Assembly: GCA_016866975.1 (NCBI GenBank) | Contig: VGKP01000002.1 | Span: forward strand, 18,866-82,865 | Length of the DNA: 64,000 nucleotides | Direction: 5' to 3' | Origin: Candidatus Pacearchaeota archaeon | Lineage (GTDB): Archaea; Nanobdellota; Nanobdellia; Pacearchaeales; GW2011-AR1 | The notes under the pieces: model-generated | Told to the model about the DNA's origin: nothing | What the model saw: only the letters and a program-made list of their open reading frames with translations | Database searches by the model: none | Made by a program: the position numbers and the translations under genes | Shown here: in pieces, positions 1-64,000 of the stretch | Layout: each line of letters opens with the position of its first letter | Position numbering within the stretch: position 1 is the stretch's first letter

Positions 1-650
1 TAGGCATTGTGACTCTGCCTTTCACCGTCGAAGGGCAAAAAAGAATTGAAAACGCCCAGTACGGGTTAGAAAAGATGGTTGCAGTCACTGACACACTCAT
101 AGTAATTCCAAATGACAAATTGTTAGAGATAGCCCCTGAGTTGCCAATACATACAGCTTTCAAGGTAGCAGATGAAATCCTTACAAACTCAGTCAAGGGC
201 ATTGCAGAGCTAGTCACAAAAGCAGGTTTGGTCAATTTGGATTTTGCAGATGTTAAGGCTGTCATGTCAGATGGAGGAGTTTCTCTTATAGGTATTGGAG
301 AATCAGACTCAAAGGACAGGGCAAGAGATGCTGTAGAAAAGGCAATAAATAATCCTCTTCTTGACGTAGACATATCTAATGCATCAGGTGCACTTGTGAA
401 TATCATTGGTGGCAATGATATGTCTCTAGATGAATACAGGCTTATTATGGAAGTCCTTGGAAGTAAGATCGCCCCAGATGCCAAGATAATCTCGGGGGCG
501 CAAATCTCAGCAGATATGGATCGTTCAATAAAAGTTCTTCTTATAGTTACTGGCGTGAAGAGTTCACAGATTCTTGGTGCAGGCATAGACTTGGATATAA
601 AGAAAGAAGATGCTCTAGAGGAAGAACTAGGGATTGATTATGTGAAATAA
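1..650 (+). CDS. ftsZ: Cell-division GTPase FtsZ, C-terminal part (5' end upstream of window)
   Basis: Frame open to window edge (..GIVTLPFTVEG). FtsZ signatures VTxPFxxEG, IVIPNDKL, GLVNLDFADV, GALVNIIGG. TAA stop at 648-650. Confidence 0.9.
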   Translation, partial: GIVTLPFTVEGQKRIENAQYGLEKMVAVTDTLIVIPNDKLLEIAPELPIHTAFKVADEILTNSVKGIAELVTKAGLVNLDFADVKAVMSDGGVSLIGIGESDSKDRARDAVEKAINNPLLDVDISNASGALVNIIGGNDMSLDEYRLIMEVLGSKIAPDAKIISGAQISADMDRSIKVLLIVTGVKSSQILGAGIDLDIKKEDALEEELGIDYVK

Positions 651-684
651 GAAGCTTTTTTAACCCTCTATTAATAAGAAATCC

Positions 685-1098
685 ATGAAAATAGGAATTA
701 TCGATAGGTTATTGTTTGATCAGGAATCAATTATACGCGCACTGCAGCAAGGTATTAAATACCGTCCGCCCACTGGCTATCTTAAGGATTTTTTAATAAA
801 AAAAGGAGCAGAGGTTATTTCGGCTGAAACAATTCAAGGGCTTGCAGAACATTCTACGCTTTCAAGCTATGATGCTTTTTTGATTCATCCCGGGAGGGAC
901 AAACAAAAAGAGACAATTGAGAGAGTACAAAGAGAGGCCCCCAATTCTTTGCTAGCGATAATTACCTTTAATTTAGATGATTACATTCCTCAGAACGGAG
1001 CGCCTGTATTTAGTTTGGATTCAAGAAATTATGATAAAGCATATGCTTTTTTAGAGAGTAGATTGCAAGAAAGAGTAAAAGGGTCAAATAGACATTAG
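685..1098 (+). CDS. Hypothetical protein (137 aa)
   Basis: Clean ATG ORF with a TTTTTTAA box about 25 nt upstream. No motif recognised. Sits between ftsZ and secE. Confidence 0.5.
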   Translation: MKIGIIDRLLFDQESIIRALQQGIKYRPPTGYLKDFLIKKGAEVISAETIQGLAEHSTLSSYDAFLIHPGRDKQKETIERVQREAPNSLLAIITFNLDDYIPQNGAPVFSLDSRNYDKAYAFLESRLQERVKGSNRH

Positions 1099-1108
1099 TT
1101 TTAAAAAC
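1097..1108 (+). promoter_or_regulatory. BRE/TATA-like box (AGTTTTAAAAAC) for secE
   Basis: Matches the recurrent RGTTTAAA motif seen about 25-30 nt upstream of many start codons and tRNA 5' ends in this window. The secE ATG is at 1129. Confidence 0.45.
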
Positions 1109-1128
1109 CACTTAATCCATTATATCGT

Positions 1129-1326
1129 ATGGATAACTTTCAAGGACCAAGTGTAGGGACAAGAATTAAATCATTTTTCATCCAGTGTACTCGTGTGTGG
1201 CAGCTTCTTAGAAAGCCGAGTATGGAGGAATTCAAGTCAATTTCAAAGATTTCTGCTCTAGGGTTGTTAGCAATAGGCTTAATAGGATTTCTTATTGCAG
1301 ATATAATGAAGTTCCTTAATCGTTAG
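1129..1326 (+). CDS. secE: Preprotein translocase subunit SecE / Sec61-gamma
   Basis: 65 aa. Basic N-terminal part (VWQLLRKPSMEEF) then a single C-terminal TM helix (ALGLLAIGLIGFLIADI). Conserved ftsZ-secE neighbourhood of archaea. Confidence 0.8.
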   Translation: MDNFQGPSVGTRIKSFFIQCTRVWQLLRKPSMEEFKSISKISALGLLAIGLIGFLIADIMKFLNR

Positions 1327-2362
1327 TTTTTTTGTAATCAGGATTGTAATATACTGCCCTACCAAATTCTTCTTTTGCTTCCTTTGGCTTTCCAAGCTCC
1401 TTTAGAACTTGGCTTAAGTTGTAATGATGATCAGCATTTTTCGGATTCAATTCAATTGCTCTCTGAAAACACTTGACAGCATTATCAAAATTTTTTTCAT
1501 GCACTTCTATTACTCCCAGAGCACTCCATGCAGATTCCCTTTCATCAAGTCTTATTGATTCAATCAATACTGGCCTTGCCTCAGATATCTTTCCTCTTTT
1601 CATTCCAATAAGTGCTATTTCGAGATAAGTAAGCCCGAAATTAGGATTCATCTGCAATGATTTTACTAGATGTTCTATCGCCTCGTCTAGTTTACCTATA
1701 GAATGATATTGTGAGCCGATCTGGTATTCTTGATAGAAGTCTCCTTTTATGTTCTTCAATTCAAGCTCTATGTACTTAGCAGTATGTTCTGGACTATGTG
1801 ACAGGGATCCAAAATGATGGATAGGGATGTCTGTTTCTTTTATTTTTCCGCCGATTCTCTGGATAGAAGGTATTACGGAATCATGGGCCACTCCCTCTGC
1901 TCTTATTTTAGGATTGTTCTTGAAAAGTCTTACCATCATCCTGGGGGCGTATCCATGAGCTACTTTGCTCTCCTCGTACTTGTCATCTTTGCAAGAAGTC
2001 CATGAAAGTGTACCTTTCTGATTAGTATAGTTTCTCTGTACAAGATAATATCCGTCATATTCTTGGCTTGAGACAAGTGCTTTTATTTTTTGAAGGTCTC
2101 TTAAGGCTATTGTCTCATCACTATCCAAGCTCAATATCCACGGTTGGGTCGCCTTGGAAAACGCCTCGTTTTTCGCATCACCATAATTGTCATTCCATTT
2201 GAAATCGTAAACATTGGCTCCAAGTGATTCTGCAATCTTTTTTGTTGAGTCACTTGATCCCGTATCTACAAATATAATCTCTTTTACTAAAGGTTTCGCA
2301 CTCTGTATGCAGGGCCCTATTGTTTTTTGATTATTTCTCCCTATAACGCACAAGCTTATCAT
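1316..2362 (-). CDS. Family 2 glycosyltransferase with C-terminal TPR repeats
   Basis: N-terminal GT2 pattern (ISLCVIGRN..IIFVDTGSSDST..LSLDSDE). C-terminal TPR-like repeats (GKLDEAIEHLVKSLQMNP, FDNAVKCFQRAIELNP, GKPKEAKEEFGRAVYYNP). Confidence 0.85.
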   Translation of the reverse strand: MISLCVIGRNNQKTIGPCIQSAKPLVKEIIFVDTGSSDSTKKIAESLGANVYDFKWNDNYGDAKNEAFSKATQPWILSLDSDETIALRDLQKIKALVSSQEYDGYYLVQRNYTNQKGTLSWTSCKDDKYEESKVAHGYAPRMMVRLFKNNPKIRAEGVAHDSVIPSIQRIGGKIKETDIPIHHFGSLSHSPEHTAKYIELELKNIKGDFYQEYQIGSQYHSIGKLDEAIEHLVKSLQMNPNFGLTYLEIALIGMKRGKISEARPVLIESIRLDERESAWSALGVIEVHEKNFDNAVKCFQRAIELNPKNADHHYNLSQVLKELGKPKEAKEEFGRAVYYNPDYKKTND

Positions 2363-2441
2363 TATGATAAAATAAAAATAGAGTATATAGAGATTGAGGT
2401 GCTTTAAATAAAGTTTAAAAATCCTTCTGAGATTTAGACTG

Positions 2442-2921
2442 ATGGAATCAAATATAAGGGCTATTGAAAATAAAGACCTGGACTCCTTAGCAAGGATTTA
2501 TGCAGAAACTTATGACTACTTTGATGTCGGCGAGATTTGGACACCCCAATCTGCAAAAGAGATGTTAAGATACTGGCTTAACAAGCAGCCAGATCTTTGT
2601 TTTCTTGCAGAAGAAATGGAGATTCAAGGAGCTTTTGTCATAGGCGTTAAACCTTGGTGGGATGGGAATCATCTTGTAGATGGGGAGATTTTTGTCCATC
2701 CAGATTATCAAAAAAAAGGTATTGGCACAGCATTATTGAGGCATGTATTTGCAGAAGCACGTAAAAAGTACAACGTAGTGCGCTGGGATACTTTCACAGT
2801 GAGGGATAAATATCCCCTTAATTGGTATAAATCAATAGGTTTTACAGAGATAAAGGAATGGGCTATGATATCTGCAGTTCCAAGAGAAGTGATGAATAAA
2901 CTTGATTCTAAAAAAAGATAG
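2442..2921 (+). CDS. GNAT family N-acetyltransferase
   Basis: Acetyl-CoA binding motif YQKKGIGTALLRHVFAEARKK. 159 aa. GTTTAAAAAT box at 2413-2422. Confidence 0.8.
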   Translation: MESNIRAIENKDLDSLARIYAETYDYFDVGEIWTPQSAKEMLRYWLNKQPDLCFLAEEMEIQGAFVIGVKPWWDGNHLVDGEIFVHPDYQKKGIGTALLRHVFAEARKKYNVVRWDTFTVRDKYPLNWYKSIGFTEIKEWAMISAVPREVMNKLDSKKR

Positions 2922-2951
2922 GTTTTTAAGACATTTTTAGTGTAGGTTTTT

Positions 2952-3335
2952 ATGAGATACATACAAGATTGTGTCGAGGATAAATTGCAAGGAGATGTAT
3001 ATACAGGCCACGGTTTTCGTCCAGGTTGGGACAGAATTCCTAGAATATATATCGGGATAGATGCAAAAATTAGGAATTGTTCTATTACAAGAAATAATGG
3101 AAAGGGAAAGATAATCCAACATCTTTTAAAAAATTTAGATAGACCTTTCGATAGAAAGACACTGGCAGGTATATCCAATCTCAATATTTCTACTATACCT
3201 AGTTACATGATAGATATAGCGAAAGGATTTAGTCAATCTTTATGGTATGAACTAGTCTACGACTTTGGGACTAAAACTTATGCTTTAAAAGAAAGGCAAA
3301 GATGGCCTTCTCATAGTCATTCATTCGAGATCTAA
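2952..3335 (+). CDS. Hypothetical protein (127 aa), possible winged-helix C-terminus
   Basis: Only sensible ORF in this interval; the overlapping minus-strand ORFs look spurious. No strong motif. Confidence 0.35.
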   Translation: MRYIQDCVEDKLQGDVYTGHGFRPGWDRIPRIYIGIDAKIRNCSITRNNGKGKIIQHLLKNLDRPFDRKTLAGISNLNISTIPSYMIDIAKGFSQSLWYELVYDFGTKTYALKERQRWPSHSHSFEI

Positions 3336-3436
3336 GAAAGGTTTAAAAACATCTCATTCTCACATAAAATGTCGCTCACTACATATTGATGTGTTCTTTT
3401 TCTGAACACAGCAATCATCCTGTAGGAGACATCAAA

Positions 3437-4054
3437 ATGGAACTGAAAGAAGCAATAGCAGCATTAAGAAAGGAAGAAAAGAAGAAATTCGATCAGAGCA
3501 TAGATCTAATCATAAACCTGAAAGGTATCGACGTCAAAAGAGATAATGTCTCGACAATAGTAAATATTCCTCACAAGATAAAGGAGAAGAAGGTCTGTGG
3601 TTTTCTCACCAAGAAGAGCGATTTAGTAAGGACAGTCACTCAGCCTGATTTTCAGAAATACAAAGAGAAGAAACCTTTGAAGATGCTAGTGAAGGAATAT
3701 GACTTTTTCATTGCAGCTGCTTCACTGATGCCGTCTGTAGCTACGACATTTGGTAAGGCTCTCGGTCCTTCAGGCAAGATGCCGTCTCCACAGTTAGGTG
3801 TATTGATGAAAGAGGATGAAGTTTTGATAAAACAGCTTCTTGAGAAGATTAGTACCGCAGTTAAAATTAGAGTGAAGGAACCAAGCGTAAAGGTCTCAGT
3901 TGGTAAAGAAAGCATGAAAGATGAGCATCTGATCGAGAACATTCAGGCGATATATCATGGCCTAGTCAATGCGTTGCCGACAAAAAAAGAGAATTTAAGG
4001 AATATTTTAATTAAAAAGACTATGGGCAAGCCGATTATGGTGGAGATGAAATAA
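3437..4054 (+). CDS. rpl1: 50S ribosomal protein L1 (uL1)
   Basis: MELKEAIAALRKE..FDQSIDLIINLKGID..GKALGPSGKMPSP is typical uL1. AGGAGA Shine-Dalgarno 8 nt upstream of the 3437 ATG. An in-frame upstream ATG at 3389 is less likely. Confidence 0.9.
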   Translation: MELKEAIAALRKEEKKKFDQSIDLIINLKGIDVKRDNVSTIVNIPHKIKEKKVCGFLTKKSDLVRTVTQPDFQKYKEKKPLKMLVKEYDFFIAAASLMPSVATTFGKALGPSGKMPSPQLGVLMKEDEVLIKQLLEKISTAVKIRVKEPSVKVSVGKESMKDEHLIENIQAIYHGLVNALPTKKENLRNILIKKTMGKPIMVEMK

Positions 4055-4911
4055 TGGCTGAGAAAAAAAATGCAAAATCCAATAAGGCTGTCAAAGTGGA
4101 TTCACATGCTCGTGTCAAGGCAGTTCCAGAATATAAGCTTAAGACTGTTTCAGAGCTCTCGAGAAAGATGAAAGAGAGCACGACTGTGCTGTTAGCATCT
4201 ACAAGAGGTCTTCCAAGTTCCCAGTTCCATGATATAAAGAAGAACCTTCGTGGGAAGGCAGATATCTGTGTTGCCAAGAAGTCATTAGTTGTGCGAGCAA
4301 TCTCAACTACTGAAAGAGGAGGGTTGCAGAATCTTAAATGTCATGTTGGTGCAGATGTGGCTTTGTTTTTCTCAAACTTAGATGCTTTCGAATTATCAGG
4401 ACTATTAAGCGATAATCAAAGCCCTACAAAAGCAAGGGCAGGCGACATTGCACCAGAAGATATTAATGTTGAACCTGGTCCAACAAGTCTAGTCCCAGGC
4501 CCAGCAATCTCAGAATTATCTGGAGTCGGCCTCAAAGTCGCAGTTGAAGGCGGCAAATTGGCAATAAAGCAGCCAGCGACTATAGTGCGTGCAGGAGAAG
4601 TAATTAAGGAAAATGTTGCAGGAGTCATGGCTAAGCTAGACATCAAGCCAATGAAAGTTGGTTTCGAACCAATTGCAGCATACGATTCAAAAAGCGATAA
4701 AGTCTATGCTGGAATAAAGATAGATAAAAAGAAAGCTCATGAGGAACTAAAACAGGCTATTGGAAAAGCTCTTGGATTTGCTGTATCTGTCAGATATTTA
4801 GTCAAAGAGACTCTCAGTTATTTCCTTGCTAAAGCGAATGCCGAAGAGAAAGCTGTTCAATCGATTATTGATAAATCTCAAACTCAAACAACTACAAAGG
4901 AGGGCAACTAA
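4054..4911 (+). CDS. rplP0: 50S ribosomal protein P0 / L10 (uL10)
   Basis: Archaeal P0 N-terminal pattern (VPEYKLKTVSELSRKMKESTTVLLASTRGLPSSQF). ATG overlaps the L1 stop. GGTGGAG SD upstream. Confidence 0.9.
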   Translation: MAEKKNAKSNKAVKVDSHARVKAVPEYKLKTVSELSRKMKESTTVLLASTRGLPSSQFHDIKKNLRGKADICVAKKSLVVRAISTTERGGLQNLKCHVGADVALFFSNLDAFELSGLLSDNQSPTKARAGDIAPEDINVEPGPTSLVPGPAISELSGVGLKVAVEGGKLAIKQPATIVRAGEVIKENVAGVMAKLDIKPMKVGFEPIAAYDSKSDKVYAGIKIDKKKAHEELKQAIGKALGFAVSVRYLVKETLSYFLAKANAEEKAVQSIIDKSQTQTTTKEGN

Positions 4912-5198
4912 TGGAATATATTTACGGAGCATTGCTCTTGCACAAGCTAGGCCAGGAAGTAACTGAATCTAGTCTGACAAAAGTTATTGCAGCTACCGGC
5001 GTACAGGTAGATGAGTCTAAAGTAAAGACGCTTATTGCAGCATTGCAGGGCGTTGATATCTCATCAGAGCTTGCAAACGCAAGCGCTGTAGCAACTGCAC
5101 CAGCATCTGGAAGCGCGGCTACACCAGCAAAGGAAGAGAAGAAGAAAGAAGAAGCTCCTTCAGAATCAGCGGCAGGATTGAGCGCACTATTCGGGTAA
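4911..5198 (+). CDS. rpl12: 50S ribosomal stalk protein P1 / L12
   Basis: MEYIYGALLLH.. start, Ala/Glu/Lys-rich linker and canonical C-terminal GLSALFG. ATG overlaps the P0 stop. Confidence 0.92.
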   Translation: MEYIYGALLLHKLGQEVTESSLTKVIAATGVQVDESKVKTLIAALQGVDISSELANASAVATAPASGSAATPAKEEKKKEEAPSESAAGLSALFG

Positions 5199-5270
5199 TT
5201 TTTCCATTTAGGAGCCCGAAATTGCACGCATACTTAGCGGTAGATTTTTGAATTAGTTCTTCGCAGAGTG

Positions 5271-5283
5271 AAAGCTTTATAAG
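5271..5283 (+). promoter_or_regulatory. BRE/TATA-like box (AAAGCTTTATAAG) for tRNA-Ser(UGA)
   Basis: TATA-like element about 27-30 nt upstream of the mature tRNA 5' end at 5308. Confidence 0.5.
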
Positions 5284-5307
5284 TCCTTTTCTTTAGTTTA
5301 CTTAGAA

Positions 5308-5389
5308 GCCCACGTGGCACAATGGTACTGCGCCGGTCTTGAGAACCGGTTCCCTCCGGGGTATCCCCGTTCGATTCGGGGCGTGGGCG
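5308..5389 (+). tRNA. tRNA-Ser (anticodon UGA), class II, no intron
   Basis: Acceptor GCCCACG/CGTGGGC. Anticodon arm CCGGT-CTTGAGA-ACCGG. Long variable arm TTCCCTCCGGGGTAT. T arm CCCCG-TTCGATT-CGGGG. Discriminator G. Confidence 0.9.
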
Positions 5390-5470
5390 TTTCATTATTC
5401 TATTTTTGGATTGAAATTTGCAGAAAAAATTAAAGAATAAGTTTAAGAATCTAGTTTAATTAGTTTAGAT

Positions 5471-5884
5471 ATGAAGTTTTACAGAGCATTGGGCATATCA
5501 CTATTAACTTATTTTTTCTCCATGGTATTAGGCATTATTGTGATGACTGTAATGGGGATATCAATAGCCTCTGGTGGAAATGATATACCTAAGGAAGCCT
5601 TAATAATAAATATAATTCTTACACTGATTTTATCCGGCATCTCGACAAATATTTATCTCAATGGAAAAGGAATAAAACCTGGAGTAAGAGAGGGATTTCT
5701 CTTCGGTATTGTCCTTGTAGTTTTAGGTACTATAATAGACATTATTTTCTTCAGCCTTTCTTCTATTGCAACTGGCACTCAACAGAGCATAATAGAATAC
5801 TATTCAAATCCTCTGTTCTGGACTGCATTGATTCTTTTCTTGGCGACTTGCATAATCACAGGATTCTTGAGAGAGAAAAGATGA
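5471..5884 (+). CDS. Hypothetical integral membrane protein (4 predicted TM helices)
   Basis: Highly hydrophobic 137 aa ORF. GTTTAAGAAT box 30 nt upstream. Confidence 0.6.
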   Translation: MKFYRALGISLLTYFFSMVLGIIVMTVMGISIASGGNDIPKEALIINIILTLILSGISTNIYLNGKGIKPGVREGFLFGIVLVVLGTIIDIIFFSLSSIATGTQQSIIEYYSNPLFWTALILFLATCIITGFLREKR

Positions 5885-5933
5885 AATCAGTTTTATCCAT
5901 AGGATTTAAAAATCTTATTACCGAAGATTGTTA

Positions 5934-6362
5934 ATGAGATATAATTATCTTCACTATCTCTTACTTTGTTTTATATTGCTCGAGATAATCCTGACAGCAA
6001 CTCTTAATTTCAATTCCGATTTAGGAGCATTCTGCCTTACTGGATCCGATTGTTCTTCAGTCCAGAATTCAGAATATGGTAAATTATTCGGAGTAAGTCT
6101 GAGTGTTTTTGGTTTTATCATGTTTTCACTATTGCTGATAATATATCTTTATGTTGAAAGACATCCAAAATACAGCCAATTTTTCCTTCTAGCTACAGGT
6201 TTAGGATTCTGCTTCGCAGTATACTTCCTTATCCTTCAGTTTTTTGTCCTGAAAAAAATATGTTCCAGTTGTGTGATAATAGATGGCCTTGCAATAGTAT
6301 TATTCATAATAGCTCTTTTTTGGTCAAATGCATTAAGAAGGGAATTACATAAGATTGCCTAG
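5934..6362 (+). CDS. VKOR (vitamin K epoxide reductase)-like membrane thiol oxidoreductase
   Basis: Loop cysteine pair (FCLTGSDCSSV) followed by S/G-rich segment, plus a CSSC (CxxC) motif at the start of the last TM helix. Multi-TM. Confidence 0.6.
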   Translation: MRYNYLHYLLLCFILLEIILTATLNFNSDLGAFCLTGSDCSSVQNSEYGKLFGVSLSVFGFIMFSLLLIIYLYVERHPKYSQFFLLATGLGFCFAVYFLILQFFVLKKICSSCVIIDGLAIVLFIIALFWSNALRRELHKIA

Positions 6363-7120
6363 TTCTTCGCAATTTCCCACAAACGATAAAAGAAGCGCCG
6401 ATGCGACTCTGCGATTTGTTTTGAAGTGATGATAATTGCGATCGGTTCATCACCGAAAGCCACTTCTAAAACATTATCGCCGAAGATGATAACACCAACG
6501 GGGGCAAAACCAGGCACGAATCGGTAGGAAGGCGGTTTCTTGTAGTTGTATTCCTTATATACTTTAAACTGCTGCTCAACCTGAGAGCGTGCGGATTCAT
6601 TCGCAATGAGCTTCATTTTATAACGCATGTCTGAGCGCATCTTGTGGAATCTGCCAAAGAATTCCTGCGTTTTTTCGGAGAATTGCTCTTCATAGCCTGC
6701 GGCAAATCCGATATATTCTGCTTCTTTAGGCAAAGTTTCAATGATAGTCATAAATGCGGCATACACTCCTTTCCATCCTATGAAGACACGTGCTTCTTGC
6801 TTGCTCTTTCCTTGCTTTTGCATCTCGAGTAAACTAGGAAGAGTACGCTCAAGCTGAGATCTTTTCGTATCAGCAATACGCAGCAGCTGTTGCGGCTCGA
6901 CAGCGGAGAAATACTTGCGCTTGCCTTTTAGTATGTAGGAAACAAGGCCTTGTTCAATAAGCTGGTGCAACGCATTGTAAACAACCGAGTTCTGCATCTT
7001 TGTCTTCTCAATGAGTGGCCCTGTTGTGCTTTGCCCAATCTGTAGGAGCTTCAGGTACACAACACTCTGCGCTCGTGTCAGACCGAGCTCTTCGAGCATT
7101 GCAGTGGTTTCAACAGGCAT
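6359..7120 (-). CDS. TrmB-family transcriptional regulator
   Basis: N-terminal winged helix typical of TrmB (LGLTRAQSVVYLKLLQIGQSTTGPLIEKT..VYNALHQLIEQGLVSY..KGKRKYFSA). Confidence 0.8.
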   Translation of the reverse strand: MPVETTAMLEELGLTRAQSVVYLKLLQIGQSTTGPLIEKTKMQNSVVYNALHQLIEQGLVSYILKGKRKYFSAVEPQQLLRIADTKRSQLERTLPSLLEMQKQGKSKQEARVFIGWKGVYAAFMTIIETLPKEAEYIGFAAGYEEQFSEKTQEFFGRFHKMRSDMRYKMKLIANESARSQVEQQFKVYKEYNYKKPPSYRFVPGFAPVGVIIFGDNVLEVAFGDEPIAIIITSKQIAESHRRFFYRLWEIAKN

Positions 7121-7207
7121 GCCTCTCTCACGTTTCTCTGCTTATTAAATCTTTCTCCTTTTTAGGAGAATAAAGTTTTAAATAGGATTCATTTAGAAAG
7201 TAATAAC

Positions 7208-8029
7208 GTGAAACAGATAATTAGGGAAATGCGGAAAGAAGCAAGAGGTTTTGCAGTTGCAGCCTTGCTTACTGCCTCTACAGTTTCTGAAAAAGCAGAA
7301 GACTTCCTCATCGGCACACGAGGGCCTACGCCGCTGCAGTTCGACCATGGAGTCAATTACATCAGAAAGGAAACGCAGAGCGGAGCGAGCGACAATTTCA
7401 TCCAGAGCAATGTCGTGAAGTATTGGACAGGCAAAGAGCTTGGTTTTTTTGCCATCGGAGCATTGCCTTACAAATTCCTTAAATCAAGAGATACTGAAAG
7501 CTCCGGCTTCGGCGATTTGACGCTCAAACTCGGACCTCGAGGCACTATCGATTTGCACAACTTCGGCAGCTTCCATTGGATTGCTGCTGCAGGCACCGCA
7601 ATTCCACTAGGAGATACAGATACGAAGCCAGCGCTTGGCACAGGAAGATATGATTTTAAGGGCGGGTTCACCACTACATATCTTTCTCATGATAAGAAAG
7701 ATGAGATGACAACTGCATTTGAATATAACAAACCATTGACACTTCACAATGGAAAGCCAGCATCTGACGAGATAAATGCTGGATTCATAGTTGGAAAGAA
7801 ATTGAATGATAACTGGAGGATTGGAGCCGGTCTCAGGGGGACTTACAAAATCAGGGAAAAAGATGATGGAGATTATATTACTAAGGCAAGAATATTGGCG
7901 AGATATACATTTTCTAAAAATCCTATGTGGCACATTGAGATTATAGGGGATAAGAGCATAAAAACAAAGTATATGCCAGACGAGACAATGGGATCTATTT
8001 TAATTAGGTATAATTTTGGTAAGAAATAA
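7208..8029 (+). CDS. Secreted beta-rich protein resembling bacterial MetA/phenol-degradation-type outer-membrane barrel proteins
   Basis: Signal-like N-terminus. Alternating beta-strand pattern, SSGFGDLTLKLGPRG and GTGRYDFKGGFTTTYL motifs, aromatic C-terminal strand (ILIRYNFGKK). Family assignment is from memory. Confidence 0.5.
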   Translation: MKQIIREMRKEARGFAVAALLTASTVSEKAEDFLIGTRGPTPLQFDHGVNYIRKETQSGASDNFIQSNVVKYWTGKELGFFAIGALPYKFLKSRDTESSGFGDLTLKLGPRGTIDLHNFGSFHWIAAAGTAIPLGDTDTKPALGTGRYDFKGGFTTTYLSHDKKDEMTTAFEYNKPLTLHNGKPASDEINAGFIVGKKLNDNWRIGAGLRGTYKIREKDDGDYITKARILARYTFSKNPMWHIEIIGDKSIKTKYMPDETMGSILIRYNFGKK

Positions 8030-8065
8030 CATTAGTTTTATTAATCCAATTGTTCATATTTTCTA

Positions 8066-8839
8066 ATGCCAATCATCTTTGGTCCAGCTGGTCTCGGCCC
8101 TGTCAAGACAGCCATACAAACTCTTGAAAAATATCATGAGATGGGATTGCGAGCATGCGAAATTGCATTTACATATAGTGTCTACATCAAGCCATCAGAA
8201 TGTCCACTTATTAGGGAAAAAGCAAAGGAATTAGGTATAGATTTGAGTATTCATGCTCAATACTGGGTGAATCTTAATGCAAAAGAGAAAGAGAAAAGAG
8301 AAGCAACAAAGCAAAGAATATTGCAATGCTGCGAGATTGGTGAGCTTCTTGGTGCAAAAATAGTTGTTTTTCATCCAGGATACTATGGAGAAGACAAGGA
8401 TAAATCTTTTGAAACTATCAGACAAGGAATTATGGAAATCGTGGCTGAAATAAAGAAAAAAGGTTGGAAGATAAAGGTAGCTCCCGAGACGATGGGTAAG
8501 GTTAATGTCTTTGGAAGTGTCGAGGAGATATCTAAGCTGGTAAAAGAAACTGGGTGCTCTTTCTGCATTGACTTTGCCCATATCCTAGCCAGAGATAAAT
8601 CAGTAGATTATAAGCGCATTATAGATGCATTCCCTCAGAAAGACTGGCACGTTCACTTTTCAGGTATTGTTTACGGGGATAAAGGTGAGAAACATCACAT
8701 TTCTACAGAAAAAAAGCTCTGGAAAGAGCTTCTTATAAATCTTCCAAAAGATAAAGCAATCAGAATCATTAATGAGTCTCCTACCATGATCGAGGATAGT
8801 GTACAAGGCATGCAGCTGGAGCAGAAACTAATACGTTAA
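8066..8839 (+). CDS. Xylose-isomerase-like TIM-barrel protein, AP endonuclease family 2 (endonuclease IV-like)
   Basis: Pattern GLRACEIAF..LSIHAQYWVNL..GAKIVVFHPGYYG..FCIDFAHI..HVHFSG fits the metal-binding His/Glu/Asp ladder of Endo IV-like enzymes. Confidence 0.7.
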   Translation: MPIIFGPAGLGPVKTAIQTLEKYHEMGLRACEIAFTYSVYIKPSECPLIREKAKELGIDLSIHAQYWVNLNAKEKEKREATKQRILQCCEIGELLGAKIVVFHPGYYGEDKDKSFETIRQGIMEIVAEIKKKGWKIKVAPETMGKVNVFGSVEEISKLVKETGCSFCIDFAHILARDKSVDYKRIIDAFPQKDWHVHFSGIVYGDKGEKHHISTEKKLWKELLINLPKDKAIRIINESPTMIEDSVQGMQLEQKLIR

Positions 8840-9286
8840 ATTTTCAAGAATCTGCGTCTTGTAACCTTGTTCAGAAATTTTTTCAAGGGCAGCGTCCAGG
8901 CAGATACCTACTGTTCCTCCTCCGACTCTGACAACAGAAACATCTCCCAGTGCAGCAAAAAGGATTTGCCAACCTTGAGAAGGATTAGGATATCCTATAT
9001 AAGTTGGAATGAATTGCGTTAGACCTTTTTTTCTCCATCGGGTGACGATATCTCTTGTTATATCTATCAAAGGCTCTTCTTCCAAAACAATGACATCTGA
9101 AGTGTCGTGTTCTAGGAATGATTTCAGGGGGGAGAGATATCTACAACGCGGGTTGTAATCAGATTGAATGAGCTGCTCAAAGAAGACTTGTGCAGAAAAA
9201 GGATGGACTATGACTGTTGCTTCTGCAGTAATCTTATCCACATACTTCATATCTTGTTCATACACTTCAAGTTTTTTCATATTCAA
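8828..9286 (-). CDS. Hypothetical protein (152 aa)
   Basis: Clean ORF. C-terminal VVRVGGGTVGICLDAALEKISEQGY is faintly isochorismatase/cysteine-hydrolase-like. Not assigned. Confidence 0.5.
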   Translation of the reverse strand: MNMKKLEVYEQDMKYVDKITAEATVIVHPFSAQVFFEQLIQSDYNPRCRYLSPLKSFLEHDTSDVIVLEEEPLIDITRDIVTRWRKKGLTQFIPTYIGYPNPSQGWQILFAALGDVSVVRVGGGTVGICLDAALEKISEQGYKTQILENLTY

Positions 9287-9451
9287 GACCTTACATGCTC
9301 TCTATCGATCCACATATGACATTTTAGATAACTCTCATCGAATGCTTCTTCTGCACTTTGATTTCTAATTCGATTCATATCATTCGAGCTTTAAAACTGT
9401 TTAAAAAACTTTGGTATACATTCTTCCTCTCTTTTCTTCCAAAGGCGCTTT

Positions 9452-9730
9452 TTATTTACGCAGGGAGAACTTGGTACGCTCAGGTAATTTTGACTGCTGA
9501 TATTCTTCATCTTTTTCAGGAGAGTTTTCTTCTTCATCGATCATGCTCCTCTTCCTGTCCTTATCTATCAAAAGTAATTTTTGTCTTGCCTGTTCAGGAT
9601 TCATCCTGCAGGCATTTAAGACGCTTAGGATTTTCTCCATTATCTCTTCATAACTTTCTCGACGGTAAGAGCGCAAGTTTTCGAGGCGTTCCTTCGTCTT
9701 TTTTGATATTTTTATTGTTGTGACGTCCAT
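9452..9730 (-). CDS. Small ribbon-helix-helix (CopG/antitoxin-like) DNA-binding protein
   Basis: N-terminal TIKISKKTKERLENLR..ESYEEIMEKIL is a typical RHH pattern. Preferred over the overlapping plus-strand ORF 9358-9723 (Leu/Ser/Phe-rich, low complexity). Confidence 0.5.
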   Translation of the reverse strand: MDVTTIKISKKTKERLENLRSYRRESYEEIMEKILSVLNACRMNPEQARQKLLLIDKDRKRSMIDEEENSPEKDEEYQQSKLPERTKFSLRK

Positions 9731-9856
9731 AACTGTTATACCAAGGTATACTATTTAAGCTTTTTCATCACTCTAAAATGGTCTTGATTATGTTGTCACC
9801 ATAAAGTTTATATAGGTAGGCAAAATCTTACTTTTAACTAAATTTATACCTAGACC

Positions 9857-11074
9857 ATGAAGTCCAATAAAATTTTGGTTTCACTTGTCGCAGCATTCAC
9901 ATTGCTTATCGTAATGGCAAGCGGTGTTAATGCTTTCGCGCAAATTTCGAGTATAGAGGTAAACAACGCTGAAGCAGTCGTTTTCGGCCAAATCAACGTT
10001 GCAGCCACTGCTGGCGAGTCATTGCCAGTTCGTGTACTCTTTGTAGCTCGTCAAAATGCGTCAGATGTGCGAATAAAAGCTGAACTCTCTTCTAGGGGTA
10101 AGGATTACTCTACGGAAACTGAGCGATTCGATGTTATTGCTGGTGGAATATATAGCAAGACGTTGAAAGTTCAGATGCCATTGAATCTCAATCCAAGCGA
10201 GAAATTGCATCTCAATGTTGAGATCAAGAACTCTGCATTTGGAACAGCAGATCAGAAGACCATCCCTATCAATGCGCAGCGTGAATCCTATCAATTAGAG
10301 ATTCTCGATGCAGAAATGGACACCAAGGTAAATGCAGGAGCAGTACTTCCTATAACTGTTGTTATTAAGAACAGAGGAAGTCACTTTGCAGAAGACACTT
10401 TTGTCACTGTAAGAATTCCAGCATTGGGCATCCAAGAAAGAGCCTACTTTGGAGATCTATCAGCAAGAGACCAAGCAGAACCAGATAAGGAAGATGCAGT
10501 TGAGCGAATGCTCTCTGTCCGCATCCCTGATAATGCAAAGGCTGGCATCTATGCTGTCGAGATAGAAGCTACAAATGATGATTCAACTGTAGCCCTCAGC
10601 AAGAGAGTCGCCATCAGCGATAACGGTGGAGAAAGCATGGTAGTGACTTCCTCAAATAGCAAGACATTTGCTGTTGGAGAAGAATCTACTTATCGCATGA
10701 CCATCCTAAATTCTGGAAACAAGGCAAGAGTCTACACACTAGCAGTCGAAACACTGAGCGAAAATCTCAATGTAGAATTGGCTGACTCAGTTGTAGTCAT
10801 CCCAGCAGGAAGCAGCAGGGCCCTAGACATTGATGTAACTGCATCAAAGGAAGGAGCTTATGCATTTGCCATATCGGTAATTTCCGATGGGAACCTTGTT
10901 AAGAAAGAGACATTCGCAGCAAAGGTAGAAGGAAAGGAAGCTTTTGAAGGAAATGCCACTGTCGTTTTGACAGTGATCCTTGCAATAGTTTTCATTGTTC
11001 TTCTTATCGTGCTGATAGTGTTGCTGACAAGAAAACCTGAAAAGACCAAAGAATTCGGAGAAAGCTACTACTAA
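9857..11074 (+). CDS. Cell-surface (S-layer-like/CARDB-type) protein with signal peptide and C-terminal TM anchor
   Basis: N-terminal signal (LVSLVAAFTLLIVMASGVNAFA). Repeated Ig-like/CARDB-like segments (LPITVVIKNRGSHFAEDTFVTVRIP). C-terminal hydrophobic anchor plus basic tail. Confidence 0.7.
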   Translation: MKSNKILVSLVAAFTLLIVMASGVNAFAQISSIEVNNAEAVVFGQINVAATAGESLPVRVLFVARQNASDVRIKAELSSRGKDYSTETERFDVIAGGIYSKTLKVQMPLNLNPSEKLHLNVEIKNSAFGTADQKTIPINAQRESYQLEILDAEMDTKVNAGAVLPITVVIKNRGSHFAEDTFVTVRIPALGIQERAYFGDLSARDQAEPDKEDAVERMLSVRIPDNAKAGIYAVEIEATNDDSTVALSKRVAISDNGGESMVVTSSNSKTFAVGEESTYRMTILNSGNKARVYTLAVETLSENLNVELADSVVVIPAGSSRALDIDVTASKEGAYAFAISVISDGNLVKKETFAAKVEGKEAFEGNATVVLTVILAIVFIVLLIVLIVLLTRKPEKTKEFGESYY

Positions 11075-11083
11075 GCTCAAACT

Positions 11084-11100
11084 TTATTTTATTTTTTTCT
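11084..11100 (+). terminator. Oligo-T archaeal terminator candidate
   Basis: TTATTTTATTTTTTT run directly after the 11074 stop. A 7-bp hairpin TAAGGCA/TGCCTTA follows at 11131-11147. Confidence 0.4.
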
Positions 11101-11200
11101 TAACTTAAAGTAGCCCCCGGATATTTTTCGTAAGGCAATTTGCCTTAGAAATTTTTTATTTTTTACTAATAAATAGCTTTATAAAGCCTGATTTTTATGA

Positions 11201-11533
11201 ATGAATCCAATGAGATATAGTATTTTTAAGGCAGGAAGTGAAGAAGATAATGGACTCTCGTTCTTAGCAGAGCTGGCGCAGGAAGCATTACTCTCAACTT
11301 GTCCTGTCCAGATGAATGATGCAATCACGGCCCTTAAAAGGTCTTATCACCCAAATGATGAGGTACAATTATGGACAGTAAGGCATTGCCAAGATGGAGT
11401 CATATCGGCAGATTTTATACACTACGTTAGCCCTGATGAGTGCAAGTCCTATAATGTGCGTCTTGGACAGGTAAGTGATGAATATAGCCATAAGATGGAT
11501 AGGGCGAGAGTCATTCAGGTAGGGACAATCTAA
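11201..11533 (+). CDS. Hypothetical protein (110 aa)
   Basis: Isolated ORF with reasonable composition. No motif recognised. Confidence 0.45.
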   Translation: MNPMRYSIFKAGSEEDNGLSFLAELAQEALLSTCPVQMNDAITALKRSYHPNDEVQLWTVRHCQDGVISADFIHYVSPDECKSYNVRLGQVSDEYSHKMDRARVIQVGTI

Positions 11534-11579
11534 CTAACATTGCAGGAATCCTTAAATAGCTCTTTCTCCACGAAGAAGA

Positions 11580-14573
11580 ATGGTGCATGTCAAGAAGATG
11601 GTGATGACGGGTTTTAAGTCATTTGCTAGAAGGACAGAGATTATATTTGATAAAGGGATAAATGTCATATTAGGTCCAAACGGCTCTGGAAAGTCTAATG
11701 TTGCAGATGCCCTATGTTTTGTCTTAGGCAGGCTATCTATAAAATCAATGAGGGCGGCAAAGGCAAGGAATCTTCTGTTCATGGGATCAAAATACATAAA
11801 GCCTGCAAAAGAAGCCAGTGTGGAGCTGGTATTTGACAATTCTGATAAGGCATTCGCTGTTGCCCAAGAGGAGGTTAATGTCACGAGAGTTGTTCGGCAT
11901 AACGGACAAAGCATTTATAAGATAAATGGAGAAGCCAAGACAAGGGCAGAAGTAATCGAACTTCTGGCCCAGGCAGGCATAGATCCATATGGATTCAACC
12001 TCATACTTCAAGGGCAAATACAATCAATAGTAAGGATGCATGGAGAGGAAAGAAGAAAAATAATAGAAGATGTTGCAGGTATATCTATTTATGAATCTAG
12101 GAAGGAAAAATCTCTCCATGAGTTGGCGAAAACAGAGGAGAAATTAAGGGAAATTTCAACAATCTTAAGAGAGCGCACAGCATATCTCAAGAATCTCGAT
12201 AGGGAAAGGTCGCAGGCACTGCGTTTCAAGGAACTAGAATTATCGGTGAGGAAATGTAAGATTTCTATCCTCAATAGGAAAAGCGAAGATAAGCAGAAAG
12301 AGATAGACTCATTAGATAAGTCTATTCAGGATAAGGGAAATCAAAAAGATAAAGTGAAGGAAAAAGCAAACAAGCTCCAAGGAGAGGTAGTAGCGCTTTC
12401 AGACGAGATACAACGGATTAATAAGAGTATACAACAAGCTACAGGTCTTGAACAAGAGACTCTTCATTCAAATGTAGCAAACTTAAAAGCAGAGCTTGAA
12501 GGACTGAGAGTCAGGAGAGAGAATCATGAACACAGGAAAACCGAGATAGAACGAAGGGTTGAAGAAATAAAGAAGACAATTCCAGACCTTGAAAAGGAGA
12601 TAAGGGATCTTAGACAAGAATCTCCTCTTCTTGCCAAGAAAGCTCTGGAATTGAAGAAGAAAAAAGATGAGTTCGCTAGTCTAGAGGAGGAGAGAAGCAA
12701 ACTTCTGGCCACCAAGACCGAGTTGAATTCGGTCAAAGAGATTCTTAAGGATAAAGAGAGGCAGCTTGCGAGGGTGATTGTTGAATCTGAGGAAGTCCTA
12801 AAGCAACTTGAGATAATTTCTACAAGACTTATTTATTCTAGAGAAGATGAGTGTAATAAGGCCATATCTCTATTCAAGCAGAAGATAAACGAGTATGAAA
12901 AGGAAATGATAAAGATAAGGGAAGAAATGGTCTCACAGGAGAAACTTCTATCCGTTGCAGAGTCAAAAATAGCTCACGCAGAAAGGATAAAACGTCAGGT
13001 GGAGAAGATAGACATATGTCCCCTTTGCCAGAATAAAATAACTGTAAATCATATTGAACACGTTTTCAAAGAATCAGATACCCAGATATCTGAGTCTCAG
13101 GAAATTAGAAGAAATTCTCAAGAATTACTGTCTCAGCTACATTCAAGGATAAAGGAGATCGACCGGGAATTGCGTCAGTCAAAGGATTCTTTACAAAGTG
13201 CAGAATTAGAGTTGGGGCGCCACAGAAATATAAAAGACAAACACGAACAGATTAAGAAAGTTGTTGCTCATGAGAAGTTATTGAAGGAAGAGATTCAGCT
13301 CTTAGAGCAGAGAAGGACTGCCTTGGAGAGCAAGATTTCTAACCTGGCAACAGTACAGGAGAAATATGACTCAAAGATACTTGAGATTGAAGAAATATCT
13401 TCTAGGACAGCAGAAGATGCAGAGACTACTCTACTATACAAAGAAAGGGAACTGGAAGGGACACTAAATATAATAAAAAGGAGTGTCAAGGACCATGAGG
13501 AGATAGATAAAGACCTTAAGGAAATAATAGAAAGAGCGAAAAATAAGTCAAAGCTCCTTCAAGATTTTGAGGAAAAGGAAAGACAGCTAAATGAGAGGTT
13601 TAAGAAGATGTTCGAAGAGAGGGATGACCTTCAGAGAGGGTCTCAGGAAAAAGGGATGACTCTTTCAGAATTGCAATCTGAGATGAGACAGATTGATGAT
13701 CAGATAAACTATTTACGTCTGGGTAAGGCTAGGGCAGATGCAGAGAAAGAAGCTCTTACTATGGAGATGACAGAATTTGTTGGAGTAGAGATAATTTCTG
13801 GAAGCATAGCCTCACTCGAAGAGAGACTGAAGAAATCTCAAGAAGCACTGATGCAGATTGGATCTATAAACATGAGGGCTCTCGAGGTATACGATGATGT
13901 AAAGAAGGAATACGATATAGTATTCGAGAAAGTTACTGTCCTGGAAAAGGAAAAAATTGAGATAATGAAGATTGTAGAGGAAATAGATAGGAAAAAGATA
14001 CGTGCATTCATGAAGACATACAAGGCTATGAACGACTTATTCTCGCAGAACTTCTCCAAGCTATCTTCTAAAGGTGTCGCCTTCCTAGAAATTGAGAATG
14101 CGGAAGACATATTCGCTGGTGGTGTAAATATAGTTGTCAAGCTGGCAAAAGGTAAGTACTTTGATGTAACTTCACTCTCAGGGGGAGAACAGACCCTTGT
14201 GGCTCTTTCTTTGCTTTTCGCAATTCAGGAATACAAGCCATATCACTTCTATATATTTGATGAGATAGATGCAGCATTGGATAAGAGAAATTCTGAGCGT
14301 CTGGCAGCATTGCTACATCAATATATGAAAGCAGGGCAATATATAGTGATCACTCATAACGACTCAATCATTATGAGCTCAAACGTATTATACGGCGTCA
14401 GCATGCACGACGGTGTTTCAAAGGTTCTGAGTCTTAAGATAGATGGTAAAAATTCTCAACAATCTTCTCCTCCTAGTGAAAAAACAGATAGTGAAGAATT
14501 AGAGGAAAGAGCCACAATAGAAATCGAGGCAGAAGCGGCACGAGAACGGGAAGATGATAATATCAAAAGTTAA
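11580..14573 (+). CDS. smc: SMC-type ATPase with hinge replaced by a Rad50-like CxxC zinc hook
   Basis: SMC head motifs FKSF, GPNGSGKSNVADALCFVLG, QGQIQSIV, LSGGEQTLVALSLLFAI, FYIFDEIDAALD. Long heptad-rich arms. Midpoint motif ICPLCQNKITVNHIEHV (13017-13028) instead of a Gly-rich hinge domain. Confidence 0.85.
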   Translation: MVHVKKMVMTGFKSFARRTEIIFDKGINVILGPNGSGKSNVADALCFVLGRLSIKSMRAAKARNLLFMGSKYIKPAKEASVELVFDNSDKAFAVAQEEVNVTRVVRHNGQSIYKINGEAKTRAEVIELLAQAGIDPYGFNLILQGQIQSIVRMHGEERRKIIEDVAGISIYESRKEKSLHELAKTEEKLREISTILRERTAYLKNLDRERSQALRFKELELSVRKCKISILNRKSEDKQKEIDSLDKSIQDKGNQKDKVKEKANKLQGEVVALSDEIQRINKSIQQATGLEQETLHSNVANLKAELEGLRVRRENHEHRKTEIERRVEEIKKTIPDLEKEIRDLRQESPLLAKKALELKKKKDEFASLEEERSKLLATKTELNSVKEILKDKERQLARVIVESEEVLKQLEIISTRLIYSREDECNKAISLFKQKINEYEKEMIKIREEMVSQEKLLSVAESKIAHAERIKRQVEKIDICPLCQNKITVNHIEHVFKESDTQISESQEIRRNSQELLSQLHSRIKEIDRELRQSKDSLQSAELELGRHRNIKDKHEQIKKVVAHEKLLKEEIQLLEQRRTALESKISNLATVQEKYDSKILEIEEISSRTAEDAETTLLYKERELEGTLNIIKRSVKDHEEIDKDLKEIIERAKNKSKLLQDFEEKERQLNERFKKMFEERDDLQRGSQEKGMTLSELQSEMRQIDDQINYLRLGKARADAEKEALTMEMTEFVGVEIISGSIASLEERLKKSQEALMQIGSINMRALEVYDDVKKEYDIVFEKVTVLEKEKIEIMKIVEEIDRKKIRAFMKTYKAMNDLFSQNFSKLSSKGVAFLEIENAEDIFAGGVNIVVKLAKGKYFDVTSLSGGEQTLVALSLLFAIQEYKPYHFYIFDEIDAALDKRNSERLAALLHQYMKAGQYIVITHNDSIIMSSNVLYGVSMHDGVSKVLSLKIDGKNSQQSSPPSEKTDSEELEERATIEIEAEAAREREDDNIKS

Positions 14574-15238
14574 AAGCCTTCCAGAGTCTTTTGTTTGGCA
14601 TCAGGAAAAATCTGCTTCCAAGTTGCCCAAGTAGTCCTAAATATTCCAGTATCTTTAAGTCGCTTCCCATGTTTCTTCAGAAAAGCGATTGTATAAGGAT
14701 CAGATGGATAACCCGAGCCCATATCACCATATTCTTTTTGCAATTTCTCTATAGCTTCTTCTCGTGCAACTTTAGCTAAAATCGAAGCTGCTGAAACCGA
14801 GGGGTAATTTGCATCCGCCTTATGCTCGCAGTATATATCCAAATTTTCAGCTTTGGATATATACCCTATCAATGTCGCTTTCCAGGCTCTTGTGTTAGTG
14901 GATGGACAGTCAACAATTACTTTTATTTTTTCCTTTCCAGAATTCAATTTATTTATTATCTCTGCTGTTTTCATTGCCTCAAGAGTATTCAAATTTATTC
15001 CGTTATTTAGGGCATGGTCAATCTGGTCAGCAGATGTAGAAACAACATGCCATCCTTTGGCAGAATCTTTAATTATATCAGCAAGTTTCATCCTAACCAG
15101 ATGCGTCAACTTCTTCGAATCAGCAACTCCTTCTTCCTTAAGAATTCTCTCATCTCTTTCTTCAATAAGCACTCCTGCAAGCATCATCGGGCCAATTAAA
15201 GGCCCCCTTCCTGCGTCGTCTATTCCAAGTATTAACAT
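14570..15238 (-). CDS. rnhB: Ribonuclease HII
   Basis: MLILGIDDAGRGPLIGPM.. catalytic DxAGRGP motif, internal VDCPSTN and SAASILAKV motifs. Confidence 0.9.
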   Translation of the reverse strand: MLILGIDDAGRGPLIGPMMLAGVLIEERDERILKEEGVADSKKLTHLVRMKLADIIKDSAKGWHVVSTSADQIDHALNNGINLNTLEAMKTAEIINKLNSGKEKIKVIVDCPSTNTRAWKATLIGYISKAENLDIYCEHKADANYPSVSAASILAKVAREEAIEKLQKEYGDMGSGYPSDPYTIAFLKKHGKRLKDTGIFRTTWATWKQIFPDAKQKTLEGF

Positions 15239-15478
15239 TATTTTGACTAGGACAGAGTGTTTAAATTACTTTGTGCTCCAAAAACTTTATATATAATCGA
15301 TTAGAAAAACAAAAATGGCGAATGAAGGAATTGAGAATAAGGTAGGCGGAAATGTCCCAAATTTCGATATACAGGATGAAATAGGCCCTATAGAAATTAG
15401 TCTTAGGTTGAAACGTTTGTATAATCTTAGACCAAAAAAAAGATATTCCACATATTATAAAAAAAGGACATATGGAAA

Positions 15479-16206
15479 TTAAAGCTTCTCAATCGCAGGC
15501 AAAATATCCTCAAATTTTGACAAAATCATTAATGGCTTTCCTTTTTTAAGGCGCCCTTTATCATGAAATCCGAAATCAACAGCAATTGTACGTAAGCCAA
15601 CCTTACTCGCTTCAAAAATATCCCCCAGAGTATCTGTTACAAATATGCATTCATCAATCTTTAAATTGTGCTTTGAAAAAAGTATCCTAAATTTCTCTTC
15701 TTTAGATTTGTGCGTTTCAAATCCTAGAATTTCGCTGAATATGTGATTTATGTCAAGGAACTTGACTAAAACTCCAGCTTTTAAGCTGGAGTTGTTCCTT
15801 GAGCATCCAAAAAACGAGCGCCTGCATCAAACTGCGGCTTTTAAGCCGCAGTGGCGCATCGTTTTTTTGATTTTATTGTTCATAAAATAACTCTTAATTA
15901 TGATTTCTTTATTCGAAGTTATAATATACATTTTATATTTTTTGTTTATTTTAGACAGCTCCTCTTTTATTCTTTCCTCAATTTTCAATACCTTGAACTC
16001 CTCTTCCTGTAACTTAAAGAATTCATCAATTGGGCGTAGTTCCTTTGAAAGTAATAAATTGTCATATTCTTTAAATGCATTTCCGTTGAACATGTCCTTA
16101 TAACTATTTTTAGAAATTGAGGGTTTAATTTTTTATATATGCTGTATGCCAGATTAAAAGTGTCATGTATGACGCCATCAAAATCAAAGATAACCGACTT
16201 GATCAT
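15479..16206 (-). pseudogene. HAD-superfamily phosphatase, disrupted by a 1-nt frameshift and by repeat copy A
   Basis: Motif I MIKSVIFDFDGVIHDT (16206 down). Frame shift near 16120-16124 (CCC run). Motif II YIITSN. The ORF then reads into the repeat (..KKTMRHCGLKAAV stop). The C-terminal part FVTDTLGDIFEASKVGLRTIAVDFG continues in the same phase after the repeat and stops at 15479-15481. Confidence 0.8.
15748..15877 (+). mobile_element. Nested-hairpin repeat, copy A (short form, about 130 nt), inserted in HAD gene
   Basis: TTATGTC-CAAGGAAC-ttgactaaaa-CTCCAGC-ttttaa-GCTGGAG-tt-GTTCCTTG ... GCGCC-tgcatcaaa-CTGCGGC-ttttaa-GCCGCAG-t-GGCGC-atcgTTTTTTTGATTTTATT. Identical to copy B. Confidence 0.8.
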
Positions 16207-16212
16207 ATTAAA

Positions 16213-16288
16213 TAGCGCGGGTGGGATTTGAACCGCACGACCTCGAGGTTATGGGCCTCGCGAGCACTCCAGGCTGCTCTACCGCGCT
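16213..16288 (-). tRNA. tRNA-Met (CAU), initiator-like (A1:U72), with atypical C33 and a bulged T-stem
   Basis: Reverse complement reads AGCGCGG-TA-GAGC-AGCCTGGAGT-GCTC-G-CGAGG-CCCATAA-CCTCG-AGGTC-GTG(C)GG-TTCAAAT-CCCAC-CCGCGCT-A. Confidence 0.7.
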
Positions 16289-16338
16289 GATGATACAGCG
16301 GAGCAAGACCTTTTAAAGGTTGCTACCTTTAAAGTACG

Positions 16339-16920
16339 ATGAAGAAGAGTCAGAAGAGCAAAAGGGAGAACATCTGGAATATTCCTAATACTCTGACCTT
16401 TATCAGGGTAGTAATAACTTTCGCGATTATATACTTGATTTTTGCAAGATTTAGTCTTGTCACCGTGGCAATATTTTTTATAATAGGTATGCTTACTGAT
16501 TTTCTAGATGGCCAGATTGCCAGGCGTACAAAGACAGTGACTGAGTTTGGAAGGCAATTTGACATGATCGCAGACAGATTTTTGATGACCATGACTGCCA
16601 TTGCCTTAATTATCGATTTCAGCATACAGGGAGTATTGACCAGATCTCACATGTTCCAGGTTTTCCTCATCCTTTCAAGGGAAATTGTCAGTTTTCCTTT
16701 CGCCATAGTTGCATTCGTCTGGAGGAAGCCAGTGCCAGATGCAAGATTTATTGGCAAACTGACCACATTCATGCAAGGCGTGACTCTTCCCGCAATACTC
16801 TTGAGTACTAAAAATGAAGTGTTCTCATTTTCATTATATCTAGCAATAGCCACATGCATAATAGGTATATTTTCTGCATTAACTTACGTTAAGGACTTAC
16901 AGAATGAGGGATTATCATAA
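16339..16920 (+). CDS. CDP-alcohol phosphatidyltransferase (archaetidyl-serine/inositol-phosphate synthase type)
   Basis: Motif DFLDGQIARRTKTVTEFGRQFDMIADR = D(x)2DG(x)2AR(x)8G(x)3D(x)3D. Multi-TM. Confidence 0.85.
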   Translation: MKKSQKSKRENIWNIPNTLTFIRVVITFAIIYLIFARFSLVTVAIFFIIGMLTDFLDGQIARRTKTVTEFGRQFDMIADRFLMTMTAIALIIDFSIQGVLTRSHMFQVFLILSREIVSFPFAIVAFVWRKPVPDARFIGKLTTFMQGVTLPAILLSTKNEVFSFSLYLAIATCIIGIFSALTYVKDLQNEGLS

Positions 16921-17216
16921 TGGCAAAAAAGAATCGTTTCAAGACTATCCAAATTATTGAGAAGGAATTACACGATCACGTCATAGAATGGTTGGCCACA
17001 TTATTGACACTCATAGGAGCGATTTTGAATGCAGGATTGATAAAATTAAGTGTGCTCGACGGCTATACACTCTCATTCTATATTTGGTCAATTTCTAATA
17101 TTCTTTGGATAACCTTCGCTCTCAAGCACAAACACTGGAGTGTTTTCATAACATTTGCAGCACTTCTTTTAGTCAACATACTTTCAATTATTACAAACAA
17201 ACTTTGGTTATGGTGA
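16920..17216 (+). CDS. Hypothetical small membrane protein (98 aa)
   Basis: ATG overlaps the upstream stop. Three hydrophobic helices. Confidence 0.5.
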   Translation: MAKKNRFKTIQIIEKELHDHVIEWLATLLTLIGAILNAGLIKLSVLDGYTLSFYIWSISNILWITFALKHKHWSVFITFAALLLVNILSIITNKLWLW

Positions 17217-17233
17217 TGTTCCCTTAGCAAAAA

Positions 17234-17244
17234 CGTTTAAAAGC
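17234..17244 (+). promoter_or_regulatory. BRE/TATA-like box (CGTTTAAAAGC) for tRNA-Ser(GCU)
   Basis: About 30 nt upstream of the tRNA 5' end at 17267. Same motif class as other promoters in the window. Confidence 0.45.
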
Positions 17245-17266
17245 ATTTGATTCTAACCCCAAGTAT

Positions 17267-17415
17267 GCCCGGATGGCCCAGCGGTTACGGCGCGAGATTG
17301 CTACCTAAGGAAACCAATGTTTCCTTGTGGGTCAACCTTCTTTAAGGAAGGAAGACGCAAATGGCAAATATCTCGTTTCCGAAAGGATTCCCAGGTTCAA
17401 ATCCTGGTCCGGGCG
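17267..17415 (+). tRNA. tRNA-Ser (anticodon GCU), class II, with 66-nt intron at canonical 37/38 position (17304-17369)
   Basis: Acceptor GCCCGGA/TCCGGGC. Anticodon stem CGAGA/TCTCG, loop TTGCTA|intron|A. Long variable arm TTTCCGAAAGGATT. T arm CCAGG-TTCAAAT-CCTGG. A relaxed bulge-helix-bulge can be drawn (TGCT/GGCA helix flanked by 3-nt bulges). Confidence 0.85.
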
Positions 17416-17470
17416 TATTACCTTCTTGTGATTTTTGAGAGACTCCGAATCTCTAGAGTTTGCCTATAAT

Positions 17471-17524
17471 TTGTATTACAAAACCCAAACAAGGCTTAAT
17501 TAAAAATAAGCCTCGGTAATACAA
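17471..17524 (+). other. Nested hairpin with the same architecture as the repeat unit, abutting the integrase-fragment ATG
   Basis: Outer stem TTGTATTAC/GTAATACAA (9 bp), 5'-side A-rich bulge aaaacccaaaca, inner stem AGGCTTA/TAAGCCT (7 bp), loop attaaaaa, 2-nt 3' bulge. Confidence 0.4.
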
Positions 17525-17787
17525 TGAAGATAGATCCCTACAAACACAAGGAAAGGTACTTAGCCTGGAAAGAAGAAGCCATGAAAGGCATTTCATGCGT
17601 TTCTAAGGCTAATTTTGAGATAATAATGAGATTCCTTACAGATATGGAAGTAGGAGCAAATATAGCGAAAGGAAGCACAAAGGGGGCGAGAAGCTACATC
17701 CGCCTTAATACGCTCAGAGGAAAGCTTTGCTTCTTTGCTAAGAAATTTAACGGGGGCAAGCATGGATTATTATGTCAAGGAACTTGA
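17524..17787 (+). pseudogene. Tyrosine recombinase/integrase, N-terminal fragment truncated by repeat copy B
   Basis: MKIDPYKHKERYLAWKEE..NFEIIMRFLTDMEVGANIAKGSTKGARSYIRLNTLRGKLCFFAKKF resembles the N-terminal SAM-like domain of archaeal integrases (from memory). No catalytic R..HxxR..Y region. The last 6 codons lie in the repeat. Adjacent to a tRNA. Confidence 0.45.
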
Positions 17788-17899
17788 CTAAAACTCCAGC
17801 TTTTAAGCTGGAGTTGTTCCTTGAGCATCCAAAAAACGAGCGCCTGCATCAAACTGCGGCTTTTAAGCCGCAGTGGCGCATCGTTTTTTTGATTTTATT
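17770..17899 (+). repeat. Nested-hairpin repeat, copy B (short form)
   Basis: Identical to copy A over about 130 nt, including the TTATGTC left junction and the TTTTTTTGATTTTATT right end. Confidence 0.85.
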
Positions 17900-18028
17900 T
17901 TGATCTTGTGTCTGTGTTTTTTCCACCAATTTAGGACTAGAATCATTTTGTATATTGATCGAGAATAGGAAAACAGCTAAAATTACAAGTAATAAGCTCA
18001 ATCCAATAATGTAAAAGGTCTTTTTCAT
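17849..18028 (-). CDS. Possible small signal/TM peptide (59 aa) whose C-terminus is encoded by repeat copy B
   Basis: MKKTFYIIGLSLLLVILAVFLFS.. then ..NKIKKTMRHCGLKAAV, the same repeat-encoded tail as the HAD pseudo-ORF. Below the ORF-track cutoff. Uncertain. Confidence 0.3.
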   Translation of the reverse strand: MKKTFYIIGLSLLLVILAVFLFSINIQNDSSPKLVEKTQTQDQNKIKKTMRHCGLKAAV

Positions 18029-18406
18029 AAGAAATAGTAAACAATATCTATTATAAACTTGTCGGAATTCAAATATATGTTAATTTCATAATATCTTGCT
18101 CAATCTGAGATTATTGTGCCGCAAATTGTGTGATTACCTCTAAGTTTGTTGTTTAAAGGATTCGCTGAAAATACTATTAAAGCCGAAATAGTAATAACTA
18201 GGTAAAAAGTGTATATACAAGCCAAAGATTTTCAATTGTTCAAATTATCTATTTTATTTAGAAATATCTAAAGTAAGGTATATTTTTTATTAGTCAAGAG
18301 CTATTACCGTTTTTTAAAGAATCAATATCATTAAGAAATTATCTTCTGCTATCTATAACATTAAATACTGCTCTTACAAATTCCTCTTTTACACAAAGAG
18401 GGAAAT

Positions 18407-20212
18407 ATGGAACCAGAAATTATAATTCGAGAGTCATTTTCGGATGAAAGTGACGAGTTTTTTGATAAGATAGAGAAGAAAAACTTTGATTCCAAGGAGA
18501 TAATGGAACTTAAGATTGAAGCAGAGGAAGTATCTCAGGACAATGAGATTAAGGAGCTTTTGTCTTATGAGTCTATAAAGAAATCTCTTGAATATGACCT
18601 TCCTCATCAAAGGGAAGGCGCTCTTAAGATATTGAGAGATCTTAACGGCTCAGGCTTGCTTGCTGACGAAGTAGGTCTTGGAAAGACAGTGACGGCCGGC
18701 ATCGCATTGAGGGAATGTATAGAACGCGGACTAGTGAAGAACACTCTTATCCTGACTCCTCCCTCATTAGTAGATCAATGGGTTGCAGAGCTTAAGGAAA
18801 AATTTAATCTTGACTTCAAAATCATTGAAAAAGAAGAAGACTGGGGCACTTCACCATTTGTCATTGCTTCTCTTGATAGGGTGAAGATACAATACAAAGA
18901 TACTCAGATTTTCAAACATGACCGGGCACATAATATCTCCTGGGACCTGTTGATTGTGGATGAGGCTCACAAATTGAAGGATAAGAATACAGTAAGATGG
19001 GAGTTTGTCGATAAATTGAAGAAAAAGAGGTTTCTGATACTTACAGCTACACCTTTTCAGAATGACTTGTTCGAGTTGTACAATCTTCTAAACCTTCTGA
19101 AGAGGGGCCATCTTGGAACTATCCAGGAATTTAAGAAGCAATTCCTTCATAGAGGAAATAAAAGGCACCCTCTTAACCCCAATGACCTTAAGAGAAGACT
19201 TGACGAGGTAATGGTGAGAAGGAGAAGAGATCAAACAAAAGTAAGTTACAGGAAAAGAATACCTAAGATAGTACCTGTAGAACTTTCTCAGGAAGAGTAT
19301 AGGATATATGATTCCATCTGCGATCTTCTCAAGACAAAGTATCTCTCTGCAAATGGAAATGAGATAAATGGGAGACTGGTGATTTTTGCTATCTTGCCAA
19401 AAATAACTAGCTCATCTCGATCAGCAATGGAGTCGCTTAAGAAGATAGTGGATGATCAGAAATACCATCAGACAACAAGAGAGATAGCATCAAGAATACT
19501 CTCTGATTATAGAATGGTGAAGAAAGATTCAAAGATAGAGAAACTGGTTGAATTGGTTGGGAATATCCTTAAAGAAGAGAAAGATGCCAAGATGTTGATA
19601 TATACAAAACACCCCACTACATTAAGGTATATAGTTGAGAAACTTCAGCCTTTCAATTTAAAGATAGTTGAGTATCTTGGCGGGCTTGATAGAGAGGAGA
19701 AGTCAGAGATTGTAAAGAAGTTCAAAGAAGAGGCTCAGATAATGTTAAGCACAGAGACAGGCTCAGAAGGTCTAAATTTCCAGTTCTGCCATATCCTTAT
19801 CAATTATGATCTTCCATGGAATCCAATGGCTGTAGAGCAGAGGATTGGTCGTTTGGACAGGATTGGGCAGAAAAGCGATATGCAGATATACAGTCTCGCT
19901 ACAAAAAAGACTATTGAGGAGCATGTGGTAGATCTTATAATAAACAAGATGTGTTGCATAGGTCTTGTCATAGGAGAATTACCAATCATATTATTCAATC
20001 TGGGCCTAGATGAGCGCGGGACCGGCGGTGTGAATAAGATAGAAGAGATGCTTATGAATGCCTTTATTGATTCGAAGAATAATCTTGATATTTTTGCATC
20101 CGAGGTCGAAAAAATTGCCGAAATGTTGGAGAAAGGCATGGAAGATTACAAAAAGGCTAAGACTGCCACAATGGAGGTATTGGACAAGAATGAAGGAACT
20201 GGCGGAGCTTAA
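18407..20212 (+). CDS. SNF2/Swi2 family ATPase (helicase core only, 601 aa)
   Basis: Motifs LLADEVGLGKTVTAG (I), LLIVDEAHKLK (II), LILTATPFQNDLFELYNLL (III), STETGSEGLNFQ, NPMAVEQRIGRLDRIGQ (VI). Confidence 0.9.
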   Translation: MEPEIIIRESFSDESDEFFDKIEKKNFDSKEIMELKIEAEEVSQDNEIKELLSYESIKKSLEYDLPHQREGALKILRDLNGSGLLADEVGLGKTVTAGIALRECIERGLVKNTLILTPPSLVDQWVAELKEKFNLDFKIIEKEEDWGTSPFVIASLDRVKIQYKDTQIFKHDRAHNISWDLLIVDEAHKLKDKNTVRWEFVDKLKKKRFLILTATPFQNDLFELYNLLNLLKRGHLGTIQEFKKQFLHRGNKRHPLNPNDLKRRLDEVMVRRRRDQTKVSYRKRIPKIVPVELSQEEYRIYDSICDLLKTKYLSANGNEINGRLVIFAILPKITSSSRSAMESLKKIVDDQKYHQTTREIASRILSDYRMVKKDSKIEKLVELVGNILKEEKDAKMLIYTKHPTTLRYIVEKLQPFNLKIVEYLGGLDREEKSEIVKKFKEEAQIMLSTETGSEGLNFQFCHILINYDLPWNPMAVEQRIGRLDRIGQKSDMQIYSLATKKTIEEHVVDLIINKMCCIGLVIGELPIILFNLGLDERGTGGVNKIEEMLMNAFIDSKNNLDIFASEVEKIAEMLEKGMEDYKKAKTATMEVLDKNEGTGGA

Positions 20213-21461
20213 GGAATTCACGGCGAATTTTTTCAAGAATCTCGGCGCAAAGACTATATGGGAAGGGCAGATGCTCAGGGTAGATAAGGTACCAAAGGAT
20301 TTCGAGGATTTTTTCGGGAAGAAATCTCCTCTGAAGTTGGTCTTCGATAGGTCTGAGGAAGGTAAGGACACAGAACTTATCGCTAAGGGAAGCTTTTTGC
20401 TTAAGGCAATAGCTCTTTATCTCGAGAATAAAGGGCAAACGACTCTACTGAAATTAAGGGTTATGGATCCAAAAGAGCTTCTTAAGCACAAGGTTGTTTT
20501 CAATGATTGCGATATTTTTTCATTTGAAAAGAAACACAGCTATAAGACTATGGTCAGGTTCACTTTCCTTACTACATTCCAGTATCTTAATGAGAAAGAA
20601 CAGAAGATGATATCGATATATCTAGAGGAAGGTAAGCCAGTAACTTTCGATGAGAAAAGGTTCCAGTTTGAGGAAGGAAGAAAGGAAGATATAGAGATAT
20701 CTGGCATAAAGGAGAATTATTCAACATCTAAGGTTATTTTGAAAGAGCTTCTTAAGCCGCAGGTTGCAGATATAGGAACTAATTTGAAGTCTAAATTATC
20801 TAGGGAATTACAGAGGATAGATTCACACTATAAAAGACAAGAGGAGGAGATCGACAAACAAGTGCAATCATTAAACACGCAATTGAAAGAGCTTGAAGAT
20901 CCAAATAGCAAGGTCGACAAAAAGAATGCTGAGTTAAAATTAAAGAGAATCAATGAACAGTTGCAAAAAATAACTGAAGAAGATAAAAAGTCCAAGTTGA
21001 AAAAGGAAAAAGATTTCCTTCTTAATGATGAGGTCCAGAAGCACGGGCTCAATATGGATACCAAGCTTTTGAATACTACGGTGATATATTATCCAGTTTA
21101 CGAATGCAGGATGCTATTGAAAAATAACGAGGTCATTGGGAAGCCCTTAGATTTTTTATACGACTCAAAGGAGAGTAGCTTTACCTCTATAAATTGCGAA
21201 TCATGCAAGGAGTCTCTCTCTTCTCTGAAATTATGTTCATCCGGACATGTAATCTGCAAATCTTGCATTCTTCCATGCAAGGGTTGTACACAGGGATCCT
21301 GCAAGATATGCCAGTTCAGGAGATGTAATAGATGCGAGAGAGAATATTGCAAAAGATGTACTAAGAAGTGCAGCCGGTGCTTCAAGGAGTTCTGTAAGAC
21401 CCACGTCATTCCAACGAGCCCAACTAAGGTTTTATGTTTGGGATGCTCAGGGAATTTTTAA
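20190..21461 (+). CDS. SNF2-associated protein: YqhG-like N-terminal domain, coiled coil, C-terminal multi-CxxC zinc-ribbon cluster
   Basis: Start moved to the ATG at 20190 (MKELAELKEF..), overlapping the SNF2 stop by 23 nt. Lys/Glu-rich coiled coil (res about 210-300). C-terminal CESC..CSSGHVICKSC..CKGC..CKIC..CNRCEREYCKRC..CSRC..CLGC. Confidence 0.7.
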   Translation: MKELAELKEFTANFFKNLGAKTIWEGQMLRVDKVPKDFEDFFGKKSPLKLVFDRSEEGKDTELIAKGSFLLKAIALYLENKGQTTLLKLRVMDPKELLKHKVVFNDCDIFSFEKKHSYKTMVRFTFLTTFQYLNEKEQKMISIYLEEGKPVTFDEKRFQFEEGRKEDIEISGIKENYSTSKVILKELLKPQVADIGTNLKSKLSRELQRIDSHYKRQEEEIDKQVQSLNTQLKELEDPNSKVDKKNAELKLKRINEQLQKITEEDKKSKLKKEKDFLLNDEVQKHGLNMDTKLLNTTVIYYPVYECRMLLKNNEVIGKPLDFLYDSKESSFTSINCESCKESLSSLKLCSSGHVICKSCILPCKGCTQGSCKICQFRRCNRCEREYCKRCTKKCSRCFKEFCKTHVIPTSPTKVLCLGCSGNF

Positions 21462-21466
21462 AGTCT

Positions 21467-21811
21467 TTATGTCAAGGAACTTGACTAAAACTCCAGCTTT
21501 TAAGCTGGAGTTGTTCCTTGAGCATCCAAACCTCAAGAATCGAAGATTCTTGATGGCATCCAAGAACAATGTTCTTGGTGAAACGAGCGCCTGCATCAAA
21601 CTGCGGCTCATCAGGAATCTAAGATTCTTGAATGCCATCGAGGATTAACATCCTCGAGGTTTAAGCCGCAGTGGCGCATCGTTTTTTTGATATTATTTCG
21701 GGAACCGAAGAAAACCAAACCTCCTCAGGAATCTAAGATTCTTGAATGCCATCGAGGATTAACATCCTCGAGGTTTAAGTCGCAGTGGCGGATTGTTTTT
21801 TTGATTGTAAT
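21467..21811 (+). repeat. Nested-hairpin repeat, copy C (composite: long form 21467-21697 plus partial second unit 21698-21811, carrying three inserted double-hairpin modules)
   Basis: Same ends as A/B. 50-nt module at 21531-21580 between the two hairpins. 52-nt module at 21608-21659 inside the loop of hairpin 2. Near-identical 52-nt module again at 21722-21773. Confidence 0.85.
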
Positions 21812-21856
21812 AATTTAACTAGAAATATTTTTAAATGTCATTCAAAGGCAAAAACC

Positions 21857-22720
21857 ATGGATAACACTAGTACAGAAAATCCTGTGAAAATAATCAATCA
21901 GATAATTACAAACACAGATATTTTCGTCTTTAGTTACAATCCTCAAACAAAACTCTATACATATTCTCGCCCATTCACACTCCAAGAAGCCACATTACTG
22001 GCAACAGACACAAATACATTCATCAAAAATAACTATGCCTCTGCTAAGGGTCTTCAAGGAAGCCTCGATGTAGATCCAGTCACAGCAGAGATTTATAATA
22101 TTAGTACACTCAAAGGCATTTTAGTAAATCAAGTATTAACGGACAAAACGAAAGAAACCAACAATCCTCAAAGACTTCCAACAATTCAGGAAGGAATTCA
22201 GCATTATAATGCAGGCCTACTGAATGCAAACGCACTGTGTAAAGATATTCTAGTCGACCACGGCATTGCCGTCTACAGTGATGACAATCCAGATCAAGAA
22301 GTTGCACAAGCACTAATAGAGACTTCGAGAACTGCTGTCCTCAACAGTGCAGAACAAGAAATAAACGTCTTGCCTTTAGTGGCATCATTTTCTTCTCTAG
22401 GATTGCGCCCAGGTGGAAAGTGTTATGGAGTACTTCCAGTTATAGTTTCCTCTAAAGGATTGATTTACGGAGAGAAAGCGCAAGATTTCTTAAACGATAA
22501 TAACTTCATTCAGGATATTAATGGCGTTCACGGGGTGGTCTGGGACTACTACGACAGTTGGTGCGCCAGCTGGGACGATAACTTGAACATTTTCTACAGT
22601 AATTGCAGGTTGGGGAGACTTATTGCCGAAGGCAGCGCAGAAATATTAGAAGATGAAATACGCAGTATTTTTGCTCCCACTCGTTGGAGCCTTGATGCAA
22701 TTCTCCTAGCAAGGGAATAA
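21857..22720 (+). CDS. Hypothetical protein (287 aa)
   Basis: Start moved to the first ATG outside repeat C (MDNTSTENP..). No motif recognised. By eye less AT-rich than its neighbours. Confidence 0.55.
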   Translation: MDNTSTENPVKIINQIITNTDIFVFSYNPQTKLYTYSRPFTLQEATLLATDTNTFIKNNYASAKGLQGSLDVDPVTAEIYNISTLKGILVNQVLTDKTKETNNPQRLPTIQEGIQHYNAGLLNANALCKDILVDHGIAVYSDDNPDQEVAQALIETSRTAVLNSAEQEINVLPLVASFSSLGLRPGGKCYGVLPVIVSSKGLIYGEKAQDFLNDNNFIQDINGVHGVVWDYYDSWCASWDDNLNIFYSNCRLGRLIAEGSAEILEDEIRSIFAPTRWSLDAILLARE

Positions 22721-22927
22721 CTATAATTTCGCAGGATTCAAGAATTGGTATCACTTCATTTTGCTTCGATAACGCGATATTATAAAAATGAGAAGAAAAA
22801 TAGAGCAATTTGTTCATAGTAAAATTTAGTATCGAGGTATGATAATGCGTTTCCAGGATCGCAGTTATTAAGAGCTCGCTCATGAGAAATATAACAAATC
22901 AAAATAACTAAGGAAAACTTGTTTTAG

Positions 22928-23134
22928 TTATTTCTTCTTCTCTTCACTTTGAGTCGGTATCTTTACGCCAAGGGCTTCTAATTCCTTTATATGCGCTCCA
23001 ATAAGGCTCTCAGTTATTTGGACAATCCTGAAGAGCTCATTTCTTTCAGCGACAAGGGTGTTCAATGCACCTTTGTGAAAGCCGATAAGTTCATCTTTTG
23101 ATGGTTCAGGTTGTGTTTGTGCTTGTTCTGCCAT
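22928..23134 (-). CDS. Hypothetical small coiled-coil protein (68 aa)
   Basis: Clean ORF, helical heptad pattern, Lys-rich tail. A 10-bp hairpin AAATAACTAA/TTAGTTATTT (22902-22933) spans its stop. Confidence 0.5.
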   Translation of the reverse strand: MAEQAQTQPEPSKDELIGFHKGALNTLVAERNELFRIVQITESLIGAHIKELEALGVKIPTQSEEKKK

Positions 23135-23183
23135 ATAATTGCATGGAAGAAGCTTATTTAAAGCTTCTTTTCCGTGCTTGTTA

Positions 23184-23429
23184 ATGTCTGAAATAACTGT
23201 TTATGTCAAGTCAGGTTGTCCATTTTGTATAAAGCTTAAGGACCTCTTGAGAAAGAATAAGATTTCTTTTACCGAGATAAATGTCTTAGAAGACGAAGAA
23301 GGAGCAAAAGGGGCAGTGCAGAAGGACGGCAGGATACCCGTGCCTCAAGTAGACATAAAAGGAAGGGTTATATACGATTACTCTACAGAGGAAAATCTTG
23401 TCAAAGAGATGAAAGGCCTTTTAGACTGA
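23184..23429 (+). CDS. Glutaredoxin/NrdH-like thiol-disulfide oxidoreductase
   Basis: ITVYVKSGCPFCIKLKDLL (CPFC active site), later PVPQV..G motif. 81 aa from the ATG at 23184. Confidence 0.8.
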   Translation: MSEITVYVKSGCPFCIKLKDLLRKNKISFTEINVLEDEEGAKGAVQKDGRIPVPQVDIKGRVIYDYSTEENLVKEMKGLLD

Positions 23430-23867
23430 TTACTTTCTACCTTTAAGGAATAATGCAAAAGAAACAAGCATTCCTATAAATGTTACAGATTGCAGAATTA
23501 TTATCTCGTTAAGTGCAAATAAATACCAGCTTGATGGCTTGAATATTATTGACAGGCTCCAGGATATGGATATTCCGAGGACAATGAAATTTATCCAAGA
23601 TGCATATGTGATGAGTTGGTTTCTTTTACCATGATTATTGAAATGTTTGATTGCCATAAATAGATAGATAGCGCTAAGGACAAACAAGAATGGAATTAGA
23701 AGTGCGCCTATGTTGAAAATAACTTCATTCCCCTGACTTATACCTTTGAATATTGATGACAATGTATTTGAGAATCCCATTACCGAATATACTCCTATCA
23801 TCACATATAATGAAAGAAGTGCGATGAGCGATATCGAGGCTATATTGACCTTTTCAGGAAGTTCCAT
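23430..23867 (-). CDS. Hypothetical integral membrane protein
   Basis: Four hydrophobic helices. Start set at MELPEKVN (23867) rather than the upstream in-frame ATG. Confidence 0.55.
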   Translation of the reverse strand: MELPEKVNIASISLIALLSLYVMIGVYSVMGFSNTLSSIFKGISQGNEVIFNIGALLIPFLFVLSAIYLFMAIKHFNNHGKRNQLITYASWINFIVLGISISWSLSIIFKPSSWYLFALNEIIILQSVTFIGMLVSFALFLKGRK

Positions 23868-23948
23868 ATAACAATAACCTAAAAGAAATATAAAAACCTT
23901 CTCATGCAGATGCAAAAAGCTTATGTACCTCATTTTACAATCATTGAT

Positions 23949-24227
23949 ATGAATATCGGCGAGATACAGCAGAATATGTCTCAACTTAAGAACTGGGCAT
24001 TAGAAGGCAGCTCAATAGTGAAAGATTATTCATTTAATGATTTCAAGCAAGCCCTTAATTTTGTCAACAAGGTAGGAGATATAGCTGAGAAGAACAATCA
24101 TCATCCATCTATAATCTTAGACTATAACTTCGTGCACATTACTCTTTCTACACATTCAGAGCATACACTGACAGATAAAGATTTCATTGTTGCAAAGGAG
24201 ATAGATATTTTAGATGGAACTTCTTAA
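23949..24227 (+). CDS. Pterin-4-alpha-carbinolamine dehydratase (PCD/DCoH family)
   Basis: W..EG..I.K.Y.F.DF..AL.FVNKVGDIAEKNNHHPSI...YN.V.I.LSTH....LTDKDF..A motif set. Confidence 0.8.
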   Translation: MNIGEIQQNMSQLKNWALEGSSIVKDYSFNDFKQALNFVNKVGDIAEKNNHHPSIILDYNFVHITLSTHSEHTLTDKDFIVAKEIDILDGTS

Positions 24228-24486
24228 TGTATTTCTCTCTATTTTTTTATTGCTTCTATCAGCCCCAATAGGATTTATTATAGCGTGGCTCGCCCGTGAT
24301 GAACTCATTATAGGAAGAAAGTGGTTTATTGCAATCATACTTACTTCAATTTTATCTACAATCATTTTCCTCTTTTTTGATATGGTCGCGTCACTTTCAT
24401 CTTTTTTTATCTTCATCGTATCATTGATCTCATGGATCAAGAGTTTTGACAAGAGATGGACTAAGAAAAGCATAACAAGAACGTAG
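24214..24486 (+). CDS. Hypothetical small membrane protein (90 aa)
   Basis: Three hydrophobic helices. Overlaps the PCD stop by 14 nt. Confidence 0.45.
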   Translation: MELLNVFLSIFLLLLSAPIGFIIAWLARDELIIGRKWFIAIILTSILSTIIFLFFDMVASLSSFFIFIVSLISWIKSFDKRWTKKSITRT

Positions 24487-24500
24487 TTTCTGACATCCCA

Positions 24501-24512
24501 AAGTTTAAATAA
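24501..24512 (+). promoter_or_regulatory. BRE/TATA-like box (AAGTTTAAATAA) upstream of an 18-codon Ile-rich mini-ORF
   Basis: Consensus box 29 nt upstream of the ATG at 24533. See the finding on the mini-ORF 24533-24589. Confidence 0.4.
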
Positions 24513-24694
24513 TTGGTTTATTCTATTGTATCATGGCAATGCAAAAGAACTCGAAAGGTACTTTTTCTAGCATAGCCATTACCATTTAATAACTCGTCTT
24601 ATCCTAGACGTATCAATTTTCAACATGACTTACAAAAAAATAACTTTCTTTATGCAGACTAAAAATATAAAAGCAGATATTGCGGGTAGTGGAT

Positions 24695-27493
24695 ATGCTT
24701 AACTCCAAAAGCACAGAGAAAGAAGTACTTGAATTCTGGAATAAGAATGAGATATATGGTAAGAGTAAGGAGAAAAATAGGAAAGGCAAGAAATTCTACT
24801 TCATGGATGGTCCGCCTTATGCTAGTGGGAGCATACATCTCGGGACTGCCTTAAACAAGGTCTTAAAGGATATCGCGATGCGTTCCCAGAGATTGCAGGG
24901 AAAAGATGTCTTCGACAGGCCTGGATATGATACTCACGGAGTACCGATTGAATTCAAAGTGGAGAAAGAGCTTGGGACAAAAACAAAGCAGGATATCGAG
25001 GCATTCGGTATTGACAAGTTCATATCAAGGTGCAAGGAATTCGCTACGAAGTATATAAGTGAAATGAACAATGAGTTCTCCAATCTGGGTATCTGGATGG
25101 ATTGGAGTGATCCCTATGTCACTCTGTCTCCAGGTTATATCGAGGCAATATGGCACGCTTTCAAGAAAGCTGAAGAGAAAGGCCTTCTTTATCTTGGAAA
25201 ATACTCTGTTCATGTCTGTACAAGATGCGCAACAGCCGTTGCATATAACGAGATAGAATACGGAAAGCAGAAAGACACTTCTGTTTTTGTTAAATTCCCA
25301 GTTGTTGGGAAGAAGAATACATTTCTTGTGATATGGACTACTACTCCTTGGACATTACCTGCAAATACAGGGGTGATGGTCCATCCAGATATAACTTACC
25401 AGGAGATATCTACTTCTGAAGGTGAACACTGGATAATGGCCAAAGATCGTATCGCTCCAGTAATGTCTATGCTTGAAAGGGGATTTACTTTGGTGAGAGA
25501 ATTCAAGGGAAAAGTAATGGAAGGGTGGAAGTATGAGAATCCTATTGCTCGCCATACAAAAATTAAAGTGAAGGATGGATACAGAGTCGTATTGACTCCA
25601 AGATATGTGACTACAGAAGAGGGCACAGGATTGGTGCACTGCGCGCCAGGCCATGGCAAGGAAGACTATGAGGTTGGCAGAGATGAAGGTCTTGATATGT
25701 TATGCCCAGTTAATATAAATGGAATAATGACTGAAGAGGCAGGCAAATACGCAGGAAAGAATGCAAGAGTAGTTGACACGGAGATAATTGAAGACCTAGA
25801 AAGGGATGGATTTCTTGTTCACAAACTTGTTTATGAGCATGATTATCCTCTTTGCTGGAGAGACAAGACTCCTCTTCTCATGCTTTCTCTTCCTCAGTGG
25901 TTTCTAAAGATTTCAGGCATTCAGAAGAAGTTACTCAAGGATAATGATAAAATTGAATGGGTCCCTTCATGGGTAAAGCTTCGTATGAAGGCTTGGCTAG
26001 AAGGGATAGGTGATTGGCCAGTCTCAAGGGCGAGATACTGGGGGACCCCTCTTCCAATATGGTATAACGAAGAGACAGGTGAGAGGGTTGTTGTAGGGAG
26101 CATCGCAGAATTGGAGAAGCTTTCAGGGATGAAAGTCAAGGACCCTCACAAGCCAATGATTGACGAAATAGTGATTCCCGGTAAGAAAGGGAAGCCTCTT
26201 AGAAGAGTCAAGGAAGTCCTGGATGTATGGTTTGATTCAGGTGTTTCGAGCTGGGCAGCACTGGGTTACCCTGCAAAAAAAGAGGACTTTGATCAATTCT
26301 GGCCAGCTGATCTTAATATAGAAGGCAAGGACCAGATAAGAGGATGGTGGAACTCTCAGATGATTCTATCTGAGATAACATTTGGGAAGAAGCCTTTCAA
26401 GTCGGTTGCCATGCATGGAATGGTCTTGGACATCAGTAAGCGTAAGATGTCTAAATCAGAAGGCAATAATACCACTCCCGCTGAAGTGATTGAGAAGTTT
26501 GGAAGGGACGCATTAAGATATATGTTTGCCAAACTATCTAAGGGAGAGGATTTCTCTTATAGCGATAATGAGATGAAAGACATTCAGAGGATATTCATGA
26601 TGATGGGCAACATAAATAATTTCGTTCGCCAGCTATCGCCTTCAAAAGGAAAAACCAAGTTATCTCCTGAAGATCATTGGATACTCTCACAATATAACTC
26701 GCTTATAAGAGATGTGACAGAGGCATACAATAGTTATAGGTTTACCGATGTTGTAAATCGTTTTGAACAGTTCTTAGTCTTTGATCTTAGCAGGACATAC
26801 ATTCAGATGATCAGAGATAGGGCAGATGAAGTGGCCCCACTTATGCGAGAAATAAGGGACGGCCTTCTTTTGCTTATTTCTCCAATAACCCCATTCTTAT
26901 GTGAAAAAATGTGGCAGGAATTAAGGAAAGACAGATTGGTGGATGAAGAATCGATACATCTAAGCTCGTTTCCAAGGGCAGATACGAAGAAGATTGATGG
27001 AGATTTAGATTTATCATTCAAGAACTTGGCCAGAATAATTGAGTTTGGTATGGCTGAGAGGGACAAGGCCAAAATTGGACTGCGCTGGCCTCTTGCTCTG
27101 GCTACGGTTACTTCAAAAATACCTGTAAAAAAGGAGTTGCAATCAATAATAAAAAGACAGTTGAACGTGAAAGATGTGAAGATTGTAAAGGGAGATACTG
27201 TAAAAGTTGAGCTTGATACTTTATTGACCCCTGAACTTGAGGCAGAAGGTCTAGCAAGGGAGCTTGCGCGCAAGATACAGGCAGAGAGGAAGAATGCTGG
27301 TCTTGTGAAGACACAAGAAATAGTATTGAAATTGACTTTGGATACTGAAACCAGAAAAATTTTGATGCCATTTATTCACTTCGTGTCAGAGAGAACAAAT
27401 GCAAATGATATACAATTTATCGAAGATAAAAATCATGTAAAGCCAGTGTCATTCGAAGTGAAAGATAAAAAGATTCTTTTCTCATTTTCGTAA
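24695..27493 (+). CDS. ileS: Isoleucyl-tRNA synthetase
   Basis: PPYASGSIHLGTALNKVLKD (HIGH-type), GYDTHGVPIE, WTTTPWTLPAN, EGKDQIRGWWNS, KMSKS. Start at the ATG 24695 (MLNSKSTEKEVLEFWNKN). AAATATAAAA box about 28 nt upstream. Confidence 0.9.
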   Translation: MLNSKSTEKEVLEFWNKNEIYGKSKEKNRKGKKFYFMDGPPYASGSIHLGTALNKVLKDIAMRSQRLQGKDVFDRPGYDTHGVPIEFKVEKELGTKTKQDIEAFGIDKFISRCKEFATKYISEMNNEFSNLGIWMDWSDPYVTLSPGYIEAIWHAFKKAEEKGLLYLGKYSVHVCTRCATAVAYNEIEYGKQKDTSVFVKFPVVGKKNTFLVIWTTTPWTLPANTGVMVHPDITYQEISTSEGEHWIMAKDRIAPVMSMLERGFTLVREFKGKVMEGWKYENPIARHTKIKVKDGYRVVLTPRYVTTEEGTGLVHCAPGHGKEDYEVGRDEGLDMLCPVNINGIMTEEAGKYAGKNARVVDTEIIEDLERDGFLVHKLVYEHDYPLCWRDKTPLLMLSLPQWFLKISGIQKKLLKDNDKIEWVPSWVKLRMKAWLEGIGDWPVSRARYWGTPLPIWYNEETGERVVVGSIAELEKLSGMKVKDPHKPMIDEIVIPGKKGKPLRRVKEVLDVWFDSGVSSWAALGYPAKKEDFDQFWPADLNIEGKDQIRGWWNSQMILSEITFGKKPFKSVAMHGMVLDISKRKMSKSEGNNTTPAEVIEKFGRDALRYMFAKLSKGEDFSYSDNEMKDIQRIFMMMGNINNFVRQLSPSKGKTKLSPEDHWILSQYNSLIRDVTEAYNSYRFTDVVNRFEQFLVFDLSRTYIQMIRDRADEVAPLMREIRDGLLLLISPITPFLCEKMWQELRKDRLVDEESIHLSSFPRADTKKIDGDLDLSFKNLARIIEFGMAERDKAKIGLRWPLALATVTSKIPVKKELQSIIKRQLNVKDVKIVKGDTVKVELDTLLTPELEAEGLARELARKIQAERKNAGLVKTQEIVLKLTLDTETRKILMPFIHFVSERTNANDIQFIEDKNHVKPVSFEVKDKKILFSFS

Positions 27494-27568
27494 TTTTAAA
27501 GGAATACATGAGGAAAGGTTTAAATACCAAAACCCTTTCATTTAAGGAAGAGAGTGCCAAATTTACAT

Positions 27569-28399
27569 ATGATAATAAAGGAAGAATTTTTAAGCAGATT
27601 ACGGAAAATTTTTGATCTTAACTTATATGAGGCTAAAGTTTGGACAGCACTCCTTTCCAGAGGTGTTTCTACAGCAGGAGAATTAAGCAACATATCGGAT
27701 GTTCCAAGAAGCAGGACTTATGACATATTGGAATCTCTTGAGAAGAAGGGATTTATTGTGATGAAGATTGGTAAGCCTATCAAGTTTGTTGCTTTGAAGC
27801 CTGAAGAGGTTGTTGAGAGAGTTAAGAAGAATCTTATAGTTAATGCCCAGGAGAAAAGTAGGAGACTTGAGAAATTGCGTGGAGATGAGGTCCTTGATGA
27901 ATTGAATTCTCTATTTACAAATGGCATAAAGTTTGTCGAGCCATCAGATCTCTCAGGTAGTCTTCGTGGTCGCCAGAACATGTACAATCATCTTGACATG
28001 ATGATTCGTGGCGCTGAGAAGAATATAACTCTTGTTACAACAGCTGAGGGTATAAATAGGAAGCTCGAAGCTCTTATGCCTGCTCTTGAGAAAGCAAAGA
28101 AGCGCGGCGTCTCAATTAAGATTGCTGCACCAATCACTCAAGATAACATCAAGGTGGCAAAAGATCTTTCAAAGGTAGCAGAGATCAGGGATGTTTCTAA
28201 CCATAACCTTAATGCAAGATTTGCCGTAGTAGACAATGAGCAATTGATGTTCATGCTTCTTGATGATAAGTCCGTGCATCCAAACTATGATGTAGCTGTC
28301 TGGTTATCTTCAGAATTCTTTGCAAGGGCCCTTGATCAATTGTTCAATTCTGCATGGGATCAGTTCCCCCAATTAGGGAAGCTTAATGGAAAGAAATAG
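27569..28399 (+). CDS. TrmB-family transcriptional regulator (wHTH plus C-terminal effector-like domain)
   Basis: LYEAKVWTALLSRGVSTAGELSNISDVPRSRTYDILESLEKKGFIVMKIGKPIKFVA. An alternative GTG start at 27554 is possible. Confidence 0.8.
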   Translation: MIIKEEFLSRLRKIFDLNLYEAKVWTALLSRGVSTAGELSNISDVPRSRTYDILESLEKKGFIVMKIGKPIKFVALKPEEVVERVKKNLIVNAQEKSRRLEKLRGDEVLDELNSLFTNGIKFVEPSDLSGSLRGRQNMYNHLDMMIRGAEKNITLVTTAEGINRKLEALMPALEKAKKRGVSIKIAAPITQDNIKVAKDLSKVAEIRDVSNHNLNARFAVVDNEQLMFMLLDDKSVHPNYDVAVWLSSEFFARALDQLFNSAWDQFPQLGKLNGKK

Positions 28400-28445
28400 T
28401 TACTGATTTAGAAAACGTTTTAAACTACTAAATTTTCTTTGTCAT

Positions 28446-28865
28446 ATGGATCATTCATATTTTGCTCCGAGATATAGTTATTTAGGTCCTCCTATAAGTG
28501 ATTCTTTAGAGCCTGTCCCATATAAGGATCCTAGAACCTTAAGAGAGAAGATGAGTGATGTTTCTTCTTCTCGTTCAATGGACCTTACAGGAAGTATAAA
28601 CCTTATGGAGACTTGCGCCATTATTTTTGAGAGAGCGAGGGAGCTCCCTCGCCTTAAAGGAAAAATCTATGTCATAAATATCGAGAATCCCGATAAACCT
28701 AAACTAGAAAGTGTTGATGAAAGTACTATTCTACCTGATAATTATCTTACTCGAGAGAAAGTTCAATCTCAGATAGAATCTTCCAAGCCAGTAGCTACAG
28801 ATTCAAGGTCTAAAAGAAGAGGATGGAAAGGTAATAGTTTTTTTTACAAGAGAGATACTCAATGA
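28446..28865 (+). CDS. Hypothetical protein (139 aa)
   Basis: ORF overlapping the tatD start by 4 nt (coupled). No motif. Confidence 0.45.
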   Translation: MDHSYFAPRYSYLGPPISDSLEPVPYKDPRTLREKMSDVSSSRSMDLTGSINLMETCAIIFERARELPRLKGKIYVINIENPDKPKLESVDESTILPDNYLTREKVQSQIESSKPVATDSRSKRRGWKGNSFFYKRDTQ

Positions 28866-29608
28866 CTTACATAGACATACATTGCCATCTAGACCTTCTT
28901 GAAAATATCTCTCAAGTTATAGAAAATGCAAATAATTCAGGAGTTGAAATAATTCTTACTCAAGGGATTAATGCTGAGACAAACAGGAAAGCACTTGCTT
29001 TGGCAAAAGAGTATAAAGAAGTAAAAGCTTGTCTTGGAATATACCCTATTGATGCATTAAAAATGACTGACAAGGAAATAGATTCAGAAATAGCATTCAT
29101 AAAAGCTAATAAAAAATATATTGTGGCAATAGGGGAGGTAGGCATGGACTTCAAAGAAGACGATATAGATCATGAACGCCAAAAAAAGATTTTCACAAAG
29201 TTCATTGCTCTCTCAATAGAGCTCGATATGCCAATAATAATTCACTCTAGAAAAGCTGAAAAGGAATGTATAGAGCTCTTAGAAAAATGCAATGCAATGA
29301 AAGTGATAATGCACTGCTTTTGTGGCAAGTGGAAACTTGTGGAAAGGATACAAAAGAATGGCTGGTTCTTAACAGTCCCCACATCTGTAACAAAATCAGA
29401 GCAATTTCAGGCAATTGCTCAGGAAGTACCTCTGGCTCAGTTATTCTGCGAGACAGATTCTCCTTACCTGCATCCAGATAAAATATGGCCAAACGAGCCC
29501 GCAAATATAGTAAGAAGTTATTTGGAATTAGCCAGACTGAGAAAGATATCAGTTGAAGATGGGAGAGAGATTATTAGGAATAACTATCTAAAATTATTCA
29601 AAAAGTAA
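28862..29608 (+). CDS. tatD: TatD-family metal-dependent hydrolase/DNase
   Basis: YIDIHCHL (HxH), AIGEVGMDF, IIHSR, VIMHCF, ETDSPYL motif series. Confidence 0.85.
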   Translation: MTYIDIHCHLDLLENISQVIENANNSGVEIILTQGINAETNRKALALAKEYKEVKACLGIYPIDALKMTDKEIDSEIAFIKANKKYIVAIGEVGMDFKEDDIDHERQKKIFTKFIALSIELDMPIIIHSRKAEKECIELLEKCNAMKVIMHCFCGKWKLVERIQKNGWFLTVPTSVTKSEQFQAIAQEVPLAQLFCETDSPYLHPDKIWPNEPANIVRSYLELARLRKISVEDGREIIRNNYLKLFKK

Positions 29609-29640
29609 AGTTTTTAAAAGACTTTTATGCGGGAGATATA

Positions 29641-30309
29641 ATGGGACAGTCTTTGATATTAAGGCTTAAGGGAGTACAAGAGATTATAGATTTATCTCAC
29701 AGAGACTTGTTGCGTAAGAGGATGAGTGGAGTCAAATTACCTGGATGGATACCTTACGACAATCAAAAACCAGACTATTCTTATCTGATATGTGATATTA
29801 TCCAAAGAGGCCTTGATAATAGTATTTCTTTAGAGCTTGGGTGTGGAGATGGCCCTTGGGCTCTTCTTGCTTCAGCAGCAGGATTAAGGTCATTTGGTAT
29901 CGATGCAGATTCTGGACTTGTTTCAAGAGCACGTATAAATTATTTTAGTGCATTGTTAGGAGGATATATTAAAGGTAATTGTAGATTCGCAGTAGGCAAT
30001 ATTCATCATAGTTATAATGAAGAGCAATATCTTATAGATGCTGAAAGATCGAAAGTCATGAGGACTGAATTCTTGGATAATCCTTATGAAGAACTAGGCA
30101 TTAATATAGGTTGCGCGGATATTATCAACGGCTATCTCTGGCCAGAACACATGTCTTCTTTGCTTAGTCTTTTGAATGAACACGCAAGATCGAATGCCTT
30201 ATTTATCTTACCGTTTTATGAGCACAGGAAGCATCATCAACTGCTCGATCTCAAGCCGGTAGGAATTGCGCCTAGAGGTACTGCATTATACAGAAGAGCT
30301 AGAGTGTAA
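29641..30309 (+). CDS. Putative SAM-dependent methyltransferase-like protein
   Basis: Motif I-like LELGCGDGPWALL followed by FGIDAD (motif II-like). Weak overall. Confidence 0.45.
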   Translation: MGQSLILRLKGVQEIIDLSHRDLLRKRMSGVKLPGWIPYDNQKPDYSYLICDIIQRGLDNSISLELGCGDGPWALLASAAGLRSFGIDADSGLVSRARINYFSALLGGYIKGNCRFAVGNIHHSYNEEQYLIDAERSKVMRTEFLDNPYEELGINIGCADIINGYLWPEHMSSLLSLLNEHARSNALFILPFYEHRKHHQLLDLKPVGIAPRGTALYRRARV

Positions 30310-30356
30310 TCTTATCTACCCTCAATGCTTAAATAGCTTTGAATTTAGTATATTCA

Positions 30357-30653
30357 ATGGCAAGGAACAGAAAGACCAAGGTAATCAAAATCCTCCTTGC
30401 ATTATTATTTTTTACAGTATTATTGGCTGTGTTCTTGTCTTCAAACAAGTCTGCGCCTACTCTAGATTCTTGTGAAAAAGATTCAGATTGTGTTCCTTCT
30501 TCATGTTGCCATCCTGCATCATGCGTTTTAAAGAATCAGGCTCCAGAATGTAAGGGTGTTATTTGCAGCCAGGAATGCAAACCAGGCACTCTGGATTGTG
30601 GTCAGGCAAGCTGCAGCTGTCAAAATAAGAGGTGTGTTGTGAAAAGACAATGA
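30357..30653 (+). CDS. Small secreted cysteine-rich protein (98 aa, 12 Cys in the mature 60 aa)
   Basis: MARNRKTKV + TM/signal helix, then CEKDSDCVPSSCCHPASCV..CKGVICSQECKPGTLDCGQASCSCQNKRC. Stop overlaps the subtilase ATG (ATGA). Confidence 0.55.
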   Translation: MARNRKTKVIKILLALLFFTVLLAVFLSSNKSAPTLDSCEKDSDCVPSSCCHPASCVLKNQAPECKGVICSQECKPGTLDCGQASCSCQNKRCVVKRQ

Positions 30654-33600
30654 GAAAAAAGATAATCATAGTTTTAAGCCTGTTTTTTGTAATTCTAGGA
30701 AGCCATTTTCTTGATGCAGATGACTCTCCTTCAAAAGTCACAGACGACGTGTATAAACATCTTGGAAACAATGATACTGTAGATGTAGTGATAAAAACTA
30801 AACCTAGTAAGAATATTGTATTAAAATCTTCTACTTTTTCTCTTTCTCAATATCAGGCAAAAGCCACTAGGGTAAAGGACGATTTAATTATCGTCAAAGT
30901 TACTCCATCTGAATTGAAAAATCTTGAATTAAATCCAAATGTAGAAAAGATAGAGTTTGCCTACAAAATTAAAGCCTTCTTACAAAACTCTAGGGCGATT
31001 GTAAATTCAACAGCAAGTGCATCGCTTGGTATAAATAATGTAAACTTGACTGGAGTTGGAGAAACAGTTTGCGTCATAGATACTGGAATAAACTTTACTC
31101 ATTCAGACCTAATTGGAAAGAACAAAACTGCTTGTATTGTGGATTGTTTAAATAAAAACTGCGCAGAAAACTGTACTTTAATAGATGATAACGGTCATGG
31201 GACTCATGTCGCAGGAATTGTAGCCGCAAACGGGACATTAAAGGGCGTGGCACCGGATGCAAACCTTATAGGTGTAAGAGTTCTAAATGCAAGTGGAGAA
31301 GGTCATCATTCAAATGCTGTAGATGATTTGACTAATGCAATAAATTGGTGTAAAGATAATAGGAATAATTACAGTATAAGCGTAATAACTATGAGTCTCG
31401 GTACTTCAGATTTATTTCAGAATTATTGCGATGCTGATCTGGCGACTTCATGGACAAGAGCAATTAATAACGCTACAGCACACAATATCTCAGTGATTGC
31501 GGCGACAGGCAATAGTGGAAATAATACTGCTATTTCAGCTCCAGCATGTATTCAAAATGCGACTTCAGTATCATCTGTATCCAAAGTAGATTCAATTGCA
31601 AGTTATAGTAATTACAACAATCTCACTGATTTATTTGCTCCTGGCGGCTTATCAACGAATTCTGCCACATTAATTAACTCTACTTGTATATCATCAGAAT
31701 CTTCTAATGGCTATTGTGGAAAGCAAGGTACAAGCATGGCAACACCTCACGTCGCAGGAGCCGTAGCCTTAATCAAGCAATTTTATCGTTCTCAAACCAA
31801 TGGAGGCAATGCTACGCGGGCAATTATTGAAAACGCTCTAAAAATCTATGGTAAAAACATAACTGTCCCAGCAGGATATAATATCTCTCGTATCGATATA
31901 TACTCTGCAATCATATCTTTAGATGCATTCTCCCCGAATGTCACTCTCGTCTCCCCTTCTAATGCGACTGCTTCGCTCATTATCAATCAAACATTTCTCT
32001 GCAACGCTACGGATCTTGCTATTAAAAACGGCACATTTTACCTCTGGAATTCAACTTCTTCCATCTACAATCAAACATCAATGAATTTGAATGGAAGTGC
32101 GGCAGTGCTTCAAATTAACGTCACAAATATTTCTAGTGGAACCTATGTCTGGAATTGCTTATTTACAGATGAGAACAATAACAAGACGTTTGCAAGTCTC
32201 AATAATACCCTTACAATTTCAGGTTCTATTATTGATCTCGTATCTCCTGCTGGAGATCTTTTTACTAACACAAATCAAACATATGTCTGTAATGTTAGTT
32301 CAAGTCTTAACATATCAAATGTAACATTCTATCTCTGGAACGTTACCAGCTCAGAGATTAATGTCAGCTTTACAAACATATCTGGCACGAGCTCATCCAA
32401 AAACTTCTCAATTAACTTCACCTCAGAAGGAGTTTATTCCTGGAACTGTCTCTTCAAAGATACTTCAAATAATGGGACATTTGCGACATCAAATAAGACC
32501 ATAACCTACGATATTACAAAGCCCGTGATAAATATCACTCTTCCATTAAATGGCAGCTACTATAATGCTGGAAGGTTCAACATAACTTTGAATGAGAATT
32601 CATCTTGTCTTTATTCTCTTGATCATGGTACTAAAAACTATTCCATGAGTTCAATAAATAATAGAACATTCAATGCCACTAACTTGACTCTCGTGCATGA
32701 CCGGAACTATAATGTGACGTATTACTGTAATGATACTGCAGGTAATTCCAACAGCACATTTGCAGGCAATTTCACTATAGACCTTTCAACACCAAATGTT
32801 ACTCTATTAAGTCCTGTTGATTCATATGCTGAGACGGCCTCATCTACGACTCTTAATCTTATCTTCAATGTCACTGACAATCTTAATCTCTCAAGTTGTT
32901 CTCTTATAATCGGCGGTTCTGTGAATTCTACAAACAGCACTTTCATAAATCAGACATTGAATCAGTCATTTCAGATAACTTTCGGGGCAGGAAGTTATAC
33001 ATGGAATGTTAACTGCACAGATATTGCCCAGAACACGGGAAATTCAAACTCTAGGACAATCACAATCTCGGCACCAGTTTCAAGTTCTTCTGGCGGCGGT
33101 GGGGGCGGTGGAGGTGGAGACGGTGGAGGTACAGGAGCAAGCACGTTCAGCCCAAGCCAGGATCAAGTCTCAAGGGGATTTACTCAGGAGGTTAAGAAGG
33201 AGGACAAGATAAAGTTCAATATATTTGATGAGAAGGCCGTGCAACATACTCTTATTGTCGAGACAGTCTCAGATAAATATGTAAATATCACTATAAGGAG
33301 TGAGCCAATCAACTTTCTTCTTGGGGCGGGCCAGAGTATAAAACTCAATTTGACATCTCCTTCTTTCTATAATCTCTACATAAAGGTAGAGAACATAACA
33401 AATGGCAAGGCATCGTTGACAGTGCAGACTATAAATGAGCCTATAGCTGTCCCAAAGGTGGAGGAGAAGACTAATAGTTCTCCAATCACGGAAGTAAGCA
33501 TACCACAAGAGACAAATCAGACAGCACCTCCTTCGGTCACACAATCAACAGGCATATCTGGATGGACTCTTTTCTGGGGGATATTCATAAGCGCGATAAT

Positions 33601-33655
33601 AGCAAGCCTTATAGTCTATCTTATAGACCACAGGAAGAAGACAAAGTCGTTATAG
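30650..33655 (+). CDS. Subtilisin-like (S8) serine protease with tandem sequon-rich Ig-like domains, poly-Gly linker and C-terminal TM anchor
   Basis: Catalytic triad contexts VCVIDTGIN (D), HGTHVAGIV (H), GTSMATPHVAG (S). Signal peptide. Repeated FYLWN(S/V)TSS...(Y)(V/S)WNCLF(T/K)D..NN.TFA units. GGGGGGGGDGGG. C-terminal TM helix. Confidence 0.9.
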   Translation: MRKKIIIVLSLFFVILGSHFLDADDSPSKVTDDVYKHLGNNDTVDVVIKTKPSKNIVLKSSTFSLSQYQAKATRVKDDLIIVKVTPSELKNLELNPNVEKIEFAYKIKAFLQNSRAIVNSTASASLGINNVNLTGVGETVCVIDTGINFTHSDLIGKNKTACIVDCLNKNCAENCTLIDDNGHGTHVAGIVAANGTLKGVAPDANLIGVRVLNASGEGHHSNAVDDLTNAINWCKDNRNNYSISVITMSLGTSDLFQNYCDADLATSWTRAINNATAHNISVIAATGNSGNNTAISAPACIQNATSVSSVSKVDSIASYSNYNNLTDLFAPGGLSTNSATLINSTCISSESSNGYCGKQGTSMATPHVAGAVALIKQFYRSQTNGGNATRAIIENALKIYGKNITVPAGYNISRIDIYSAIISLDAFSPNVTLVSPSNATASLIINQTFLCNATDLAIKNGTFYLWNSTSSIYNQTSMNLNGSAAVLQINVTNISSGTYVWNCLFTDENNNKTFASLNNTLTISGSIIDLVSPAGDLFTNTNQTYVCNVSSSLNISNVTFYLWNVTSSEINVSFTNISGTSSSKNFSINFTSEGVYSWNCLFKDTSNNGTFATSNKTITYDITKPVINITLPLNGSYYNAGRFNITLNENSSCLYSLDHGTKNYSMSSINNRTFNATNLTLVHDRNYNVTYYCNDTAGNSNSTFAGNFTIDLSTPNVTLLSPVDSYAETASSTTLNLIFNVTDNLNLSSCSLIIGGSVNSTNSTFINQTLNQSFQITFGAGSYTWNVNCTDIAQNTGNSNSRTITISAPVSSSSGGGGGGGGGDGGGTGASTFSPSQDQVSRGFTQEVKKEDKIKFNIFDEKAVQHTLIVETVSDKYVNITIRSEPINFLLGAGQSIKLNLTSPSFYNLYIKVENITNGKASLTVQTINEPIAVPKVEEKTNSSPITEVSIPQETNQTAPPSVTQSTGISGWTLFWGIFISAIIASLIVYLIDHRKKTKSL

Positions 33656-33683
33656 TTATAAAGCCCTTTTTATTATTCTATTA

Positions 33684-34946
33684 ATGTTAGAGGAGTTCGT
33701 ACAGTCCATCGCAGCTACAAATCTTAAATATATCCTAGTTTTCTTAGTAGCTCTCGCAGAGTCTATAATCTTCTTAAATCCCATAGTGCCCGGGCAGACT
33801 ATTGTGGTGCTTGCAGGTATAGGTGCTCAACAAGGAATATTTAATCTTGGTTTGCTTATTGCAACTATCTTGATAGCGGTTGTTCTTGGAGATTGCATTA
33901 CTTATTATATAGGCAGGAGATATGGCATGAATCTTCTTAAAAGATACGGGGGATTTTTTTTCTTCAAAAAAGAATATCTTAACAAGACGCGGGCTCTGAT
34001 GAGAGACCACCTTGGGAAGTCCATCCTGTTAGGCCACATGCACGGATTTACGAGGGCATTGGTGCCATTTATTTCAGGAGCGCATAGGTCTTCTTTCAAG
34101 AGATTCTTATTCTTTACATTTTTCGGAGCCCTTATCTGGACCCTATTCTCAGTTTTATTAGGATATTTTCTTGGGGAAAGCTATCATTATATAGAAAGGT
34201 ATGCAGGTATAATAGTCCTTTTGATAATAATAAGCGCTTTGTCTTGGTACTACATAGCTTCATCTGTAAGTAAGAAGAATGCAATGTCTAATGAGAGCAA
34301 GATACTATGGATTTTGGGGATAGCAGGAATATTTTTCTTCTGGAGTATATTGAGGAATGTATCTCGAAAAGGATTTTGGATTACTCTAGACCAGTCTCTT
34401 TCATCAGCGGTCCAGAGACTGAACGACGAATTTTTGACATATGTAGCTAGATTTATTGAGGTCATCTTCGACGTGCAGGTTTTGATGGTTGTCTCAATAG
34501 TTATATTTTTCTGGTATATATTCAATAAGAAACATAGGGAAGCGACTTTCTTTGGAGCAGCAATGCTGGCAGGGGCATTGATTCTTTACGGAATAAAAGA
34601 ATGGATTCACAGGGCAAGGCCAGATTCAATAATAACATTGTCAGAAGGATTCTCTTTCCCAAGCGGTCATGCTACAATAGCAACATTGTTCATAGGACTC
34701 TTGCTTTACGCATTTTGGAAGACTTCAATTTCAAGGAAGTATAAGATGTACTTGACAATATTTTCCATATTTCTTGTTGTGATGATAGGTGCAAGCAGGA
34801 TTTACCTTAATGCTCACTGGCTCTCTGACGTGATAGCTGGATTTACATTGGGAGCAAGCATCCTGGTGTTTGCAAGGCTCTGTTATAATGCCTGGGATAG
34901 GATGTTCAAGAACAATAGGCTAAAGTTCCACACGTATAAGAAGTGA
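33684..34946 (+). CDS. DedA (SNARE-associated) membrane domain fused to PAP2 phosphatase domain
   Basis: DedA motif GDCITYYIGRRYG in the N-terminal half. PAP2 motifs KEWIHRARPD, SFPSGHA, SRIYLNAHWLSDVIAG in the C-terminal half. Confidence 0.8.
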   Translation: MLEEFVQSIAATNLKYILVFLVALAESIIFLNPIVPGQTIVVLAGIGAQQGIFNLGLLIATILIAVVLGDCITYYIGRRYGMNLLKRYGGFFFFKKEYLNKTRALMRDHLGKSILLGHMHGFTRALVPFISGAHRSSFKRFLFFTFFGALIWTLFSVLLGYFLGESYHYIERYAGIIVLLIIISALSWYYIASSVSKKNAMSNESKILWILGIAGIFFFWSILRNVSRKGFWITLDQSLSSAVQRLNDEFLTYVARFIEVIFDVQVLMVVSIVIFFWYIFNKKHREATFFGAAMLAGALILYGIKEWIHRARPDSIITLSEGFSFPSGHATIATLFIGLLLYAFWKTSISRKYKMYLTIFSIFLVVMIGASRIYLNAHWLSDVIAGFTLGASILVFARLCYNAWDRMFKNNRLKFHTYKK

Positions 34947-34997
34947 GCCTGTCGCGCCGCGTGCGACAGGCCCTTCACCTCAGCCATGTGAGGTGAA
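34947..34997 (+). terminator. GC-rich tandem double hairpin at a convergent gene junction
   Basis: GCCTGTCGC-gccgcgt-GCGACAGGC then TTCACCTCA-gccatg-TGAGGTGAA (9-bp stems), starting 1 nt after the 34946 stop. Confidence 0.45.
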
Positions 34998-35041
34998 CAT
35001 GATATTGATCTGAAAAAAGCTTATCTTTTAAAACTTTGTTA

Positions 35042-35758
35042 TTAGAATTTCCTTTGTGGAGTAAACAATGATCCTAGTGTCCCAATAGGGTCGGCATCGT
35101 ACCAATAAATAACATGATTTCTAATAACCCCTAAATCTCGAGAGAGGTAATCTGGGTGGGTGACTCCTTTATCTGAGAGTTTTTTTCTAAATATTGCAGC
35201 TCTAGGAGATTTACCTTCGGAAAGTTGTACTGCCAAATAAACAATCTCTTCTAGAGCATCAAATTCTTTATCTAGCAAGGAACGAAAATCGTGCTTCCAT
35301 TTCATCCAGTCCTTTTTTCTATTTGGATCTTGGCTCATTGCAACTGGTCTTTGCCGTAATGCATTGTGCATCTGCACAGAATTCTCTAGGAGAGCATTAA
35401 TGCGTTGGGCAGGACTTATCGATTTATCTCTCAAAGAAAATTCTTTATGTAGACCAAAAATATTCGCTAATAAAGAATCTTGGCTAGCATTATACTTCTC
35501 TCTTAATTCATCAAGGTTTTCACCTATAAAGATATTTTGGCAACGATCCCTTACATATTGCAGAGCTAAATTATTTTTTAACTTTGAAGAAAGAGTCATT
35601 AAATCAGGACTATACCCTACAGAGACAGTAGAATATTTAAGAGGTTGAACATACCATGTATGGCTATAATCAAATTTAAAATCAGAGGCAGAGAGACTAT
35701 AAAAAAGCGGTGCAACTGCAATAAATGGCAGGACTTTTCTCATTACGAAACTATGCAA
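35042..35758 (-). CDS. Hypothetical secreted protein (238 aa)
   Basis: N-terminal signal-like helix (VLPFIAVAPLFYSLSA). No catalytic motif recognised. Confidence 0.55.
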   Translation of the reverse strand: MHSFVMRKVLPFIAVAPLFYSLSASDFKFDYSHTWYVQPLKYSTVSVGYSPDLMTLSSKLKNNLALQYVRDRCQNIFIGENLDELREKYNASQDSLLANIFGLHKEFSLRDKSISPAQRINALLENSVQMHNALRQRPVAMSQDPNRKKDWMKWKHDFRSLLDKEFDALEEIVYLAVQLSEGKSPRAAIFRKKLSDKGVTHPDYLSRDLGVIRNHVIYWYDADPIGTLGSLFTPQRKF

Positions 35759-35861
35759 TAAAGATTTATAATCTTATCTAGTATTGGAAGATAAGAGATA
35801 AGCATTATACTTTCATAATGTACTCGGATAGATATAAAAACACTCTCAACTTTATCAAAAT

Positions 35862-37562
35862 ATGGCTCAAGAGGTGTTATGGTCTTTAAGTATTATTCTT
35901 GGTATTGTAGCAATAACCACAGTTATAGCAAGGATGATAAAGCAGCCTCCAATAATCGCATACCTAATTGCAGGGATAATTGTAGGCCCCTTGTTTCTAA
36001 AATTTCTTAGCCCCATCAGTCCATCTGCAGAGATTATTCAAATATTTTCCCATATTGGTGTGGCATTTCTTCTTTTTATAGTAGGTCTATCTCTTGATTT
36101 TAGGGTATTGAAGGAGATAGGAGGCGTTGCAAGCGCGGCAGGGTTTGCAGAAATTCTCTTGACGGGAGTTATAGGGGGATTTATCGCTATAGGTATAGGT
36201 TTCTCTTCATTGACAGCACTTTATATTGGTGCAGCCCTTGCCTTTTCATCTACAGTTGTCGTAGTCAAGATACTCTCAGACAAGAAAGAAATAGATACTC
36301 TCCATGGCCGCATCGCTCTGGGTATACTCATAGTTGAAGATTTTATTGCCAGCATAGCACTGATGTTGGTCCCTCTTTTAAATGAGGGTGGCGGATTGTA
36401 CTCTATTTTGTATAAGGTAGTGATTGTGGTGGCCCTCATAGGAGTAGTTTTCTTGGGAGCCACATTTGTATTAGGCAGATTTATGAATTATCTCTCTAGG
36501 AACCAGGAAGTGCTTTTCTTGTTCGGCATAGCTTGGGCATTGCTTCTTGCATCACTTTTTGATTATCTTGGATTTTCTCTTGAGATAGGGGCATTGATTG
36601 CAGGCATGTCTCTCGCTTCAAGTAAATATACTATGGATCTTGGAAGCAAGATGAAGCCATTAAGGGATTTCTTTGTAGTGTTATTCTTTGTATTCTTCGG
36701 AAGTCAGCTTGCAGGTACCATTTCCTGGAATCTCGTCCAGAATGCAGCCCTTCTTTCATTGTTCATTATAATAGGTAAGCCAGTTATAGTGATGAGTATC
36801 TTGAGGATTTTTGGATATAAGAAAAGGACAAATTTTCTTGCAGGTTCAAGTCTTGCCCAGATAAGCGAGTTCTCACTTATCCTTATACTGTTGGGCTTTA
36901 CTCTAGGTCATGTACCGCAGGAGATTATGAACTTGGCAATTTTGGTAGCGATAATAACTATAGGGATAAGCAGTTATGGGATGTATTATGCACATTCGAT
37001 ATTCAATAAGATAAGCCACATGCTCAATGTATTTGAAGGCAAGAGCCCTCACTCAATTAAGAATGTAGAGAACAATTACGACGTGGTGCTTATAGGCTAT
37101 CATAGGATGGGATACAAGATACTTGGTTCTTTGAAGAAAATAAAATCTCCATTTATAGTGGTCGACCATAATCCCAAAGTCATTCTTTCACTTTCAAAAT
37201 GGGGAGTGAACTGCATCTATGGAGATGCAAGCGATAAAGATTTCTTGAGGCAGCTTGAGTTGCACAAGGTAAAACTGATAATATCCACAATTCCTGAACC
37301 AGAGCCAAACAGAGCAATACAAGAATATCTAAATGAGAATGGAATAAAGTCCGCATTCATAGCGACTGCAGAACAGCCCAGGGAAGCTTTCAGCTTATAT
37401 GATCAAGGAGTTGATTATGTCCTTATTCCTCATCATCTCGGAGGCGAGTATGCTGCCCACATACTTGAGAAATTCAAGACTAACAAGAATCTTTACAAGC
37501 AGCTTGGGAAAAGGCATAGTGAACAGCTTAAGAAAGGCAAGGATCACTCAGAGTATCTTTAA
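35862..37562 (+). CDS. Cation:proton antiporter (CPA2/Kef-type) with C-terminal RCK/TrkA-N domain
   Basis: About 12 TM helices with Na_H-exchanger-like GLSLDF/ALIAGMSLA segments. C-terminal Rossmann VVLIGYHRMGYKIL..DASD. Confidence 0.85.
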   Translation: MAQEVLWSLSIILGIVAITTVIARMIKQPPIIAYLIAGIIVGPLFLKFLSPISPSAEIIQIFSHIGVAFLLFIVGLSLDFRVLKEIGGVASAAGFAEILLTGVIGGFIAIGIGFSSLTALYIGAALAFSSTVVVVKILSDKKEIDTLHGRIALGILIVEDFIASIALMLVPLLNEGGGLYSILYKVVIVVALIGVVFLGATFVLGRFMNYLSRNQEVLFLFGIAWALLLASLFDYLGFSLEIGALIAGMSLASSKYTMDLGSKMKPLRDFFVVLFFVFFGSQLAGTISWNLVQNAALLSLFIIIGKPVIVMSILRIFGYKKRTNFLAGSSLAQISEFSLILILLGFTLGHVPQEIMNLAILVAIITIGISSYGMYYAHSIFNKISHMLNVFEGKSPHSIKNVENNYDVVLIGYHRMGYKILGSLKKIKSPFIVVDHNPKVILSLSKWGVNCIYGDASDKDFLRQLELHKVKLIISTIPEPEPNRAIQEYLNENGIKSAFIATAEQPREAFSLYDQGVDYVLIPHHLGGEYAAHILEKFKTNKNLYKQLGKRHSEQLKKGKDHSEYL

Positions 37563-37572
37563 TAAGGGCTCT

Positions 37573-37796
37573 AGGGAACCTCGGCATCTTAAAGGGAGTT
37601 GACCCACAAGACGTCAGGAATAAAAGATTCCTGAGCGCGCTCAAGGACTTCGTCCTTGACGACCGTAGGTTTCTTAAAGGGAGTTGACCCACAAGAACCG
37701 TAGGTTCTTAGGAAGTTGACCCAAAAGGCCTCAAGAATCTGCCGATTCTTGACGGTCATCAGGGATTATAAATCCCTGAGAGAAACTTGGTTCCCT
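37573..37796 (+). repeat. Expanded composite member (H) of the hairpin-repeat family
   Basis: Closed by AGGGAACC/GGTTCCCT. Contains three tandem units CTTAAAGGGAGTTGACCCACAAGA (37588-37611, 37673-37696, degenerate 37707-37727) and two double-hairpin modules (37614-37659, 37731-37779). Confidence 0.7.
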
Positions 37797-37797
37797 T

Positions 37798-37810
37798 AGG
37801 TTTAAATATC
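37798..37810 (+). promoter_or_regulatory. BRE/TATA-like box (AGGTTTAAATATC) for serS
   Basis: TATA about 29 nt upstream of the serS ATG (37830), implying a leaderless or near-leaderless mRNA. Confidence 0.5.
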
Positions 37811-37829
37811 AGAGATTGCTAGTCGGACA

Positions 37830-39092
37830 ATGCTCGATATCAGGCTGTTCCGTGAAAATCCTCAGATAATCAAAGAGAGTCAAAAGAAAAGAGGAATGCC
37901 TACTGAAGAAGTAGATCTTGTGATGAAGTTGGACAATGAATGGAGGGCGCTCAAAGCAGAAGTTGACCACTTAAGAAATAAGCGCAATCAGGTTTCTAAG
38001 GAAATTAGCGAATTGAAGAAGAAAAGAAAGAAGGCAGACACGTTACTCAAAGAAGCAAAAAAGATTCCGAAGATGCTTATAGAGAAGGAGAACAAGATGA
38101 AGGAGCTTAATGAGAAACGCGACAATATTCTCAAAGAAATACCTAATATCATCGATCAATCTGTTCCACTCGGAGACGCTTCTCATAAAAAAGTCATCCT
38201 CGAGCATGGTAAGAATAAGTCAACATTCACTCATAAAGATCATGCAGATATTCTTGAAGCGCTCGATATGCTCGACACGCAAAAAGCATCTAATGTTGCA
38301 GGATCGCGCTTCTACTACTTGAAAGGTGACCTTGTGAAGCTCAATCTGGCCATTATGAGTTTTGCCTTAGATATCTTGCAGAAGAAAAGATTCACACTGG
38401 TGCAGCCACCGTATATGCTCCGCAAAGCAGCTCTTGAAGCAGCGCTGCCCCTCAAGGCATTTGAGGAAATGATTTATAAAATTGAAGGGGAGGACTTGTA
38501 CTTAATAGGCACTGCGGAGCATGCGCTCAATGCATATGGCATTAATACCACATTCTCACCTGCAGAGCTTCCGCTTCGCCTTGCAGGGATTTCTCCTTGT
38601 TTTAGGAAGGAAGCGGGCTCGCACGGCAAGGACACGAAAGGCATATTTAGGATCCATCAGTTTGAGAAGATCGAACAGTTTATTTTCTGCAAGCCTGAAG
38701 ATTCATGGAGAGAGTTTGATCTCATCCTCAAAAATTCAGAGGAAATTCTCAAGGCTCTTGAAATCCCCTTCCGGTTTGTCATCCTCTCATCTCAAGACAT
38801 GGGGCGCGTTCCTACTAAAACGGTGGACTTTGAAGGTTGGTTCCCAAGCCAGAATGCTTACCGCGAACTGGGGTCATGCTCAAATTGTTTAGACTATCAG
38901 GCGCGGAGGAGCAACACCAAGTATCAGGACAATAATGAATTCACATTCGTGCACACTCTTAATAACACAGCCATTGCAACTGAGCGCATGATGGCTTGCA
39001 TTATAGATAATAACCAGCAGAAAGACGGCACAATAAAGATTCCAGAAGTCCTTCAGCCCTACATGAACGGCAAGAAAGTGATAGGAAATTAA
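37830..39092 (+). CDS. serS: Seryl-tRNA synthetase
   Basis: N-terminal coiled-coil arm (MLDIRLFRENP..), class II motifs (FRKEAGSHGKDTKGIFRIHQFEKIEQF, GSCSNCLDYQARR, TLNNTAIATERMMACIIDN). Confidence 0.92.
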   Translation: MLDIRLFRENPQIIKESQKKRGMPTEEVDLVMKLDNEWRALKAEVDHLRNKRNQVSKEISELKKKRKKADTLLKEAKKIPKMLIEKENKMKELNEKRDNILKEIPNIIDQSVPLGDASHKKVILEHGKNKSTFTHKDHADILEALDMLDTQKASNVAGSRFYYLKGDLVKLNLAIMSFALDILQKKRFTLVQPPYMLRKAALEAALPLKAFEEMIYKIEGEDLYLIGTAEHALNAYGINTTFSPAELPLRLAGISPCFRKEAGSHGKDTKGIFRIHQFEKIEQFIFCKPEDSWREFDLILKNSEEILKALEIPFRFVILSSQDMGRVPTKTVDFEGWFPSQNAYRELGSCSNCLDYQARRSNTKYQDNNEFTFVHTLNNTAIATERMMACIIDNNQQKDGTIKIPEVLQPYMNGKKVIGN

Positions 39093-39139
39093 GAAGAGAA
39101 AACAATTATCTTTAAAAGTGGGCATTCATCTTCTTTGAG

Positions 39140-40576
39140 ATGAATTTTAATTGGATTTTTAATCGTGATGAAAAAGTACCGCTCAATAATGATTCTTCGG
39201 AGAGAGTGGAAGGATTTGAGCACGAGTATGCGATTGAATTTGATGAGATCGCTGATAAAGATGAAAGAGACAACTATATTGTGCAGAAATTACGGGGAGC
39301 GGAGGGCGTTAATGCCCCCAATGTTTATGGTATGCCTGCGCGGCACCGTTTTAATGGAGGAAGAGTGCACATTGATATGAAACATCTTGAAGGGTGTACA
39401 CCAGAAGTTACGAATACATTGGATTTACTGAAATACGATCGAGAGTTAGACCTGTTTGTTCTTGATCTCTTTGGCCCAGCATACAAACCACGAATTTACA
39501 AAATGAGTAGGGACGCTCGCGATACATTTGGCGGACTTCACAGAAACATCATGACTAGGCTTAAACCCGATGTTCGGGACAGAGAATCACTCTTACTTTG
39601 GGCAGTAGTGGAGAAAGTTCTCAATGGAACAGGTTACCAGAATCCTGATGGCCAATACGAACTGCTTCAACGTCGCACATACATAGGAGATGCTCTATCA
39701 GACAACTCTACAGGGGGCAAAGGATCTCGGCCACTTCTTAATCTTAGGGAAGAGAGACACTGTAAGGTAGATGGATGGTACCGTTTTCATGATATTGCAG
39801 GCGATGGTAACATGAATCAGGTAGCACTTGCTCTTAGCCAGGTGCTCTGGAAATGTGTTCTACAGCTAGCAGAAGAAGATAAGCTGCCAAGAATCCCATA
39901 TTATTCAGGAAAGCATTCAAATGAAGCCGTACGCGATATGGATAGCATTTGCTGCCGCCACAGTGACTGGACTCTCAAAGGAACACCTCTTGAATTTAGA
40001 TCTCTCACTTCTGTCTATCGCGAATTCTACAAAGTCATTAGAGGAGAGCTCTATGGTCAGAATACATTTACTGACAAAATAATTGATGTATTTGGAGACA
40101 CAATTCCTGCTCTAGATAATATCAATAATGATCCCTATGCTCTTGCAGGAAGGCTCGATTGGGTGGGAAAGAAATTCATGATTGAATATTTTATGGGTGC
40201 AACAGGAAGAGGTCCTGAAAGCAATGAAGTACAGAGCCTTAATGTAGATTATCACCGTATTGACGAAGGAGGTTTGTTCCATCTTACACGTTTAAACGAT
40301 GGGTGGATTGAGAACGAGGTTTCGGATAAAGAGGCGCGCACCGCCAGAAATACTCCTCCATTGACACGGGCGCATGCACGAGGAGAAATTGCACAAGCAT
40401 TCTCAGAGATTGCCATGAAGAATGGATTATCCATTCTTGTTGACTGGGAATCAATTGCTCTTTACAATAAAAGTACATCTCCTGTCTGGACGTGCAATTT
40501 TCCCAGACCAGCACACACTTATGTTGAATGCGTGAGTGAATTCAAAAGTTTCATCAGTAATTGTTCCAAGGCATAA
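39140..40576 (+). CDS. Pup-ligase/deamidase (PafA/Dop) family protein, divergent paralogue (active-site HENY replaced by HRNI)
   Basis: GFEHEYAIEF, NGGRVHIDMKHLEGCTPE, FGGLHRNI, GSRPLLNLREERH, RFHDIAGDGNM, RLDWVGKKFMIEY, LNVDYHRI, TPPLTRAHARGE, VDWESI. Collinear with PafA motifs as I remember them. Confidence 0.75.
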   Translation: MNFNWIFNRDEKVPLNNDSSERVEGFEHEYAIEFDEIADKDERDNYIVQKLRGAEGVNAPNVYGMPARHRFNGGRVHIDMKHLEGCTPEVTNTLDLLKYDRELDLFVLDLFGPAYKPRIYKMSRDARDTFGGLHRNIMTRLKPDVRDRESLLLWAVVEKVLNGTGYQNPDGQYELLQRRTYIGDALSDNSTGGKGSRPLLNLREERHCKVDGWYRFHDIAGDGNMNQVALALSQVLWKCVLQLAEEDKLPRIPYYSGKHSNEAVRDMDSICCRHSDWTLKGTPLEFRSLTSVYREFYKVIRGELYGQNTFTDKIIDVFGDTIPALDNINNDPYALAGRLDWVGKKFMIEYFMGATGRGPESNEVQSLNVDYHRIDEGGLFHLTRLNDGWIENEVSDKEARTARNTPPLTRAHARGEIAQAFSEIAMKNGLSILVDWESIALYNKSTSPVWTCNFPRPAHTYVECVSEFKSFISNCSKA

Positions 40577-40710
40577 ATTATTACTTTAAAATTCGTGGGG
40601 CCGTGGGTCAGTTTAGCAAAGCTTAAACCTTCGGGAGGTATGCACCTCATACACCAAATAAGCAATATAAACATATAAAATATTAAAAAGGGTTTATATT
40701 TGCCAAATTG

Positions 40711-42177
40711 ATGAAAGACAGGATTACACCTCGCGAAGCATTGGAAAGAAAAGCTGCCCCTCTCGTGTTTTTTGACCATATTCCTCAATATAACCGGAAT
40801 CGAATAATCTCGAGTGAACAGGAGAATGGGCAGAAATTAAGGAAAAAAGTGCATAAGGATTACGAAAAGAAAAGTGGTTGGGAGACCGAATTTACAGCAT
40901 ACTTGTCTGGATTTCTGCCAGATGTGGTGAGTCTTGGGGGAAGGATATATGCAGATGCAAACCATGTAGAGTTTGCACGGGCGGAATGCTCAAGCCCTCT
41001 GGAAGCAGTTGTTCACGAGGATGCTTTTGACAGGTTCGGTTTTAATCTTCTCACAGGCACCTTGAGACTTGTTCGTAAGCTCTATAAGAACAGTATAGAT
41101 TTTGGCAATCCGAAAAGGAATTCTCCTCCTGTAAGCTTCGGCTTCCACGAAAATTACAGCACAAAAATAATGTTTGGCCAAAGCAATCCTTCAGGTTTGT
41201 TGGCATTGGTTCCTCACCTAATATCTCGTACAATCTTTGGGGGTGCAGGATCATTACATAAGGCAAATAAATTTTTAAGGGCCCAGCGCTCTCTCTTTGT
41301 TAATAAATTGTGGAGCTTTAATGCTATCAAGGACGAAAGAGGGATAATCTGCACTCGCGTACAGCCACACACAGAGATTTCTGGTCTTCAGAGGCTACAA
41401 CTTACTTGTGGAGACGCCCTTATATCTCCAGTAAATCGCTTCCTTCTTTATGGCACAACAGCAACGGTAGTTGACCTAATAGAAGATAGGATAATTCCAT
41501 TATGTGATTATGACACAAGCTACGCAGTTGAAGATTTTCATGGAATAACTTATGACCCTGAGAACTATATATTAAGAGGGTTCCCATCTAAGAATTGGAC
41601 TGCTCTGGATGTACAAAGGAGGATTCTTGATAGTGCAATTAAGTCTTACTCGCATAGGGATCCTCAGACAAATGCCATTCTGTTTCTATGGGAAGATACT
41701 CTTAATAAGTTGGAATATGATCCATTTCAGCTTGTTGGAAGGCTAGATGCAATTACCAAGAAAGCATTATATACTTGTCTTGATGAGAGATTTCCAGATG
41801 TCCCTGAAGATTCTTTTTGGCAGATGAGGGGCATAGACATGAATTATCACGATATTAATCCAAACTATAGTATTTTTCAGGTAATGCGTTCCGAGGGGAT
41901 TATGGAGGATTTATATTCCAATAAATTATTTTCATGGTATATGCAAAATCCGCCTCCAAAAACCAGGGCGCATTTTAGGGGCAATCTTGCAAAAATTCTA
42001 ATTAGGGCAAAAGAGGATTTAGCAGTCCTTGATGGAGATGAATGGGATAAATGCGTTCCATTATCAGATATCTACAATATTTATCCGAATCTATGGGATT
42101 TAGATCTTTCTATAGATGACCCGTTTAATTCTTACAATGATCGTCTCACAGAGATAAAGGGAATTTTATCTCATTAA
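40711..42177 (+). CDS. Pup-ligase/deamidase (PafA/Dop) family protein, motifs intact
   Basis: GWETEF, GGRIYADANHVEFARAECSSP, FGFHENYS, SRTIFGGAG, AQRSLFV, RGIICTRVQPH, RLQLTCGDALISP, RLDAITKKALY, IDMNYHDI, PPPKTRAHFRGN. Confidence 0.8.
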   Translation: MKDRITPREALERKAAPLVFFDHIPQYNRNRIISSEQENGQKLRKKVHKDYEKKSGWETEFTAYLSGFLPDVVSLGGRIYADANHVEFARAECSSPLEAVVHEDAFDRFGFNLLTGTLRLVRKLYKNSIDFGNPKRNSPPVSFGFHENYSTKIMFGQSNPSGLLALVPHLISRTIFGGAGSLHKANKFLRAQRSLFVNKLWSFNAIKDERGIICTRVQPHTEISGLQRLQLTCGDALISPVNRFLLYGTTATVVDLIEDRIIPLCDYDTSYAVEDFHGITYDPENYILRGFPSKNWTALDVQRRILDSAIKSYSHRDPQTNAILFLWEDTLNKLEYDPFQLVGRLDAITKKALYTCLDERFPDVPEDSFWQMRGIDMNYHDINPNYSIFQVMRSEGIMEDLYSNKLFSWYMQNPPPKTRAHFRGNLAKILIRAKEDLAVLDGDEWDKCVPLSDIYNIYPNLWDLDLSIDDPFNSYNDRLTEIKGILSH

Positions 42178-42192
42178 CTTAAACGAGCCTAA

Positions 42193-42319
42193 TTATGTCG
42201 GGAACCGATGAAAATCACACCTTTCAAGGTATGGTGGTTCCCGAGCATCTCCAAAAACGAGCGCCTGCAACAAACCTCGGCTTTTAAGCCGAGGTGGCGC
42301 ATCGTTTTTGTGATATTTA
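42193..42319 (+). repeat. Nested-hairpin repeat, copy E (variant stems)
   Basis: TTATGTC-CGGGAACC-gatgaaaatc-..-GGTTCCCG-agcatctcc-AAAAACGAGCGCC-tgcaacaaa-CCTCGGC-ttttaa-GCCGAGG-t-GGCGC-atcgTTTTTG. Inner stem changed on both arms relative to A/B. Confidence 0.8.
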
Positions 42320-42849
42320 TATATACATAGAAGAAATTGATGATGGAAATAGATATAATTCAGGTAATGAGTGATTAAGATGGAAAATGTTCTCTTGAAA
42401 ATCAGGCAGAACTTAAACAAGTTACAATTAGGAGAATTTATTATTGCAGAGATCTGTTAAGGTTCTTAGATGAAAGTAACAGGACAAATGTCTATATTCT
42501 TGATGGATTTTTTATCTTTCAAGGAAGGTCCAGATTACGGGCCAGATTTTGTTACAGAGACAGCAACTGAAACCATAAAGGGGAGAGATGCATCCCCATT
42601 TATTCTCCGGTGCGCAAACTCACCTCAAGAGAAAAAAGCAAGAGAATTTGGCGTGAAATTTTTATAAGAGGTTTTCACAATAATGGAAAAGTTTTGCAGA
42701 GAGTTCAGCAACTTCTTCAAAATGCCAATAAAAACCAAAATTCAAGGAAAAATCACTTCAGCATCCAGCATTTATGCCTAGAAAAGGCAAAGACTCCAAT
42801 CAACAGCTGTCTTTATTTTAAATAAATTAAAAAGTAAGGAAATGTGTTT

Positions 42850-43074
42850 TTATTCAGTTATTTTATCGATGATTGCAAGCACAGCTCCCACTATTGTAAG
42901 GACTACAACAATCCATCCTGCGACTTGAGTTGTGGTCTCTAATTCAGGTATATACAATACTCCCTCGATCATTCCAAATCCTACAGCAAGTGATACCAAT
43001 ATTCCAGTTATCCAGAGTATTACGCCTAGAAGGATAGTAAGTGCCCGATTAGATCCTCTTCCATTTTTTGCCAT
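42850..43074 (-). CDS. Hypothetical small membrane protein (74 aa, two TM helices)
   Basis: Clean ORF, GGAGG-like SD (aggaggtg) upstream, strongly hydrophobic. Confidence 0.6.
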   Translation of the reverse strand: MAKNGRGSNRALTILLGVILWITGILVSLAVGFGMIEGVLYIPELETTTQVAGWIVVVLTIVGAVLAIIDKITE

Positions 43075-43198
43075 TATTCACCTCCTCAATATTAAGTAAT
43101 GTTCTAAATATATAAGGGTTCCTATTGCTATCGTCAACGCTCGTAGAAATCCTCTACCTATAGGTAGAGGTTAAAATTGGAATGATTTTCTCTGGAGA

Positions 43199-43258
43199 CA
43201 CAAAACCTCAAGCAAGTCCAGGCATTTAAGCCGAGGTTAAAACCCGAAGGGTTTTGTG
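43199..43258 (+). repeat. Degenerate fragment (G) related to hairpin 2 of the repeat family
   Basis: CACAAAACC..GGTTTTGTG outer stem enclosing CCTC[aagcaagtccag]GCATTTAAGCCGAGG (compare copy E CCTCGGCTTTTAAGCCGAGG). Confidence 0.35.
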
Positions 43259-43437
43259 ACTTTCAAAAAGCAGGCTGGCTATAAACTCCAAACTATTTAG
43301 AATAACATTAATTATCAAAATCCATTTTGTGATTTGTTAGATAGAAAATAGTGTGAGAAAATTACGGAAATTAAAGTTTTTTTCGTATAATTTGAAGTCA
43401 TAAAAGGTTTTATAAAATAAATTAAACTAAATAAAAT

Positions 43438-43953
43438 ATGAATGAATTTTTCAAAATAACAAAAGGAAAGCTAATCGCTTTTGGAGTTTTATTACTATTA
43501 GCTATCTATTTATGGGTGCCTGCCCCATATGCAGGGAACATTGTACAATTTCTAGGAGTATTTGGTGAAATATTAGGTAAAATTTCAATAATGATAAATT
43601 TCCCAATAGTCTTCCTATATGGGATTTTTTATAAATATAATCTTGTATTTTTTCTCTTGACACTAATTTATAACTATGTTATTATATGTTTAGTTGCAAA
43701 AATATTCAAAAAATATAATCCAGATTTACGTCTATTCCTAATAATTTTTGTAATATTGGAAATTTTAGCTTATGTTATTGGTTCATTTTACACTTGGAGA
43801 GCCGAATGCTTACCTTGTCGTATTGGCCATGAATGCCCGCCATGTCCATCTGGTAACTATGCTAATTTCTTCTTATTGGCAGGCATGATTCCAAATCTAA
43901 TACTTTCTTTTGTTATATCTACTCTTATTAAAAAATATAAAAAGAGAAAATAG
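43438..43953 (+). CDS. Hypothetical integral membrane protein with CxxC pair (CLPCRIGHECPPC)
   Basis: Very AT-rich, 5 hydrophobic helices. No family recognised. Confidence 0.5.
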   Translation: MNEFFKITKGKLIAFGVLLLLAIYLWVPAPYAGNIVQFLGVFGEILGKISIMINFPIVFLYGIFYKYNLVFFLLTLIYNYVIICLVAKIFKKYNPDLRLFLIIFVILEILAYVIGSFYTWRAECLPCRIGHECPPCPSGNYANFFLLAGMIPNLILSFVISTLIKKYKKRK

Positions 43954-44050
43954 GAAAGGACTCTTCAATTATCTCAATCACTTGCCTACTCGAGATTTTT
44001 CCCTTAGGCAATGTTTGCACTAAGATTTCATCCAAATTTCGCTCCATCTC

Positions 44051-46108
44051 TCAAAATCCTCCAGCCATATGGAGTGGATTTTTTGCTTTGACCTGAAGGC
44101 CTCTTACAGCATCCAAAACTCTGGAATCAGGAGATAATACAAAGACATGGTCATCTTTTGAGCGCAATGCTCTATATATTCTTTGAAGGAATTCTCTTCT
44201 TGCCTTATCCCTGTAGAAATCCCAAAAATATTTCTCATGTGTCTTCTGTAATATCTTCCAGAAAACGCCATTGACATTAGGATTGGGATATTTTGTGAAT
44301 ACGACTGAATTGCAGATGTCTCCTGGAAAATCTACTCCTCTCGAGCATTTTGTCGTGAATAATATAGAAGATTTTCTTTCTTTGAATTCTGAGACCATTT
44401 TCCCAGTCTTGTCTTCTGTTTGCAGGGCCATCAGCCTTTCTCTGGACATCAGATTGTCTAAGCGAAGGATGTGTAATTCCTGCTCTGTAGGGAGATCTTC
44501 AAACGCATTGACATGTACCAAAGTAGGTCTCTTTGCTTTGTCTATGCATAGTGATAATGTTTTGAGATATTCATCTCTGGAATGTTTGCCTGAACTGAAA
44601 TTTGAATACCTGCAATCAAATTCTTTTCCTGTCCTATGAATCTCTATATTGCCTTGCGGCATCGTCTCAGCTTCCACTATCTCAAAGTCATCTATCCCGA
44701 ATATTTCTTTAAGGACAATTGAGGAATGAAGAGTCCCAGACATCATGACTAAAGACTTGTTTTTCTTTACAATCTCTTGAAATTTCTTAGAAAGGTTCGT
44801 CGTGACAAGATTGACAAAGATATCTTTATCGACTCTTTTGTATGTGATGTATGTATCTTCAATAAAGTCTATGAAATTCTTCGCCACTTCTATGGCTTTA
44901 TTGGCATAATGCATCTCGTCTATGGCAATCTCGGCCTCTATTTCTGGATGTTTTAGAAACATCTTGAGTATCTTTTCCCATTGAGTTTCTTTTATAGGGT
45001 AAATCTTGTTCTCGTTTATGCCCAACGCCTGCTTGTTTTTTTCTTCAAGTCCGAGCAGGTTCTCAATTGATTCCACAAGAACGCGCGCTTCTGGATGTTC
45101 AGGAGTTATTGAAGAAAGGGATGAAGAAAGGCGAGTTAGATTCAATGAATCCTGCATAGAGAAATTATCCAGGAATTCGTCAGCTTCATCTATTATTTCC
45201 ACTTCTGTTTCAGGCTTCCTGTCAAGCGCAACTTCTATCTTATATTTTGCCGCATTGAATATAAGGACATCCGCTTGCATATAAGCAAGGTATTGATCGT
45301 AATAAGAGCAACCTTCTTTTCTATGGTAAAATGTGAACTGCTTACCCTCAAGCCCATTGTAAGTCTTTTTTTTAGCATCCTTTATAGCGGCAATTTCTAT
45401 TTCTGCTGGTAATATTGGGCTCCAATAAGGATTGGCGGGGGCTATTGCTATCCTCCTAAGATCTTTTATCTCTGGCATATCTTTGTTCCTTATATAAGGG
45501 TTCTGTTTATAATATTCTTCTAGTTTCTCTAAGTTTTTATCAGTTAACTTTATAGTGTCAGGAAGAGAAGGGTCGGCACACGAGACTCCTGGAAACAAAA
45601 CAGAATCATGGTTTTCCCTCCCAGTTATCATTGCTATCTTCATCTTCTTACCCCCTTTCTTTAGGACATATTTTTTTGAAGTATAGTCCTCTTCATATTG
45701 CCTTTGCAGGTTTTTTACAGGCACAACTATAGATGCCCTGCCCAAAAGTCTAGCAATATTCAAGGCTATTGCTGATTTTCCAGTACCGCATACGCCGTGA
45801 AGAAATACTAACTTCTTGCCATTATTTATATGTCCTGCAATTTCTTTGGCTATGGCTTCCTGACTCTTTCCATTTGAGAATCTTAGGGGTTCTAATTTTT
45901 TACCTTCAGAGTAAAGACTCCACGTCTCACTATCAACGACATTGCTTATTGTCTCTTCTTTTAGGAATGATAGTGCATCAGATGTCCTTAGATTTGTGCC
46001 CAATAGCTCATCTTCATCCTCAATATCTCTGCGGTTGTTTCCAAAATTCACAGCCTTATTGTCAACACTAAATAATTTTCCATTTGCATCAAACTGCATC
46101 CTCTTCAT
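44051..46108 (-). CDS. Superfamily-2 DNA helicase, XPD/Rad3/DinG-like (DEAD_2 / helicase C_2 type)
   Basis: Walker A HGVCGTGKSAIAL, DEAD-type IIDEADEF, MMSGTL, C-terminal TKCSRGVDFPGD and QRIYRALRSKDD motifs. No obvious 4-Cys FeS cluster seen. Confidence 0.75.
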   Translation of the reverse strand: MKRMQFDANGKLFSVDNKAVNFGNNRRDIEDEDELLGTNLRTSDALSFLKEETISNVVDSETWSLYSEGKKLEPLRFSNGKSQEAIAKEIAGHINNGKKLVFLHGVCGTGKSAIALNIARLLGRASIVVPVKNLQRQYEEDYTSKKYVLKKGGKKMKIAMITGRENHDSVLFPGVSCADPSLPDTIKLTDKNLEKLEEYYKQNPYIRNKDMPEIKDLRRIAIAPANPYWSPILPAEIEIAAIKDAKKKTYNGLEGKQFTFYHRKEGCSYYDQYLAYMQADVLIFNAAKYKIEVALDRKPETEVEIIDEADEFLDNFSMQDSLNLTRLSSSLSSITPEHPEARVLVESIENLLGLEEKNKQALGINENKIYPIKETQWEKILKMFLKHPEIEAEIAIDEMHYANKAIEVAKNFIDFIEDTYITYKRVDKDIFVNLVTTNLSKKFQEIVKKNKSLVMMSGTLHSSIVLKEIFGIDDFEIVEAETMPQGNIEIHRTGKEFDCRYSNFSSGKHSRDEYLKTLSLCIDKAKRPTLVHVNAFEDLPTEQELHILRLDNLMSRERLMALQTEDKTGKMVSEFKERKSSILFTTKCSRGVDFPGDICNSVVFTKYPNPNVNGVFWKILQKTHEKYFWDFYRDKARREFLQRIYRALRSKDDHVFVLSPDSRVLDAVRGLQVKAKNPLHMAGGF

Positions 46109-46153
46109 CGGTTTAATTCACCAAGCCGCTTTAAAAGAATTTGTATTCAGGTA

Positions 46154-46519
46154 CTAATCTCTCTCGACTTCTATAGAGTTTTGAGATTCCCTGATGACTA
46201 TCTTGTTTTGGACTTCTCTTTTTATACCTGAATCCAGAGTCGCTATATACGCTCCCTTCTTGCCTATCGAGATAAGCCCTTTGTCCACAGCATCATTTCC
46301 AAGTGAAGTCTTCTTTATCTTTCTAGTGTTGAATAAATCAAATGCCATATCTATAGCTGCCCTGTCAGCCGACCTGACTTTTAGGCGAAGGTCTTTTAGC
46401 TCCTGAAATACTTCCTTTGGGAGCAATACCTTGAAACCCATCTCCTCTAATACAGATATAAAATCAATTTTCTTTTTGACACAAGAAATGATGAAACTGC
46501 TATCAAGAATTGCCTCCAT
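46154..46519 (-). CDS. PIN-domain protein, Fcf1/Utp24-like
   Basis: Start at MEAILDSSFII (46519). PIN acidic residues (LDSSF.., ..EL.., ATLDSG). The size and pattern resemble the archaeal Fcf1 homologue. Confidence 0.65.
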   Translation of the reverse strand: MEAILDSSFIISCVKKKIDFISVLEEMGFKVLLPKEVFQELKDLRLKVRSADRAAIDMAFDLFNTRKIKKTSLGNDAVDKGLISIGKKGAYIATLDSGIKREVQNKIVIRESQNSIEVERD

Positions 46520-46602
46520 GAGATAAAAAAGATATAGAACTTTATAAGTCTTTGTAGTTGAGCGCCTGTAATGTTTATATACATTCATTGCTTGATAAAT
46601 CA

Positions 46603-47163
46603 ATGGAAGAGGTGTCCCATATAATCCACGTTCTTGAAGATGCCAAGCAGGCACTTCTAAAGAAAGACGGCACGAAGTTGAGCCAGCTATCAAACCAAAC
46701 TATTCACTGTGCTTCTTCAGAGCAGGACGCAAGTAGCATTATGATTGCAGTGCTTGTCTATTCGATGAGCAAGATTGTTGAGAGGAAAGATCTCCATAGG
46801 ATTAGGAATTATGACCTTGTGGTTAAAAAGTTTATTGGATACCTGGATCTCGCGCTTCTAGCATTGAAGGAAGGGAATCTGGAGGCTTATGAAGGCCATC
46901 TGCAAAGAGCAAGGATTGCCTTGACAAGCACATCATTGAACATAAAACCATTTATTCAGGATGTGCTTAGGAAAGCTTCAATAAACAAGGCTTCAAAGAT
47001 ATATGAGCACGGCATTTCTATGGGCCGTACTGCAGCACTTTTGGGCGTTACTCAATGGGAGCTTTCGGAATATACTGGGCAAAAAGAAGTTCTGGAGAGG
47101 AATTATGTTTCCACCCAAGATGTCCGTTCACGTGCAGAAATGGCCCTGAGGTTCTTCTCATGA
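46603..47163 (+). CDS. Hypothetical protein with C-terminal XRE-like helix-turn-helix
   Basis: GISMGRTAALLGVTQWELSEYTG near the C-terminus. Stop overlaps the next ATG (ATGA). Confidence 0.55.
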   Translation: MEEVSHIIHVLEDAKQALLKKDGTKLSQLSNQTIHCASSEQDASSIMIAVLVYSMSKIVERKDLHRIRNYDLVVKKFIGYLDLALLALKEGNLEAYEGHLQRARIALTSTSLNIKPFIQDVLRKASINKASKIYEHGISMGRTAALLGVTQWELSEYTGQKEVLERNYVSTQDVRSRAEMALRFFS

Positions 47164-47594
47164 ATAATCTGAAAGTGCAATCAGTACCAAAAAAAGATTA
47201 TGATAATGTGACTTCTTTTGCTCTGAAAACATGGACAAAATATAATGAAGAGAATAATTATTTTTATAAGGAAAAAGAGTTCAGATGGGCGGCTTATATT
47301 AAAGGCAAAATTGTAGGGTATATCTATGGCAATACTAACGGAGGAGTAGCATATTTAGATGACATAATTGTTGATATTAAATTTAGAAATATTGGAATTG
47401 GAAAGATACTCTTAAAGAAATTTGAAGAAATTGCTAAGAAAAACCATTGTCATGTCTGTTTATTAGCTACCACAGATAAGCATGCTAAGGCAATAGCTTT
47501 TTACAAAAGAAATGGATACGTCATAGAGGCAAAGCTTGCAAATATGTATTGGAATGTAAATGAATATTATATGGTAAAGAGGTTAGGAAAATGA
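47160..47594 (+). CDS. GNAT family N-acetyltransferase
   Basis: FRNIGIGKILLKKFEEIAKKN acetyl-CoA motif, ..AIAFYKRNGY. Translationally coupled on both sides. Confidence 0.8.
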   Translation: MNNLKVQSVPKKDYDNVTSFALKTWTKYNEENNYFYKEKEFRWAAYIKGKIVGYIYGNTNGGVAYLDDIIVDIKFRNIGIGKILLKKFEEIAKKNHCHVCLLATTDKHAKAIAFYKRNGYVIEAKLANMYWNVNEYYMVKRLGK

Positions 47595-48265
47595 AAGCTC
47601 TTATTTTCGACTCTGGAACATTGATAAATCTCTCGATGAATGGCCTATTATATGTCTTGGAGAAATTAAAGAAAAATTGCGACTGTTATTTTCTTATAAC
47701 TTCTGCTGTCAAACACGAGATCATTGACAGGCCTCTAAGTATCCAAAGATTTGAACTTGGCGCATTGAACATACAGGCGCTTATGGATTCAGGAGTCCTG
47801 AATCTTCCATCAGTATTGGGCATCAAGGAAGAAGATATCGACAAGGACACTCGTGACATCATGGATATGGCAAATCATTATATCCAGGTTAATGGCAAGT
47901 GGGTTTCTATAGTTAGCGAAGCTGAAATCTCCTGTCTTGCGCTGAACGACATCTTGTCCAAGAGAGGGTTTGAGACTCTTATAGCCATCGATGAGCGCAC
48001 AACAAGGATGTTGTGTGAGAGCCCAGAGAGCCTTGAGAGAGTCATGTCAGAGAAGATACATCAGAAGGTAGACCTTATTGCGCAGAACTTCAAGATATTT
48101 CATAAATATAGGTTTGTAAGGTCATCAGAGCTCGTGTATGTAGTTTACAAGAAAGGTCTAATAAATCTTAAAGGCAATAAAGTCTTGGAAGCTCTTTTAT
48201 ATGCTACAAAATTCCATGGGGCAGCAATCTCTTTCGAGGAGATAGATATTCTGAAGAAACTTTGA
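47591..48265 (+). CDS. PIN-like domain protein (predicted nuclease), 224 aa
   Basis: MKALIFDSGTLINL (first acidic residue), SEAEISCLAL, AIDERT. This is the spacing of a PIN-like fold. Assignment is tentative. Confidence 0.45.
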   Translation: MKALIFDSGTLINLSMNGLLYVLEKLKKNCDCYFLITSAVKHEIIDRPLSIQRFELGALNIQALMDSGVLNLPSVLGIKEEDIDKDTRDIMDMANHYIQVNGKWVSIVSEAEISCLALNDILSKRGFETLIAIDERTTRMLCESPESLERVMSEKIHQKVDLIAQNFKIFHKYRFVRSSELVYVVYKKGLINLKGNKVLEALLYATKFHGAAISFEEIDILKKL

Positions 48266-48327
48266 TGTAATTGATTGTTGTAATCATTAACATCAATATT
48301 TAAGAAACTATTTATTTTTTAATCATC

Positions 48328-48870
48328 ATGAATTTGATGGAAGAAGCATTTCCAGATAAGGATCCTGCAGCTCTAAGAAGACTATGGAATGATGAAAGCA
48401 TTCGCCACCTTCTTCTCGAGAGTATAGGGAAAGTATTGTACAATTCTTCACAGAAAATTTATACTGAAGACGCAAACAATCAGTTTATTGCTCTTCTTTC
48501 ACAAGCACAATTTAAGCACAATCCACAAGAATGCGTAGATGTTGCAGGACTGATGCTGCAGACTATTCGCCCAAACCAAACTGAAATACTCCCTCACGCA
48601 TATTTGTATTTAAAACAACTTGAGACTCTACACGGCGGCCCAACATCTAGAAAGAGACAGGGAGACAGCATTAGAAGTAGGTTTGGAGGGGAATGTCTTG
48701 TATCACTAGCACTGTTTACCAGAGCCTTAAAGGCACGGGAGCGCGCAGGTTATCCTTCTCCTTCTTGGTATCGTGCACAAGGTAAGAATGCTCTCTATCA
48801 TGCAAGGATGGAAGATGTCACTCACAATTTTGAGAGATGGGAAAATTATTTGAGCGAGAACTTTAATTAG
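48328..48870 (+). CDS. Hypothetical protein (180 aa)
   Basis: Clean ORF, no motif recognised. Confidence 0.5.
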   Translation: MNLMEEAFPDKDPAALRRLWNDESIRHLLLESIGKVLYNSSQKIYTEDANNQFIALLSQAQFKHNPQECVDVAGLMLQTIRPNQTEILPHAYLYLKQLETLHGGPTSRKRQGDSIRSRFGGECLVSLALFTRALKARERAGYPSPSWYRAQGKNALYHARMEDVTHNFERWENYLSENFN

Positions 48871-48875
48871 TAGGA

Positions 48876-48960
48876 TGGGCCCAGGAGGAATCGAACCCCC
48901 GACTTTCGGTTGCTCCAAATAGCTCTGGAGCCGAAAATTATACCATTTAACTATGGACCC
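48876..48960 (-). tRNA. tRNA-Trp (anticodon CCA) with a 14-nt intron after position 37
   Basis: Reverse complement: GGGTCCA-TA-GTTA-AATGGTA-TAAT-T-TTCGG-CTCCAG[agctatttggagca]A-CCGAA-AGTC-GGGGG-TTCGATT-CCTCC-TGGGCCC-A. Intron TGGAG pairs with CTCCA of the anticodon loop. Confidence 0.8.
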
Positions 48961-49087
48961 TTGTAAATCCAAGTAAAATCGGCATTTTAAGCTTTGCCTT
49001 TAATTAATTTAAGAGTTTGATTTTGGATAATGCCCAACTCTCCTCGAGGTCGAAAACATTTATAAACAATAAGATGCTCTTCAAACA

Positions 49088-49534
49088 ATGCCTGGAAAAA
49101 GAGTAACTGTTGATTCTATGGAACATCTGAAGGAAGCAAAAAAGCAGGTAGAGCAGGTAAAGGAGATATCAAAATTGCAGGAAGAATTACAGCACAAGCT
49201 TATTGAGAACATAGTCATACTGCAGAAGGTCCAGACTGACATGGCGGAGAAGTTCAGCAAGCTATCAGACCAGATTTCTAACCTCTTAGTTTTGTTTGAG
49301 ATGGCTGCAAGGAACTTTGCGGGAACCCCTGCAAATCAAACAAACGAGAAGGATAAAGAATTCCTTGATAAGATAGACAAGCTGCTCGATCAGAACAAAG
49401 TCCTTGCGAAGGGACTTACTATGATGGAAGAAAGATTGAGGGAGAAGGTATATGGGGCATCAAGACCATTGCCTATGGGTTCTACTGATGATCTGCAACC
49501 ATCAGCAATGACTAAACCTTTGCCGAGGGTCTAA
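49088..49534 (+). CDS. Hypothetical coiled-coil protein (148 aa)
   Basis: Heptad-rich sequence. The stop is 1 nt before the next ATG. Confidence 0.5.
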   Translation: MPGKRVTVDSMEHLKEAKKQVEQVKEISKLQEELQHKLIENIVILQKVQTDMAEKFSKLSDQISNLLVLFEMAARNFAGTPANQTNEKDKEFLDKIDKLLDQNKVLAKGLTMMEERLREKVYGASRPLPMGSTDDLQPSAMTKPLPRV

Positions 49535-49535
49535 T

Positions 49536-50441
49536 ATGGCCCAGGAACAAAGGGATATAGGCCAGGCATTTCTTGAAGCTTTCTTTATTCAGATTATCTC
49601 AAATTTTAGCGGTAAGATGCCTACTATCTTCTTGGATAAGGAGAAAATATCAAAGGCAGTAAGGATGATTGAGAGAGAGACTTTTGAGAAATCAAAACCT
49701 CTAGAACCTATAGAGTTGGATCTTTCCGAATTTGAGGAAGATGCCCCTCCAATGTCTGAGTATACTGCAGGCACAGAACCATTGCCTTCACTTTCAAAGA
49801 AAATAACTCCTCCGCCAGAAAGAAAAATTACACCTCTTAAATTTTCTCCGCACCCCGTAAATCTGCCTCAAAGAAAGCCAGTGGAAGATTCCCCATCAAG
49901 AAAATCATTAAGGGAACTGCTGTCCCATACGGATAGAAAATCGATGTTGGACGTTAATCTTCCAAAGTTTAATAAGGCTATAATGATCCATCGTAGGCTT
50001 CCCAGGCCAGCACCAACAAATCTGAAAATGAAGATACCCCATCTTCAGCCGCCAAAACCTTCAGTCAAGCCAGAACCAAAGAAAGAGGAGCTGAAAAAGA
50101 GTAAGGAGATACATCCTTCTCCGCCAACTTTGATAACTGTCGAGGCGCTTAATAAGCTGAACAATCTTATGTTGGATCCGACAGTCCAGACTATAGAATG
50201 CCCTGGGCCTGGCAAGCAGATCACAGTCTATAGGTCAGGATTTATACAGAACACAAACATCTTCCTGACGACAGATGAGATAAGGAAGATTATGTCAGAA
50301 ATATCAGAGATAACTAAAATACCCATAATCCCTGGAGTTTTCAAGGCAGCTCTTGGGAACTTTGTAATAACTTCCGTAGTGTCAGAATTTGTAGGCACAC
50401 GTTTCATTATCCAGAAAAAAGAGCCTTCAAAGCTTGATTGA
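49536..50441 (+). CDS. Hypothetical protein: Pro-rich linker plus C-terminal domain resembling the N-terminal domain of type II/IV secretion (FlaI/GspE-like) ATPases, no ATPase core
   Basis: LDPTVQTIECPGPGKQITVYRSGFIQNTNIFLTTDEIRKIMSEISEITKIPI..FKAALGNFVITSVV..GTRFIIQK resembles the T2SSE N-terminal domain (from memory). No Walker motifs. Confidence 0.45.
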   Translation: MAQEQRDIGQAFLEAFFIQIISNFSGKMPTIFLDKEKISKAVRMIERETFEKSKPLEPIELDLSEFEEDAPPMSEYTAGTEPLPSLSKKITPPPERKITPLKFSPHPVNLPQRKPVEDSPSRKSLRELLSHTDRKSMLDVNLPKFNKAIMIHRRLPRPAPTNLKMKIPHLQPPKPSVKPEPKKEELKKSKEIHPSPPTLITVEALNKLNNLMLDPTVQTIECPGPGKQITVYRSGFIQNTNIFLTTDEIRKIMSEISEITKIPIIPGVFKAALGNFVITSVVSEFVGTRFIIQKKEPSKLD

Positions 50442-50474
50442 AAGATATTTATATTGATTTTATATTATTGACAA

Positions 50475-51083
50475 ATGTCGAGACAACTAATAGAAACTTA
50501 TCGCGTCCACGAGCAGACTATCAAGAATAAATTGGACGAATTCAGGAAATTGCCTGATAATTTATTTTTTAGAGAATTTCAATTTTGTCTTCTGACGCCT
50601 CAAAGCAATGCTCATAGGTGTTGGGAAGCAGTGCAAGAGATAAGCAAGCTCAAGAGTCCTAAAATAGATGAATTGAGAAATATACTACGGACAAGGACGA
50701 GGTTCCACAATAATAAGGCAAAGTATCTCATGGAGGCTTTTAAGACCTGGCCAAAAATTTCTGCACAGCTCAATAATGAGGACCGAGTTCTCCTCAGGAA
50801 TAATCTAGCTAAAGAAGTAAAAGGATATGGGATGAAAGAAGCAGGCCATTTTTTAAGAAATATCGGGAAGTCAGATAATAAAATTGCAATCTTGGACAGA
50901 CATATCTTAAGAAACCTTAAAGAACTCGGAGTGATAAGTGAGAATGATTTAAGAATAAGAAATTCAAGGCATTATCACGAGATAGAAGAGAAATTTCTTG
51001 GATTTTCATCAAAGATATCCATTCCAATTGATCATCTCGACCTCTTGTTTTGGAGCAATGAGACAGGGAATGTTTTCAAGTGA
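50475..51083 (+). CDS. ogg: N-glycosylase/DNA lyase, Ogg2-type 8-oxoguanine DNA glycosylase
   Basis: FQFCLLTPQSNA, HNNKAKYL, VKGYGMKEAGHFLRNIG, IAILDRHILRNL (HhH-GPD with catalytic Lys/Asp context). Confidence 0.8.
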   Translation: MSRQLIETYRVHEQTIKNKLDEFRKLPDNLFFREFQFCLLTPQSNAHRCWEAVQEISKLKSPKIDELRNILRTRTRFHNNKAKYLMEAFKTWPKISAQLNNEDRVLLRNNLAKEVKGYGMKEAGHFLRNIGKSDNKIAILDRHILRNLKELGVISENDLRIRNSRHYHEIEEKFLGFSSKISIPIDHLDLLFWSNETGNVFK

Positions 51084-51183
51084 TCGTACTCAAGGAAATT
51101 AATTCCAAAGCAAGTATGATTTAAGAATAAGAAATGAAGTGAACCGCAAAGGATATTTAAATGCGTTTTTCCTTGATACTCCA

Positions 51184-51870
51184 ATGAAAAAGGTGTTAGT
51201 GATAAGTCTAGGGGGATCAGTGATAGTGCCTGATAAAATAGATTTCGTTTTTCTGGATAAATTCAAGAAGCTTCTTGAGAAGCATTCAAGAAAGTTTAAG
51301 TTTGTCATTGTATGCGGAGGAGGAAGTATAGCAAGAAAATATATTGATGCTCTTGTCAAAGAAGGTGCAGACGCAGAAAATATATCTGAGGCAGGCATGA
51401 GGGCTACAAGGATGAACGCTCTATTCTTGATGCAATTCTTTGGCAAACGCGCAAATTCACATCTACCAAAAGATATGATTGATGTAAGGAACAATCTATT
51501 TAAGAACGATTTTGTCCTCTGTGGCGCGTTAAGGTATTCACCAGATGAGACATCAGATGGCACTGCTGCAAAATTAGCCCATTTCCTCAAGACTGATTTT
51601 ATCAACATAACCAATGTAGATGGTCTATATACAAAGGATCCAAAAGTTTTCAAAGATGCAAAATTTATACCTTCTGAGTCATGGAGTGACTTTAAGGCAA
51701 GGATATCTAAAATGAAGTTTAAAGCAGGGCAACATTTTGTTCTTGACCAGCAAGCGGCTACAATAATAATGAACTATAGGATAAAGACGATTATCGTAGA
51801 CAAGGATATTGAGAATCTTGGCAGGTTACTTGCCCAAAAACCATTTAAGGGAACGATACTTGCAGGTTGA
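51184..51870 (+). CDS. pyrH: Uridylate (UMP) kinase, archaeal type
   Basis: VLVISLGGSVIVP, VIVCGGGSIARKYI, TSDGTAAKLAHFLKTDFINITNVDGLYTKDPK. Start at MKKVLV (51184). Confidence 0.85.
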   Translation: MKKVLVISLGGSVIVPDKIDFVFLDKFKKLLEKHSRKFKFVIVCGGGSIARKYIDALVKEGADAENISEAGMRATRMNALFLMQFFGKRANSHLPKDMIDVRNNLFKNDFVLCGALRYSPDETSDGTAAKLAHFLKTDFINITNVDGLYTKDPKVFKDAKFIPSESWSDFKARISKMKFKAGQHFVLDQQAATIIMNYRIKTIIVDKDIENLGRLLAQKPFKGTILAG

Positions 51871-52305
51871 ATGATAGATACATCTGACTTTGATAAGGCG
51901 CGAAAAATGTTGATGAAAGAAAGCTCTCCAGTAATTGTTAAAGCATCAGGAGACCAGTTCAATAGGAAGATAATCGAGTATGGAAAATTCGATATTCTTC
52001 TCTCTCCGGAGAAGGGAGAAAGAAAAGGATCATTGAGGAGTATAGATTCAGGGTTTAACGAAGTCCTAGCAAGGATATCAGCAAAAAATGGTATTTCTAT
52101 AGGTATTGACATTCAAGAATTGCGTTCCTTACCTAAAAAGGAAAAAGCGACAAGGTTATCAAAGATTAAGCAGAATATCAGGCTATGCAGGAAGGCTGGA
52201 GTAAGGATATCACTCTTAGGTGGAAGAGACCAGAGAGATGCCACACAATTACTAATGGCTTTGGGAGCTTCCACAATGCAAATAAAGCGAGCTATTTTTC
52301 TCTAA
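51871..52305 (+). CDS. rnp3: RNase P protein component 3 (Rpp30-like), short form
   Basis: ISAKNGISIGIDIQEL..KIKQNIRLCRKAGVRISLLGG..DATQLLMALGAS resembles the C-terminal half of archaeal Rpp30. ATG abuts the pyrH stop. Confidence 0.5.
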   Translation: MIDTSDFDKARKMLMKESSPVIVKASGDQFNRKIIEYGKFDILLSPEKGERKGSLRSIDSGFNEVLARISAKNGISIGIDIQELRSLPKKEKATRLSKIKQNIRLCRKAGVRISLLGGRDQRDATQLLMALGASTMQIKRAIFL

Positions 52306-52307
52306 CA

Positions 52308-53000
52308 ATGCTATTTCAAAAAGAAATATTTAGAATTGCGCAAGAATTTGGTCTCCAATATCGGGGAAGAAGGTATCCTTACTTAAAAACATCTTCACGC
52401 AATATTATTATGAGATGTATTTTGGGAGGGTGTCCCGATCCTCTCTACAAAAAATTCGGAAACACACTAGTTAAAAATCGCCCCAAGGCACTCATAAAAT
52501 ATCTTTCCTCTCCTTATTTTAAAAAAGAGTTGCATGGAAGACATGGATGTGTAATCTCTAAGGAAGAACTTAATACAGAACTAAAATTGGTGGCTCATAT
52601 CTCAGATTTAAGAATTCGCAAAGAGATGCAAGCTTTTTACGATAGAGTCCTACAAAAAATAGGTAAAAATAAAAGACTTACTATAATCTGGACTCCTAGG
52701 GATAATGAACAAAATCATTTCAAGGAAATTCTATTGCATGAATTTATTCACGAATTGATTGATGATAATTGTCTCAGGCCAGACTCATGGAAATGGAATG
52801 AAGGGCTTGTCACTTATATTACACGTTATGCTCTAAGAACCCACAAGGTCTTTGAGAAGAAGCCTTCATTAGGCAAGGATAAAATGACTAATATTTACAT
52901 GCAATATACCCATAAATGGGCACTTCTTTTTAAGAAAACTCATAATTCGTTAGAAAGACGCAAGTGCATAGAAAATTTACTTAGAAGTTTAAAGAAATAA
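52308..53000 (+). CDS. Hypothetical protein with HExxH metallopeptidase-like motif
   Basis: ILLHEFIHELID (HEFIH). Start at MLFQKEIF (52308) rather than the upstream ATG overlapping rnp3. Confidence 0.5.
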   Translation: MLFQKEIFRIAQEFGLQYRGRRYPYLKTSSRNIIMRCILGGCPDPLYKKFGNTLVKNRPKALIKYLSSPYFKKELHGRHGCVISKEELNTELKLVAHISDLRIRKEMQAFYDRVLQKIGKNKRLTIIWTPRDNEQNHFKEILLHEFIHELIDDNCLRPDSWKWNEGLVTYITRYALRTHKVFEKKPSLGKDKMTNIYMQYTHKWALLFKKTHNSLERRKCIENLLRSLKK

Positions 53001-53047
53001 AGATTTGTGAAACAAATCTTTATAATCCCTTCTTGCCTTAAGCCTAT

Positions 53048-54580
53048 ATGGAAAAGAAGCCTTCATCAGACTTGGAAAAGATTACAGATATGCTTTCTCC
53101 TATGGAAAGGAAGGTTGTACCTTATCTGAAATATTCAATTGAGGAGATAGAGAAAAAATCAGGGCTTGATAATGTTTCAGTGATGAGGGCCCTTAGGTTC
53201 ATGGAAAATAAGGGATTGGTCAAAATAAAGGCTACCGAGCAGGCAGTCATAGATTTAGGCACTAATGGGATATATTATAAAAAACATCATCTCCCGGAAA
53301 GGCAGCTTCTAACTTTGTTGGAGTCTCATGGAAACCTTAGTCTGGAAGAGACTAAGAAATTATCGAAACTTTCAGATAATGAGTTCAAAGTTGCCCTCGG
53401 AGTATTGAAGAACAAGGCTCTTCTATCCATATCAAATGGAAGACTTTTATTGAATGCTTCAAAAGAAGAGTTGATGAAAAAATCTCTAGAAGAACAGTTT
53501 ATTGAAATCTTGCCTATCGAGCAATCAAAGCTGTCTCCAGAATACTTACACGCTCTTGAACAATTGAAGAAGCGAAAGGACATTGTGCAGGTCAATGTAG
53601 TAAATTTAGTTTCGTTTTCTCTTACTTCTTTAGGCCATGAAATTGCAGGCAAAGATCTTGCATATGCATCTAATCTTATAGAAGAGGTTTCTCCAGAAGT
53701 AATCAGAGCTTGGTCAAAGGGAAAAAAGTTTAGGAAATATGACATCCAAGCTGCAGTCCCAAAGATTTCTGGTGGAAAGAGACATTTTGTCAACATCTCC
53801 ATAAATAGGGCTAAAAGGATATGGATGGATCTCGGTTTTCAGGAGATGCAGGGCCCTCTTGTAGATTCATCCTTTTGGGTATTTGACGCGTTGTTTACTC
53901 CGCAGGATCATCCTGCCAGAGAAATGCAGGATACTTTTTTCATCAAAGGTGAGAAAGGAAAACTGCCCAGCAGCGATGTGGTAAAGGATGTCAAAAAGGC
54001 CCACGAGTCAGGAGTCTCAGGAAGCAAAGGTTGGAGATATTCATGGAAGGAAGAAGAAGCCAGGAAAGTCCTTTTAAGGACACATACTACTTGCTTATCT
54101 GCCAGGACACTAGCATCATTGAGAGGAATAAAAAATAAGACTGGAAAATATTTCTCAGTAGGAAAATGTTTTAGGAATGAGACTCTTGATTGGTCACACG
54201 GTTTTGAATTTAATCAGACAGATGGCATAGTAGTTTCAAAAGATACTAACTTTAGGAATCTCCTGGGATATTTAAAGGAATTTTTCACAAAGATGGGATT
54301 TGCAGAAATAAAGTTCATTCCATCTTTTTTTGCATATACTGAGCCAAGTGTAGAGATATACGGTTTTCACAAAGGCAATAAGAAGTGGATAGAGATTGGA
54401 GGAGCAGGCATATTTAGGCCAGAGGTTGTAGTCCCGTTGCTTGGAGAATATGTGCCTGTCCTTGCATGGGGACCAGGATTTGATAGAGTGATAATGGATA
54501 GATATGGTATCACTGACCTCCGAGAGATGTATGAGAACGATATTCAGAGATTAAGAGAAAAGAAGGAGGCCTTAGACTGA
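53048..54580 (+). CDS. pheS: Phenylalanyl-tRNA synthetase alpha subunit (archaeal/eukaryotic type)
   Basis: N-terminal winged-helix repeats. Class II core FDALFTPQDHPAREMQDTFF, LLRTHTT, FSVGKCFRNE, GAGIFRPEV. CTTTATAAT box about 25 nt upstream. Confidence 0.92.
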   Translation: MEKKPSSDLEKITDMLSPMERKVVPYLKYSIEEIEKKSGLDNVSVMRALRFMENKGLVKIKATEQAVIDLGTNGIYYKKHHLPERQLLTLLESHGNLSLEETKKLSKLSDNEFKVALGVLKNKALLSISNGRLLLNASKEELMKKSLEEQFIEILPIEQSKLSPEYLHALEQLKKRKDIVQVNVVNLVSFSLTSLGHEIAGKDLAYASNLIEEVSPEVIRAWSKGKKFRKYDIQAAVPKISGGKRHFVNISINRAKRIWMDLGFQEMQGPLVDSSFWVFDALFTPQDHPAREMQDTFFIKGEKGKLPSSDVVKDVKKAHESGVSGSKGWRYSWKEEEARKVLLRTHTTCLSARTLASLRGIKNKTGKYFSVGKCFRNETLDWSHGFEFNQTDGIVVSKDTNFRNLLGYLKEFFTKMGFAEIKFIPSFFAYTEPSVEIYGFHKGNKKWIEIGGAGIFRPEVVVPLLGEYVPVLAWGPGFDRVIMDRYGITDLREMYENDIQRLREKKEALD

Positions 54581-56199
54581 TGGCTTCAGTAAAATTTCCG
54601 AGGAAAGAGTTTGAGAAAAATATCAAGCTGACCAAAGAGATAGAAGACAAGATTAATCTTTTTGGTACTCATGTTGAGTCATTGACCGACTCAGAGATAG
54701 AGATAGAAGTCTTGCCTAACCGTCCGGATCTTTTTTCTATGCAGGGTTACGTAAGGGCAATTTCTGCATTTATTGGTAAGAGTCCTGGCCTGAAAAAATA
54801 CACTGTCTCATCTTCAGGAGAAAAATTGATTGTCAAAAAACCCCTTCCAAAGAATTGGGTATATGCATATGCTTGTATAGTTAAAGGTGTCAAGTTTGAT
54901 AATGAGAGGATAAAAGAAGTCATCCAAATCCAGGAGAAGTTAGGAGCAACTCTTCTGAGGAATAGAAAAAAAGGAGGTATTGGATTATATCCTCTTGACA
55001 AAATAAGTTTCCCAATAACTTTCAAGGGAATGAACCCAGATGAGATTATGTTTAGGCCACTCGAATATCCAGAGATTATCACTGGAAGACAAGTGCTGGC
55101 CAGGCATCCAACTGGAAGAGAGTATGCGCATCTGGTATCAGACTGGGATGTTTTTCCAGTATTTGTTGATTCTAAAGGAGTGATTATGTCAATGCCTCCT
55201 ATAATAAACGCACATGAAGTAGGCAAGATTGATGAGAATACCAAAAATGTATTTGTAGAATGTACAGGAACAGATCCTAATGTCATAAAAAAGGCCCTGA
55301 TTATTCTATTGACAGCATTAGCAGAGATGGGGGGCAAAATACATTCGATAGAATGCACTCAACAGGACGGTGAGAAAGAATCATTTCCAGACTTGAGCCC
55401 TGAAAAGATGAAATTATCTCTAGATAATGCAAATAAACTTATAGGGTTGGATTTGAAAGAGAATGAGGTTGAGAGATTTCTTGCTAAGATGGGTCATGAT
55501 TATAAGAAAGGTACTGTCTCAGTAGCTCCATGGAGGACAGATGTATTACACGAGGTTGACCTCATTGAAGATATTGCAATTGCTTATGGTTATGATAAGA
55601 TACAGCCTGAAATACCTAAAGTCTCTACGATAGGAGGAGAATCGAGAGCTAGTCAAATAAAATCAAAGATAGCAGAAGCCCTGATAGGGCTAGGATTTTT
55701 GGAGATTTCTTCTTATCATCTGGTTAAAGAAGACGAGATCAAAAGAAATAAAGGCTTGGAGAAGATAGAAGTTGAAGATTCAAAGACTGAATATAAGTAC
55801 CTTCGCCCATCACTTCTTGTCCCTGCGCTGAGGATATTTTCAGAGAATAAGGACAATGAATACCCTCAGAAGATCTTCGAGATTGGTACTGTTTTTCTGA
55901 AGGACAACAAGATAGAGACAGGTATCGGAGAATCGAGTCATCTTATAGTTGCGTCTTCCCCTGCCAATTTTACTGAGTTGAAGCAAGTTCTGGAGTACTT
56001 ATTCAGATCTTTCGGTATCAAGTGCAGTCTTAAGGAGTCAGTCAAAGACGGATTTATAGAAGGCAGAGTAGGAGAAGTCATATCAAATGGCAAGTCCATC
56101 GGAGTCATAGGGGAAATGCACCCAGAGACCTTAAGGGAATGGGGGATAAAGATGCCAATAGCATTTCTTGAGATAAATCTAGATCCATTTCTCGCATAA
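54580..56199 (+). CDS. pheT: Phenylalanyl-tRNA synthetase beta subunit (archaeal type)
   Basis: B3/4 and B5 domain patterns (EIEVLPNRPDLFSMQGYVRA, PWRTDVLHEVDLIEDIAIAYGYD). ATG overlaps the pheS stop. Confidence 0.9.
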   Translation: MASVKFPRKEFEKNIKLTKEIEDKINLFGTHVESLTDSEIEIEVLPNRPDLFSMQGYVRAISAFIGKSPGLKKYTVSSSGEKLIVKKPLPKNWVYAYACIVKGVKFDNERIKEVIQIQEKLGATLLRNRKKGGIGLYPLDKISFPITFKGMNPDEIMFRPLEYPEIITGRQVLARHPTGREYAHLVSDWDVFPVFVDSKGVIMSMPPIINAHEVGKIDENTKNVFVECTGTDPNVIKKALIILLTALAEMGGKIHSIECTQQDGEKESFPDLSPEKMKLSLDNANKLIGLDLKENEVERFLAKMGHDYKKGTVSVAPWRTDVLHEVDLIEDIAIAYGYDKIQPEIPKVSTIGGESRASQIKSKIAEALIGLGFLEISSYHLVKEDEIKRNKGLEKIEVEDSKTEYKYLRPSLLVPALRIFSENKDNEYPQKIFEIGTVFLKDNKIETGIGESSHLIVASSPANFTELKQVLEYLFRSFGIKCSLKESVKDGFIEGRVGEVISNGKSIGVIGEMHPETLREWGIKMPIAFLEINLDPFLA

Positions 56200-56200
56200 G

Positions 56201-56497
56201 ATGTCCAAAGATATCACTTCTCACTATTATGAAAAGCTCTGTAAGACATTTGATAAATGGAGGTTAGGTGGAGAACAGACACATATTATTTGCTTTCATT
56301 TAAGTGAACTTGCCGAATTCTCTTCAAAGTATAAGAGGATTATTGATGATATCATCAAGCAACCAACTAAAAAGATGTTTCTTAAAAAATTGGAGTATTT
56401 TCACGGAGTATTAATGGAGAGACATGAAGTGAATTATCACCTTATTCCCGCAGATAATTTTTTAAGCGCTTGGTTCAAGAAGCTCGAAGATCTTTAA
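56201..56497 (+). CDS. Hypothetical protein (98 aa)
   Basis: Starts 2 nt after the pheT stop. No motif. Confidence 0.45.
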   Translation: MSKDITSHYYEKLCKTFDKWRLGGEQTHIICFHLSELAEFSSKYKRIIDDIIKQPTKKMFLKKLEYFHGVLMERHEVNYHLIPADNFLSAWFKKLEDL

Positions 56498-56538
56498 TTC
56501 TATTCCAAAACCCTCCTATTTAAATAAAGGTTATTAAA

Positions 56539-57006
56539 TCAACCGAAGTAATTTCTCTCTTTTTTTGTCGATGTGGAAGGTGGTATTCTTATTGTATCTA
56601 TGACTTGTATTAATGAGGGTTTCACGCTTTTCCATACAGAATAGATTTCTTTTATCGCATCGCATTCTTTCTTCTCGTTTGAGTCTATCTCGAGACTTAG
56701 TGATGTGAGGCTTAATGCACCAAGCTGGTCGTAAATCTTGATAAGGTTCTCCTTGTCTTTCATACTCATTGTCCTGAAATAGGGCTGGTATATTCTGGGC
56801 GCGTTCATCTGGTTGATAAGCATATCTAGCCAGGAAACGGAATTAAGGATTTTATCCATCATGATTTTTCGGATATTCTTTGCAAGAAGTTCAGTGTCAT
56901 CGTCTATCTTCTCTATGTCAAATGAAGAATTTAGTTCTGAGAATGTAGACAACTTGTATTTCTTTTCCAGTACAGCATATTCATTTTTCAATTTTTCAAT
57001 GTCCAT
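56539..57006 (-). CDS. Hypothetical protein (155 aa)
   Basis: Clean ORF. The antisense ORF 56813-57010 looks spurious. Confidence 0.5.
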   Translation of the reverse strand: MDIEKLKNEYAVLEKKYKLSTFSELNSSFDIEKIDDDTELLAKNIRKIMMDKILNSVSWLDMLINQMNAPRIYQPYFRTMSMKDKENLIKIYDQLGALSLTSLSLEIDSNEKKECDAIKEIYSVWKSVKPSLIQVIDTIRIPPSTSTKKERNYFG

Positions 57007-57119
57007 CTAATCTTAAGAAATTTTGGGTTTTTATATATGGTGGTGGACTGAAGTATTTTACCGCCACCATATTCGCGGGATATAAGTGGATAACTAAAAA
57101 TTTACGTCCCGCGCTATAT

Positions 57120-57440
57120 TCACTTGGGAGTACCTGTACCTCTTAGGCTGCTTAGAGATATCGTTGGAAAATTTAATCTTCTCCCGCTAGATTCAGCTTG
57201 ATTATAATCTCCCCTAATCATCTGAGGCGCTTTGTAACCTCTGGCTCCAGCAATTGCAGCAATGTAGCTCTGTGCATCCATTCCTCCCGCTCTTAGGCCT
57301 CCAGAATAATTTGATCTTGATGAGAATACAGGCACTCGAGGAAGGACATAAGTGTCTTCAGGCAATGGCCTCTCATAACTCCCTGTTCTGGGAGCCTCAT
57401 TGAAATCATGCAATCTTTGATTTGAAGGGATGTAATTCAT
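57120..57440 (-). CDS. Hypothetical Gly/Ser/Arg-rich protein (106 aa)
   Basis: Low-complexity but uninterrupted ORF. Uncertain. Confidence 0.4.
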   Translation of the reverse strand: MNYIPSNQRLHDFNEAPRTGSYERPLPEDTYVLPRVPVFSSRSNYSGGLRAGGMDAQSYIAAIAGARGYKAPQMIRGDYNQAESSGRRLNFPTISLSSLRGTGTPK

Positions 57441-57572
57441 ATAAAATCAACTTATGCTGGATTTTTAAATTTTTCTAAATGCGATCGACTCCTATCTAAT
57501 CTATCGATAGACAGTTCGGTTATGTCGCGAATTAGGTTGAAAACTACATTCTTTAGGGCGCAGATGAATTCG

Positions 57573-57649
57573 CGAGCATGTCTAAAAACGAGCGCTGCAA
57601 CAAACAATACCCTTTAAGGTATGGTGCGCATTGTTTTTATGATCTTCAA
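57573..57649 (+). repeat. Nested-hairpin repeat, copy F (solo second-hairpin unit, variant stems)
   Basis: CGAGCATgtctAAAAACGAGCGC-tgcaacaaaca-ATACC-ctttaa-GGTAT-g-GTGCGC-attgTTTTTATGATCTTC. Overlaps the 3' end of the cdd pseudogene. Confidence 0.7.
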
Positions 57650-58029
57650 AAAGCTTCTTTCCAAGGGAAAGGAAAAAGTTCTTTAAGTTTTACTTTCTGC
57701 TTCTTTGATACAATTACTCAAGTATTTTCTAGATTTTTCTCGCTCATATCATACATAATTTCTCTGCAAATCCCGCACGGAGGGATAACTTTATCTTTGT
57801 AAACTGCCACAATAGTTTTTATCTCTCTTTCATCAGGCATCATTTTAAAAAAGGCAGTTCTTTCTGCACAAATTCCAGTTTGGATATCTTCCATACTCAT
57901 TCCCTAGAAAATATTTCCTTTACTTGTTAATACAATAGCAGATACAGAATGTTTTTTTGAAACATATTTATTCTTTCCAAGATTTTCTGCTTTTTGAATT
58001 AATTCTTTATCCTCTTTTGTTAATTTCAT
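57646..58029 (-). pseudogene. cdd: Cytidine deaminase with two in-frame stop codons (TAG at 57904-57906, TGA at 57718-57720)
   Basis: One frame reads MKLTKEDKELIQKAENL..SAIVLTSKGNIF-TAG-GMSMEDIQTGICAERTAFFKM..PPCGICREIMYDMSEKNLENT-TGA-VIVSKKQKVKLKELFPFPWKEAF-stop. CAE and PCxxC zinc motifs and the LLPxxF-like tail are all present. Confidence 0.75.
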
Positions 58030-58351
58030 CTTTCAATAAAGAATTAATGATTTATAATTTTATCTTTCAACAATTACACTACTAAATCAACTGAGCCAAA
58101 GGTGAAGACTATCTCTTTTCTCTCAGAAAGAACCGTACGTGCCTCCCAGTTTTAACTCAAAGTACCTAAGAAAAGACAATAAACTACTCCTATTTTTTTC
58201 ACAGAAAAGGCTTTTAAAGGGCGGAGAATAGAAATATGTATGGAATTAAAGTGCCAACCTACAGGAAGGAATTCAATCACCTTTAGTTGGTACTTCCATA
58301 TGGCATAAGAGAGTATCTCTATACCAAATTAAACTTTTCTGATACCCTCTT

Positions 58352-58672
58352 ATGAAATCAACTTCTAAATTTAGTTCTGCATCTGAATGCTCTTCGGTGA
58401 CATCGTGTTTTTTGGCTATTGCCAGCCGAAAGTTAAACCGTAGAGAAAAATTAGTCTTAGGTCTAATTGCTTCTTCTGAGGAGAAGAGGACAGCAACCAA
58501 GACGGCTCAATCTCTAGCTGAGCAGCTGCAATGCGCAGAGTCTACTATCTGGGCGACTCTCAGGTCTTTGCGTTCCCTAGGCCTTGTAGTCTGCGAGCAG
58601 GAACAAGAAGCACTTACTCTCTCAAGGACAGCCAAGATTTTCATAAAGAGTAATGGGGTGCAACATGCTTGA
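58352..58672 (+). CDS. Small HTH protein (LuxR/sigma-70 region-4-like or MarR-like)
   Basis: LNRREKLVLGLIASSEEKRTATKTAQSLAEQLQCAESTIWATLRSLRSLGLV. By eye more GC-rich than its surroundings. Start uncertain. Confidence 0.45.
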   Translation: MKSTSKFSSASECSSVTSCFLAIASRKLNRREKLVLGLIASSEEKRTATKTAQSLAEQLQCAESTIWATLRSLRSLGLVVCEQEQEALTLSRTAKIFIKSNGVQHA

Positions 58673-58855
58673 CCTCAATCTAGTTGAAAGAGTAGCAGGG
58701 CTTATCTCAAGAAATGCCCTAAAAATGGGGATTTCAAAAATCCTCTACTGAGACGACAACGGAAAATGGTGGTGAGCGGCGAAAACACTTAAATTTGTTA
58801 CTTAATAAAGGCAACATATGGAAAGATTTAAATAACAAATAAAAAACGATAAAGT

Positions 58856-59494
58856 ATGAATGATGTAGTTTACCACGCATCACCAAAGCAAGGACTTGGT
58901 GTAATCAATCCTCTTTCAGACAATAAGAATGGTAGAAAAGTAGTATGTGCTTCAAAGGACGAAGTTATTGCATCATTATTTCTTGGAAGAACTGGTGGAG
59001 ATTATACTTGCTGTTTAGGAAGAGAAATAATTTTTAATATTCCTTATTTAGTTGAAAGATTCCCTGGGGCTTTCAGATTGAAATATAATATTCCAGCATC
59101 ATTGTATGAACTTCCATCATCAACTTTTTTTAATGATGGCTCAACTTGGGATGATGAAGTTATTTCACATGAGCCAGTAAAACCTGTCAGAGAAAATAAA
59201 ATTGTTAATGCTGGAGAACATCTATTGCATCTAGAAACACAAGGCAAGTTACATATTTACCTATATCTCCATAGAATAGCAGCAATTCCGGATGATGATT
59301 CAGATTTAGTTGAAAAATCTTTAATGTGGGCAAAATCTAAAGGGTTAGATGAAGTGTTAAAACAAGTAAGAAGATTTCATCCAGGGCTTGTTGATAGAAT
59401 TAAACAAGAATGGATTGCATTAAAAAAAATTAAACTATTCTCTTTAAAACCAGGTTTCTTACACAAAAATAAAAAAGCCTCCGCCGAGAATTGA
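58856..59494 (+). CDS. Hypothetical protein (212 aa)
   Basis: Clean ORF with a GATTTAAATAA box upstream. The last 19 nt overlap tRNA-Thr on the opposite strand. Confidence 0.5.
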   Translation: MNDVVYHASPKQGLGVINPLSDNKNGRKVVCASKDEVIASLFLGRTGGDYTCCLGREIIFNIPYLVERFPGAFRLKYNIPASLYELPSSTFFNDGSTWDDEVISHEPVKPVRENKIVNAGEHLLHLETQGKLHIYLYLHRIAAIPDDDSDLVEKSLMWAKSKGLDEVLKQVRRFHPGLVDRIKQEWIALKKIKLFSLKPGFLHKNKKASAEN

Positions 59495-59548
59495 ACTCGG
59501 GACCCCCACCTTACCAAGGTGGTACTCTACCGGCTGAGCTACGGAGGC
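59476..59548 (-). tRNA. tRNA-Thr (anticodon GGU)
   Basis: Reverse complement: GCCTCCG-TA-GCTC-AGCCGGTA-GAGT-A-CCACC-TTGGTAA-GGTGG-GGGTC-CCGAG-TTCAATT-CTCGG-CGGAGGC-T. Confidence 0.9.
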
Positions 59549-59587
59549 ATATGGACAATGTAAAAATCAAGATATAAAAAGTCTCTG

Positions 59588-59785
59588 TTAAGGCAGCCAA
59601 TCAAGCTTTAGCGCATTTCCTGTAATTGTGGCTGCCTGTGAGACAAGCTTAATGATCCAAAGACTATATTTCTCTATGAAGACATTTCTTTCATCTGTTT
59701 TTTGCACATGTAATCCTTCATTACTTATTATAAAGAAACCTCCCAGGAGAAGAAATGTTATCAGTAGAAGCGAGACTAATCTCAT
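59588..59785 (-). CDS. Hypothetical small membrane protein (65 aa)
   Basis: N-terminal TM helix. The start overlaps the stop of the upstream gene by 4 nt. Confidence 0.4.
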   Translation of the reverse strand: MRLVSLLLITFLLLGGFFIISNEGLHVQKTDERNVFIEKYSLWIIKLVSQAATITGNALKLDWLP

Positions 59786-60111
59786 GATTCTATCACTGTC
59801 TCATTGCTTTGATCCCGAGGTATTGCTTGCCAGTCTTGCTGTACGGCATAAGAAGACACTTTACCAAGATTTGAGAATATTGTGCCGATCCATTTGAAAT
59901 AAAGTTGACCTGCCTCTGCAATCCCATCAAAAGAAGTCAAGTCAACATCATTGTTAAAATAAACTACTACTGCCGAACCCACAAGAAGAAGCAGAAATAT
60001 CGCTATAATCATATGGGTGGCTCTATGTCTTACTTCTCTGAATCTTAAGAAGACAAATACTATGAGTGCCGCAACAATTATCAATGTCCAGTTCATTTTC
60101 ACCTCATTCAA
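59782..60111 (-). CDS. Hypothetical membrane protein (109 aa, two TM helices)
   Basis: Hydrophobic N-terminal half. Coupled to the downstream small ORF. Confidence 0.5.
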   Translation of the reverse strand: MNEVKMNWTLIIVAALIVFVFLRFREVRHRATHMIIAIFLLLLVGSAVVVYFNNDVDLTSFDGIAEAGQLYFKWIGTIFSNLGKVSSYAVQQDWQAIPRDQSNETVIES

Positions 60112-60180
60112 TTAAGGAGTGACTAATTATATAAAAATCTTTCTTTACCTGTAAATTATTCACATAAATGCTTTTAAGTC

Positions 60181-60432
60181 ATGGTTTCCTTAAAAGTATG
60201 GATGGGAGTCACAGGAAATCCGCTAAATTTGGGAGTTCTAGAGAAAAGAGTCAAAGACATGGTTGTTGGAGAGAAAGGATTTATCGAGTATAGGGCAATC
60301 TGTTTTATTGAAGGCCAGGTACATTGTCTGAATTTATGTGCAAATGTATATCCAAATTTTAGACAAAAGAAGGGCATGCCTATAGAAAGGATTGGAAAGA
60401 GAAAAATTGATTATGTCAAGGAACTTGACTAA
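60181..60432 (+). CDS. Hypothetical ORF whose last 7 codons lie in repeat D (possibly the 5' half of a gene split by the repeat)
   Basis: The ORF ends ..KIDYVKELD with the stop inside the repeat. See the finding on frame arithmetic. Confidence 0.35.
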   Translation: MVSLKVWMGVTGNPLNLGVLEKRVKDMVVGEKGFIEYRAICFIEGQVHCLNLCANVYPNFRQKKGMPIERIGKRKIDYVKELD

Positions 60433-60590
60433 AACTCCAGCTTTTAAGCTGGAGTTGTTCCTTGAGCATCCAAACCTCAAGAATATTCTATTCTTGATGG
60501 CATCCAAGAACAATGTTCTTGGTGAAACGAGCGCCTGCATCAAACTGCGGCTTTTAAGCCTCAGTGGCGCATCGTTTTTTTGATGATATT
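60411..60590 (+). repeat. Nested-hairpin repeat, copy D (long form with one double-hairpin module at 60475-60524)
   Basis: Same as A/B plus a 50-nt module CCTCAAGAATattctATTCTTGAtggcaTCCAAGAACaatGTTCTTGGTG. One mismatch in the inner stem of hairpin 2 (GCCTCAG). Confidence 0.85.
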
Positions 60591-60818
60591 GATCTCAGGC
60601 TCGCCAAGCATACATGGTCTATCTGTGAGTATCCTTTTGGAGACCATGACTGGGACATTAATCCTGATATTGTGCGTCTCAGATATAATGGTGAATGTAA
60701 GAAGAGAAAGCACAGGACATTGCAACAACAGCTCTCCAGTGCAGTCAGAAATGAAAACTACGAGAAGGCGGCTGTTATAAGGGACAGAATAAATGCAAGA
60801 TCTAAAAATAAGGATTAG
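60564..60818 (+). CDS. UVR-domain protein fragment (only start codon lies inside repeat D)
   Basis: C-terminal LQQQLSSAVRNENYEKAAVIRDRINA is a UvrB/UvrC-type UVR motif. No ATG outside the repeat. Confidence 0.4.
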   Translation: MAHRFFDDIDLRLAKHTWSICEYPFGDHDWDINPDIVRLRYNGECKKRKHRTLQQQLSSAVRNENYEKAAVIRDRINARSKNKD

Positions 60819-60833
60819 AAAGTTTTAAAACAC
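60819..60833 (+). promoter_or_regulatory. BRE/TATA-like box (AAAGTTTTAAAACAC) for tRNA-Gln
   Basis: About 30 nt upstream of the tRNA 5' end at 60855. Confidence 0.45.
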
Positions 60834-60854
60834 ATGTTCTCTTTCGAGGCTTAT

Positions 60855-60927
60855 AGCCCCGTCGTATAGCGGTCAAGTATCCGGGACTCTGGCTCCCGGG
60901 ACCCAGGTTCGAATCCTGGCGGGGCTA
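60855..60927 (+). tRNA. tRNA-Gln (anticodon CUG)
   Basis: AGCCCCG-TC-GTAT-AGCGGTCAA-GTAT-C-CGGGA-CTCTGGC-TCCCG-GGAC-CCAGG-TTCGAAT-CCTGG-CGGGGCT-A. The A1:U72-type archaeal Gln pattern. Confidence 0.88.
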
Positions 60928-60939
60928 TATTAAAAAAGC

Positions 60940-61500
60940 ATGGCAGGACTTTCAGATATTTTCAAGTTTAGGTATCCAAAGCTGACTCTATTGGCTTTTT
61001 CAGCACTGCTTGCTTATTACATCTTTACCTATGCAATTAATCAGGATTCTATCCAAGGCATTAATTCATTAGGCTATCTTGGAGCATTTGCGGCAGGAGT
61101 CCTATTCTCATTTGGATTTACCACTCCATTTGCCATAGGTATATTCATAACGATAGGCTATGACAATATTTTTCTCACTGCAATCGTAGGAGGAGCAGGG
61201 GCATTGCTGTCAGATTTGCTTATATTCAGGATTATAAAGGTGTCTTTTATGGATGAGTTTAAGCAACTAAGCAAATCACCTCCTTTTAAGGTCATTTCAA
61301 ACCTAATTGAAAAGGATCTTTCTAAAAAGATCAAAATCTATCTTCTTTATGCTATGGCAGGGATAATAATCGCATCGCCTCTTCCTGATGAGGTGGGAGT
61401 GAGCTTGCTTGCAGGATTAACAACAATAAGAATAGAGAAACTGGCAATCATAAGCTTCCTCATGAACACTTTAGGGATATTTATCCTCTTGATGATATAA
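60940..61500 (+). CDS. Hypothetical integral membrane protein (186 aa)
   Basis: Five hydrophobic helices. No family recognised. Confidence 0.6.
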   Translation: MAGLSDIFKFRYPKLTLLAFSALLAYYIFTYAINQDSIQGINSLGYLGAFAAGVLFSFGFTTPFAIGIFITIGYDNIFLTAIVGGAGALLSDLLIFRIIKVSFMDEFKQLSKSPPFKVISNLIEKDLSKKIKIYLLYAMAGIIIASPLPDEVGVSLLAGLTTIRIEKLAIISFLMNTLGIFILLMI

Positions 61501-61584
61501 AGAAGAAGGCAATATCATTGCTTGAATAAGCTGAAGAATACTAAAGAGTAACTCTTTTAAACCATCTTCTCTCTGTCCATATAT

Positions 61585-61773
61585 GCCCTTGTAGTCTAGC
61601 AGTCAAGGACGAGGCCCTCTCGCATCGCCGAAGTTTAAGTCGTCGAGACAATAACTTCAGTCCATCTTCGGACAGGCACTGTATTTGTTGAAGCCCACAA
61701 GGTTTCGCGCCAGTGTCTCATATAGAGACAGTGGAGAACGGCCTAAACCCGGGTGCGAATCCCGGCAGGGGCA
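61585..61773 (+). tRNA. tRNA-Glu (anticodon CUC) with 116-nt intron (61623-61738) and atypical T-loop TGCGAAT
   Basis: GCCCTTG-TA-GTCT-AGCAGTCAA-GGAC-G-AGGCC-CTCTCG[intron]C-GGCCT-AAAC-CCGGG-TGCGAAT-CCCGG-CAGGGGC-A. CTTTTAAACC box about 30 nt upstream. Confidence 0.75.
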
Positions 61774-61944
61774 TTCTTGTTTTGAATGAAACGAAAAACA
61801 GGTGCAACTGACGGCACTAAGAATTCACTCAATACCTTTTCGAATAGGGTCTTTTTTACAATGGTATCCGTACGGTTCAGACAAATTGTCTTAAACGCCC
61901 TTCTCTAAAGAAAGGTTTATAAGAATAATATTTAGTGATTTCTC

Positions 61945-62316
61945 ATGGAAGTTAAAGGTTTAGAACGGACATATAAAGAGAAAGTTGCCCACATAGAGGG
62001 AGCCAGAAAAGACTCCTTACCTGCATTGATAGGAAGGGACGATAGAGAAGGAATAGTAAATTATTTTCTACCTAATGTAGTCATGATAGCAAACAAATAC
62101 CGAGAAGATGTACCTGGAATCGATGTTATGGACATAATTGGAGGTAGATCATCAGCCATCTTTGACGTTGACGACATTCACGAATTTATAGAAAAATGTG
62201 AAAAGCAAAGTGTCCAGATCGTAATTAGACCAGTAAAACAGTTTTGGGGTAGTTGGAATGCAGTGATTGCTGATCCAGATGGAAACGAGTTCATCATAGA
62301 TCAAGAGGAAGCATAA
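61945..62316 (+). CDS. VOC (glyoxalase/bleomycin-resistance fold)-like protein
   Basis: C-terminal ..RPVKQFWGSWNAVIADPDGNEFIID matches the terminal beta-alpha-beta-beta-beta module of VOC proteins. The N-terminus is atypical. Confidence 0.5.
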   Translation: MEVKGLERTYKEKVAHIEGARKDSLPALIGRDDREGIVNYFLPNVVMIANKYREDVPGIDVMDIIGGRSSAIFDVDDIHEFIEKCEKQSVQIVIRPVKQFWGSWNAVIADPDGNEFIIDQEEA

Positions 62317-62317
62317 G

Positions 62318-62974
62318 ATGTTTAAATCAAAAAAGAGGCAGATAAACATTCCGCAATCAGAGCATGTAAAAATTGCTGCGACCATTGCATTGCTTTGGGG
62401 AAACGAATCTTTCCAGAAACCGAACATTCCAACTCATTCATTTGTTAAAGGGGTCTTGTTTCATGATAGAGGATATAAAGATTATGATAACTTCCCTGTT
62501 GGATCGCTAACAAAAAAACAGCGTAGAGATACACTCAAGAAAGGAATCTTAAAAGATAGTGGGGATATTATAGCAGATATTGTATCGCTACACCACATAA
62601 ATAGACTTATCCCTGAAGACATGAGCGATATTAGACAAATTCTAGAGAAATTTTTATCGAATAAGATGAAAAAAGTAGTTATTTCTCCGAAAGAGTTCCT
62701 CTTTGCTGATCGAATCACTGATTTCGCAGATGAAATTGCATTCTATTTTTCTTTTGAGGAAGATACTCGTGGAAGTTCAGAAGTTCTATCGAATCATAGT
62801 TCAAATAAAATTGAGAAGATTGAGTTCAACATAAAAGATAATTGCATAACGATGAGTCCATGGCCATTGTCAGTTGATTATCATGAGGGGTTTATCGTAG
62901 GGTACCAAAGAAAAGGATATCCGAAGAAACTCTCGCCTGAAATAATTCCTTTTATTTTAAAGAAAGCAAAGTAA
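62318..62974 (+). CDS. Hypothetical protein with His-rich motifs (possible HD-like metal-dependent hydrolase)
   Basis: SEHVKIAATIALLWG, VLFHDRGYKDYD, IVSLHHINR. Starts 2 nt after the upstream stop. Confidence 0.45.
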   Translation: MFKSKKRQINIPQSEHVKIAATIALLWGNESFQKPNIPTHSFVKGVLFHDRGYKDYDNFPVGSLTKKQRRDTLKKGILKDSGDIIADIVSLHHINRLIPEDMSDIRQILEKFLSNKMKKVVISPKEFLFADRITDFADEIAFYFSFEEDTRGSSEVLSNHSSNKIEKIEFNIKDNCITMSPWPLSVDYHEGFIVGYQRKGYPKKLSPEIIPFILKKAK

Positions 62975-62990
62975 TTATTAGAGATTTTCC

Positions 62991-63391
62991 TCACTTTTGA
63001 AGCATCTCTATTTTTTCTAATTCGGTGCTTGTTGGAAAATGTCCTAATTTATCTACTACTCTCTTCATTTCAGGAGAATAGTTCTTCCAATCCCTCCAAT
63101 ATCCGTTTTTAATCCTTACGATTTCTTCGCCCAATTTTTGTCTAACTTCTATATTTCCGTCTATGCTTGGCAATACCAACTTGATAGACCGATATAATCA
63201 ACGAAGTGAAAATGTTTGTGAAGTATGAGTTCAGGTATCTTGGTTAAATCTATTTTTAAAGGAACTTTTTGCTGGATACATCTATCTAAGAACCTGTCTT
63301 GAGCTCTCCCATCGTTAAATCTTGTTTTTGTTTCTTCCATATTAAATACTGCAGCCCTCAGGCTTTTTATAAAACCTTCCATACACCTCAT
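62991..63391 (-). pseudogene. Possible frameshifted gene (two overlapping ORFs 63161-63391 and 62991-63179)
   Basis: The two ORFs overlap by 19 nt in different frames. The downstream part NGYWRDWKNYSPEMKRVVDKLGHFPTSTEL resembles homing-endonuclease-associated repeats (from memory). Confidence 0.3.
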
Positions 63392-63541
63392 TTATCATGT
63401 TGTCTAAATGGGCATTGGACATACTCTTCAGAGAGCTAAAATTCATAACATAATATTTAACATATCAATCTTTATCTTGTAATTGCTTGTTATTTGCGCT
63501 TATACAGATAGAAAGGAAAAATGCAGGGATTGCAAGGTAAA

Positions 63542-63976
63542 TTATTCCTTATCTATCTTCATGTCGGGAGTTATGCAATACAGTTGAGGAGTAAGTACGA
63601 CTTGTGTTTTTTCTTTATTTGGAATAGAGTTTTTAAGCCACATCTTTACGCCCACAAGAGGAACATATTTTGGATTTCCGTATGTGATTGCGCTGTCAAT
63701 CAGATTTTCCCCCGCCTTCATCCACATATGCCCCATTCCGTTTGTAGCCACTTCATGATATGCAATGCCAGTTATAAGCTCCAAGTAAGCAGGAGCATTA
63801 GTTGAGTTCTTCATTATCTTGAGTGCTACTGCAGTAGAGGTGACTGCATGAGCTTTACAGTCAATATCATTGAAACCAAAATCCTTATGTAAAAGGTTTA
63901 TGTACGTCTCGTTATCTAGGAGTTGCTCAGTCAGTTTTATTATGCGTTGGACTGGATTGCTGTTCCTTGATTCCAA
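63542..63976 (-). CDS. Hypothetical protein (144 aa), possible papain/transglutaminase-like Cys-His fold
   Basis: DCKAHAVTSTAVALKI ... GHMWMKAG spacing resembles a Cys...His catalytic pair. Tentative. Confidence 0.45.
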   Translation of the reverse strand: MESRNSNPVQRIIKLTEQLLDNETYINLLHKDFGFNDIDCKAHAVTSTAVALKIMKNSTNAPAYLELITGIAYHEVATNGMGHMWMKAGENLIDSAITYGNPKYVPLVGVKMWLKNSIPNKEKTQVVLTPQLYCITPDMKIDKE

Positions 63977-64000
63977 TGAGAGAGTATCGCTTATTTCTGT

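Follow-up and report, generated by a model that had tools for sequence, protein, structure and literature searches.

The tRNA-Ser(GCU) gene of a Candidatus Pacearchaeota archaeon, read here from a 64,000-nt stretch of contig VGKP01000002.1 (the window, with a G+C content of about 38%), is interrupted by a 66-nt intron that is ordinary in itself, and whose two hairpins are, as far as sequence comparison goes, an architecture inherited within an old family of introns (Family A) in Woesearchaeota/Pacearchaeota-type DPANN archaea, not parts borrowed from a repeat. The same comparisons indicate a kinship, real and unusual, between this intron and the units of a hairpin-rich array located outside any tRNA gene, upstream of the cognate synthetase gene serS. 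In the reading favoured here, which is considered reasonably probable, an ordinary Family A intron was partly copied in inverted orientation into the serS spacer, and was there duplicated and interrupted. The initial annotation had proposed that the intron is assembled from parts of a dispersed repeat; this does not appear to hold, the resemblance being not above chance. The features concerned are listed in Table 1.

Table 1. Features of the tRNA-Ser(GCU) gene, the serS-proximal array and the dispersed repeat D1 in the window
Feature	Position	Strand	Basis
Likely TATA box, TTTAAAA, about 28 nt upstream of tRNA-Ser	17236..17242	+	sequence reading
tRNA-Ser(GCU) exon 1, to nucleotide 37	17267..17303	+	Rfam tRNA match, ARAGORN -i, identity with intronless orthologues
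66-nt intron, canonical 37/38 site, Family A member	17304..17369	+	folds, ARAGORN, homologues L005, L006, L030-L035
Hairpin 1, UAAGGAAAC-caau-GUUUCCUUG	17306..17327	+	fold; stem covaries in homologues
Hairpin 2, outer helix GUC/GAC, AA/AA internal loop, inner helix CCUUCU/GGAAGG, loop UUAA	17331..17356	+	fold
tRNA-Ser(GCU) exon 2, A38 to discriminator base	17370..17415	+	Rfam, ARAGORN, orthologue comparison
Hairpin-rich array between Na+/H+ exchanger gene and serS, outer stem GGGAACC/GGTTCCC	37570..37800	.	folds, z = -5.9 and -7.0
Intron-like module C (CTTGTGGGTCAACTCCCTTTAAG)	37587..37610	-	iterated profile E=0.0025; direct repeat of module B, 85-nt period (D8/D11)
Double-hairpin insert splitting module C, TCAGGAAT..ATTCCTGA GCGCGC TCAAGGAC..GTCCTTGA	37614..37659	+	72% over 47 nt to D1 inserts
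Intron-like module B, CTAAGAACC-tac-GGTTCTTG-TGGGTCAAC-TCCC-TTTAAG	37670..37711	-	nhmmer E=6.5e-4, blastn E=2.9e-4
Partial module (TTTTGGGTCAACTTCC)	37711..37726	-	profile E=2.7, alone not significant; one of three D8 direct-repeat units
Double-hairpin module common to D1 inserts	37731..37779	+	blastn
Degenerate module like the intron 5' end (CCTAAGGGAACCAAGTTTCTCTCA)	37777..37800	-	profile E=0.026 to 0.39, marginal
Dispersed structured repeat D1, full copies	15748-15877, 17770-17899, 21467-21693, 42193-42316, 57520-57645, 60411-60586	+	covariance model
D1, partial copy	21692-21806	+	

The tRNA-Ser(GCU) intron and Intron Family A

The gene at 17267-17415 is matched by the Rfam tRNA model with 40.7 bits; it is missed by ARAGORN at default settings, and with introns allowed it is reported as tRNA-Ser(gct) with a 66-nt intron from 17304, i(39,66). 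The joined exons are letter-identical to the intronless gene in locus L007. The upstream TTTAAAA may be the promoter element of the gene, and orthologues have TTTAAAA or TTATAA boxes at an equal upstream distance. In the pre-tRNA fold the anticodon stem is prolonged by a 4-bp helix formed by nucleotides 32-35 with the 3' end of the intron (U32-A, U33-A, G34-C and C35-G in a hand parsing of the fold), which is flanked by the 3-nt bulges UAC and AUA, both cuts falling after the second bulge nucleotide. The outer helix of this bulge-helix-bulge (BHB) is a single pair, C+2:G-7, which is the relaxed form; the +2/-7 pair is C:G in window-type introns versus G:C in L030-L033.

Interruption at 37/38 and a BHB at the junctions are features of the canonical archaeal intron. 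As in other introns of this kind, the insertion follows the anticodon by one nucleotide, pairing of the anticodon loop with the intron 3' end gives a 4-bp helix between two 3-nt bulges, and the exons rebuild a tRNA identical to intronless orthologues. Compared with most of them, the window intron is longer, more structured and has an outer helix of only one pair, and a strict BHB scanner fails to detect it. Presumably it is cut out at the relaxed BHB by the tRNA splicing endonuclease, EndA, after which the exons would be ligated by RtcB. The end of the intron (17357-17369) reads GCAAAT-GGCAAAT, a 7-nt duplication relative to L032 and L033 (…ACGCAAAT), which gives a second register for the 3' splice-site pairing. 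Apart from the tRNA, no Rfam family matched at the intron, and a role as C/D box guide RNA of the tRNA-Trp type was rejected, since neither RUGAUGA nor CUGA occurs in the 66-nt sequence.

The intron folds with -22.7 kcal/mol (z = -3.4), and none of 200 shuffled sequences folds as well. The first hairpin had been described at 17307-17326, where AAGGAAAC-caat-GTTTCCTT is indeed found; the second, given as 17336-17351, is present but larger, extending over 17331-17356 as GTC-AA-CCTTCT-ttaa-GGAAGG-AA-GAC. Both hairpins covary across Family A introns. The stem of hairpin 1 appears in homologues as AAGGAAAC/GTTTCCTT, AAGGAACC/GGTTCCTT, AAGAAAC/GTTTCTT and GGGAACC/GGTTCCC, and is missing from the L006 intron as a clean 22-nt indel. 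The inner helix of hairpin 2 varies between CCTTCT/GGAAGG, CCTCC/GGGGG, TCCC/GGGA and TTCC/GGAA, and its plan of outer helix, AA internal loop and inner helix recurs with other letters in L030, L031, L032 and L033. The letters TCAAC-T-C-T are invariant in all eight aligned Family A introns. The loop sequence TTTAAG is plausibly inherited within the family, because TTTARG after CCTYC recurs in several members (L005, L006 and the initiator tRNA-Met intron of L022).

When one genome per species was scanned, 18 loci had a matching tRNA-Ser 5' exon, and 12 of them contain an intronless tRNA-Ser(GCU) gene with near-identical exons. Clear homologues of the window intron were present in L005 (67 nt) and L006 (45 nt), and a metagenome scan added L030, L031/L035, L032, L033 and L034, so that the family, with the two-hairpin plan in common, is represented in at least seven other Woesearchaeota-type tRNA-Ser(GCU) genes. 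A profile built from the introns of other genomes matches the window intron at E=3.7e-12. This survey of orthologous genes, which the initial annotation had called for, indicates that the intron is not recent in the window genome; Family A is called the older element from the breadth of its distribution rather than from a tree. Near-identical tRNA-Ser(GCU) exons come from bins labelled Woesearchaeota, Pacearchaeota, Nanoarchaeota and, in one case, Parvarchaeum, and the closest SerRS proteins are about 76% identical, the named ones being from Woesearchaeota, Pacearchaeota and Nanoarchaeota. The source is accordingly an uncultured DPANN archaeon and does not belong to the Thermoproteales. Genes of the window are also present on contigs of JGI metagenome 3300020200 and of several Logan assemblies.

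The profile of tRNA-Ser introns also matches the initiator tRNA-Met intron of L022, a Pacearchaeote, at E=6e-4 in 243 kb, and the Family A module is therefore common to tRNAs of different identity. The tRNA-Ser intron of L027 resembles this L022 module. Within about 81 kb of the window genome the search gave no further Family A intron, and by profiles the other two intron-bearing tRNA genes of the window are unrelated to the module. The first of these, at 48876-48960 (-), has a 14-nt intron and is called Gly(CCC) with a non-canonical intron position by ARAGORN, and Trp(CCA) with an intron at 37/38 by hand. The other, tRNA-Glu(CUC) at 61584-61774 (+), has an intron of about 116 nt and was recovered by ARAGORN only with introns allowed, being missed by default ARAGORN and by Rfam at the gathering threshold. 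Its intron contains GTTGAAGCCCACAAGG, resembling an array unit with no significant match; a relation to D1 or to the array units was rejected, the best value being E ~0.9. All introns seen are single and most were placed by hand at 37/38, as opposed to multiple or non-canonical positions; for the window Gly/Trp and Glu genes the ARAGORN placements differ slightly.

At least three unrelated intron types occupy the 37/38 site of tRNA-Ser(GCU). A second family, 65-75 nt long and unrelated to Family A, occurs in L011, L012, L022, L028 and L036, and consists of a hairpin TTTTAGAAAAA, then GAAAACTAC, then CTGCAAAGCAG. Short introns are present in L026 (17 nt) and L029 (15 nt). In addition, L010 (410-446) and L014 (4698-4734) carry 5' tRNA-Ser(GCU) halves ending exactly at nucleotide 37, both followed by a hairpin ATACAGTGCTATAAAAATAGCACTATA and having no 3' half nearby; these may represent either halves of a split tRNA or the duplicated attachment sites of some integrated element.

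The array upstream of serS

The array of about 230 nt comprises three to four copies of the first ~45 nt of the intron, inverted, truncated and in part tandemly arranged, together with double-hairpin modules. Its relation to the intron was initially noticed as a short complementarity, GTGGGTCAA in the intron to TTGACCCAC in the serS-proximal units; the complement is exact, and this 9-mer has three exact occurrences in the window, one in the intron and two in the array. With a profile made only from the introns of other genomes, window positions 37710-37672 (-) are the next match after the intron itself, with 15.7 bits and E=6.5e-4, and the maximum in 100 block-wise dinucleotide-shuffled windows is 12.0 bits. 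In a blastn comparison the intron and the array are 77.6% identical over 49 nt (E=2.9e-4), and module B shares 36 of 45 positions with the window intron. The match is colinear, running from CCTAAG, the first bases of the intron, through hairpin 1 with compensatory changes and CTTGTGGGTCAAC to TTTAAG. In the reciprocal search with module B in 234 kb of other genomes, the top four matches are all Family A tRNA-Ser introns. The iterated profile adds 37610-37587 (E=0.0025), and 37800-37777 remains marginal. An initial strict, ungapped-style local alignment had given p ~0.02 (6 of 300 shuffles reaching the score), and the signal strengthened once gaps and the family profile were used. The similarity thus survives the shuffled-sequence control that the initial annotation had named as a check. 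The shared ancestry it had suggested for introns and intergenic repeats is accordingly supported for the intron and the serS-proximal units and not for the dispersed repeat.

A 37-nt unit with TAAG(G)AA at its borders is repeated in tandem as modules B and C, and the intron itself holds a TAAGGAA direct repeat 37 nt apart. In the minus-strand reading, the hairpin-1 part of module C reaches 37677 and is broken up by a double-hairpin insert. The insert at 37614..37659 is 72% identical over 47 nt (E=0.015) to the D1 inserts at 21611-21657 and 21725-21771, and positions 37721-37780 match 21715-21772 in plus orientation (blastn, 73% over 60 nt, E=1e-4). Because these other parts match double-hairpin inserts of D1, the array is a mosaic that joins the intron and D1 only indirectly. 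The modules are without the 3' strand of hairpin 2, the intron 3' end and the splice-site pairing, and the array copies are therefore decayed fragments rather than functional introns. An independent assembly that breaks off within the repeat has an identical 3' half of the array, and so the array is not an assembly artefact.

Two other interpretations of the array were rejected. A decayed intron-containing tRNA gene would not fit, as no exon-like sequence lies beside any module. A conserved serS leader was also considered; the orthologous spacer between the exchanger gene and serS in L023, the only relative that keeps both genes adjacent, is 42 nt long and has no array, and in L024 and L025 the two are separated by other genes, with no units upstream of serS. 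The likely serS TATA box at 37801-37808 is located downstream of the array, which is therefore probably not in the serS leader, and there is no T-run terminator between the stop codon of the exchanger gene (37562) and the array. Neither the array nor D1 had a match in Rfam, even at E up to 10, and a metagenome scan for the array-unit pattern gave 0 matches in a collection that did not include the window's own contig. Between the likely TATA box and the start codon of serS, the 10-mer GAGATTGCTA at 37813-37822 (+) equals the last 10 nt of tRNA-Ser exon 1. It was rejected as a remnant of a tRNA gene and is probably a coincidence, because L025 has TTTAAATACAGATTAGTC / CAGATTAGTC at the equivalent place. 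Directly downstream of serS, two adjacent ORFs, 39140-40576 and 40708-42177 (+), match the Pup-ligase family PF03136 (E=7e-42 and 5e-60).

The dispersed repeat D1 and double-hairpin inserts

D1 is an unclassified structured repeat family of about 125 nt, present in the window as six full copies and one partial copy, all on the plus strand and often located directly behind a stop codon. Two hairpin domains, in which 13 pairs are compensatory, are followed by a terminal T-run, and the conserved motifs are TTATGTC, GAGCATC, AAACGAGCGCCTGCA and GGCGCATCG. The consensus has the order TTATGTC-P1-GAGCATC, then AAACGAGCGCCTGCA-hairpin-GGCGCATCGTTTTT, and the intron does not match it. The D1 covariance model R1 recovers the six copies at E below 1e-24 and finds nothing at the intron or the array, and the intron profiles match no D1 copy. 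A relation between D1 and the intron was therefore rejected, as neither kind of model connects them and the words they share are common. In particular, the equation of the first intron stem with the outer stem of D1 (CAAGGAAC) comes down to AAGGAA, which occurs 133 times in the window, and TTTAAG, taken for a loop shared by the repeat family, occurs 89 times against 81 expected. The sequences indicate that D1 is linked to the array only through separate double-hairpin inserts.

These double-hairpin modules have the form YCARGAAT..ATTCYTGR, twice, often after CATC, and are located at 21530-21580, 21607-21660, 21721-21775, 60474-60525, 37614-37659 and 37731-37779. They form inserts in D1 copies, at two distinct sites, and also lie within the serS-proximal array, and one of the inserts is flanked by repeated GCATCCAA. 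A BHB scan of the borders of D1 and the array gave hundreds of chance matches per strand with a scanner that also misses the real intron; no motif occurs at the element borders in all copies, and that of CAAGGAAC-type D1 is missing in the copies at 42.2 kb and 57.5 kb. Searching about 260 kb of relatives and flanks gave no further D1, and a scan of viral contigs gave 0 matches. The possibility that D1 is a small protein gene starting at a conserved ATG was rejected, since the reading frame is not the same in all copies, whereas the stems covary. Two D1 copies that are 100% identical flank a 2-kb segment with tRNA-iMet, a CDP-alcohol phosphatidyltransferase gene and tRNA-Ser.

Small palindromic repeat families are known elsewhere, such as the bacterial REP/BIME sequences, the Rickettsia palindromic elements and the mitochondrial double-hairpin elements. 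Like families of the REP/BIME type, D1 and the inserts are short, structured, dispersed and mutually nested, and tend to lie at gene ends. They have no sequence relation to these families, however, and with its covarying stems and conserved single-stranded motifs D1 is more like a structured RNA.

Origin of the intergenic copies and comparison with known systems

Taken together, the comparisons suggest that the intron predates the array and that intron-derived sequence most likely spread into the spacer, since the family is widely distributed, L023, L024 and L025 are free of the array, and the array module is nearest to the genome's own intron. Of the two directions offered initially, the dispersal of intron-derived sequence fits these observations, and invasion of the intron by the repeat is not supported. 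Hairpin 1 of module B (AAGAACC/GGTTCTT) is equally close to the L032/L033 introns and to the window intron, and as the evidence from the window genome covers about 81 kb, other copies or a closer tRNA intron may exist elsewhere in it. In the proposed history, the first ~45 nt of the intron, comprising its 5' end, hairpin 1, the GGGTCAAC linker and the 5' strand of hairpin 2, would have been copied in inverted orientation upstream of serS, and the copy would then have been tandemly duplicated in the spacer. The 37-nt tandem unit, bounded by the direct repeat TAAGGAA of the intron, points to later slippage as a probable means of this duplication. The copies would finally have been interrupted by the small double-hairpin modules that also insert into D1. 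At CCTAAG the edges of the modules fall on the 5' splice end of the intron, which may instead hint at copying from the excised RNA, through an RNA intermediate, or at a mobile module with defined ends. Neither a reverse transcriptase nor a recombinase was observed nearby.

A mobile origin of this kind would make the tRNA-Ser intron, the initiator tRNA-Met intron and the serS-proximal array all insertions of one small hairpin element, which lands in anticodon loops, where it becomes an intron that splicing makes harmless, and in intergenic DNA. It could account for the same module in tRNA-Ser(GCU) and initiator tRNA-Met introns, for the patchy presence of introns among near-identical tRNA genes with at least three unrelated types at one site, for array modules that begin with the sequence of the intron 5' end, and for hairpin 1 being a separable 22-nt indel in L006. 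However, in the 243 kb of loci searched, all but about 9 kb of which come from other genomes, profile matches lie only inside tRNA genes, and about 81 kb of the window genome yields only the intron and one array. The array copies are also truncated, lacking the 3' half, and the intron and array copies come with no terminal repeats, target duplications or transposase. Both the single-element origin and the landing of such an element in anticodon loops and intergenic DNA are considered unlikely. Still less credit is given to the idea that Family A introns might be semi-autonomous modules copyable outside tRNA genes, of which the copies at serS would be either transposition footprints or working targets of the intron, as in yeast.

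Much the same low rank falls to two further readings. That the likeness of intron and array is a coincidence produced by abundant AAGGAA-type hairpins in an AT- and purine-rich genome is in keeping with the strict alignment (p ~0.02) and with AAGGAA and TTTAAG being common words; this was already disfavoured, and is made very improbable by the profile from other genomes, whose score no shuffled window reaches, by colinearity over the 5' end, hairpin 1 with its compensatory stem changes, linker and TTTAAG, and by the reciprocal search returning Family A introns as the top four. Alternatively the complementarity might be used, plus-strand array RNA, as exchanger 3' UTR or as part of an upstream serS transcript, pairing with the pre-tRNA or the excised intron, so that the two to three array sites complementary to the intron would couple tRNA-Ser processing to a neighbouring gene. 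The complementary stretch is perfect over 13 nt and extends to 38 of 49, the array adjoins the cognate synthetase gene, and transcription from the exchanger gene meets no T-run terminator before it. Free tRNA introns of yeast (fitRNAs) are described in a preprint as acting on complementary mRNAs and lowering those with long complementary stretches (bioRxiv 10.1101/2025.11.19.689297), and the window likewise combines a tRNA intron with a long complementary stretch in another region; those introns, though, are eukaryotic, and the array is lineage-specific. The three relatives examined have no array upstream of serS, and the modules look decayed and are broken up by inserts. Given that the array is lineage-specific and that the serS promoter, with its likely TATA box, is probably downstream of it, both the pairing and the coupling are given a very low probability, a shade below that of coincidence. 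The partial inverted copying of an ordinary Family A intron thus remains the preferred explanation.

Similar introns in tRNAs of different identity have been described in Thermoproteales (Fujishima et al. 2010, as summarised in PMC4033280 and PMC4090602), and intron transposition in that group had been cited as an analogy by the initial annotation. It applies in one respect, the module being found in both tRNA-Ser and initiator tRNA-Met, with patchy presence among close relatives, and not in another, as these genes belong to different genomes and the sharing is across genomes rather than within one. Family A differs further in being found in a DPANN phylum and only at canonical positions. In Caldiarchaeum subterraneum, disruption of a tRNA gene by an integrating element connects mobile DNA with the gain of introns and with dispersed tRNA fragments (PMC3293823); the 5' tRNA-Ser halves ending at nucleotide 37 in L010 and L014 are reminiscent of that case, unlike the window intron and array, with which no recombinase-bearing element is associated. 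A review states explicitly that it is unknown by what means archaeal tRNA introns arise or move (PMC4090602).

Prior evidence on the movement of archaeal introns consists of similar introns in different tRNA genes. From Thermoproteales we know of no report of a tRNA intron copy outside any tRNA gene, and in this the Family A copy in the serS spacer stands apart. Family A introns are patchily present, are shared between Ser and initiator Met tRNAs, and have a partial copy outside tRNA genes. The intergenic copy shows copying without a tRNA target and therefore narrows the possible mechanisms, and the serS spacer provides a concrete locus to follow in populations and transcriptomes.

Follow-up and report, generated by a model that had tools for sequence, protein, structure and literature searches.

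How a set of hairpins came to lie inside other hairpins is the question raised by a short region of contig VGKP01000002.1 from a Candidatus Pacearchaeota archaeon, which we analyzed within a 64,000-nt stretch (hereafter, the window). The initial annotation had described small double-hairpin modules nested within a larger repeat, and this nesting proved genuine here, though it has precedents elsewhere. The region probably comprises two adjacent ~120-nt non-autonomous mobile DNA elements with three ~50-nt double-hairpin repeats inside them (Table 1). Their owner is a Pacearchaeota/Woesearchaeota-like archaeon of the DPANN group, whose members have tiny genomes in which transposable elements are commonly held to be scarce. 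Below, the larger repeat is called the host element, or host, and the smaller one the module.

Table 1. Host elements, modules and related units in the window, with refined coordinates.
Feature	Positions	Strand	Description	Context or support
Host A	15752..15871	+	short, 120 nt	antisense in HAD-hydrolase gene on - strand
Host B	17774..17893	+	short, 100% identical to A	
Target motif of C1	21467..21470	+	TTAT, outside the element	left-flank consensus of 55 candidate sites
Host C1	21471..21691	+	complete GTC..TGAT, type K5-K3, two modules, 221 nt	
Module M1	21531..21580	+	linker type CC..TGGCAT..TG, in A-run between hairpin domains	64 bits
Module M2	21609..21659	+	loop type CA..ATGCCA..GG, after first T of TTTTAA hairpin 2 loop	71 bits
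Host C2	21697..21805	+	tandem collapsed chimera	weak match to whole-host model
Module M3	21723..21773	+	loop type, inside C2	70 bits
Motif X array	37570..37800	+	three tandem X units (..CTTAAAGGGAGTTGACCCACAAGA..ACCGTAGGTT..)	repeat family D6
Module M5	37612..37661	+	frame CG..GCGCGC..CG, outside any host, in motif X unit	covariance model
Module M6	37729..37781	+	CC..CGGTCA..GA, outside any host	53 bits
Host E	42197..42314	+	G5-G3 subtype	compensatory stem changes vs A and B
Y unit	43196..43260	+	degenerate; ATTTAA-loop hairpin, AAAACCC GAA GGGTTTT, GTGAC	repeat family D2
Host F	57524..57643	+	sixth copy, diverged subtype, absent from the initial annotation	103 bits
Host D	60415..60584	+	K5-K3, one linker module, 170 nt	in small ORF with UVR motif
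Module M4	60475..60524	+	linker type	62 bits

The host element is ~120 nt long, begins with GTC and ends with TGAT, and the right ends listed close with this tetranucleotide or a near variant. Its termini (GTCAAGG.. and ..TTTTTTGAT) are not complementary, so that terminal inverted repeats are absent. The initial GTC lies directly 3′ of a T-N-A-T motif, mostly TTAT, that is outside the element: across 55 candidate sites, positions -4 to -1 are occupied by T in 49, by T, G, A or C in 37, 8, 7 and 3, by A in 47 and by T in 49. Flanks are unrelated between sites up to TNAT, and there is no target duplication save for a 2-nt AT ambiguity; since flank and element alike terminate in AT, sequence alone would not distinguish scarless insertion from a 2-bp AT duplication or from an IS91/Helitron-type insertion between A and T. 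Hosts also occur in tandem arrays, in which the TGAT of one element is followed by the next element at once (locus L012) or after 3 nt (L004) or 5 nt (C1/C2). Host density reaches ~1 copy per 10 kb, and metagenome assemblies break at host copies.

Host insertions are not confined to intergenic DNA. Exact deletion from GTC through TGAT produced long ORFs spanning the junction at more than ten sites, and in three cases a single Pfam stretch crossed the rejoined junction: copy A (HAD_2, residues 34-145, junction at residue 87), L018 (NUDIX) and L002 (RNase_T). The split genes include those for HAD, Nudix, an exonuclease, a metalloprotease and a giant surface protein, and the elements contain stop codons. 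The host lies in sense within the interrupted gene for D, L018 and L024 and in antisense for A, L002 and L029, and codon phase at the junctions varies. Removal of D leaves 79 and 77 open codons across the junction; since a homologue search with the rejoined protein returned none, the evidence that D entered a real gene consists of these open frames and the UVR motif. We found no empty sites among the fetched loci, and other assemblies of the window locus are 100% identical. The predicted empty site of D joins ..AAAATTGATTAT to GATATTGATCTC.., and the predicted junction of a host circle joins ..CGTTTTTTTGAT to GTCAAGGAAC... Judged from these sequence features, the larger repeat is mobile DNA.

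Structurally, the host consists of one hairpin domain near each end, recognizable as subterminal structures with matching TTTTAA loops, A-rich 5′ sides and covarying stems. Pairing holds in 97.3% of stem cells, with changes on both sides in 18 pairs, compared with 35-46% pairing for slid partners, and each terminal hairpin is enclosed by a second, outer stem. In L024 and L039 the loops have changed together, from TTTTAA to TTAAAA in both hairpins, which fits one factor reading both ends. Hosts are also mosaics, with mixed halves (K5-G3, K5-H3) and a chimeric stem (CTGCGGC..GCCGAGG), and the K3 and G3 right ends differ at few positions.

Strong covariation in all helices, together with a very stable fold (z about -10), would also be expected of a structured non-coding RNA family, such as 3′-UTR, terminator or regulatory RNAs with a terminal U-run, whose conservation would stem from RNA function and not from mobility and in which the double hairpins would serve as optional expansion domains. 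A T7 run at the host 3′ end, G.T pairs on the + strand in hairpin 1 of M2 and M3, and the starts of C and E, 9-19 nt past the stop codons of + strand genes, point the same way. We nevertheless regard this reading as improbable. Copies disrupt conserved domains of proteins, several are antisense to the gene they occupy, there is no conserved promoter upstream, the flanks being unrelated up to TNAT, and host orientation tracks the contig strand rather than the local gene: in the 14 contigs with at least two host copies, all 38 copies share their strand within the contig, and for the six contigs of sample Ga0194121 alone the chance of a single strand is ~2^-16. GC skew on the host strand is positive at 26/37 sites. 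Hairpin loops are moreover freely and repeatedly inverted (CGAAG/CTTCG, TTC/GAA, TTTCAA/TTGAAA), which is typical of DNA palindromes; the modules also contain A.C mismatches, which would be G.U on the other strand, and DNA palindromes gain compensatory changes by template switching too. At gathering score, Rfam 15 matched only tRNAs and one 5S rRNA across the window and 12 loci, leaving the elements themselves without a match. Separately, we considered an outward promoter within the element (the TTTTAA loop lies ~28 nt from the end) and discarded it, having found no excess of gene starts beside either end.

How, then, might the host move? PATEs are non-autonomous, palindrome-associated transposable elements of the IS200/IS605 family. 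The host resembles PATEs of haloarchaea, cyanobacteria and Geobacillus in its size (100-300 nt), in having a hairpin near each end and no terminal inverted repeats, and in lying on one strand just 3′ of a 4-5-nt motif, with a related tetranucleotide at its own end; its junctions look scarless, apart from the AT ambiguity. The assignment to this family is nevertheless not unique. This behavior suggests that hosts are moved by peel-and-paste, and we infer that they would travel as single-stranded DNA under an HUH (Y1, IS200/IS605-type) transposase acting in trans. In IS608, TTAC lies 19 nt from the foot of hairpin 1 and AAAG lies 5′ of the foot (PMC3201880); the flanking motif of ISGst2 is TTTAT (PMC10055086). 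The host TTAT lies 20 nt 5′ of the hairpin-1 foot, which is itself preceded by AAAA, so that the candidate left-end guide (AAAA with TTAT) follows the IS608 pattern of AAAG with TTAC. At the right end, where there is little variation, ACAA with TGAT fits in G3, H3 and F, whereas the commonest type, K3, has TCAA against TGAT, an imperfect match.

The searches for a transposase were negative within their scope. No Y1/HUH transposase was found in ~390 kb of fetched sequence, for which we used a motif scan of ~336 kb and Pfam on the ten large ORFs of the window; these ORFs encode housekeeping or surface proteins and no transposase by Pfam. A regular-expression scan of six frames of ~336 kb, which is a weak test, gave no IS200 TnpA N-terminal motif, and no TnpA was seen alongside the elements in the fetched contigs, which represent parts of genomes. 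We likewise found no autonomous copy: every right-end core of the element detected in the GTDB and metagenome scans adjoins a left end, without a coding insert. The host core and the loop module had 0 matches in viral contigs. Compared with PATEs, the elements described here thus differ in having no matching tnpA or autonomous copy among the sequences searched, in their DPANN lineage, in their nested modules and in the unusually high share of copies in genes; the outer stems are not present in IS608.

We then turn to the modules themselves. When the whole window was scanned, filters off, with a covariance model derived from 17 modules, the matches were exactly the six modules that had been annotated (52-71 bits, E 1e-22 to 3e-16; next match, 13 bits), and about twenty further distinct matches lie in other loci. 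The proposed double-hairpin layout was upheld in 17/17 aligned modules, each with hairpin 1 (8-9 bp), a 6-nt spacer and hairpin 2 (8-9 bp), the hairpins beginning with TCARG. So were the compensatory changes: 98.5% of cells are paired, versus 32-56% with slid partners, and both sides have changed in 9/16 pairs. The unpaired frames of linker modules (CC/TGGCAT/TG) and loop modules (CA/ATGCCA/GG) are exact reverse complements. Linker modules may be inverted loop modules; global alignment scores fail to discriminate the two orientations, because the module hairpins are near-palindromes.

Relative to the short copies A and B, both C and D do carry 50 extra nt, cleanly inserted between CATCCAAA and AAACGAGCGCC. 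A second insertion in C, annotated as 52 nt within the loop of hairpin 2, is likewise present, as 51 nt between CTGCGGCT and TTTAAGCCGCAG. More generally, modules within hosts occupy only three fixed places, all of them unpaired in the folded host, namely the hairpin-1 loop, the A-run linker and the hairpin-2 loop. These sites are shared between this genome and a distant Woesearchaeota MAG, where one host (L002 7171-7470) carries modules in both loops and the linker. Loops or linkers of several host subtypes are occupied, and the position used by M2 recurs in a G-type host in L003 and L006; the number of additional hairpin pairs per host is 0, 1, 2 or 3-4, each at a set unpaired site. Position-specific frames (linker CC..TGGCAT..TG, loop CA..CTGCCA..GG) are kept between distant genomes. 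Beyond flanking T or A runs, module junctions show no conserved target motif or duplication, nor did we find stretches of DNA that differ solely in having or lacking a module.

The 3′ portion of C had also been described as repeated with one substitution. The repeat is real, yet positions 21607-21691 and 21721-21805 are 95% identical with 4 mismatches in 85 nt, and the aligned module core is identical, the sole module difference being the second base (CA vs CC). Simple duplication does not describe it: the repeat is a second, tandem chimeric element (C2), because it is preceded by the diverged 5′ arm of another host subtype (TTATTTCGGGAACCGAAGAAAACCAAACC). From its 5′ end, C2 is G-type and diverged as far as the loop of hairpin 1, continues with a module, and then takes up the K-type 3′ arm of hairpin 2 and the sequence on to TGAT. 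Analogous collapsed forms occur at L015 1200-1322 and L029 7540-7640, and loop contexts with mismatched arms are found in C2, L029 7552 and L015. Composites of host and module recur at independent sites as well: C1 shares its architecture with an element at an unrelated site in L019, 3 nt after tRNA-Lys, and L003 and L006 share a G-type host with a loop module. Composites have spread as units, and recombination between modules appears to yield the collapsed chimeras.

Modules are not restricted to hosts. Free intergenic copies with unrelated flanks occur at L028 2303, L019 10166 and L032 3033, one copy lies inside a tRNA-Lys intron (L019 7914) and another just 5′ of a tRNA-Leu (L012 6566), the last two being homologous to M5. 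In the window, the NhaP-SerRS spacer (267 nt) holds two free modules within an array of X units, one in unit 1 and the other in unit 3, with none in unit 2. The syntenic spacer is shorter in relatives (42 and 186 nt), and we found neither modules nor X units there. The initial annotation had named one pattern as fatal to the idea of two distinct units, namely that modules always share the same flanks and never lie at independent sites; that pattern does not hold, because modules lie away from the host with unrelated flanks. By this evidence the module is a repeat family separate from the host. The Y unit, in turn, is a right-end-like fragment of the same repeat system; intact Y units lie directly before a host in L012, and in L029 they bear a loop module.

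The tRNA locations bear on a different explanation, in which the elements are intron-like and would be cut from RNA by the splicing endonuclease of archaea or skipped during translation, leaving the interrupted genes functional, with the tRNA-intron modules belonging to the same system. Many interrupted genes are indeed open on both sides, motif X occurs in a tRNA-Ser intron, and tRNA intron helices share AAGGAAC-type arms, so that location and arms are reminiscent of archaeal bulge-helix-bulge introns, including the mobile tRNA introns of Thermoproteales. The boundaries differ from such introns: of the two host junctions, the 5′ one falls within an ATG/CAT helix and the 3′ one in a tail that is single-stranded, and the exon bases needed for the central 4-bp helix are unconserved. 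Two 3-nt bulges around a 4-bp helix were found for neither host nor module, whose loop junctions (GGCT|CATC .. GAGG|TTTAAG) lack a central 4-bp helix. Copies lying antisense would have to form this structure from the opposite strand, varying junction phase excludes codon-based bypass, and the HAD gene hit by A is also frameshifted, as would befit a decaying pseudogene. On the strength of boundary structure, variable phase and antisense copies, we rejected intron or bypass, to which we assign a very slight probability.

A closer competitor takes the composite as ancestral, the original element having had hairpin pairs in the linker and in both loops, with the common 120-nt forms as deletion derivatives; modules would never have moved alone, and apparent transfers would reflect recombination or gene conversion. 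The conservation of module frames between this genome and the distant Woesearchaeota MAG fits such a history as well as it fits repeated insertion. Composites also replicate as wholes, and mismatched arms mark many of the new loop contexts as chimeras, as recombination within modules would give; gene conversion would also be easy between K3 and G3, given their few differences. It struggles, however, with modules that have unrelated flanks outside hosts (the three intergenic copies and those in the tRNA-Lys intron, tRNA-Leu leader and SerRS spacer), and with loop modules that are 87-94% identical in different hairpins while their enclosing stems (CTGCGGC vs CCACACC) are unrelated. The same exact deletion end points would be needed at three sites, and C1 and L019 match fully over the host sequence, with a difference of ~6% between their modules. 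We judge an ancestral composite unlikely.

The initial annotation had gone further and proposed a smaller mobile unit that targets the first. Its distinctness is supported by the unrelated flanks; active targeting is not, given that junctions carry no motif or duplication, module types are conserved by position and composites spread whole. Whole-composite spread and chimeric loop contexts mean that hitch-hiking and recombination explain much of the pattern. It is conceivable, if doubtful, that the module is a minimal mobile element, a 'hyperparasite', integrating where folded single-stranded DNA stays unpaired. Such a hyperparasite would account, again tentatively, for integration into the loops and linker of the host, possibly in its excised circle, as well as into tRNA introns and leaders, after which it would ride the host.

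As a whole, the data are probably best explained by a host moved as single-stranded DNA together with a module that forms a passenger family. Modules would have been inserted into the DNA of the host, where T or A runs stay unpaired; alternatively, only insertions at unpaired places may have left the host able to move. Thereafter the module would be carried as a passenger and shuffled among host subtypes by recombination between copies, and recombination between two loop modules in one element may have produced collapsed chimeras such as C2.

Several known repeat systems share parts of this behavior. REP/BIME mosaics of enterobacteria and pseudomonads are built from short covarying palindromes, mostly intergenic, and REPINs are thought to be mobilized by RAYTs, which are IS200-like Y1 enzymes. 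Like REPs, modules are hairpin doublets that occur in mosaics with fixed short linkers, and free modules are intergenic. REPs differ in their conserved 5′ GTAG and inverted doublets; modules start with TCARG rather than GTAG and are tandem hairpins with a 6-nt spacer, and no RAYT was seen. Set against the REP/REPIN definition (an imperfect palindrome of 20-40 nt with 5′ GTAG, inverted doublets, an extragenic position and a RAYT gene), modules agree only in the extragenic position of their free copies. To our knowledge, REPs are not nested in the loops of other transposons. ERIC sequences are 127 bp long, with long variants carrying ~70-bp insertions at fixed internal sites, and BOX elements of pneumococci are built of modules, boxA and boxC enclosing from 0 to n copies of the 45-nt boxB. 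The two families resemble the host in their extra modules at fixed sites and their stable stem-loops, but they are bacterial and strictly intergenic, with no defined flanking motif or strand bias, and we know of no report of an ERIC or BOX insertion in a hairpin loop. Rickettsia RPEs are palindromic repeats of ~100-150 nt within protein-coding genes of a reduced genome. The host is similar in lying inside genes of a reduced genome; RPEs, in contrast, are in frame and translated, and the elements here hold stop codons and split the gene.

Nesting and modular mosaics therefore have precedents in ERIC, BOX and BIME. Hosts that split genes bear on the annotation of MAGs, because split genes are called as two ORFs, and also on genome decay or regulation. 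The copies form a natural series with differing hairpin counts, which, if peel-and-paste is the true route, would show how much extra structure the end hairpins tolerate, and which offers a handle on whether very small hairpin pairs move alone. Were the 'hyperparasite' reading correct, the module would be the smallest known two-hairpin transposable unit, choosing its target by structure rather than sequence.

Three regions of the window were read directly (21200-22100, 60300-60700 and 37450-37950), together with a scan for perfect hairpins. The window is a segment of a DPANN archaeal chromosome, ~38% G+C and rich in housekeeping genes, whose SerRS shares 100% identity with an NCBI protein of Candidatus Pacearchaeota archaeon. 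Two adjacent genes (39140-40576 and 40708-42177) encode products that match Pfam Pup_ligase (PF03136); PafA/Dop-like proteins are unusual in a DPANN archaeal genome. Direct reading and the hairpin scan recovered all six double-hairpin modules of the initial annotation, and a module covariance model run on the window with filters off returned exactly six (E <= 3e-16), the next match scoring 13 bits. Convergent genes flank two perfect 9-bp hairpins at 34947-34997 (GCCTGTCGC..GCGACAGGC and TTCACCTCA..TGAGGTGAA); this pair is unrelated and is probably a bidirectional terminator-like structure. The larger repeat is hereafter called the host. An alignment of its five listed copies bore out the clean 50-nt insertion reported for copies C and D, between CATCCAAA and AAACGAGCGCC, as well as the further insertion in the hairpin-2 loop of C (51 nt, after the first T of TTTTAA). 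A host model detected copies A to E and a sixth, diverged copy, F (57524-57643), with no other match of note in the window. Copy C is matched along its whole length, at 100% identity, by an independent metagenome contig (Ga0194121_10000612). Directly upstream of it lies a 467-aa ORF (20058-21461) that ends in a very cysteine-rich tail with many CxxC motifs; the contig table lists no Pfam domain for it.

Beyond the window, the conserved right-end core of the host served for a single scan of GTDB representative genomes and another of JGI metagenomes, which together yielded ~45 additional copies, from Lake Tanganyika metagenomes, the Woesearchaeota MAG CAZOCP01 and a contig filed under Liptonbacteria. 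The 123-kb contig VGJV01000002.1 (Ga0194121_10000124; loci L003, L019, L034 and L036) was submitted as part of the MAG of a CPR bacterium, 'Candidatus Liptonbacteria'. It has the same archaeal repeats and an intron-containing tRNA of archaeal type, and is probably mis-binned. Metagenome contigs break inside host copies A (start of L040, window 15751), E (end of L001, 42222) and B (end of L042, 17875); the host repeat family breaks up assemblies of this organism.

The host comprises two hairpin domains joined by GAGCATCCAAAAAA, each with an outer stem that surrounds a one-sided, A-rich internal loop and an inner hairpin of 7-8 bp, whose own loop is usually TTTTAA; 3' of the second domain is T-rich sequence with TGAT at its end. 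Across seven subtypes, 97.3% of cells are paired (35-46% in slid controls) and 18 pairs have changed on both sides. The 5' and 3' halves assort independently (K5-K3, G5-G3, K5-G3 and K5-H3 all occur), and some stems are chimeric, with two arms from different subtypes. At loci L024 and L039, TTTTAA has become TTAAAA in both loops together.

This larger repeat is mobile DNA. Its termini, GTC at the start and TGAT at the end, form a sharp boundary with unrelated flanks, and the four bases 5' of GTC at 55 candidate sites are T (49), T/G/A (37/8/7), A (47) and T (49). When exactly GTC..TGAT is removed, long reading frames run on through the junction at >10 sites, three of which then give a single Pfam match running through it (see table). 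Other copies directly follow N-terminal membrane helices, for example in a metalloprotease and in a protein longer than 1,980 residues, and copy D interrupts a small ORF that has a UVR motif. Interrupted genes lie in both orientations, yet all host copies on a contig occupy one strand (14 contigs with at least two copies, 38 copies in total), an agreement with a chance probability of ~2^-16 from six contigs of one sample alone; at 26 of 37 sites the strand that carries the element has a positive GC skew. Hairpin loops have been inverted repeatedly (CGAAG/CTTCG, TTC/GAA, TTTCAA/TTGAAA, TTTTAA/TTAAAA), and this recurrence points to change at the DNA level. These loop inversions, the antisense copies inside genes, the strand bias and the lack of upstream sequence common to the copies make it improbable that the host is a structured RNA family with optional domains. 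The HAD-hydrolase gene holding copy A (~15290-16200, minus strand) is frameshifted in an A-run between its DxDG motif and the remaining protein, being either pseudogenic or affected by a sequencing error in the homopolymer, which fits real disruption rather than splicing. Given this gene, the boundary structure and a codon phase that varies, a bulge-helix-bulge intron or translational bypass is hardly credible.

IS200/IS605 elements, whose peel-and-paste mobility is described for IS608 and ISGst, lack inverted terminal repeats and have hairpins near both ends; they and their gene-less derivatives insert 3' of a short motif with no duplication and scarless junctions, carry a related motif at the right end and show chromosome-strand bias (PMC3201880, PMC10055086). 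The host likewise lacks inverted terminal repeats, has a hairpin near each end, lies 3' of a short motif, closes with a related motif of its own and is strand-biased within contigs; its insertion would also be scarless and free of duplication. The geometry is close too: TTAT lies 20 nt 5' of the foot of hairpin 1, compared with 19 nt for TTAC in IS608, and AAAA directly precedes the foot where IS608 has AAAG (PMC3201880). A six-frame IS200 TnpA motif scan of ~336 kb and Pfam searches of ten large window ORFs revealed no transposase, and no host copy among the GTDB and metagenome matches had a coding insert. The closest known elements are palindrome-associated transposable elements (PATEs), and the host appears to work like one, a likeness in behavior and not a family assignment; by sequence, its junctions would also be compatible with a 2-bp AT duplication or with IS91/Helitron-like insertion between A and T.

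The module is a repeat family of its own. Seventeen aligned copies share one layout: 2 nt, hairpin 1 (TCARGAAT-type arms), exactly 6 nt, hairpin 2 and 2-3 nt. Pairing holds in 98.5% of cells, and 9 of 16 pairs have changed on both sides. Types are set by the unpaired frame, and each has its own place (see table). Additional free-standing modules are intergenic (L028 2303, L019 10166), and a single host in a distant MAG (L002 7171-7470) has a module in each loop and another in the linker; it also contains a fourth double hairpin, which is unrelated. In a distant host relative (L047 19120-19245, GCA_053534655.1), the second-domain outer stem, TCAAGAACC/GGTTCTTGA, has arms typical of modules, a hint at a common origin for the stems of the host and the hairpins of the module.

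Module types and host copies whose removal restores a Pfam match
Feature	Frame or match	Place or orientation	Examples
Linker-type module	CC..TGGCAT..TG	middle of host A-run	window C and D; L019; L032; L002
Loop-type module	CA..(A/C)TGCCA..GG	3' of first base in hairpin-2 loop (collapsed copies: hairpin-1 loop)	3' half K3: window C, L019; 3' half G3: L003, L006; right-end-like Y unit: L029 9745; L002
Hairpin-1-loop-type module	CC..CGGCCA..GG	loop of hairpin 1	L002 7197
X-context-type module	CG..GCG(C/T)GC..CG	inside motif X, or free	window 37612; tRNA-Lys intron (L019); 5' of tRNA-Leu (L012); plain intergenic DNA (L032 3033)
Host copy	HAD_2 across junction	antisense to gene	window copy A
Host copy	NUDIX across junction	sense to gene	L018
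Host copy	RNase_T across junction	antisense to gene	L002 3751

The NhaP-SerRS spacer, which holds modules M5 and M6, spans 267 nt in the window versus 42 nt and 186 nt in syntenic relatives, whose spacers contain neither module nor X unit. In the window, three X units form an array at 37570-37800, which has a homologue in a tRNA-Lys(CUU) on a related contig, namely its 150-nt intron (L019 7858-8079, minus strand). Because the array resembles this intron and is absent from the relatives' spacers, a tRNA-intron-like sequence seems to have been copied into the spacer. The 78-nt intron of the window's tRNA-Ser(GCT) (17267-17415) holds the reverse complement of motif X (CTTAAAGGGAGTTGACCCACAAGA), the motif repeated upstream of SerRS. 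Downstream of a tRNA-Arg gene (L018 4450-4640), the 3' end of this tRNA plus ~85 nt forms three tandem repeats, resembling nested attachment-site remnants of integrating elements.

Within hosts, modules occur only at positions unpaired in the host fold. One composite architecture is found at different sites in C1 (the first unit of copy C) and L019, and L003 and L006 likewise share, at different sites, a G-type host that bears a loop module; composites have moved to new sites as units, and copies recombine. The 3' repeat initially described in copy C is a second unit, C2 (21697-21805), of another makeup: like L015 and L029 7552, it consists of the hairpin-1 5' arm, a module and the hairpin-2 3' arm, the product that would be expected if the loop modules within a single element (L002 7171, for example) recombined with each other. 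Origin of the short forms by deletion from an ancestral long form is a serious partial alternative for host-borne modules, although on balance unlikely, and leaves the free and tRNA-associated modules unexplained. Those same modules uphold the initial annotation's separate smaller unit; the targeting of the host that it proposed is a less certain reading. Neither a common motif nor a duplication was found at module junctions, and the position-specific types conserved across genomes fit an old composite equally well. Probably, either modules entered hosts where runs of T or A stay unpaired or insertions elsewhere cost the host its mobility, and modules now hitch-hike on hosts. A tentative possibility, open to considerable doubt, is that the double hairpin is a minimal mobile element too, one that targets structure and parasitises the larger one.

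The nearest known parallels to this modular, nested architecture are REP/BIME mosaics, ERIC elements and BOX elements; ERIC elements carry internal insertions at fixed sites. Three features are new: the DPANN lineage of the host element, the high proportion of its copies that lie within genes, and a two-hairpin unit placed precisely in the hairpin loops of a probable ssDNA transposon.

What the first reader, a model, noticed from the sequence alone, without database searches (positions are those of the whole stretch)
39140..42177. Tandem PafA/Dop (Pup ligase/deamidase family) paralogues in an archaeal genome, without visible Pup or proteasome genes
Two adjacent ORFs (478 and 488 aa) are collinear with the PafA/Dop carboxylate-amine ligase family as I remember it. 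Shared motifs:
- G(F/W)E(H/T)E(Y/F), compare GIETEF.
- NGGRVHID..HLE / GGRIYADANHVEFARAEC, compare [20 protein letters not shown].
- SRPLLNLREE.H / RGIICTRVQPH.
- RLDW/RLDA..KK.
- (V/M)(D/N)YH(R/D)I.
- PP.(T/K)TRAH.RG.
The downstream copy keeps FGFHENY. The upstream copy has GGLHRNI (Glu to Arg), so it may be a non-catalytic or functionally diverged partner, reminiscent of a ligase/deamidase split.
To my knowledge, pupylation and the UBact variant are described only in Actinobacteria, Nitrospirae and a few other bacterial phyla. Archaea use SAMP/Urm-type systems.
The window contains no disordered roughly 60-aa ORF ending in GGQ/GGE, no Mpa/ARC-type ATPase and no proteasome subunit.
The locus is tied to this genome, not to a chimeric join. 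It is flanked by members of the same repeat family (H upstream of serS, E right after the stop) that also sit beside archaeal tRNAs.
Basis: partly seen in the sequence, partly recalled or inferred. Interest (0 to 1): 0.8.

Follow-up and report, generated by a model that had tools for sequence, protein, structure and literature searches.

The report
Orphan Pup-ligase-family genes in DPANN archaea
A tiny-genome (DPANN) archaeon carries two neighbouring, probably active enzymes of the bacterial PafA/Dop protein-tagging family, but the small Pup tag gene that sits next to such enzymes in most bacterial loci examined is missing, so what they modify is unknown.

Summary
ORF A (39140-40576) and ORF B (40711-42177) both belong to Pfam Pup_ligase (144 and 204 bits, cutoff 25). 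Their models have the full two-domain PafA/Dop fold (A: TM 0.77-0.80 to Dop/PafA).

The contig is archaeal, a Candidatus Pacearchaeota MAG. The locus is not contamination: seven independent DPANN lineages have a Pup_ligase gene in the same slot after the Na/H exchanger and serS genes, and one also has a tandem pair.

Neither protein is an orthologue of PafA or Dop. Both score far below the equivalog cutoffs and lack the Dop loop. They sit in different subclades of a poorly resolved radiation that also contains CPR bacterial homologues.

Two first-reader details are wrong. B's "GWETEF" lies in a helix; its real motif is ISSEQE. The Glu-to-Arg change in A is not at a listed Mg ligand. A keeps all eight catalytic positions (one is Tyr-to-His); B lacks only the His241 equivalent.

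No Pup/UBact-like ORF lies near any of 13 DPANN loci, against 41 of 47 other loci. No Mpa or proteasome gene is in the window or the 10 kb beyond its right end.

Best reading: active ATP-dependent gamma-carboxylate-amine ligase/amidase enzymes acting on an unidentified, unlinked substrate. It is a new variant of a known family, named in databases but not described in the literature searched.

The parts
39140..40576 (+). Paralogue A (478 aa). Pup_ligase family, DPANN 'A-type' clade.
   Evidence: Pfam PF03136, 144 bits. Foldseek to Dop/PafA, TM 0.77-0.80. Orthologues P0007-P0011 are 43-46% identical and lie in the same slot. The equivalents of E8, E10, D94, E99, H155, R227 and H241 are kept; the Y92 equivalent is His.
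40577..40707 (+). 131-bp A-B spacer. It holds no Pup gene. It is AT-rich with TATA-like runs, so B may have its own promoter (inferred).
   Evidence: Only 21-aa and 27-aa ORFs lie here. The peptide resemblance to a Pup tail is not significant (shuffle p about 0.5). Sequence read.
40711..42177 (+). Paralogue B (488 aa from the ATG; an in-frame TTG lies at 40708). Pup_ligase family, separate 'B-type' clade.
   Evidence: Pfam PF03136, 204 bits. AlphaFold model pLDDT 85, pTM 0.90. Relatives are P0002 (62%), P0003 (39%) and P0004 (38%). All catalytic positions are kept except the H241 equivalent, which is Gln.
37830..39092 (+). Seryl-tRNA synthetase. Conserved upstream anchor of the locus.
   Evidence: Pfam Seryl_tRNA_N plus tRNA-synt_2b. 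It lies directly upstream of the Pup_ligase gene in five of the DPANN relative lineages; in two others (L004/L011 and L007/L008/L010) a 255-276 aa ORF intervenes.
35862..37562 (+). Na+/H+ exchanger with a TrkA_N domain. Conserved synteny anchor.
   Evidence: Pfam. Same position in L001, L004, L005, L007, L057 and L058.
42191..42320 (.). Copy of a dispersed intergenic repeat, immediately after B's stop.
   Evidence: the repeat finder families D1 and D2.
42850..43074 (-). Conserved 74-aa two-helix membrane protein downstream. Considered as a modifier and rejected.
   Evidence: Homologues in L001, L004 and L007 end in A, K and A, not in a conserved Glu or Gln.
44051..46108 (-). XPD/Rad3-like helicase. 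Conserved downstream synteny anchor.
   Evidence: Pfam Helicase_C_2 and ResIII. Present in all longer relatives.
46154..46693 (-). PIN_9 domain protein. Synteny anchor.
   Evidence: Pfam PIN_9. A PIN_9 hit on the gene in the same position in L007, L008, L057 and L058.

Best explanation
**What it is.** A and B are two anciently diverged members of the PafA/Dop (Pup_ligase, glutamine-synthetase-fold carboxylate-amine ligase) family. They are vertically maintained in a lineage of DPANN archaea (Pacearchaeota, Woesearchaeota, Nanoarchaeota) at a fixed chromosomal slot downstream of serS. I infer that the ancestor came from a bacterial 'paralogue-Pup-paralogue' type operon by horizontal transfer.

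**How it most likely works (inferred from the family mechanism).** Each enzyme binds ATP-Mg on the beta-sheet cradle. It phosphorylates the gamma-carboxylate, or attacks the gamma-amide, of a terminal Glu or Gln on a bound polypeptide. The resulting intermediate is then resolved by an amine (ligation) or by water (amidase).

**What differs.** Unlike most of the bacterial loci examined, the substrate or tag is not encoded next to the enzymes and does not resemble Pup or UBact. The enzymes therefore act either on an unlinked, unrecognisable small protein or on a different Glu/Gln-bearing substrate. The two paralogues are not obligate partners.

**Shown versus inferred.** Shown: family membership, fold, retention of catalytic residues, purifying selection, archaeal host, conserved synteny, and absence of a linked Pup. 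Inferred: the chemistry, the substrate class, and the horizontal origin.

**Confidence.** The 0.45 is for the whole statement including the inferred substrate class. Family membership and archaeal residence on their own are about 0.97.
For: **Family and fold.**
- Pfam PF03136: 144 and 204 bits.
- PDB sequence hits to Dop and PafA, E 1e-19 to 1e-34.
- The clade profile aligns to Corynebacterium PafA residues 5-474, including the family-specific C-terminal domain.
- Foldseek TM 0.77-0.80 to Dop and PafA, against at most 0.45 to GCL/YbdK/GS.

**Catalytic competence.**
- The equivalents of E8, E10, D94, E99, H155, R227 and H241 are kept across the A clade.
- All except H241 are kept in window B.

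**Selection.** dN/dS is about 0.15 between two A-type orthologues.

**Archaeal host and vertical maintenance.**
- The window's gene content is archaeal.
- The same Na/H-exchanger / serS / Pup_ligase / helicase / PIN slot occurs in seven DPANN lineages from independent samples.
- One of these, the Hainich Nanoarchaeota MAG, also has a tandem pair.

**No linked Pup.**
- 0 real candidates in 13 DPANN loci, against 41 of 47 other loci that have a same-strand small ORF ending in G[QE] within 1.5 kb.
- phmmer with 13 Pup, UBact and planctomycete tags finds nothing below E 0.1 in the window or the archaeal loci.

**Bacterial-type relatives.** The fetched relatives of B outside the Pacearchaeota-type slot sit in classical operons:
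- L006 and L027: paralogue, then a 60-61 aa Pup ending ...YKQxGGQ, then paralogue.
- L062: Mpa-like AAA, Dop-like, Pup, then two more paralogues.

**Not obligate partners.** Five of the six relative lineages carry a single gene in this slot: A-type or A-side in four, and B-type in L005, whose contig ends just after the gene.
Against: - Only 64 kb, plus 10 kb to the right, of a genome I assume to be about 1 Mb could be scanned. A canonical Pup could lie elsewhere, which would make this an ordinary but unlinked pupylation system.
- No biochemical data exist for any member of this radiation.
- Window B has Gln at the His241 position and window A has His at Tyr92, so activity could be reduced.
- Some DPANN paralogues (P0045, P0051) have lost R227 and H241 and look degenerate.
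- Related CPR bacteria (L012 Saccharibacteria; L061, assigned to CPR only from its bacterial gene context) also carry orphan copies with no Pup within the fetched flanks. I assume CPR bacteria lack proteasomes. This hints at a function that needs neither a proteasome nor a protein tag.
- The backbone of the neighbour-joining tree is poorly supported, so the direction and source of transfer are not established.
Confidence: 0.45

Rival explanations
1. This is an ordinary pupylation system whose Pup gene, and perhaps an unfoldase, lie elsewhere in the genome. A and B would act as a ligase and a deamidase/depupylase on a canonical Pup that feeds the archaeal proteasome.
For: - Both proteins keep the family-specific C-terminal domain and the family-wide motifs outside the catalytic centre: LDWVxKK, DYHxI and PPxTRAxxRG.
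- Tandem paralogues recall the bacterial dop/pafA pair.
- Relatives of B sit next to a Pup.
- A 2025 review states that all archaea encode proteasome components.
Against: - In bacteria the Pup gene is reported to be invariably adjacent to a PafA-family gene (Iyer 2008). Here that held for 41 of 47 non-DPANN loci but for 0 of 13 DPANN loci.
- No Pup-like sequence occurs in 74 kb around the genes.
- Most related DPANN lineages keep only one of the two enzymes.
Confidence: 0.2
2. The enzymes no longer act on a protein tag. They are small-molecule or peptide gamma-glutamyl ligases or amidases, like glutamate-cysteine ligase, YbdK or gamma-glutamyl-polyamine synthetase. They might serve low-molecular-weight thiol metabolism.
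For: - The family belongs to the GCL/GS carboxylate-amine ligase superfamily (weak Foldseek hits to GCL and YbdK).
- No tag gene is linked.
- CPR bacteria also carry orphan copies.
- In four DPANN lineages a thioredoxin-reductase-like Pyr_redox_2 gene lies immediately downstream; a DoxX gene also does in L007/L008 and L058.
Against: - The Pyr_redox_2 neighbour is on the opposite strand. It is absent from the window and from L004.
- The PafA/Dop-specific C-terminal domain and the open two-domain architecture are fully retained. Structural similarity to PafA/Dop is far higher than to GCL or YbdK (TM 0.8 against at most 0.45).
Confidence: 0.25
3. The genes are decaying remnants of a horizontally acquired bacterial operon and have no current function.
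For: - The Pup gene is missing.
- Some paralogues (P0045, P0051) have lost key residues.
- One or the other paralogue has been lost in most lineages.
Against: - The reading frames are intact, at 450-490 aa, in seven lineages whose proteins have diverged to 30-46% identity.
- Catalytic residues are conserved.
- dN/dS is about 0.15.
- The genes are kept in strongly reduced genomes, at a fixed position.
Confidence: 0.05
4. This is a bacterial contaminant or a chimeric assembly.
For: The family was previously described only in bacteria.
Against: - The same gene order occurs on independent assemblies from ENA, JGI, NCBI and Logan, on contigs up to 136 kb.
- GC content across the locus (0.40-0.43) is at the upper end of the window's range (0.33-0.43).
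- Archaeal genes lie on both sides.
Confidence: 0.01

Closest known systems
PafA (Pup--protein ligase; TIGR03686; PDB 4B0T, 4BJR)
   Same: - Same Pfam family and the same two-domain fold.
- No Dop loop.
- The clade profile aligns over PafA residues 5-474.
- The GhExE motif, catalytic Asp, Mg ligands, R227 and H241 are conserved.
   Different: - Scores of 103 bits (A) and 133 bits (B) against an equivalog cutoff of 551.
- Lacks PafA's one-residue insertion after the catalytic Asp (D-V-G-S-H-P-E).
- Lacks the PafA alpha-loop residues (H..WEG.SSA).
- No Pup gene nearby.
Dop (depupylase/deamidase; TIGR03688; PDB 4B0R, 7OXY)
   Same: - Dop-type D-x-x-H-x-E spacing.
- Pro at position 103 in the A clade.
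- The alpha-loop often has F at position 208 and T at position 217.
- Best sequence hits in the PDB.
   Different: - The roughly 40-residue Dop loop is absent.
- Scores of 98 and 160 bits against a cutoff of 492.
- No Pup substrate gene.
UBact-associated and planctomycete Pup-ligase homologues (Verrucomicrobia, Latescibacterota, Pirellulaceae)
   Same: - Non-actinobacterial, divergent members of the same family.
- Often present as two paralogues.
   Different: - Those loci have an adjacent tag ORF (ending ...RQRTG[EQ] or ...HGGE).
- In planctomycetes the hmmsearch match is split by an unaligned insertion of roughly 100 residues; Iyer 2008 describes a four-TM-segment insertion in such ligases.
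- The DPANN genes have neither feature.
Orphan Pup_ligase homologues of CPR/Patescibacteria (e.g. Saccharibacteria L012; P0042 in L061)
   Same: - Same radiation in the tree.
- Similar length (450-470 aa).
- No Dop loop (shown for P0042; L012 was not aligned).
- No adjacent Pup.
- Ultra-small-genome hosts.
   Different: - Bacterial host.
- Different genomic context.
- 25-30% identity to A and B.
Glutamate-cysteine ligase / YbdK / glutamine synthetase (carboxylate-amine ligase superfamily)
   Same: Same beta-sheet cradle and the same ATP-Mg acyl-phosphate chemistry (Foldseek E 2e-4 to 1e-3).
   Different: - TM at most 0.45.
- They lack the PafA/Dop C-terminal domain.

Membership tests
Pup_ligase family (Pfam PF03136; PafA/Dop superfamily level) | Profile match above the curated gathering score | tested here: met
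   A scores 144.4 bits and B 204.1 bits; the cutoff is 25.
Pup_ligase family (Pfam PF03136; PafA/Dop superfamily level) | Two-domain architecture: an N-terminal domain of about 400 aa with a GS-like beta-sheet cradle, plus a C-terminal domain of about 70 aa | tested here: met
   The clade profile aligns to Corynebacterium PafA residues 5-474. Foldseek TM is 0.77-0.80 over about 490 columns for A. The B model has pTM 0.90. The architecture is as described in PMC3511204.
Pup_ligase family (Pfam PF03136; PafA/Dop superfamily level) | GhExE motif, catalytic Asp (Dop D94), Mg ligands (E8, E10, Y92, E99, H155, H241) and R227 | tested here: met
   A has E, E, H, D, E, H, R, H at these positions, with only Y92 changed, to His. 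B has E, E, Y, D, E, H, R, Q, with only H241 changed, to Gln.
PafA (Pup--protein ligase, orthologue level) | NCBIfam TIGR03686 equivalog score of at least 551.3 | tested here: not met
   A scores 103.2 bits and B 133.3 bits.
PafA (Pup--protein ligase, orthologue level) | PafA-specific residues: the Val insertion after the catalytic Asp, G66/S67, A72/A74, and the alpha-loop H188/W190/E191/S194/S195/A196 (Hecht 2020) | tested here: not met
   Neither A nor B has the insertion. The alpha-loop residues are not PafA-like. Only window B has Ala at both 101 and 103 (Dop numbering).
Dop (depupylase/deamidase, orthologue level) | NCBIfam TIGR03688 equivalog score of at least 492.3 | tested here: not met
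   A scores 98 bits and B 159.7 bits.
Dop (depupylase/deamidase, orthologue level) | Dop loop (an insertion of about 37-40 residues before beta2) | tested here: not met
   There is a 42-residue gap relative to Acidothermus Dop in the profile alignment. The loop is absent in the multiple alignment.
Pup-proteasome system (pupylation as a system) | A Pup gene (50-90 aa, disordered, C-terminal G-[QE]) adjacent to a PafA-family gene | tested here: not met
   None in the window or in 13 DPANN loci, against 41 of 47 other loci. The criterion is from Iyer 2008. The rest of the genome was not searched.
Pup-proteasome system (pupylation as a system) | Mpa/ARC-type AAA ATPase and 20S proteasome subunits in the genome | not testable with these tools
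   Absent from the 64-kb window and from 10 kb to its right. The rest of the MAG could not be scanned.
UBact system | An adjacent UBact ORF (about 60 aa, ending ...RQRTG[EQ]) | tested here: not met
   Such ORFs were found in the Latescibacterota and Verrucomicrobiales loci L013-L016 but in none of the DPANN loci.

The most novel reading that the evidence does not exclude
DPANN archaea, and in parallel CPR bacteria, use orphan PafA/Dop-type enzymes for a so-far undescribed covalent modification that does not involve Pup. Either they use a cryptic, unrelated small protein tag, which would be an archaeal counterpart of pupylation that could deliver proteins to the archaeal proteasome. Or they join or cleave gamma-glutamyl isopeptide bonds directly on specific proteins. 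These could include host or symbiont surface or cytosolic proteins, in organisms that live attached to other cells.
Probability: 0.25. Interest if true: 0.85.

Novelty: new variant of a known kind. Interest (0 to 1): 0.6.

Why it matters
Pupylation and its enzymes are treated in the literature as a bacterial invention (Actinobacteria, Nitrospirae and sporadic other phyla). Archaea are credited only with SAMP/Urm1-type tagging.

This locus shows a PafA/Dop-family branch that is stably inherited, under purifying selection and apparently catalytically intact, in several DPANN archaeal lineages. It also shows that this branch, like its CPR relatives, has lost its link to Pup.

That gives a concrete test case for two questions. 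What can the PafA/Dop scaffold do without Pup? Do archaea have a second, non-ubiquitin-fold route of protein tagging?

It also gives enzymologists natural 'intermediate' sequences (no Dop loop, Dop-like catalytic loop) for the ligase-versus-hydrolase question studied by Hecht et al. 2020.

If a canonical Pup turns up elsewhere in these genomes, the result becomes a simpler but still new one: horizontal transfer of pupylation into Archaea.

Tried and rejected
1. **Pup remnant in the spacer.** I tested the 131-bp A-B spacer as a decayed pup gene. The in-frame peptide 'SLAKLKPSGG' resembles the tail '...NLAKEYKQSGGQ' of the L006 Pup. The best local score of 22 is reached by 53% of shuffles and by 276 of 488 window tiles. 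Rejected.
2. **The 74-aa membrane protein as a modifier.** It lies downstream (42850-43074, minus strand) and ends in Glu. Its homologues end in A, K and A. Rejected.
3. **Other window ORFs ending in G[QE].** Examples are 58106-58231 (...KGGE) and 54510-54668 (...LGGQ). By a rough estimate the number seen fits chance, they are hydrophobic or overlap genes, and they do not resemble Pup. Rejected.
4. **'GWETEF' in B as the GhExE motif.** The alignment and the predicted secondary structure place it in a helix. Rejected.
5. **Assigning A or B to the ligase or hydrolase class.** I used the 20 discriminating positions of Hecht 2020. The pattern is mixed. Inconclusive.
6. **The 255-276 aa ORF between serS and the A-type gene in L004 and L007.** It has no Pfam or NCBIfam family and no Glu or Gln terminus, and no ORF occupies that position in the window. 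No link established.
7. **Word-index homologue searches.** They found very few relatives. Only the exhaustive HMMER search showed the size of the family: 5602 representatives.
8. **Pup-binding groove.** I looked for published lists of groove residues to test groove conservation, but the details are in figures that are not held. Not done.
9. **Taxonomy of L006, L027, L060 and L062.** It could not be established. L062 looks bacterial (Mpa-type ATPase, GC 52%).

Full report
**1. The observation**

A runs from 39140 to 40576 (+, 478 aa). B runs from 40708 (TTG) or 40711 (ATG) to 42177 (+, 489 or 488 aa). A 131-bp spacer separates them.

Both match Pfam PF03136 (Pup_ligase) far above the gathering score of 25 bits. 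A scores 144 bits (E 7e-42) and B 204 bits (E 5e-60). Both hit the solved Dop and PafA structures by sequence alone, at E 5e-20 for A and 6e-34 for B.

The AlphaFold model of A has pLDDT 81 and pTM 0.86. It superposes on Dop (4B0R, 7OXY) and PafA (4BJR) at TM 0.77-0.80 over about 490 columns. The next fold class (GCL, YbdK, GS) reaches TM of at most 0.45. The model of B has pLDDT 85 and pTM 0.90.

A profile of the archaeal clade aligns with Corynebacterium PafA from residue 5 to 474. [quoted passage not shown]

A and B share only 23% identity.

**2. The host is archaeal and the locus belongs to it**

The two proteins are NCBI entries FJZ18_01115 and FJZ18_01120 of a 'Candidatus Pacearchaeota archaeon' MAG, on a contig of 96,941 bp.

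The window encodes the following:
- archaeal L1 and L10P with the L10P insertion domain
- archaeal-type PheRS alpha and beta
- TrmB regulators
- an Ogg-HhH glycosylase, RNase HII and RNase P p30
- SMC and FtsZ
- two long Rfam tRNA matches (17267-17415, 149 nt, and 48876-48960, 85 nt), taken here as intron-containing genes

GC content across the locus (0.40-0.43) is at the upper end of the window's range of 0.33-0.43.

The gene order is: Na+/H+ exchanger with TrkA_N, serS, Pup_ligase, then XPD-like helicase (minus strand) and PIN_9 (minus strand). It recurs on independent assemblies of six other DPANN lineages:
- L001-L003 (ENA and JGI)
- L004/L011 (Pacearchaeota MaH-04nov19-88)
- L005 (Logan)
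- L007/L008/L010 (Woesearchaeota SRP178908_co1_358)
- L057 (Pacearchaeota GCA_016196285.1)
- L058/L059 (Nanoarchaeota, Hainich groundwater)

Contamination or chimerism is effectively excluded.

**3. What the proteins are, and are not**

Against NCBI's equivalog models both score far below the cutoffs:

| Protein | PafA model (cutoff 551) | Dop model (cutoff 492) |
|---|---|---|
| A | 103 | 98 |
| B | 133 | 160 |

They are family members but not orthologues of either enzyme.

Both lack the Dop loop of about 40 residues. Both also have the Dop-type spacing after the catalytic Asp (D-x-x-H-x-E), not PafA's D-V-G-S-H-P-E. The alpha-loop is not PafA-like. The 20 discriminating positions of Hecht et al. 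2020 give a mixed pattern. A ligase or hydrolase assignment cannot be made from sequence.

I mapped the published catalytic set of Acidothermus Dop onto both proteins. The set is the Mg ligands E8, E10, Y92, E99, H155 and H241, water-activating D94, and phosphate-binding R227.
- A and its clade keep all of them. Window A has His in place of Y92.
- Window B keeps all but H241, which is Gln. Its relatives P0002, P0003 and P0004 have His there.

The whole A clade has Q, L or R there.

The true beta1 GhExE motif is 'ISSEQE', residues 33-38.

Two A-type orthologues (L001 and L004, 70% identical) give dN 0.19 and dS 1.31. The ratio of about 0.15 indicates purifying selection.

**4. Relatives and evolution**

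The exhaustive HMMER search found 5602 cluster representatives at E <= 1e-3 and 1666 at E <= 1e-30. Scores fall off continuously below the A and B clades.

In a neighbour-joining tree with 100 bootstraps:
- The canonical PafA and Dop clades, labelled by their position next to Pup, separate from a large, poorly resolved radiation that holds A and B.
- A groups with P0051, P0022 (Pacearchaeota), P0045 (Nanoarchaeota), P0019, P0014 and P0018. Bootstrap support is 96%.
- B groups with P0002 and P0003 at 100%, in another part of the radiation.
- The same radiation contains a Saccharibacteria homologue (L012) and P0042.

P0042 sits in a bacterial context with S16, L32, NusB and RNase III. So A and B are not a recent tandem duplicate.

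NCBI already names P0022 and P0045/P0167 'proteasome accessory factor PafA2 family protein' in Pacearchaeota and Nanoarchaeota MAGs. The window's own proteins are labelled 'hypothetical'.

I found no paper on PafA/Dop homologues in archaea, DPANN or CPR. Published surveys list only bacterial phyla.

**5. The missing tag**

Iyer et al. 2008 report that the Pup gene is invariably adjacent to a PafA-family gene in bacteria. My own loci mostly agree. Of 47 non-DPANN, non-CPR loci, 41 have a same-strand small ORF ending in G-[QE] within 1.5 kb of a Pup_ligase gene. Three tag types appear:
- classical Pup, ending ...KGGQ
- UBact-like, ending ...RQRTG[EQ]
- planctomycete type, ending ...HGGE

The fetched relatives of B outside the Pacearchaeota-type slot show the classical layout:
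- L006 and L027: paralogue, then a 60-61 aa Pup ending ...KGNLAxxYKQxGGQ, then paralogue.
- L062: Mpa-like AAA (TIGR03689, 382 bits), Dop-like, Pup, then two more paralogues.

None of the 13 DPANN loci has such an ORF. The single hit, in L057, is an out-of-frame ORF inside the enzyme gene.

phmmer with 13 tags of all three types finds nothing below E 0.1 in six-frame translations of the window and the DPANN and CPR loci.

A looser screen looked for any intergenic ORF of 25-130 aa ending in E or Q. It gave no hydrophilic, conserved candidate.

No proteasome subunit or AAA unfoldase lies in the window or in the 10 kb beyond its right end.

The Hainich Nanoarchaeota locus also carries a tandem pair, with only 47 bp between the genes and no tag. 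Its first copy (P0045) has lost the R205, R227 and H241 equivalents. Its second copy is intact at the catalytic positions and has only R239 changed, to Leu.

**6. Mechanism: best estimate**

Shown:
- membership of the PafA/Dop family
- full fold
- an intact ATP-Mg and catalytic apparatus
- purifying selection
- a stable archaeal locus
- no linked tag

Inferred: each enzyme forms a gamma-glutamyl phosphate, or attacks a gamma-amide, on a terminal Glu or Gln of a bound polypeptide. It then passes the intermediate to an amine or to water, as PafA and Dop do.

Five related lineages carry a single gene in this slot: an A-side gene in four and the B-type in L005, whose contig ends 115 bp after the gene. 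So the two are not obligate partners.

My confidence is split as follows:
- An unidentified, non-canonical or unlinked polypeptide substrate: the best explanation, about 0.45.
- A canonical Pup elsewhere in the genome: about 0.2.
- A shift to small-molecule gamma-glutamyl chemistry: about 0.25. The orphan CPR copies hint at this, as does a thioredoxin-reductase-like neighbour in four DPANN lineages, with a DoxX gene as well in two of them. The retained C-terminal domain argues against it, and so does the absence of that neighbour from the window and from L004.
- Decay or contamination: unlikely.

**7. Verdict**

This is a new variant of a known family: DPANN-archaeal, Pup-unlinked PafA/Dop-like enzymes. 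Some relatives are already named by the annotation pipeline, but they are not described in the literature I could search.

It is a moderately to highly interesting lead. Its value depends on a whole-genome search for a tag and on biochemistry.

Noticed in passing
window 15748-15877, 17770-17899, 21467-21596, 42191-42320, 60411-60590; 32-nt units also at 43206 and 57594: A dispersed intergenic repeat family. Its core is a hairpin whose stem differs between copies while staying complementary: CTCCAGC/GCTGGAG, TGCGGC/GCCGCA and CCTCGGC/GCCGAGG. The loop TTTTAA is the same in most copies (two of the ten listed have variant loops). Several copies lie near tRNA genes. It could be a structured RNA, a terminator-like element or a MITE.
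   Followed up: partly
window 37576-37611 and 37661-37696: Two copies, 86% identical, of a 36-nt direct repeat (...CTTAAAGGGAGTTGACCCACAAGA) in the gap between the Na/H exchanger gene and serS. By sequence it is a different family from the one after B.
   Followed up: no
L058 10001-12804 (Nanoarchaeota, Hainich groundwater): A second DPANN genome has tandem Pup_ligase paralogues after serS. The first copy (P0045) has lost the R205, R227 and H241 equivalents and looks like a pseudo-enzyme. The second keeps them. This is a possible active-plus-degenerate pair.
   Followed up: partly
L062 6565-12221 (GCA_964587045.1, GC about 52%): A compact system of uncertain taxonomy: Mpa-like AAA ATPase, a Dop-like 598-aa protein, a 60-aa Pup variant ending ...KGNLADQYKQQGGQ, then two further Pup_ligase paralogues (three in all). 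Two Ser/Thr kinase genes lie upstream.
   Followed up: partly
L012 7851-9260 (Saccharibacteria) and L061 8001-9392 (bacterial context, assigned to CPR by inference): A Saccharibacteria MAG and a contig with bacterial gene context carry single orphan Pup_ligase homologues. No Pup-like ORF ending in G[QE] lies within about 1.5 kb. I assume CPR bacteria lack proteasomes.
   Followed up: partly
L017 5126-8321 (Patescibacteria MAG): Two tandem Pup_ligase paralogues are followed immediately by a 40-aa ORF ending ...VVAPPGE. It may be a very short tag.
   Followed up: no
L004 9158-9925 and L007 9143-9973: A conserved ORF of 255-276 aa with no family assignment is inserted between serS and the A-type gene in two DPANN lineages. 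No ORF occupies that position in the window.
   Followed up: partly
window 58106-58231 (+): A short intergenic ORF of 30-41 aa ends in ...LLKGGE. It has no similarity to Pup, and by a rough estimate such an ORF is expected by chance.
   Followed up: yes
window 17267-17415 and 48876-48960: tRNA genes detected only by Rfam, 149 nt and 85 nt long. ARAGORN missed them. I take them to carry archaeal introns.
   Followed up: no
L001 11816-12859, L007 11367-12871, L057 11336-12373, L058 12805-14249: A thioredoxin-reductase-like Pyr_redox_2 gene lies convergently just after the Pup_ligase gene in four DPANN lineages; L007 and L058 also have a DoxX gene there. It is absent from the window and from L004.
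   Followed up: partly
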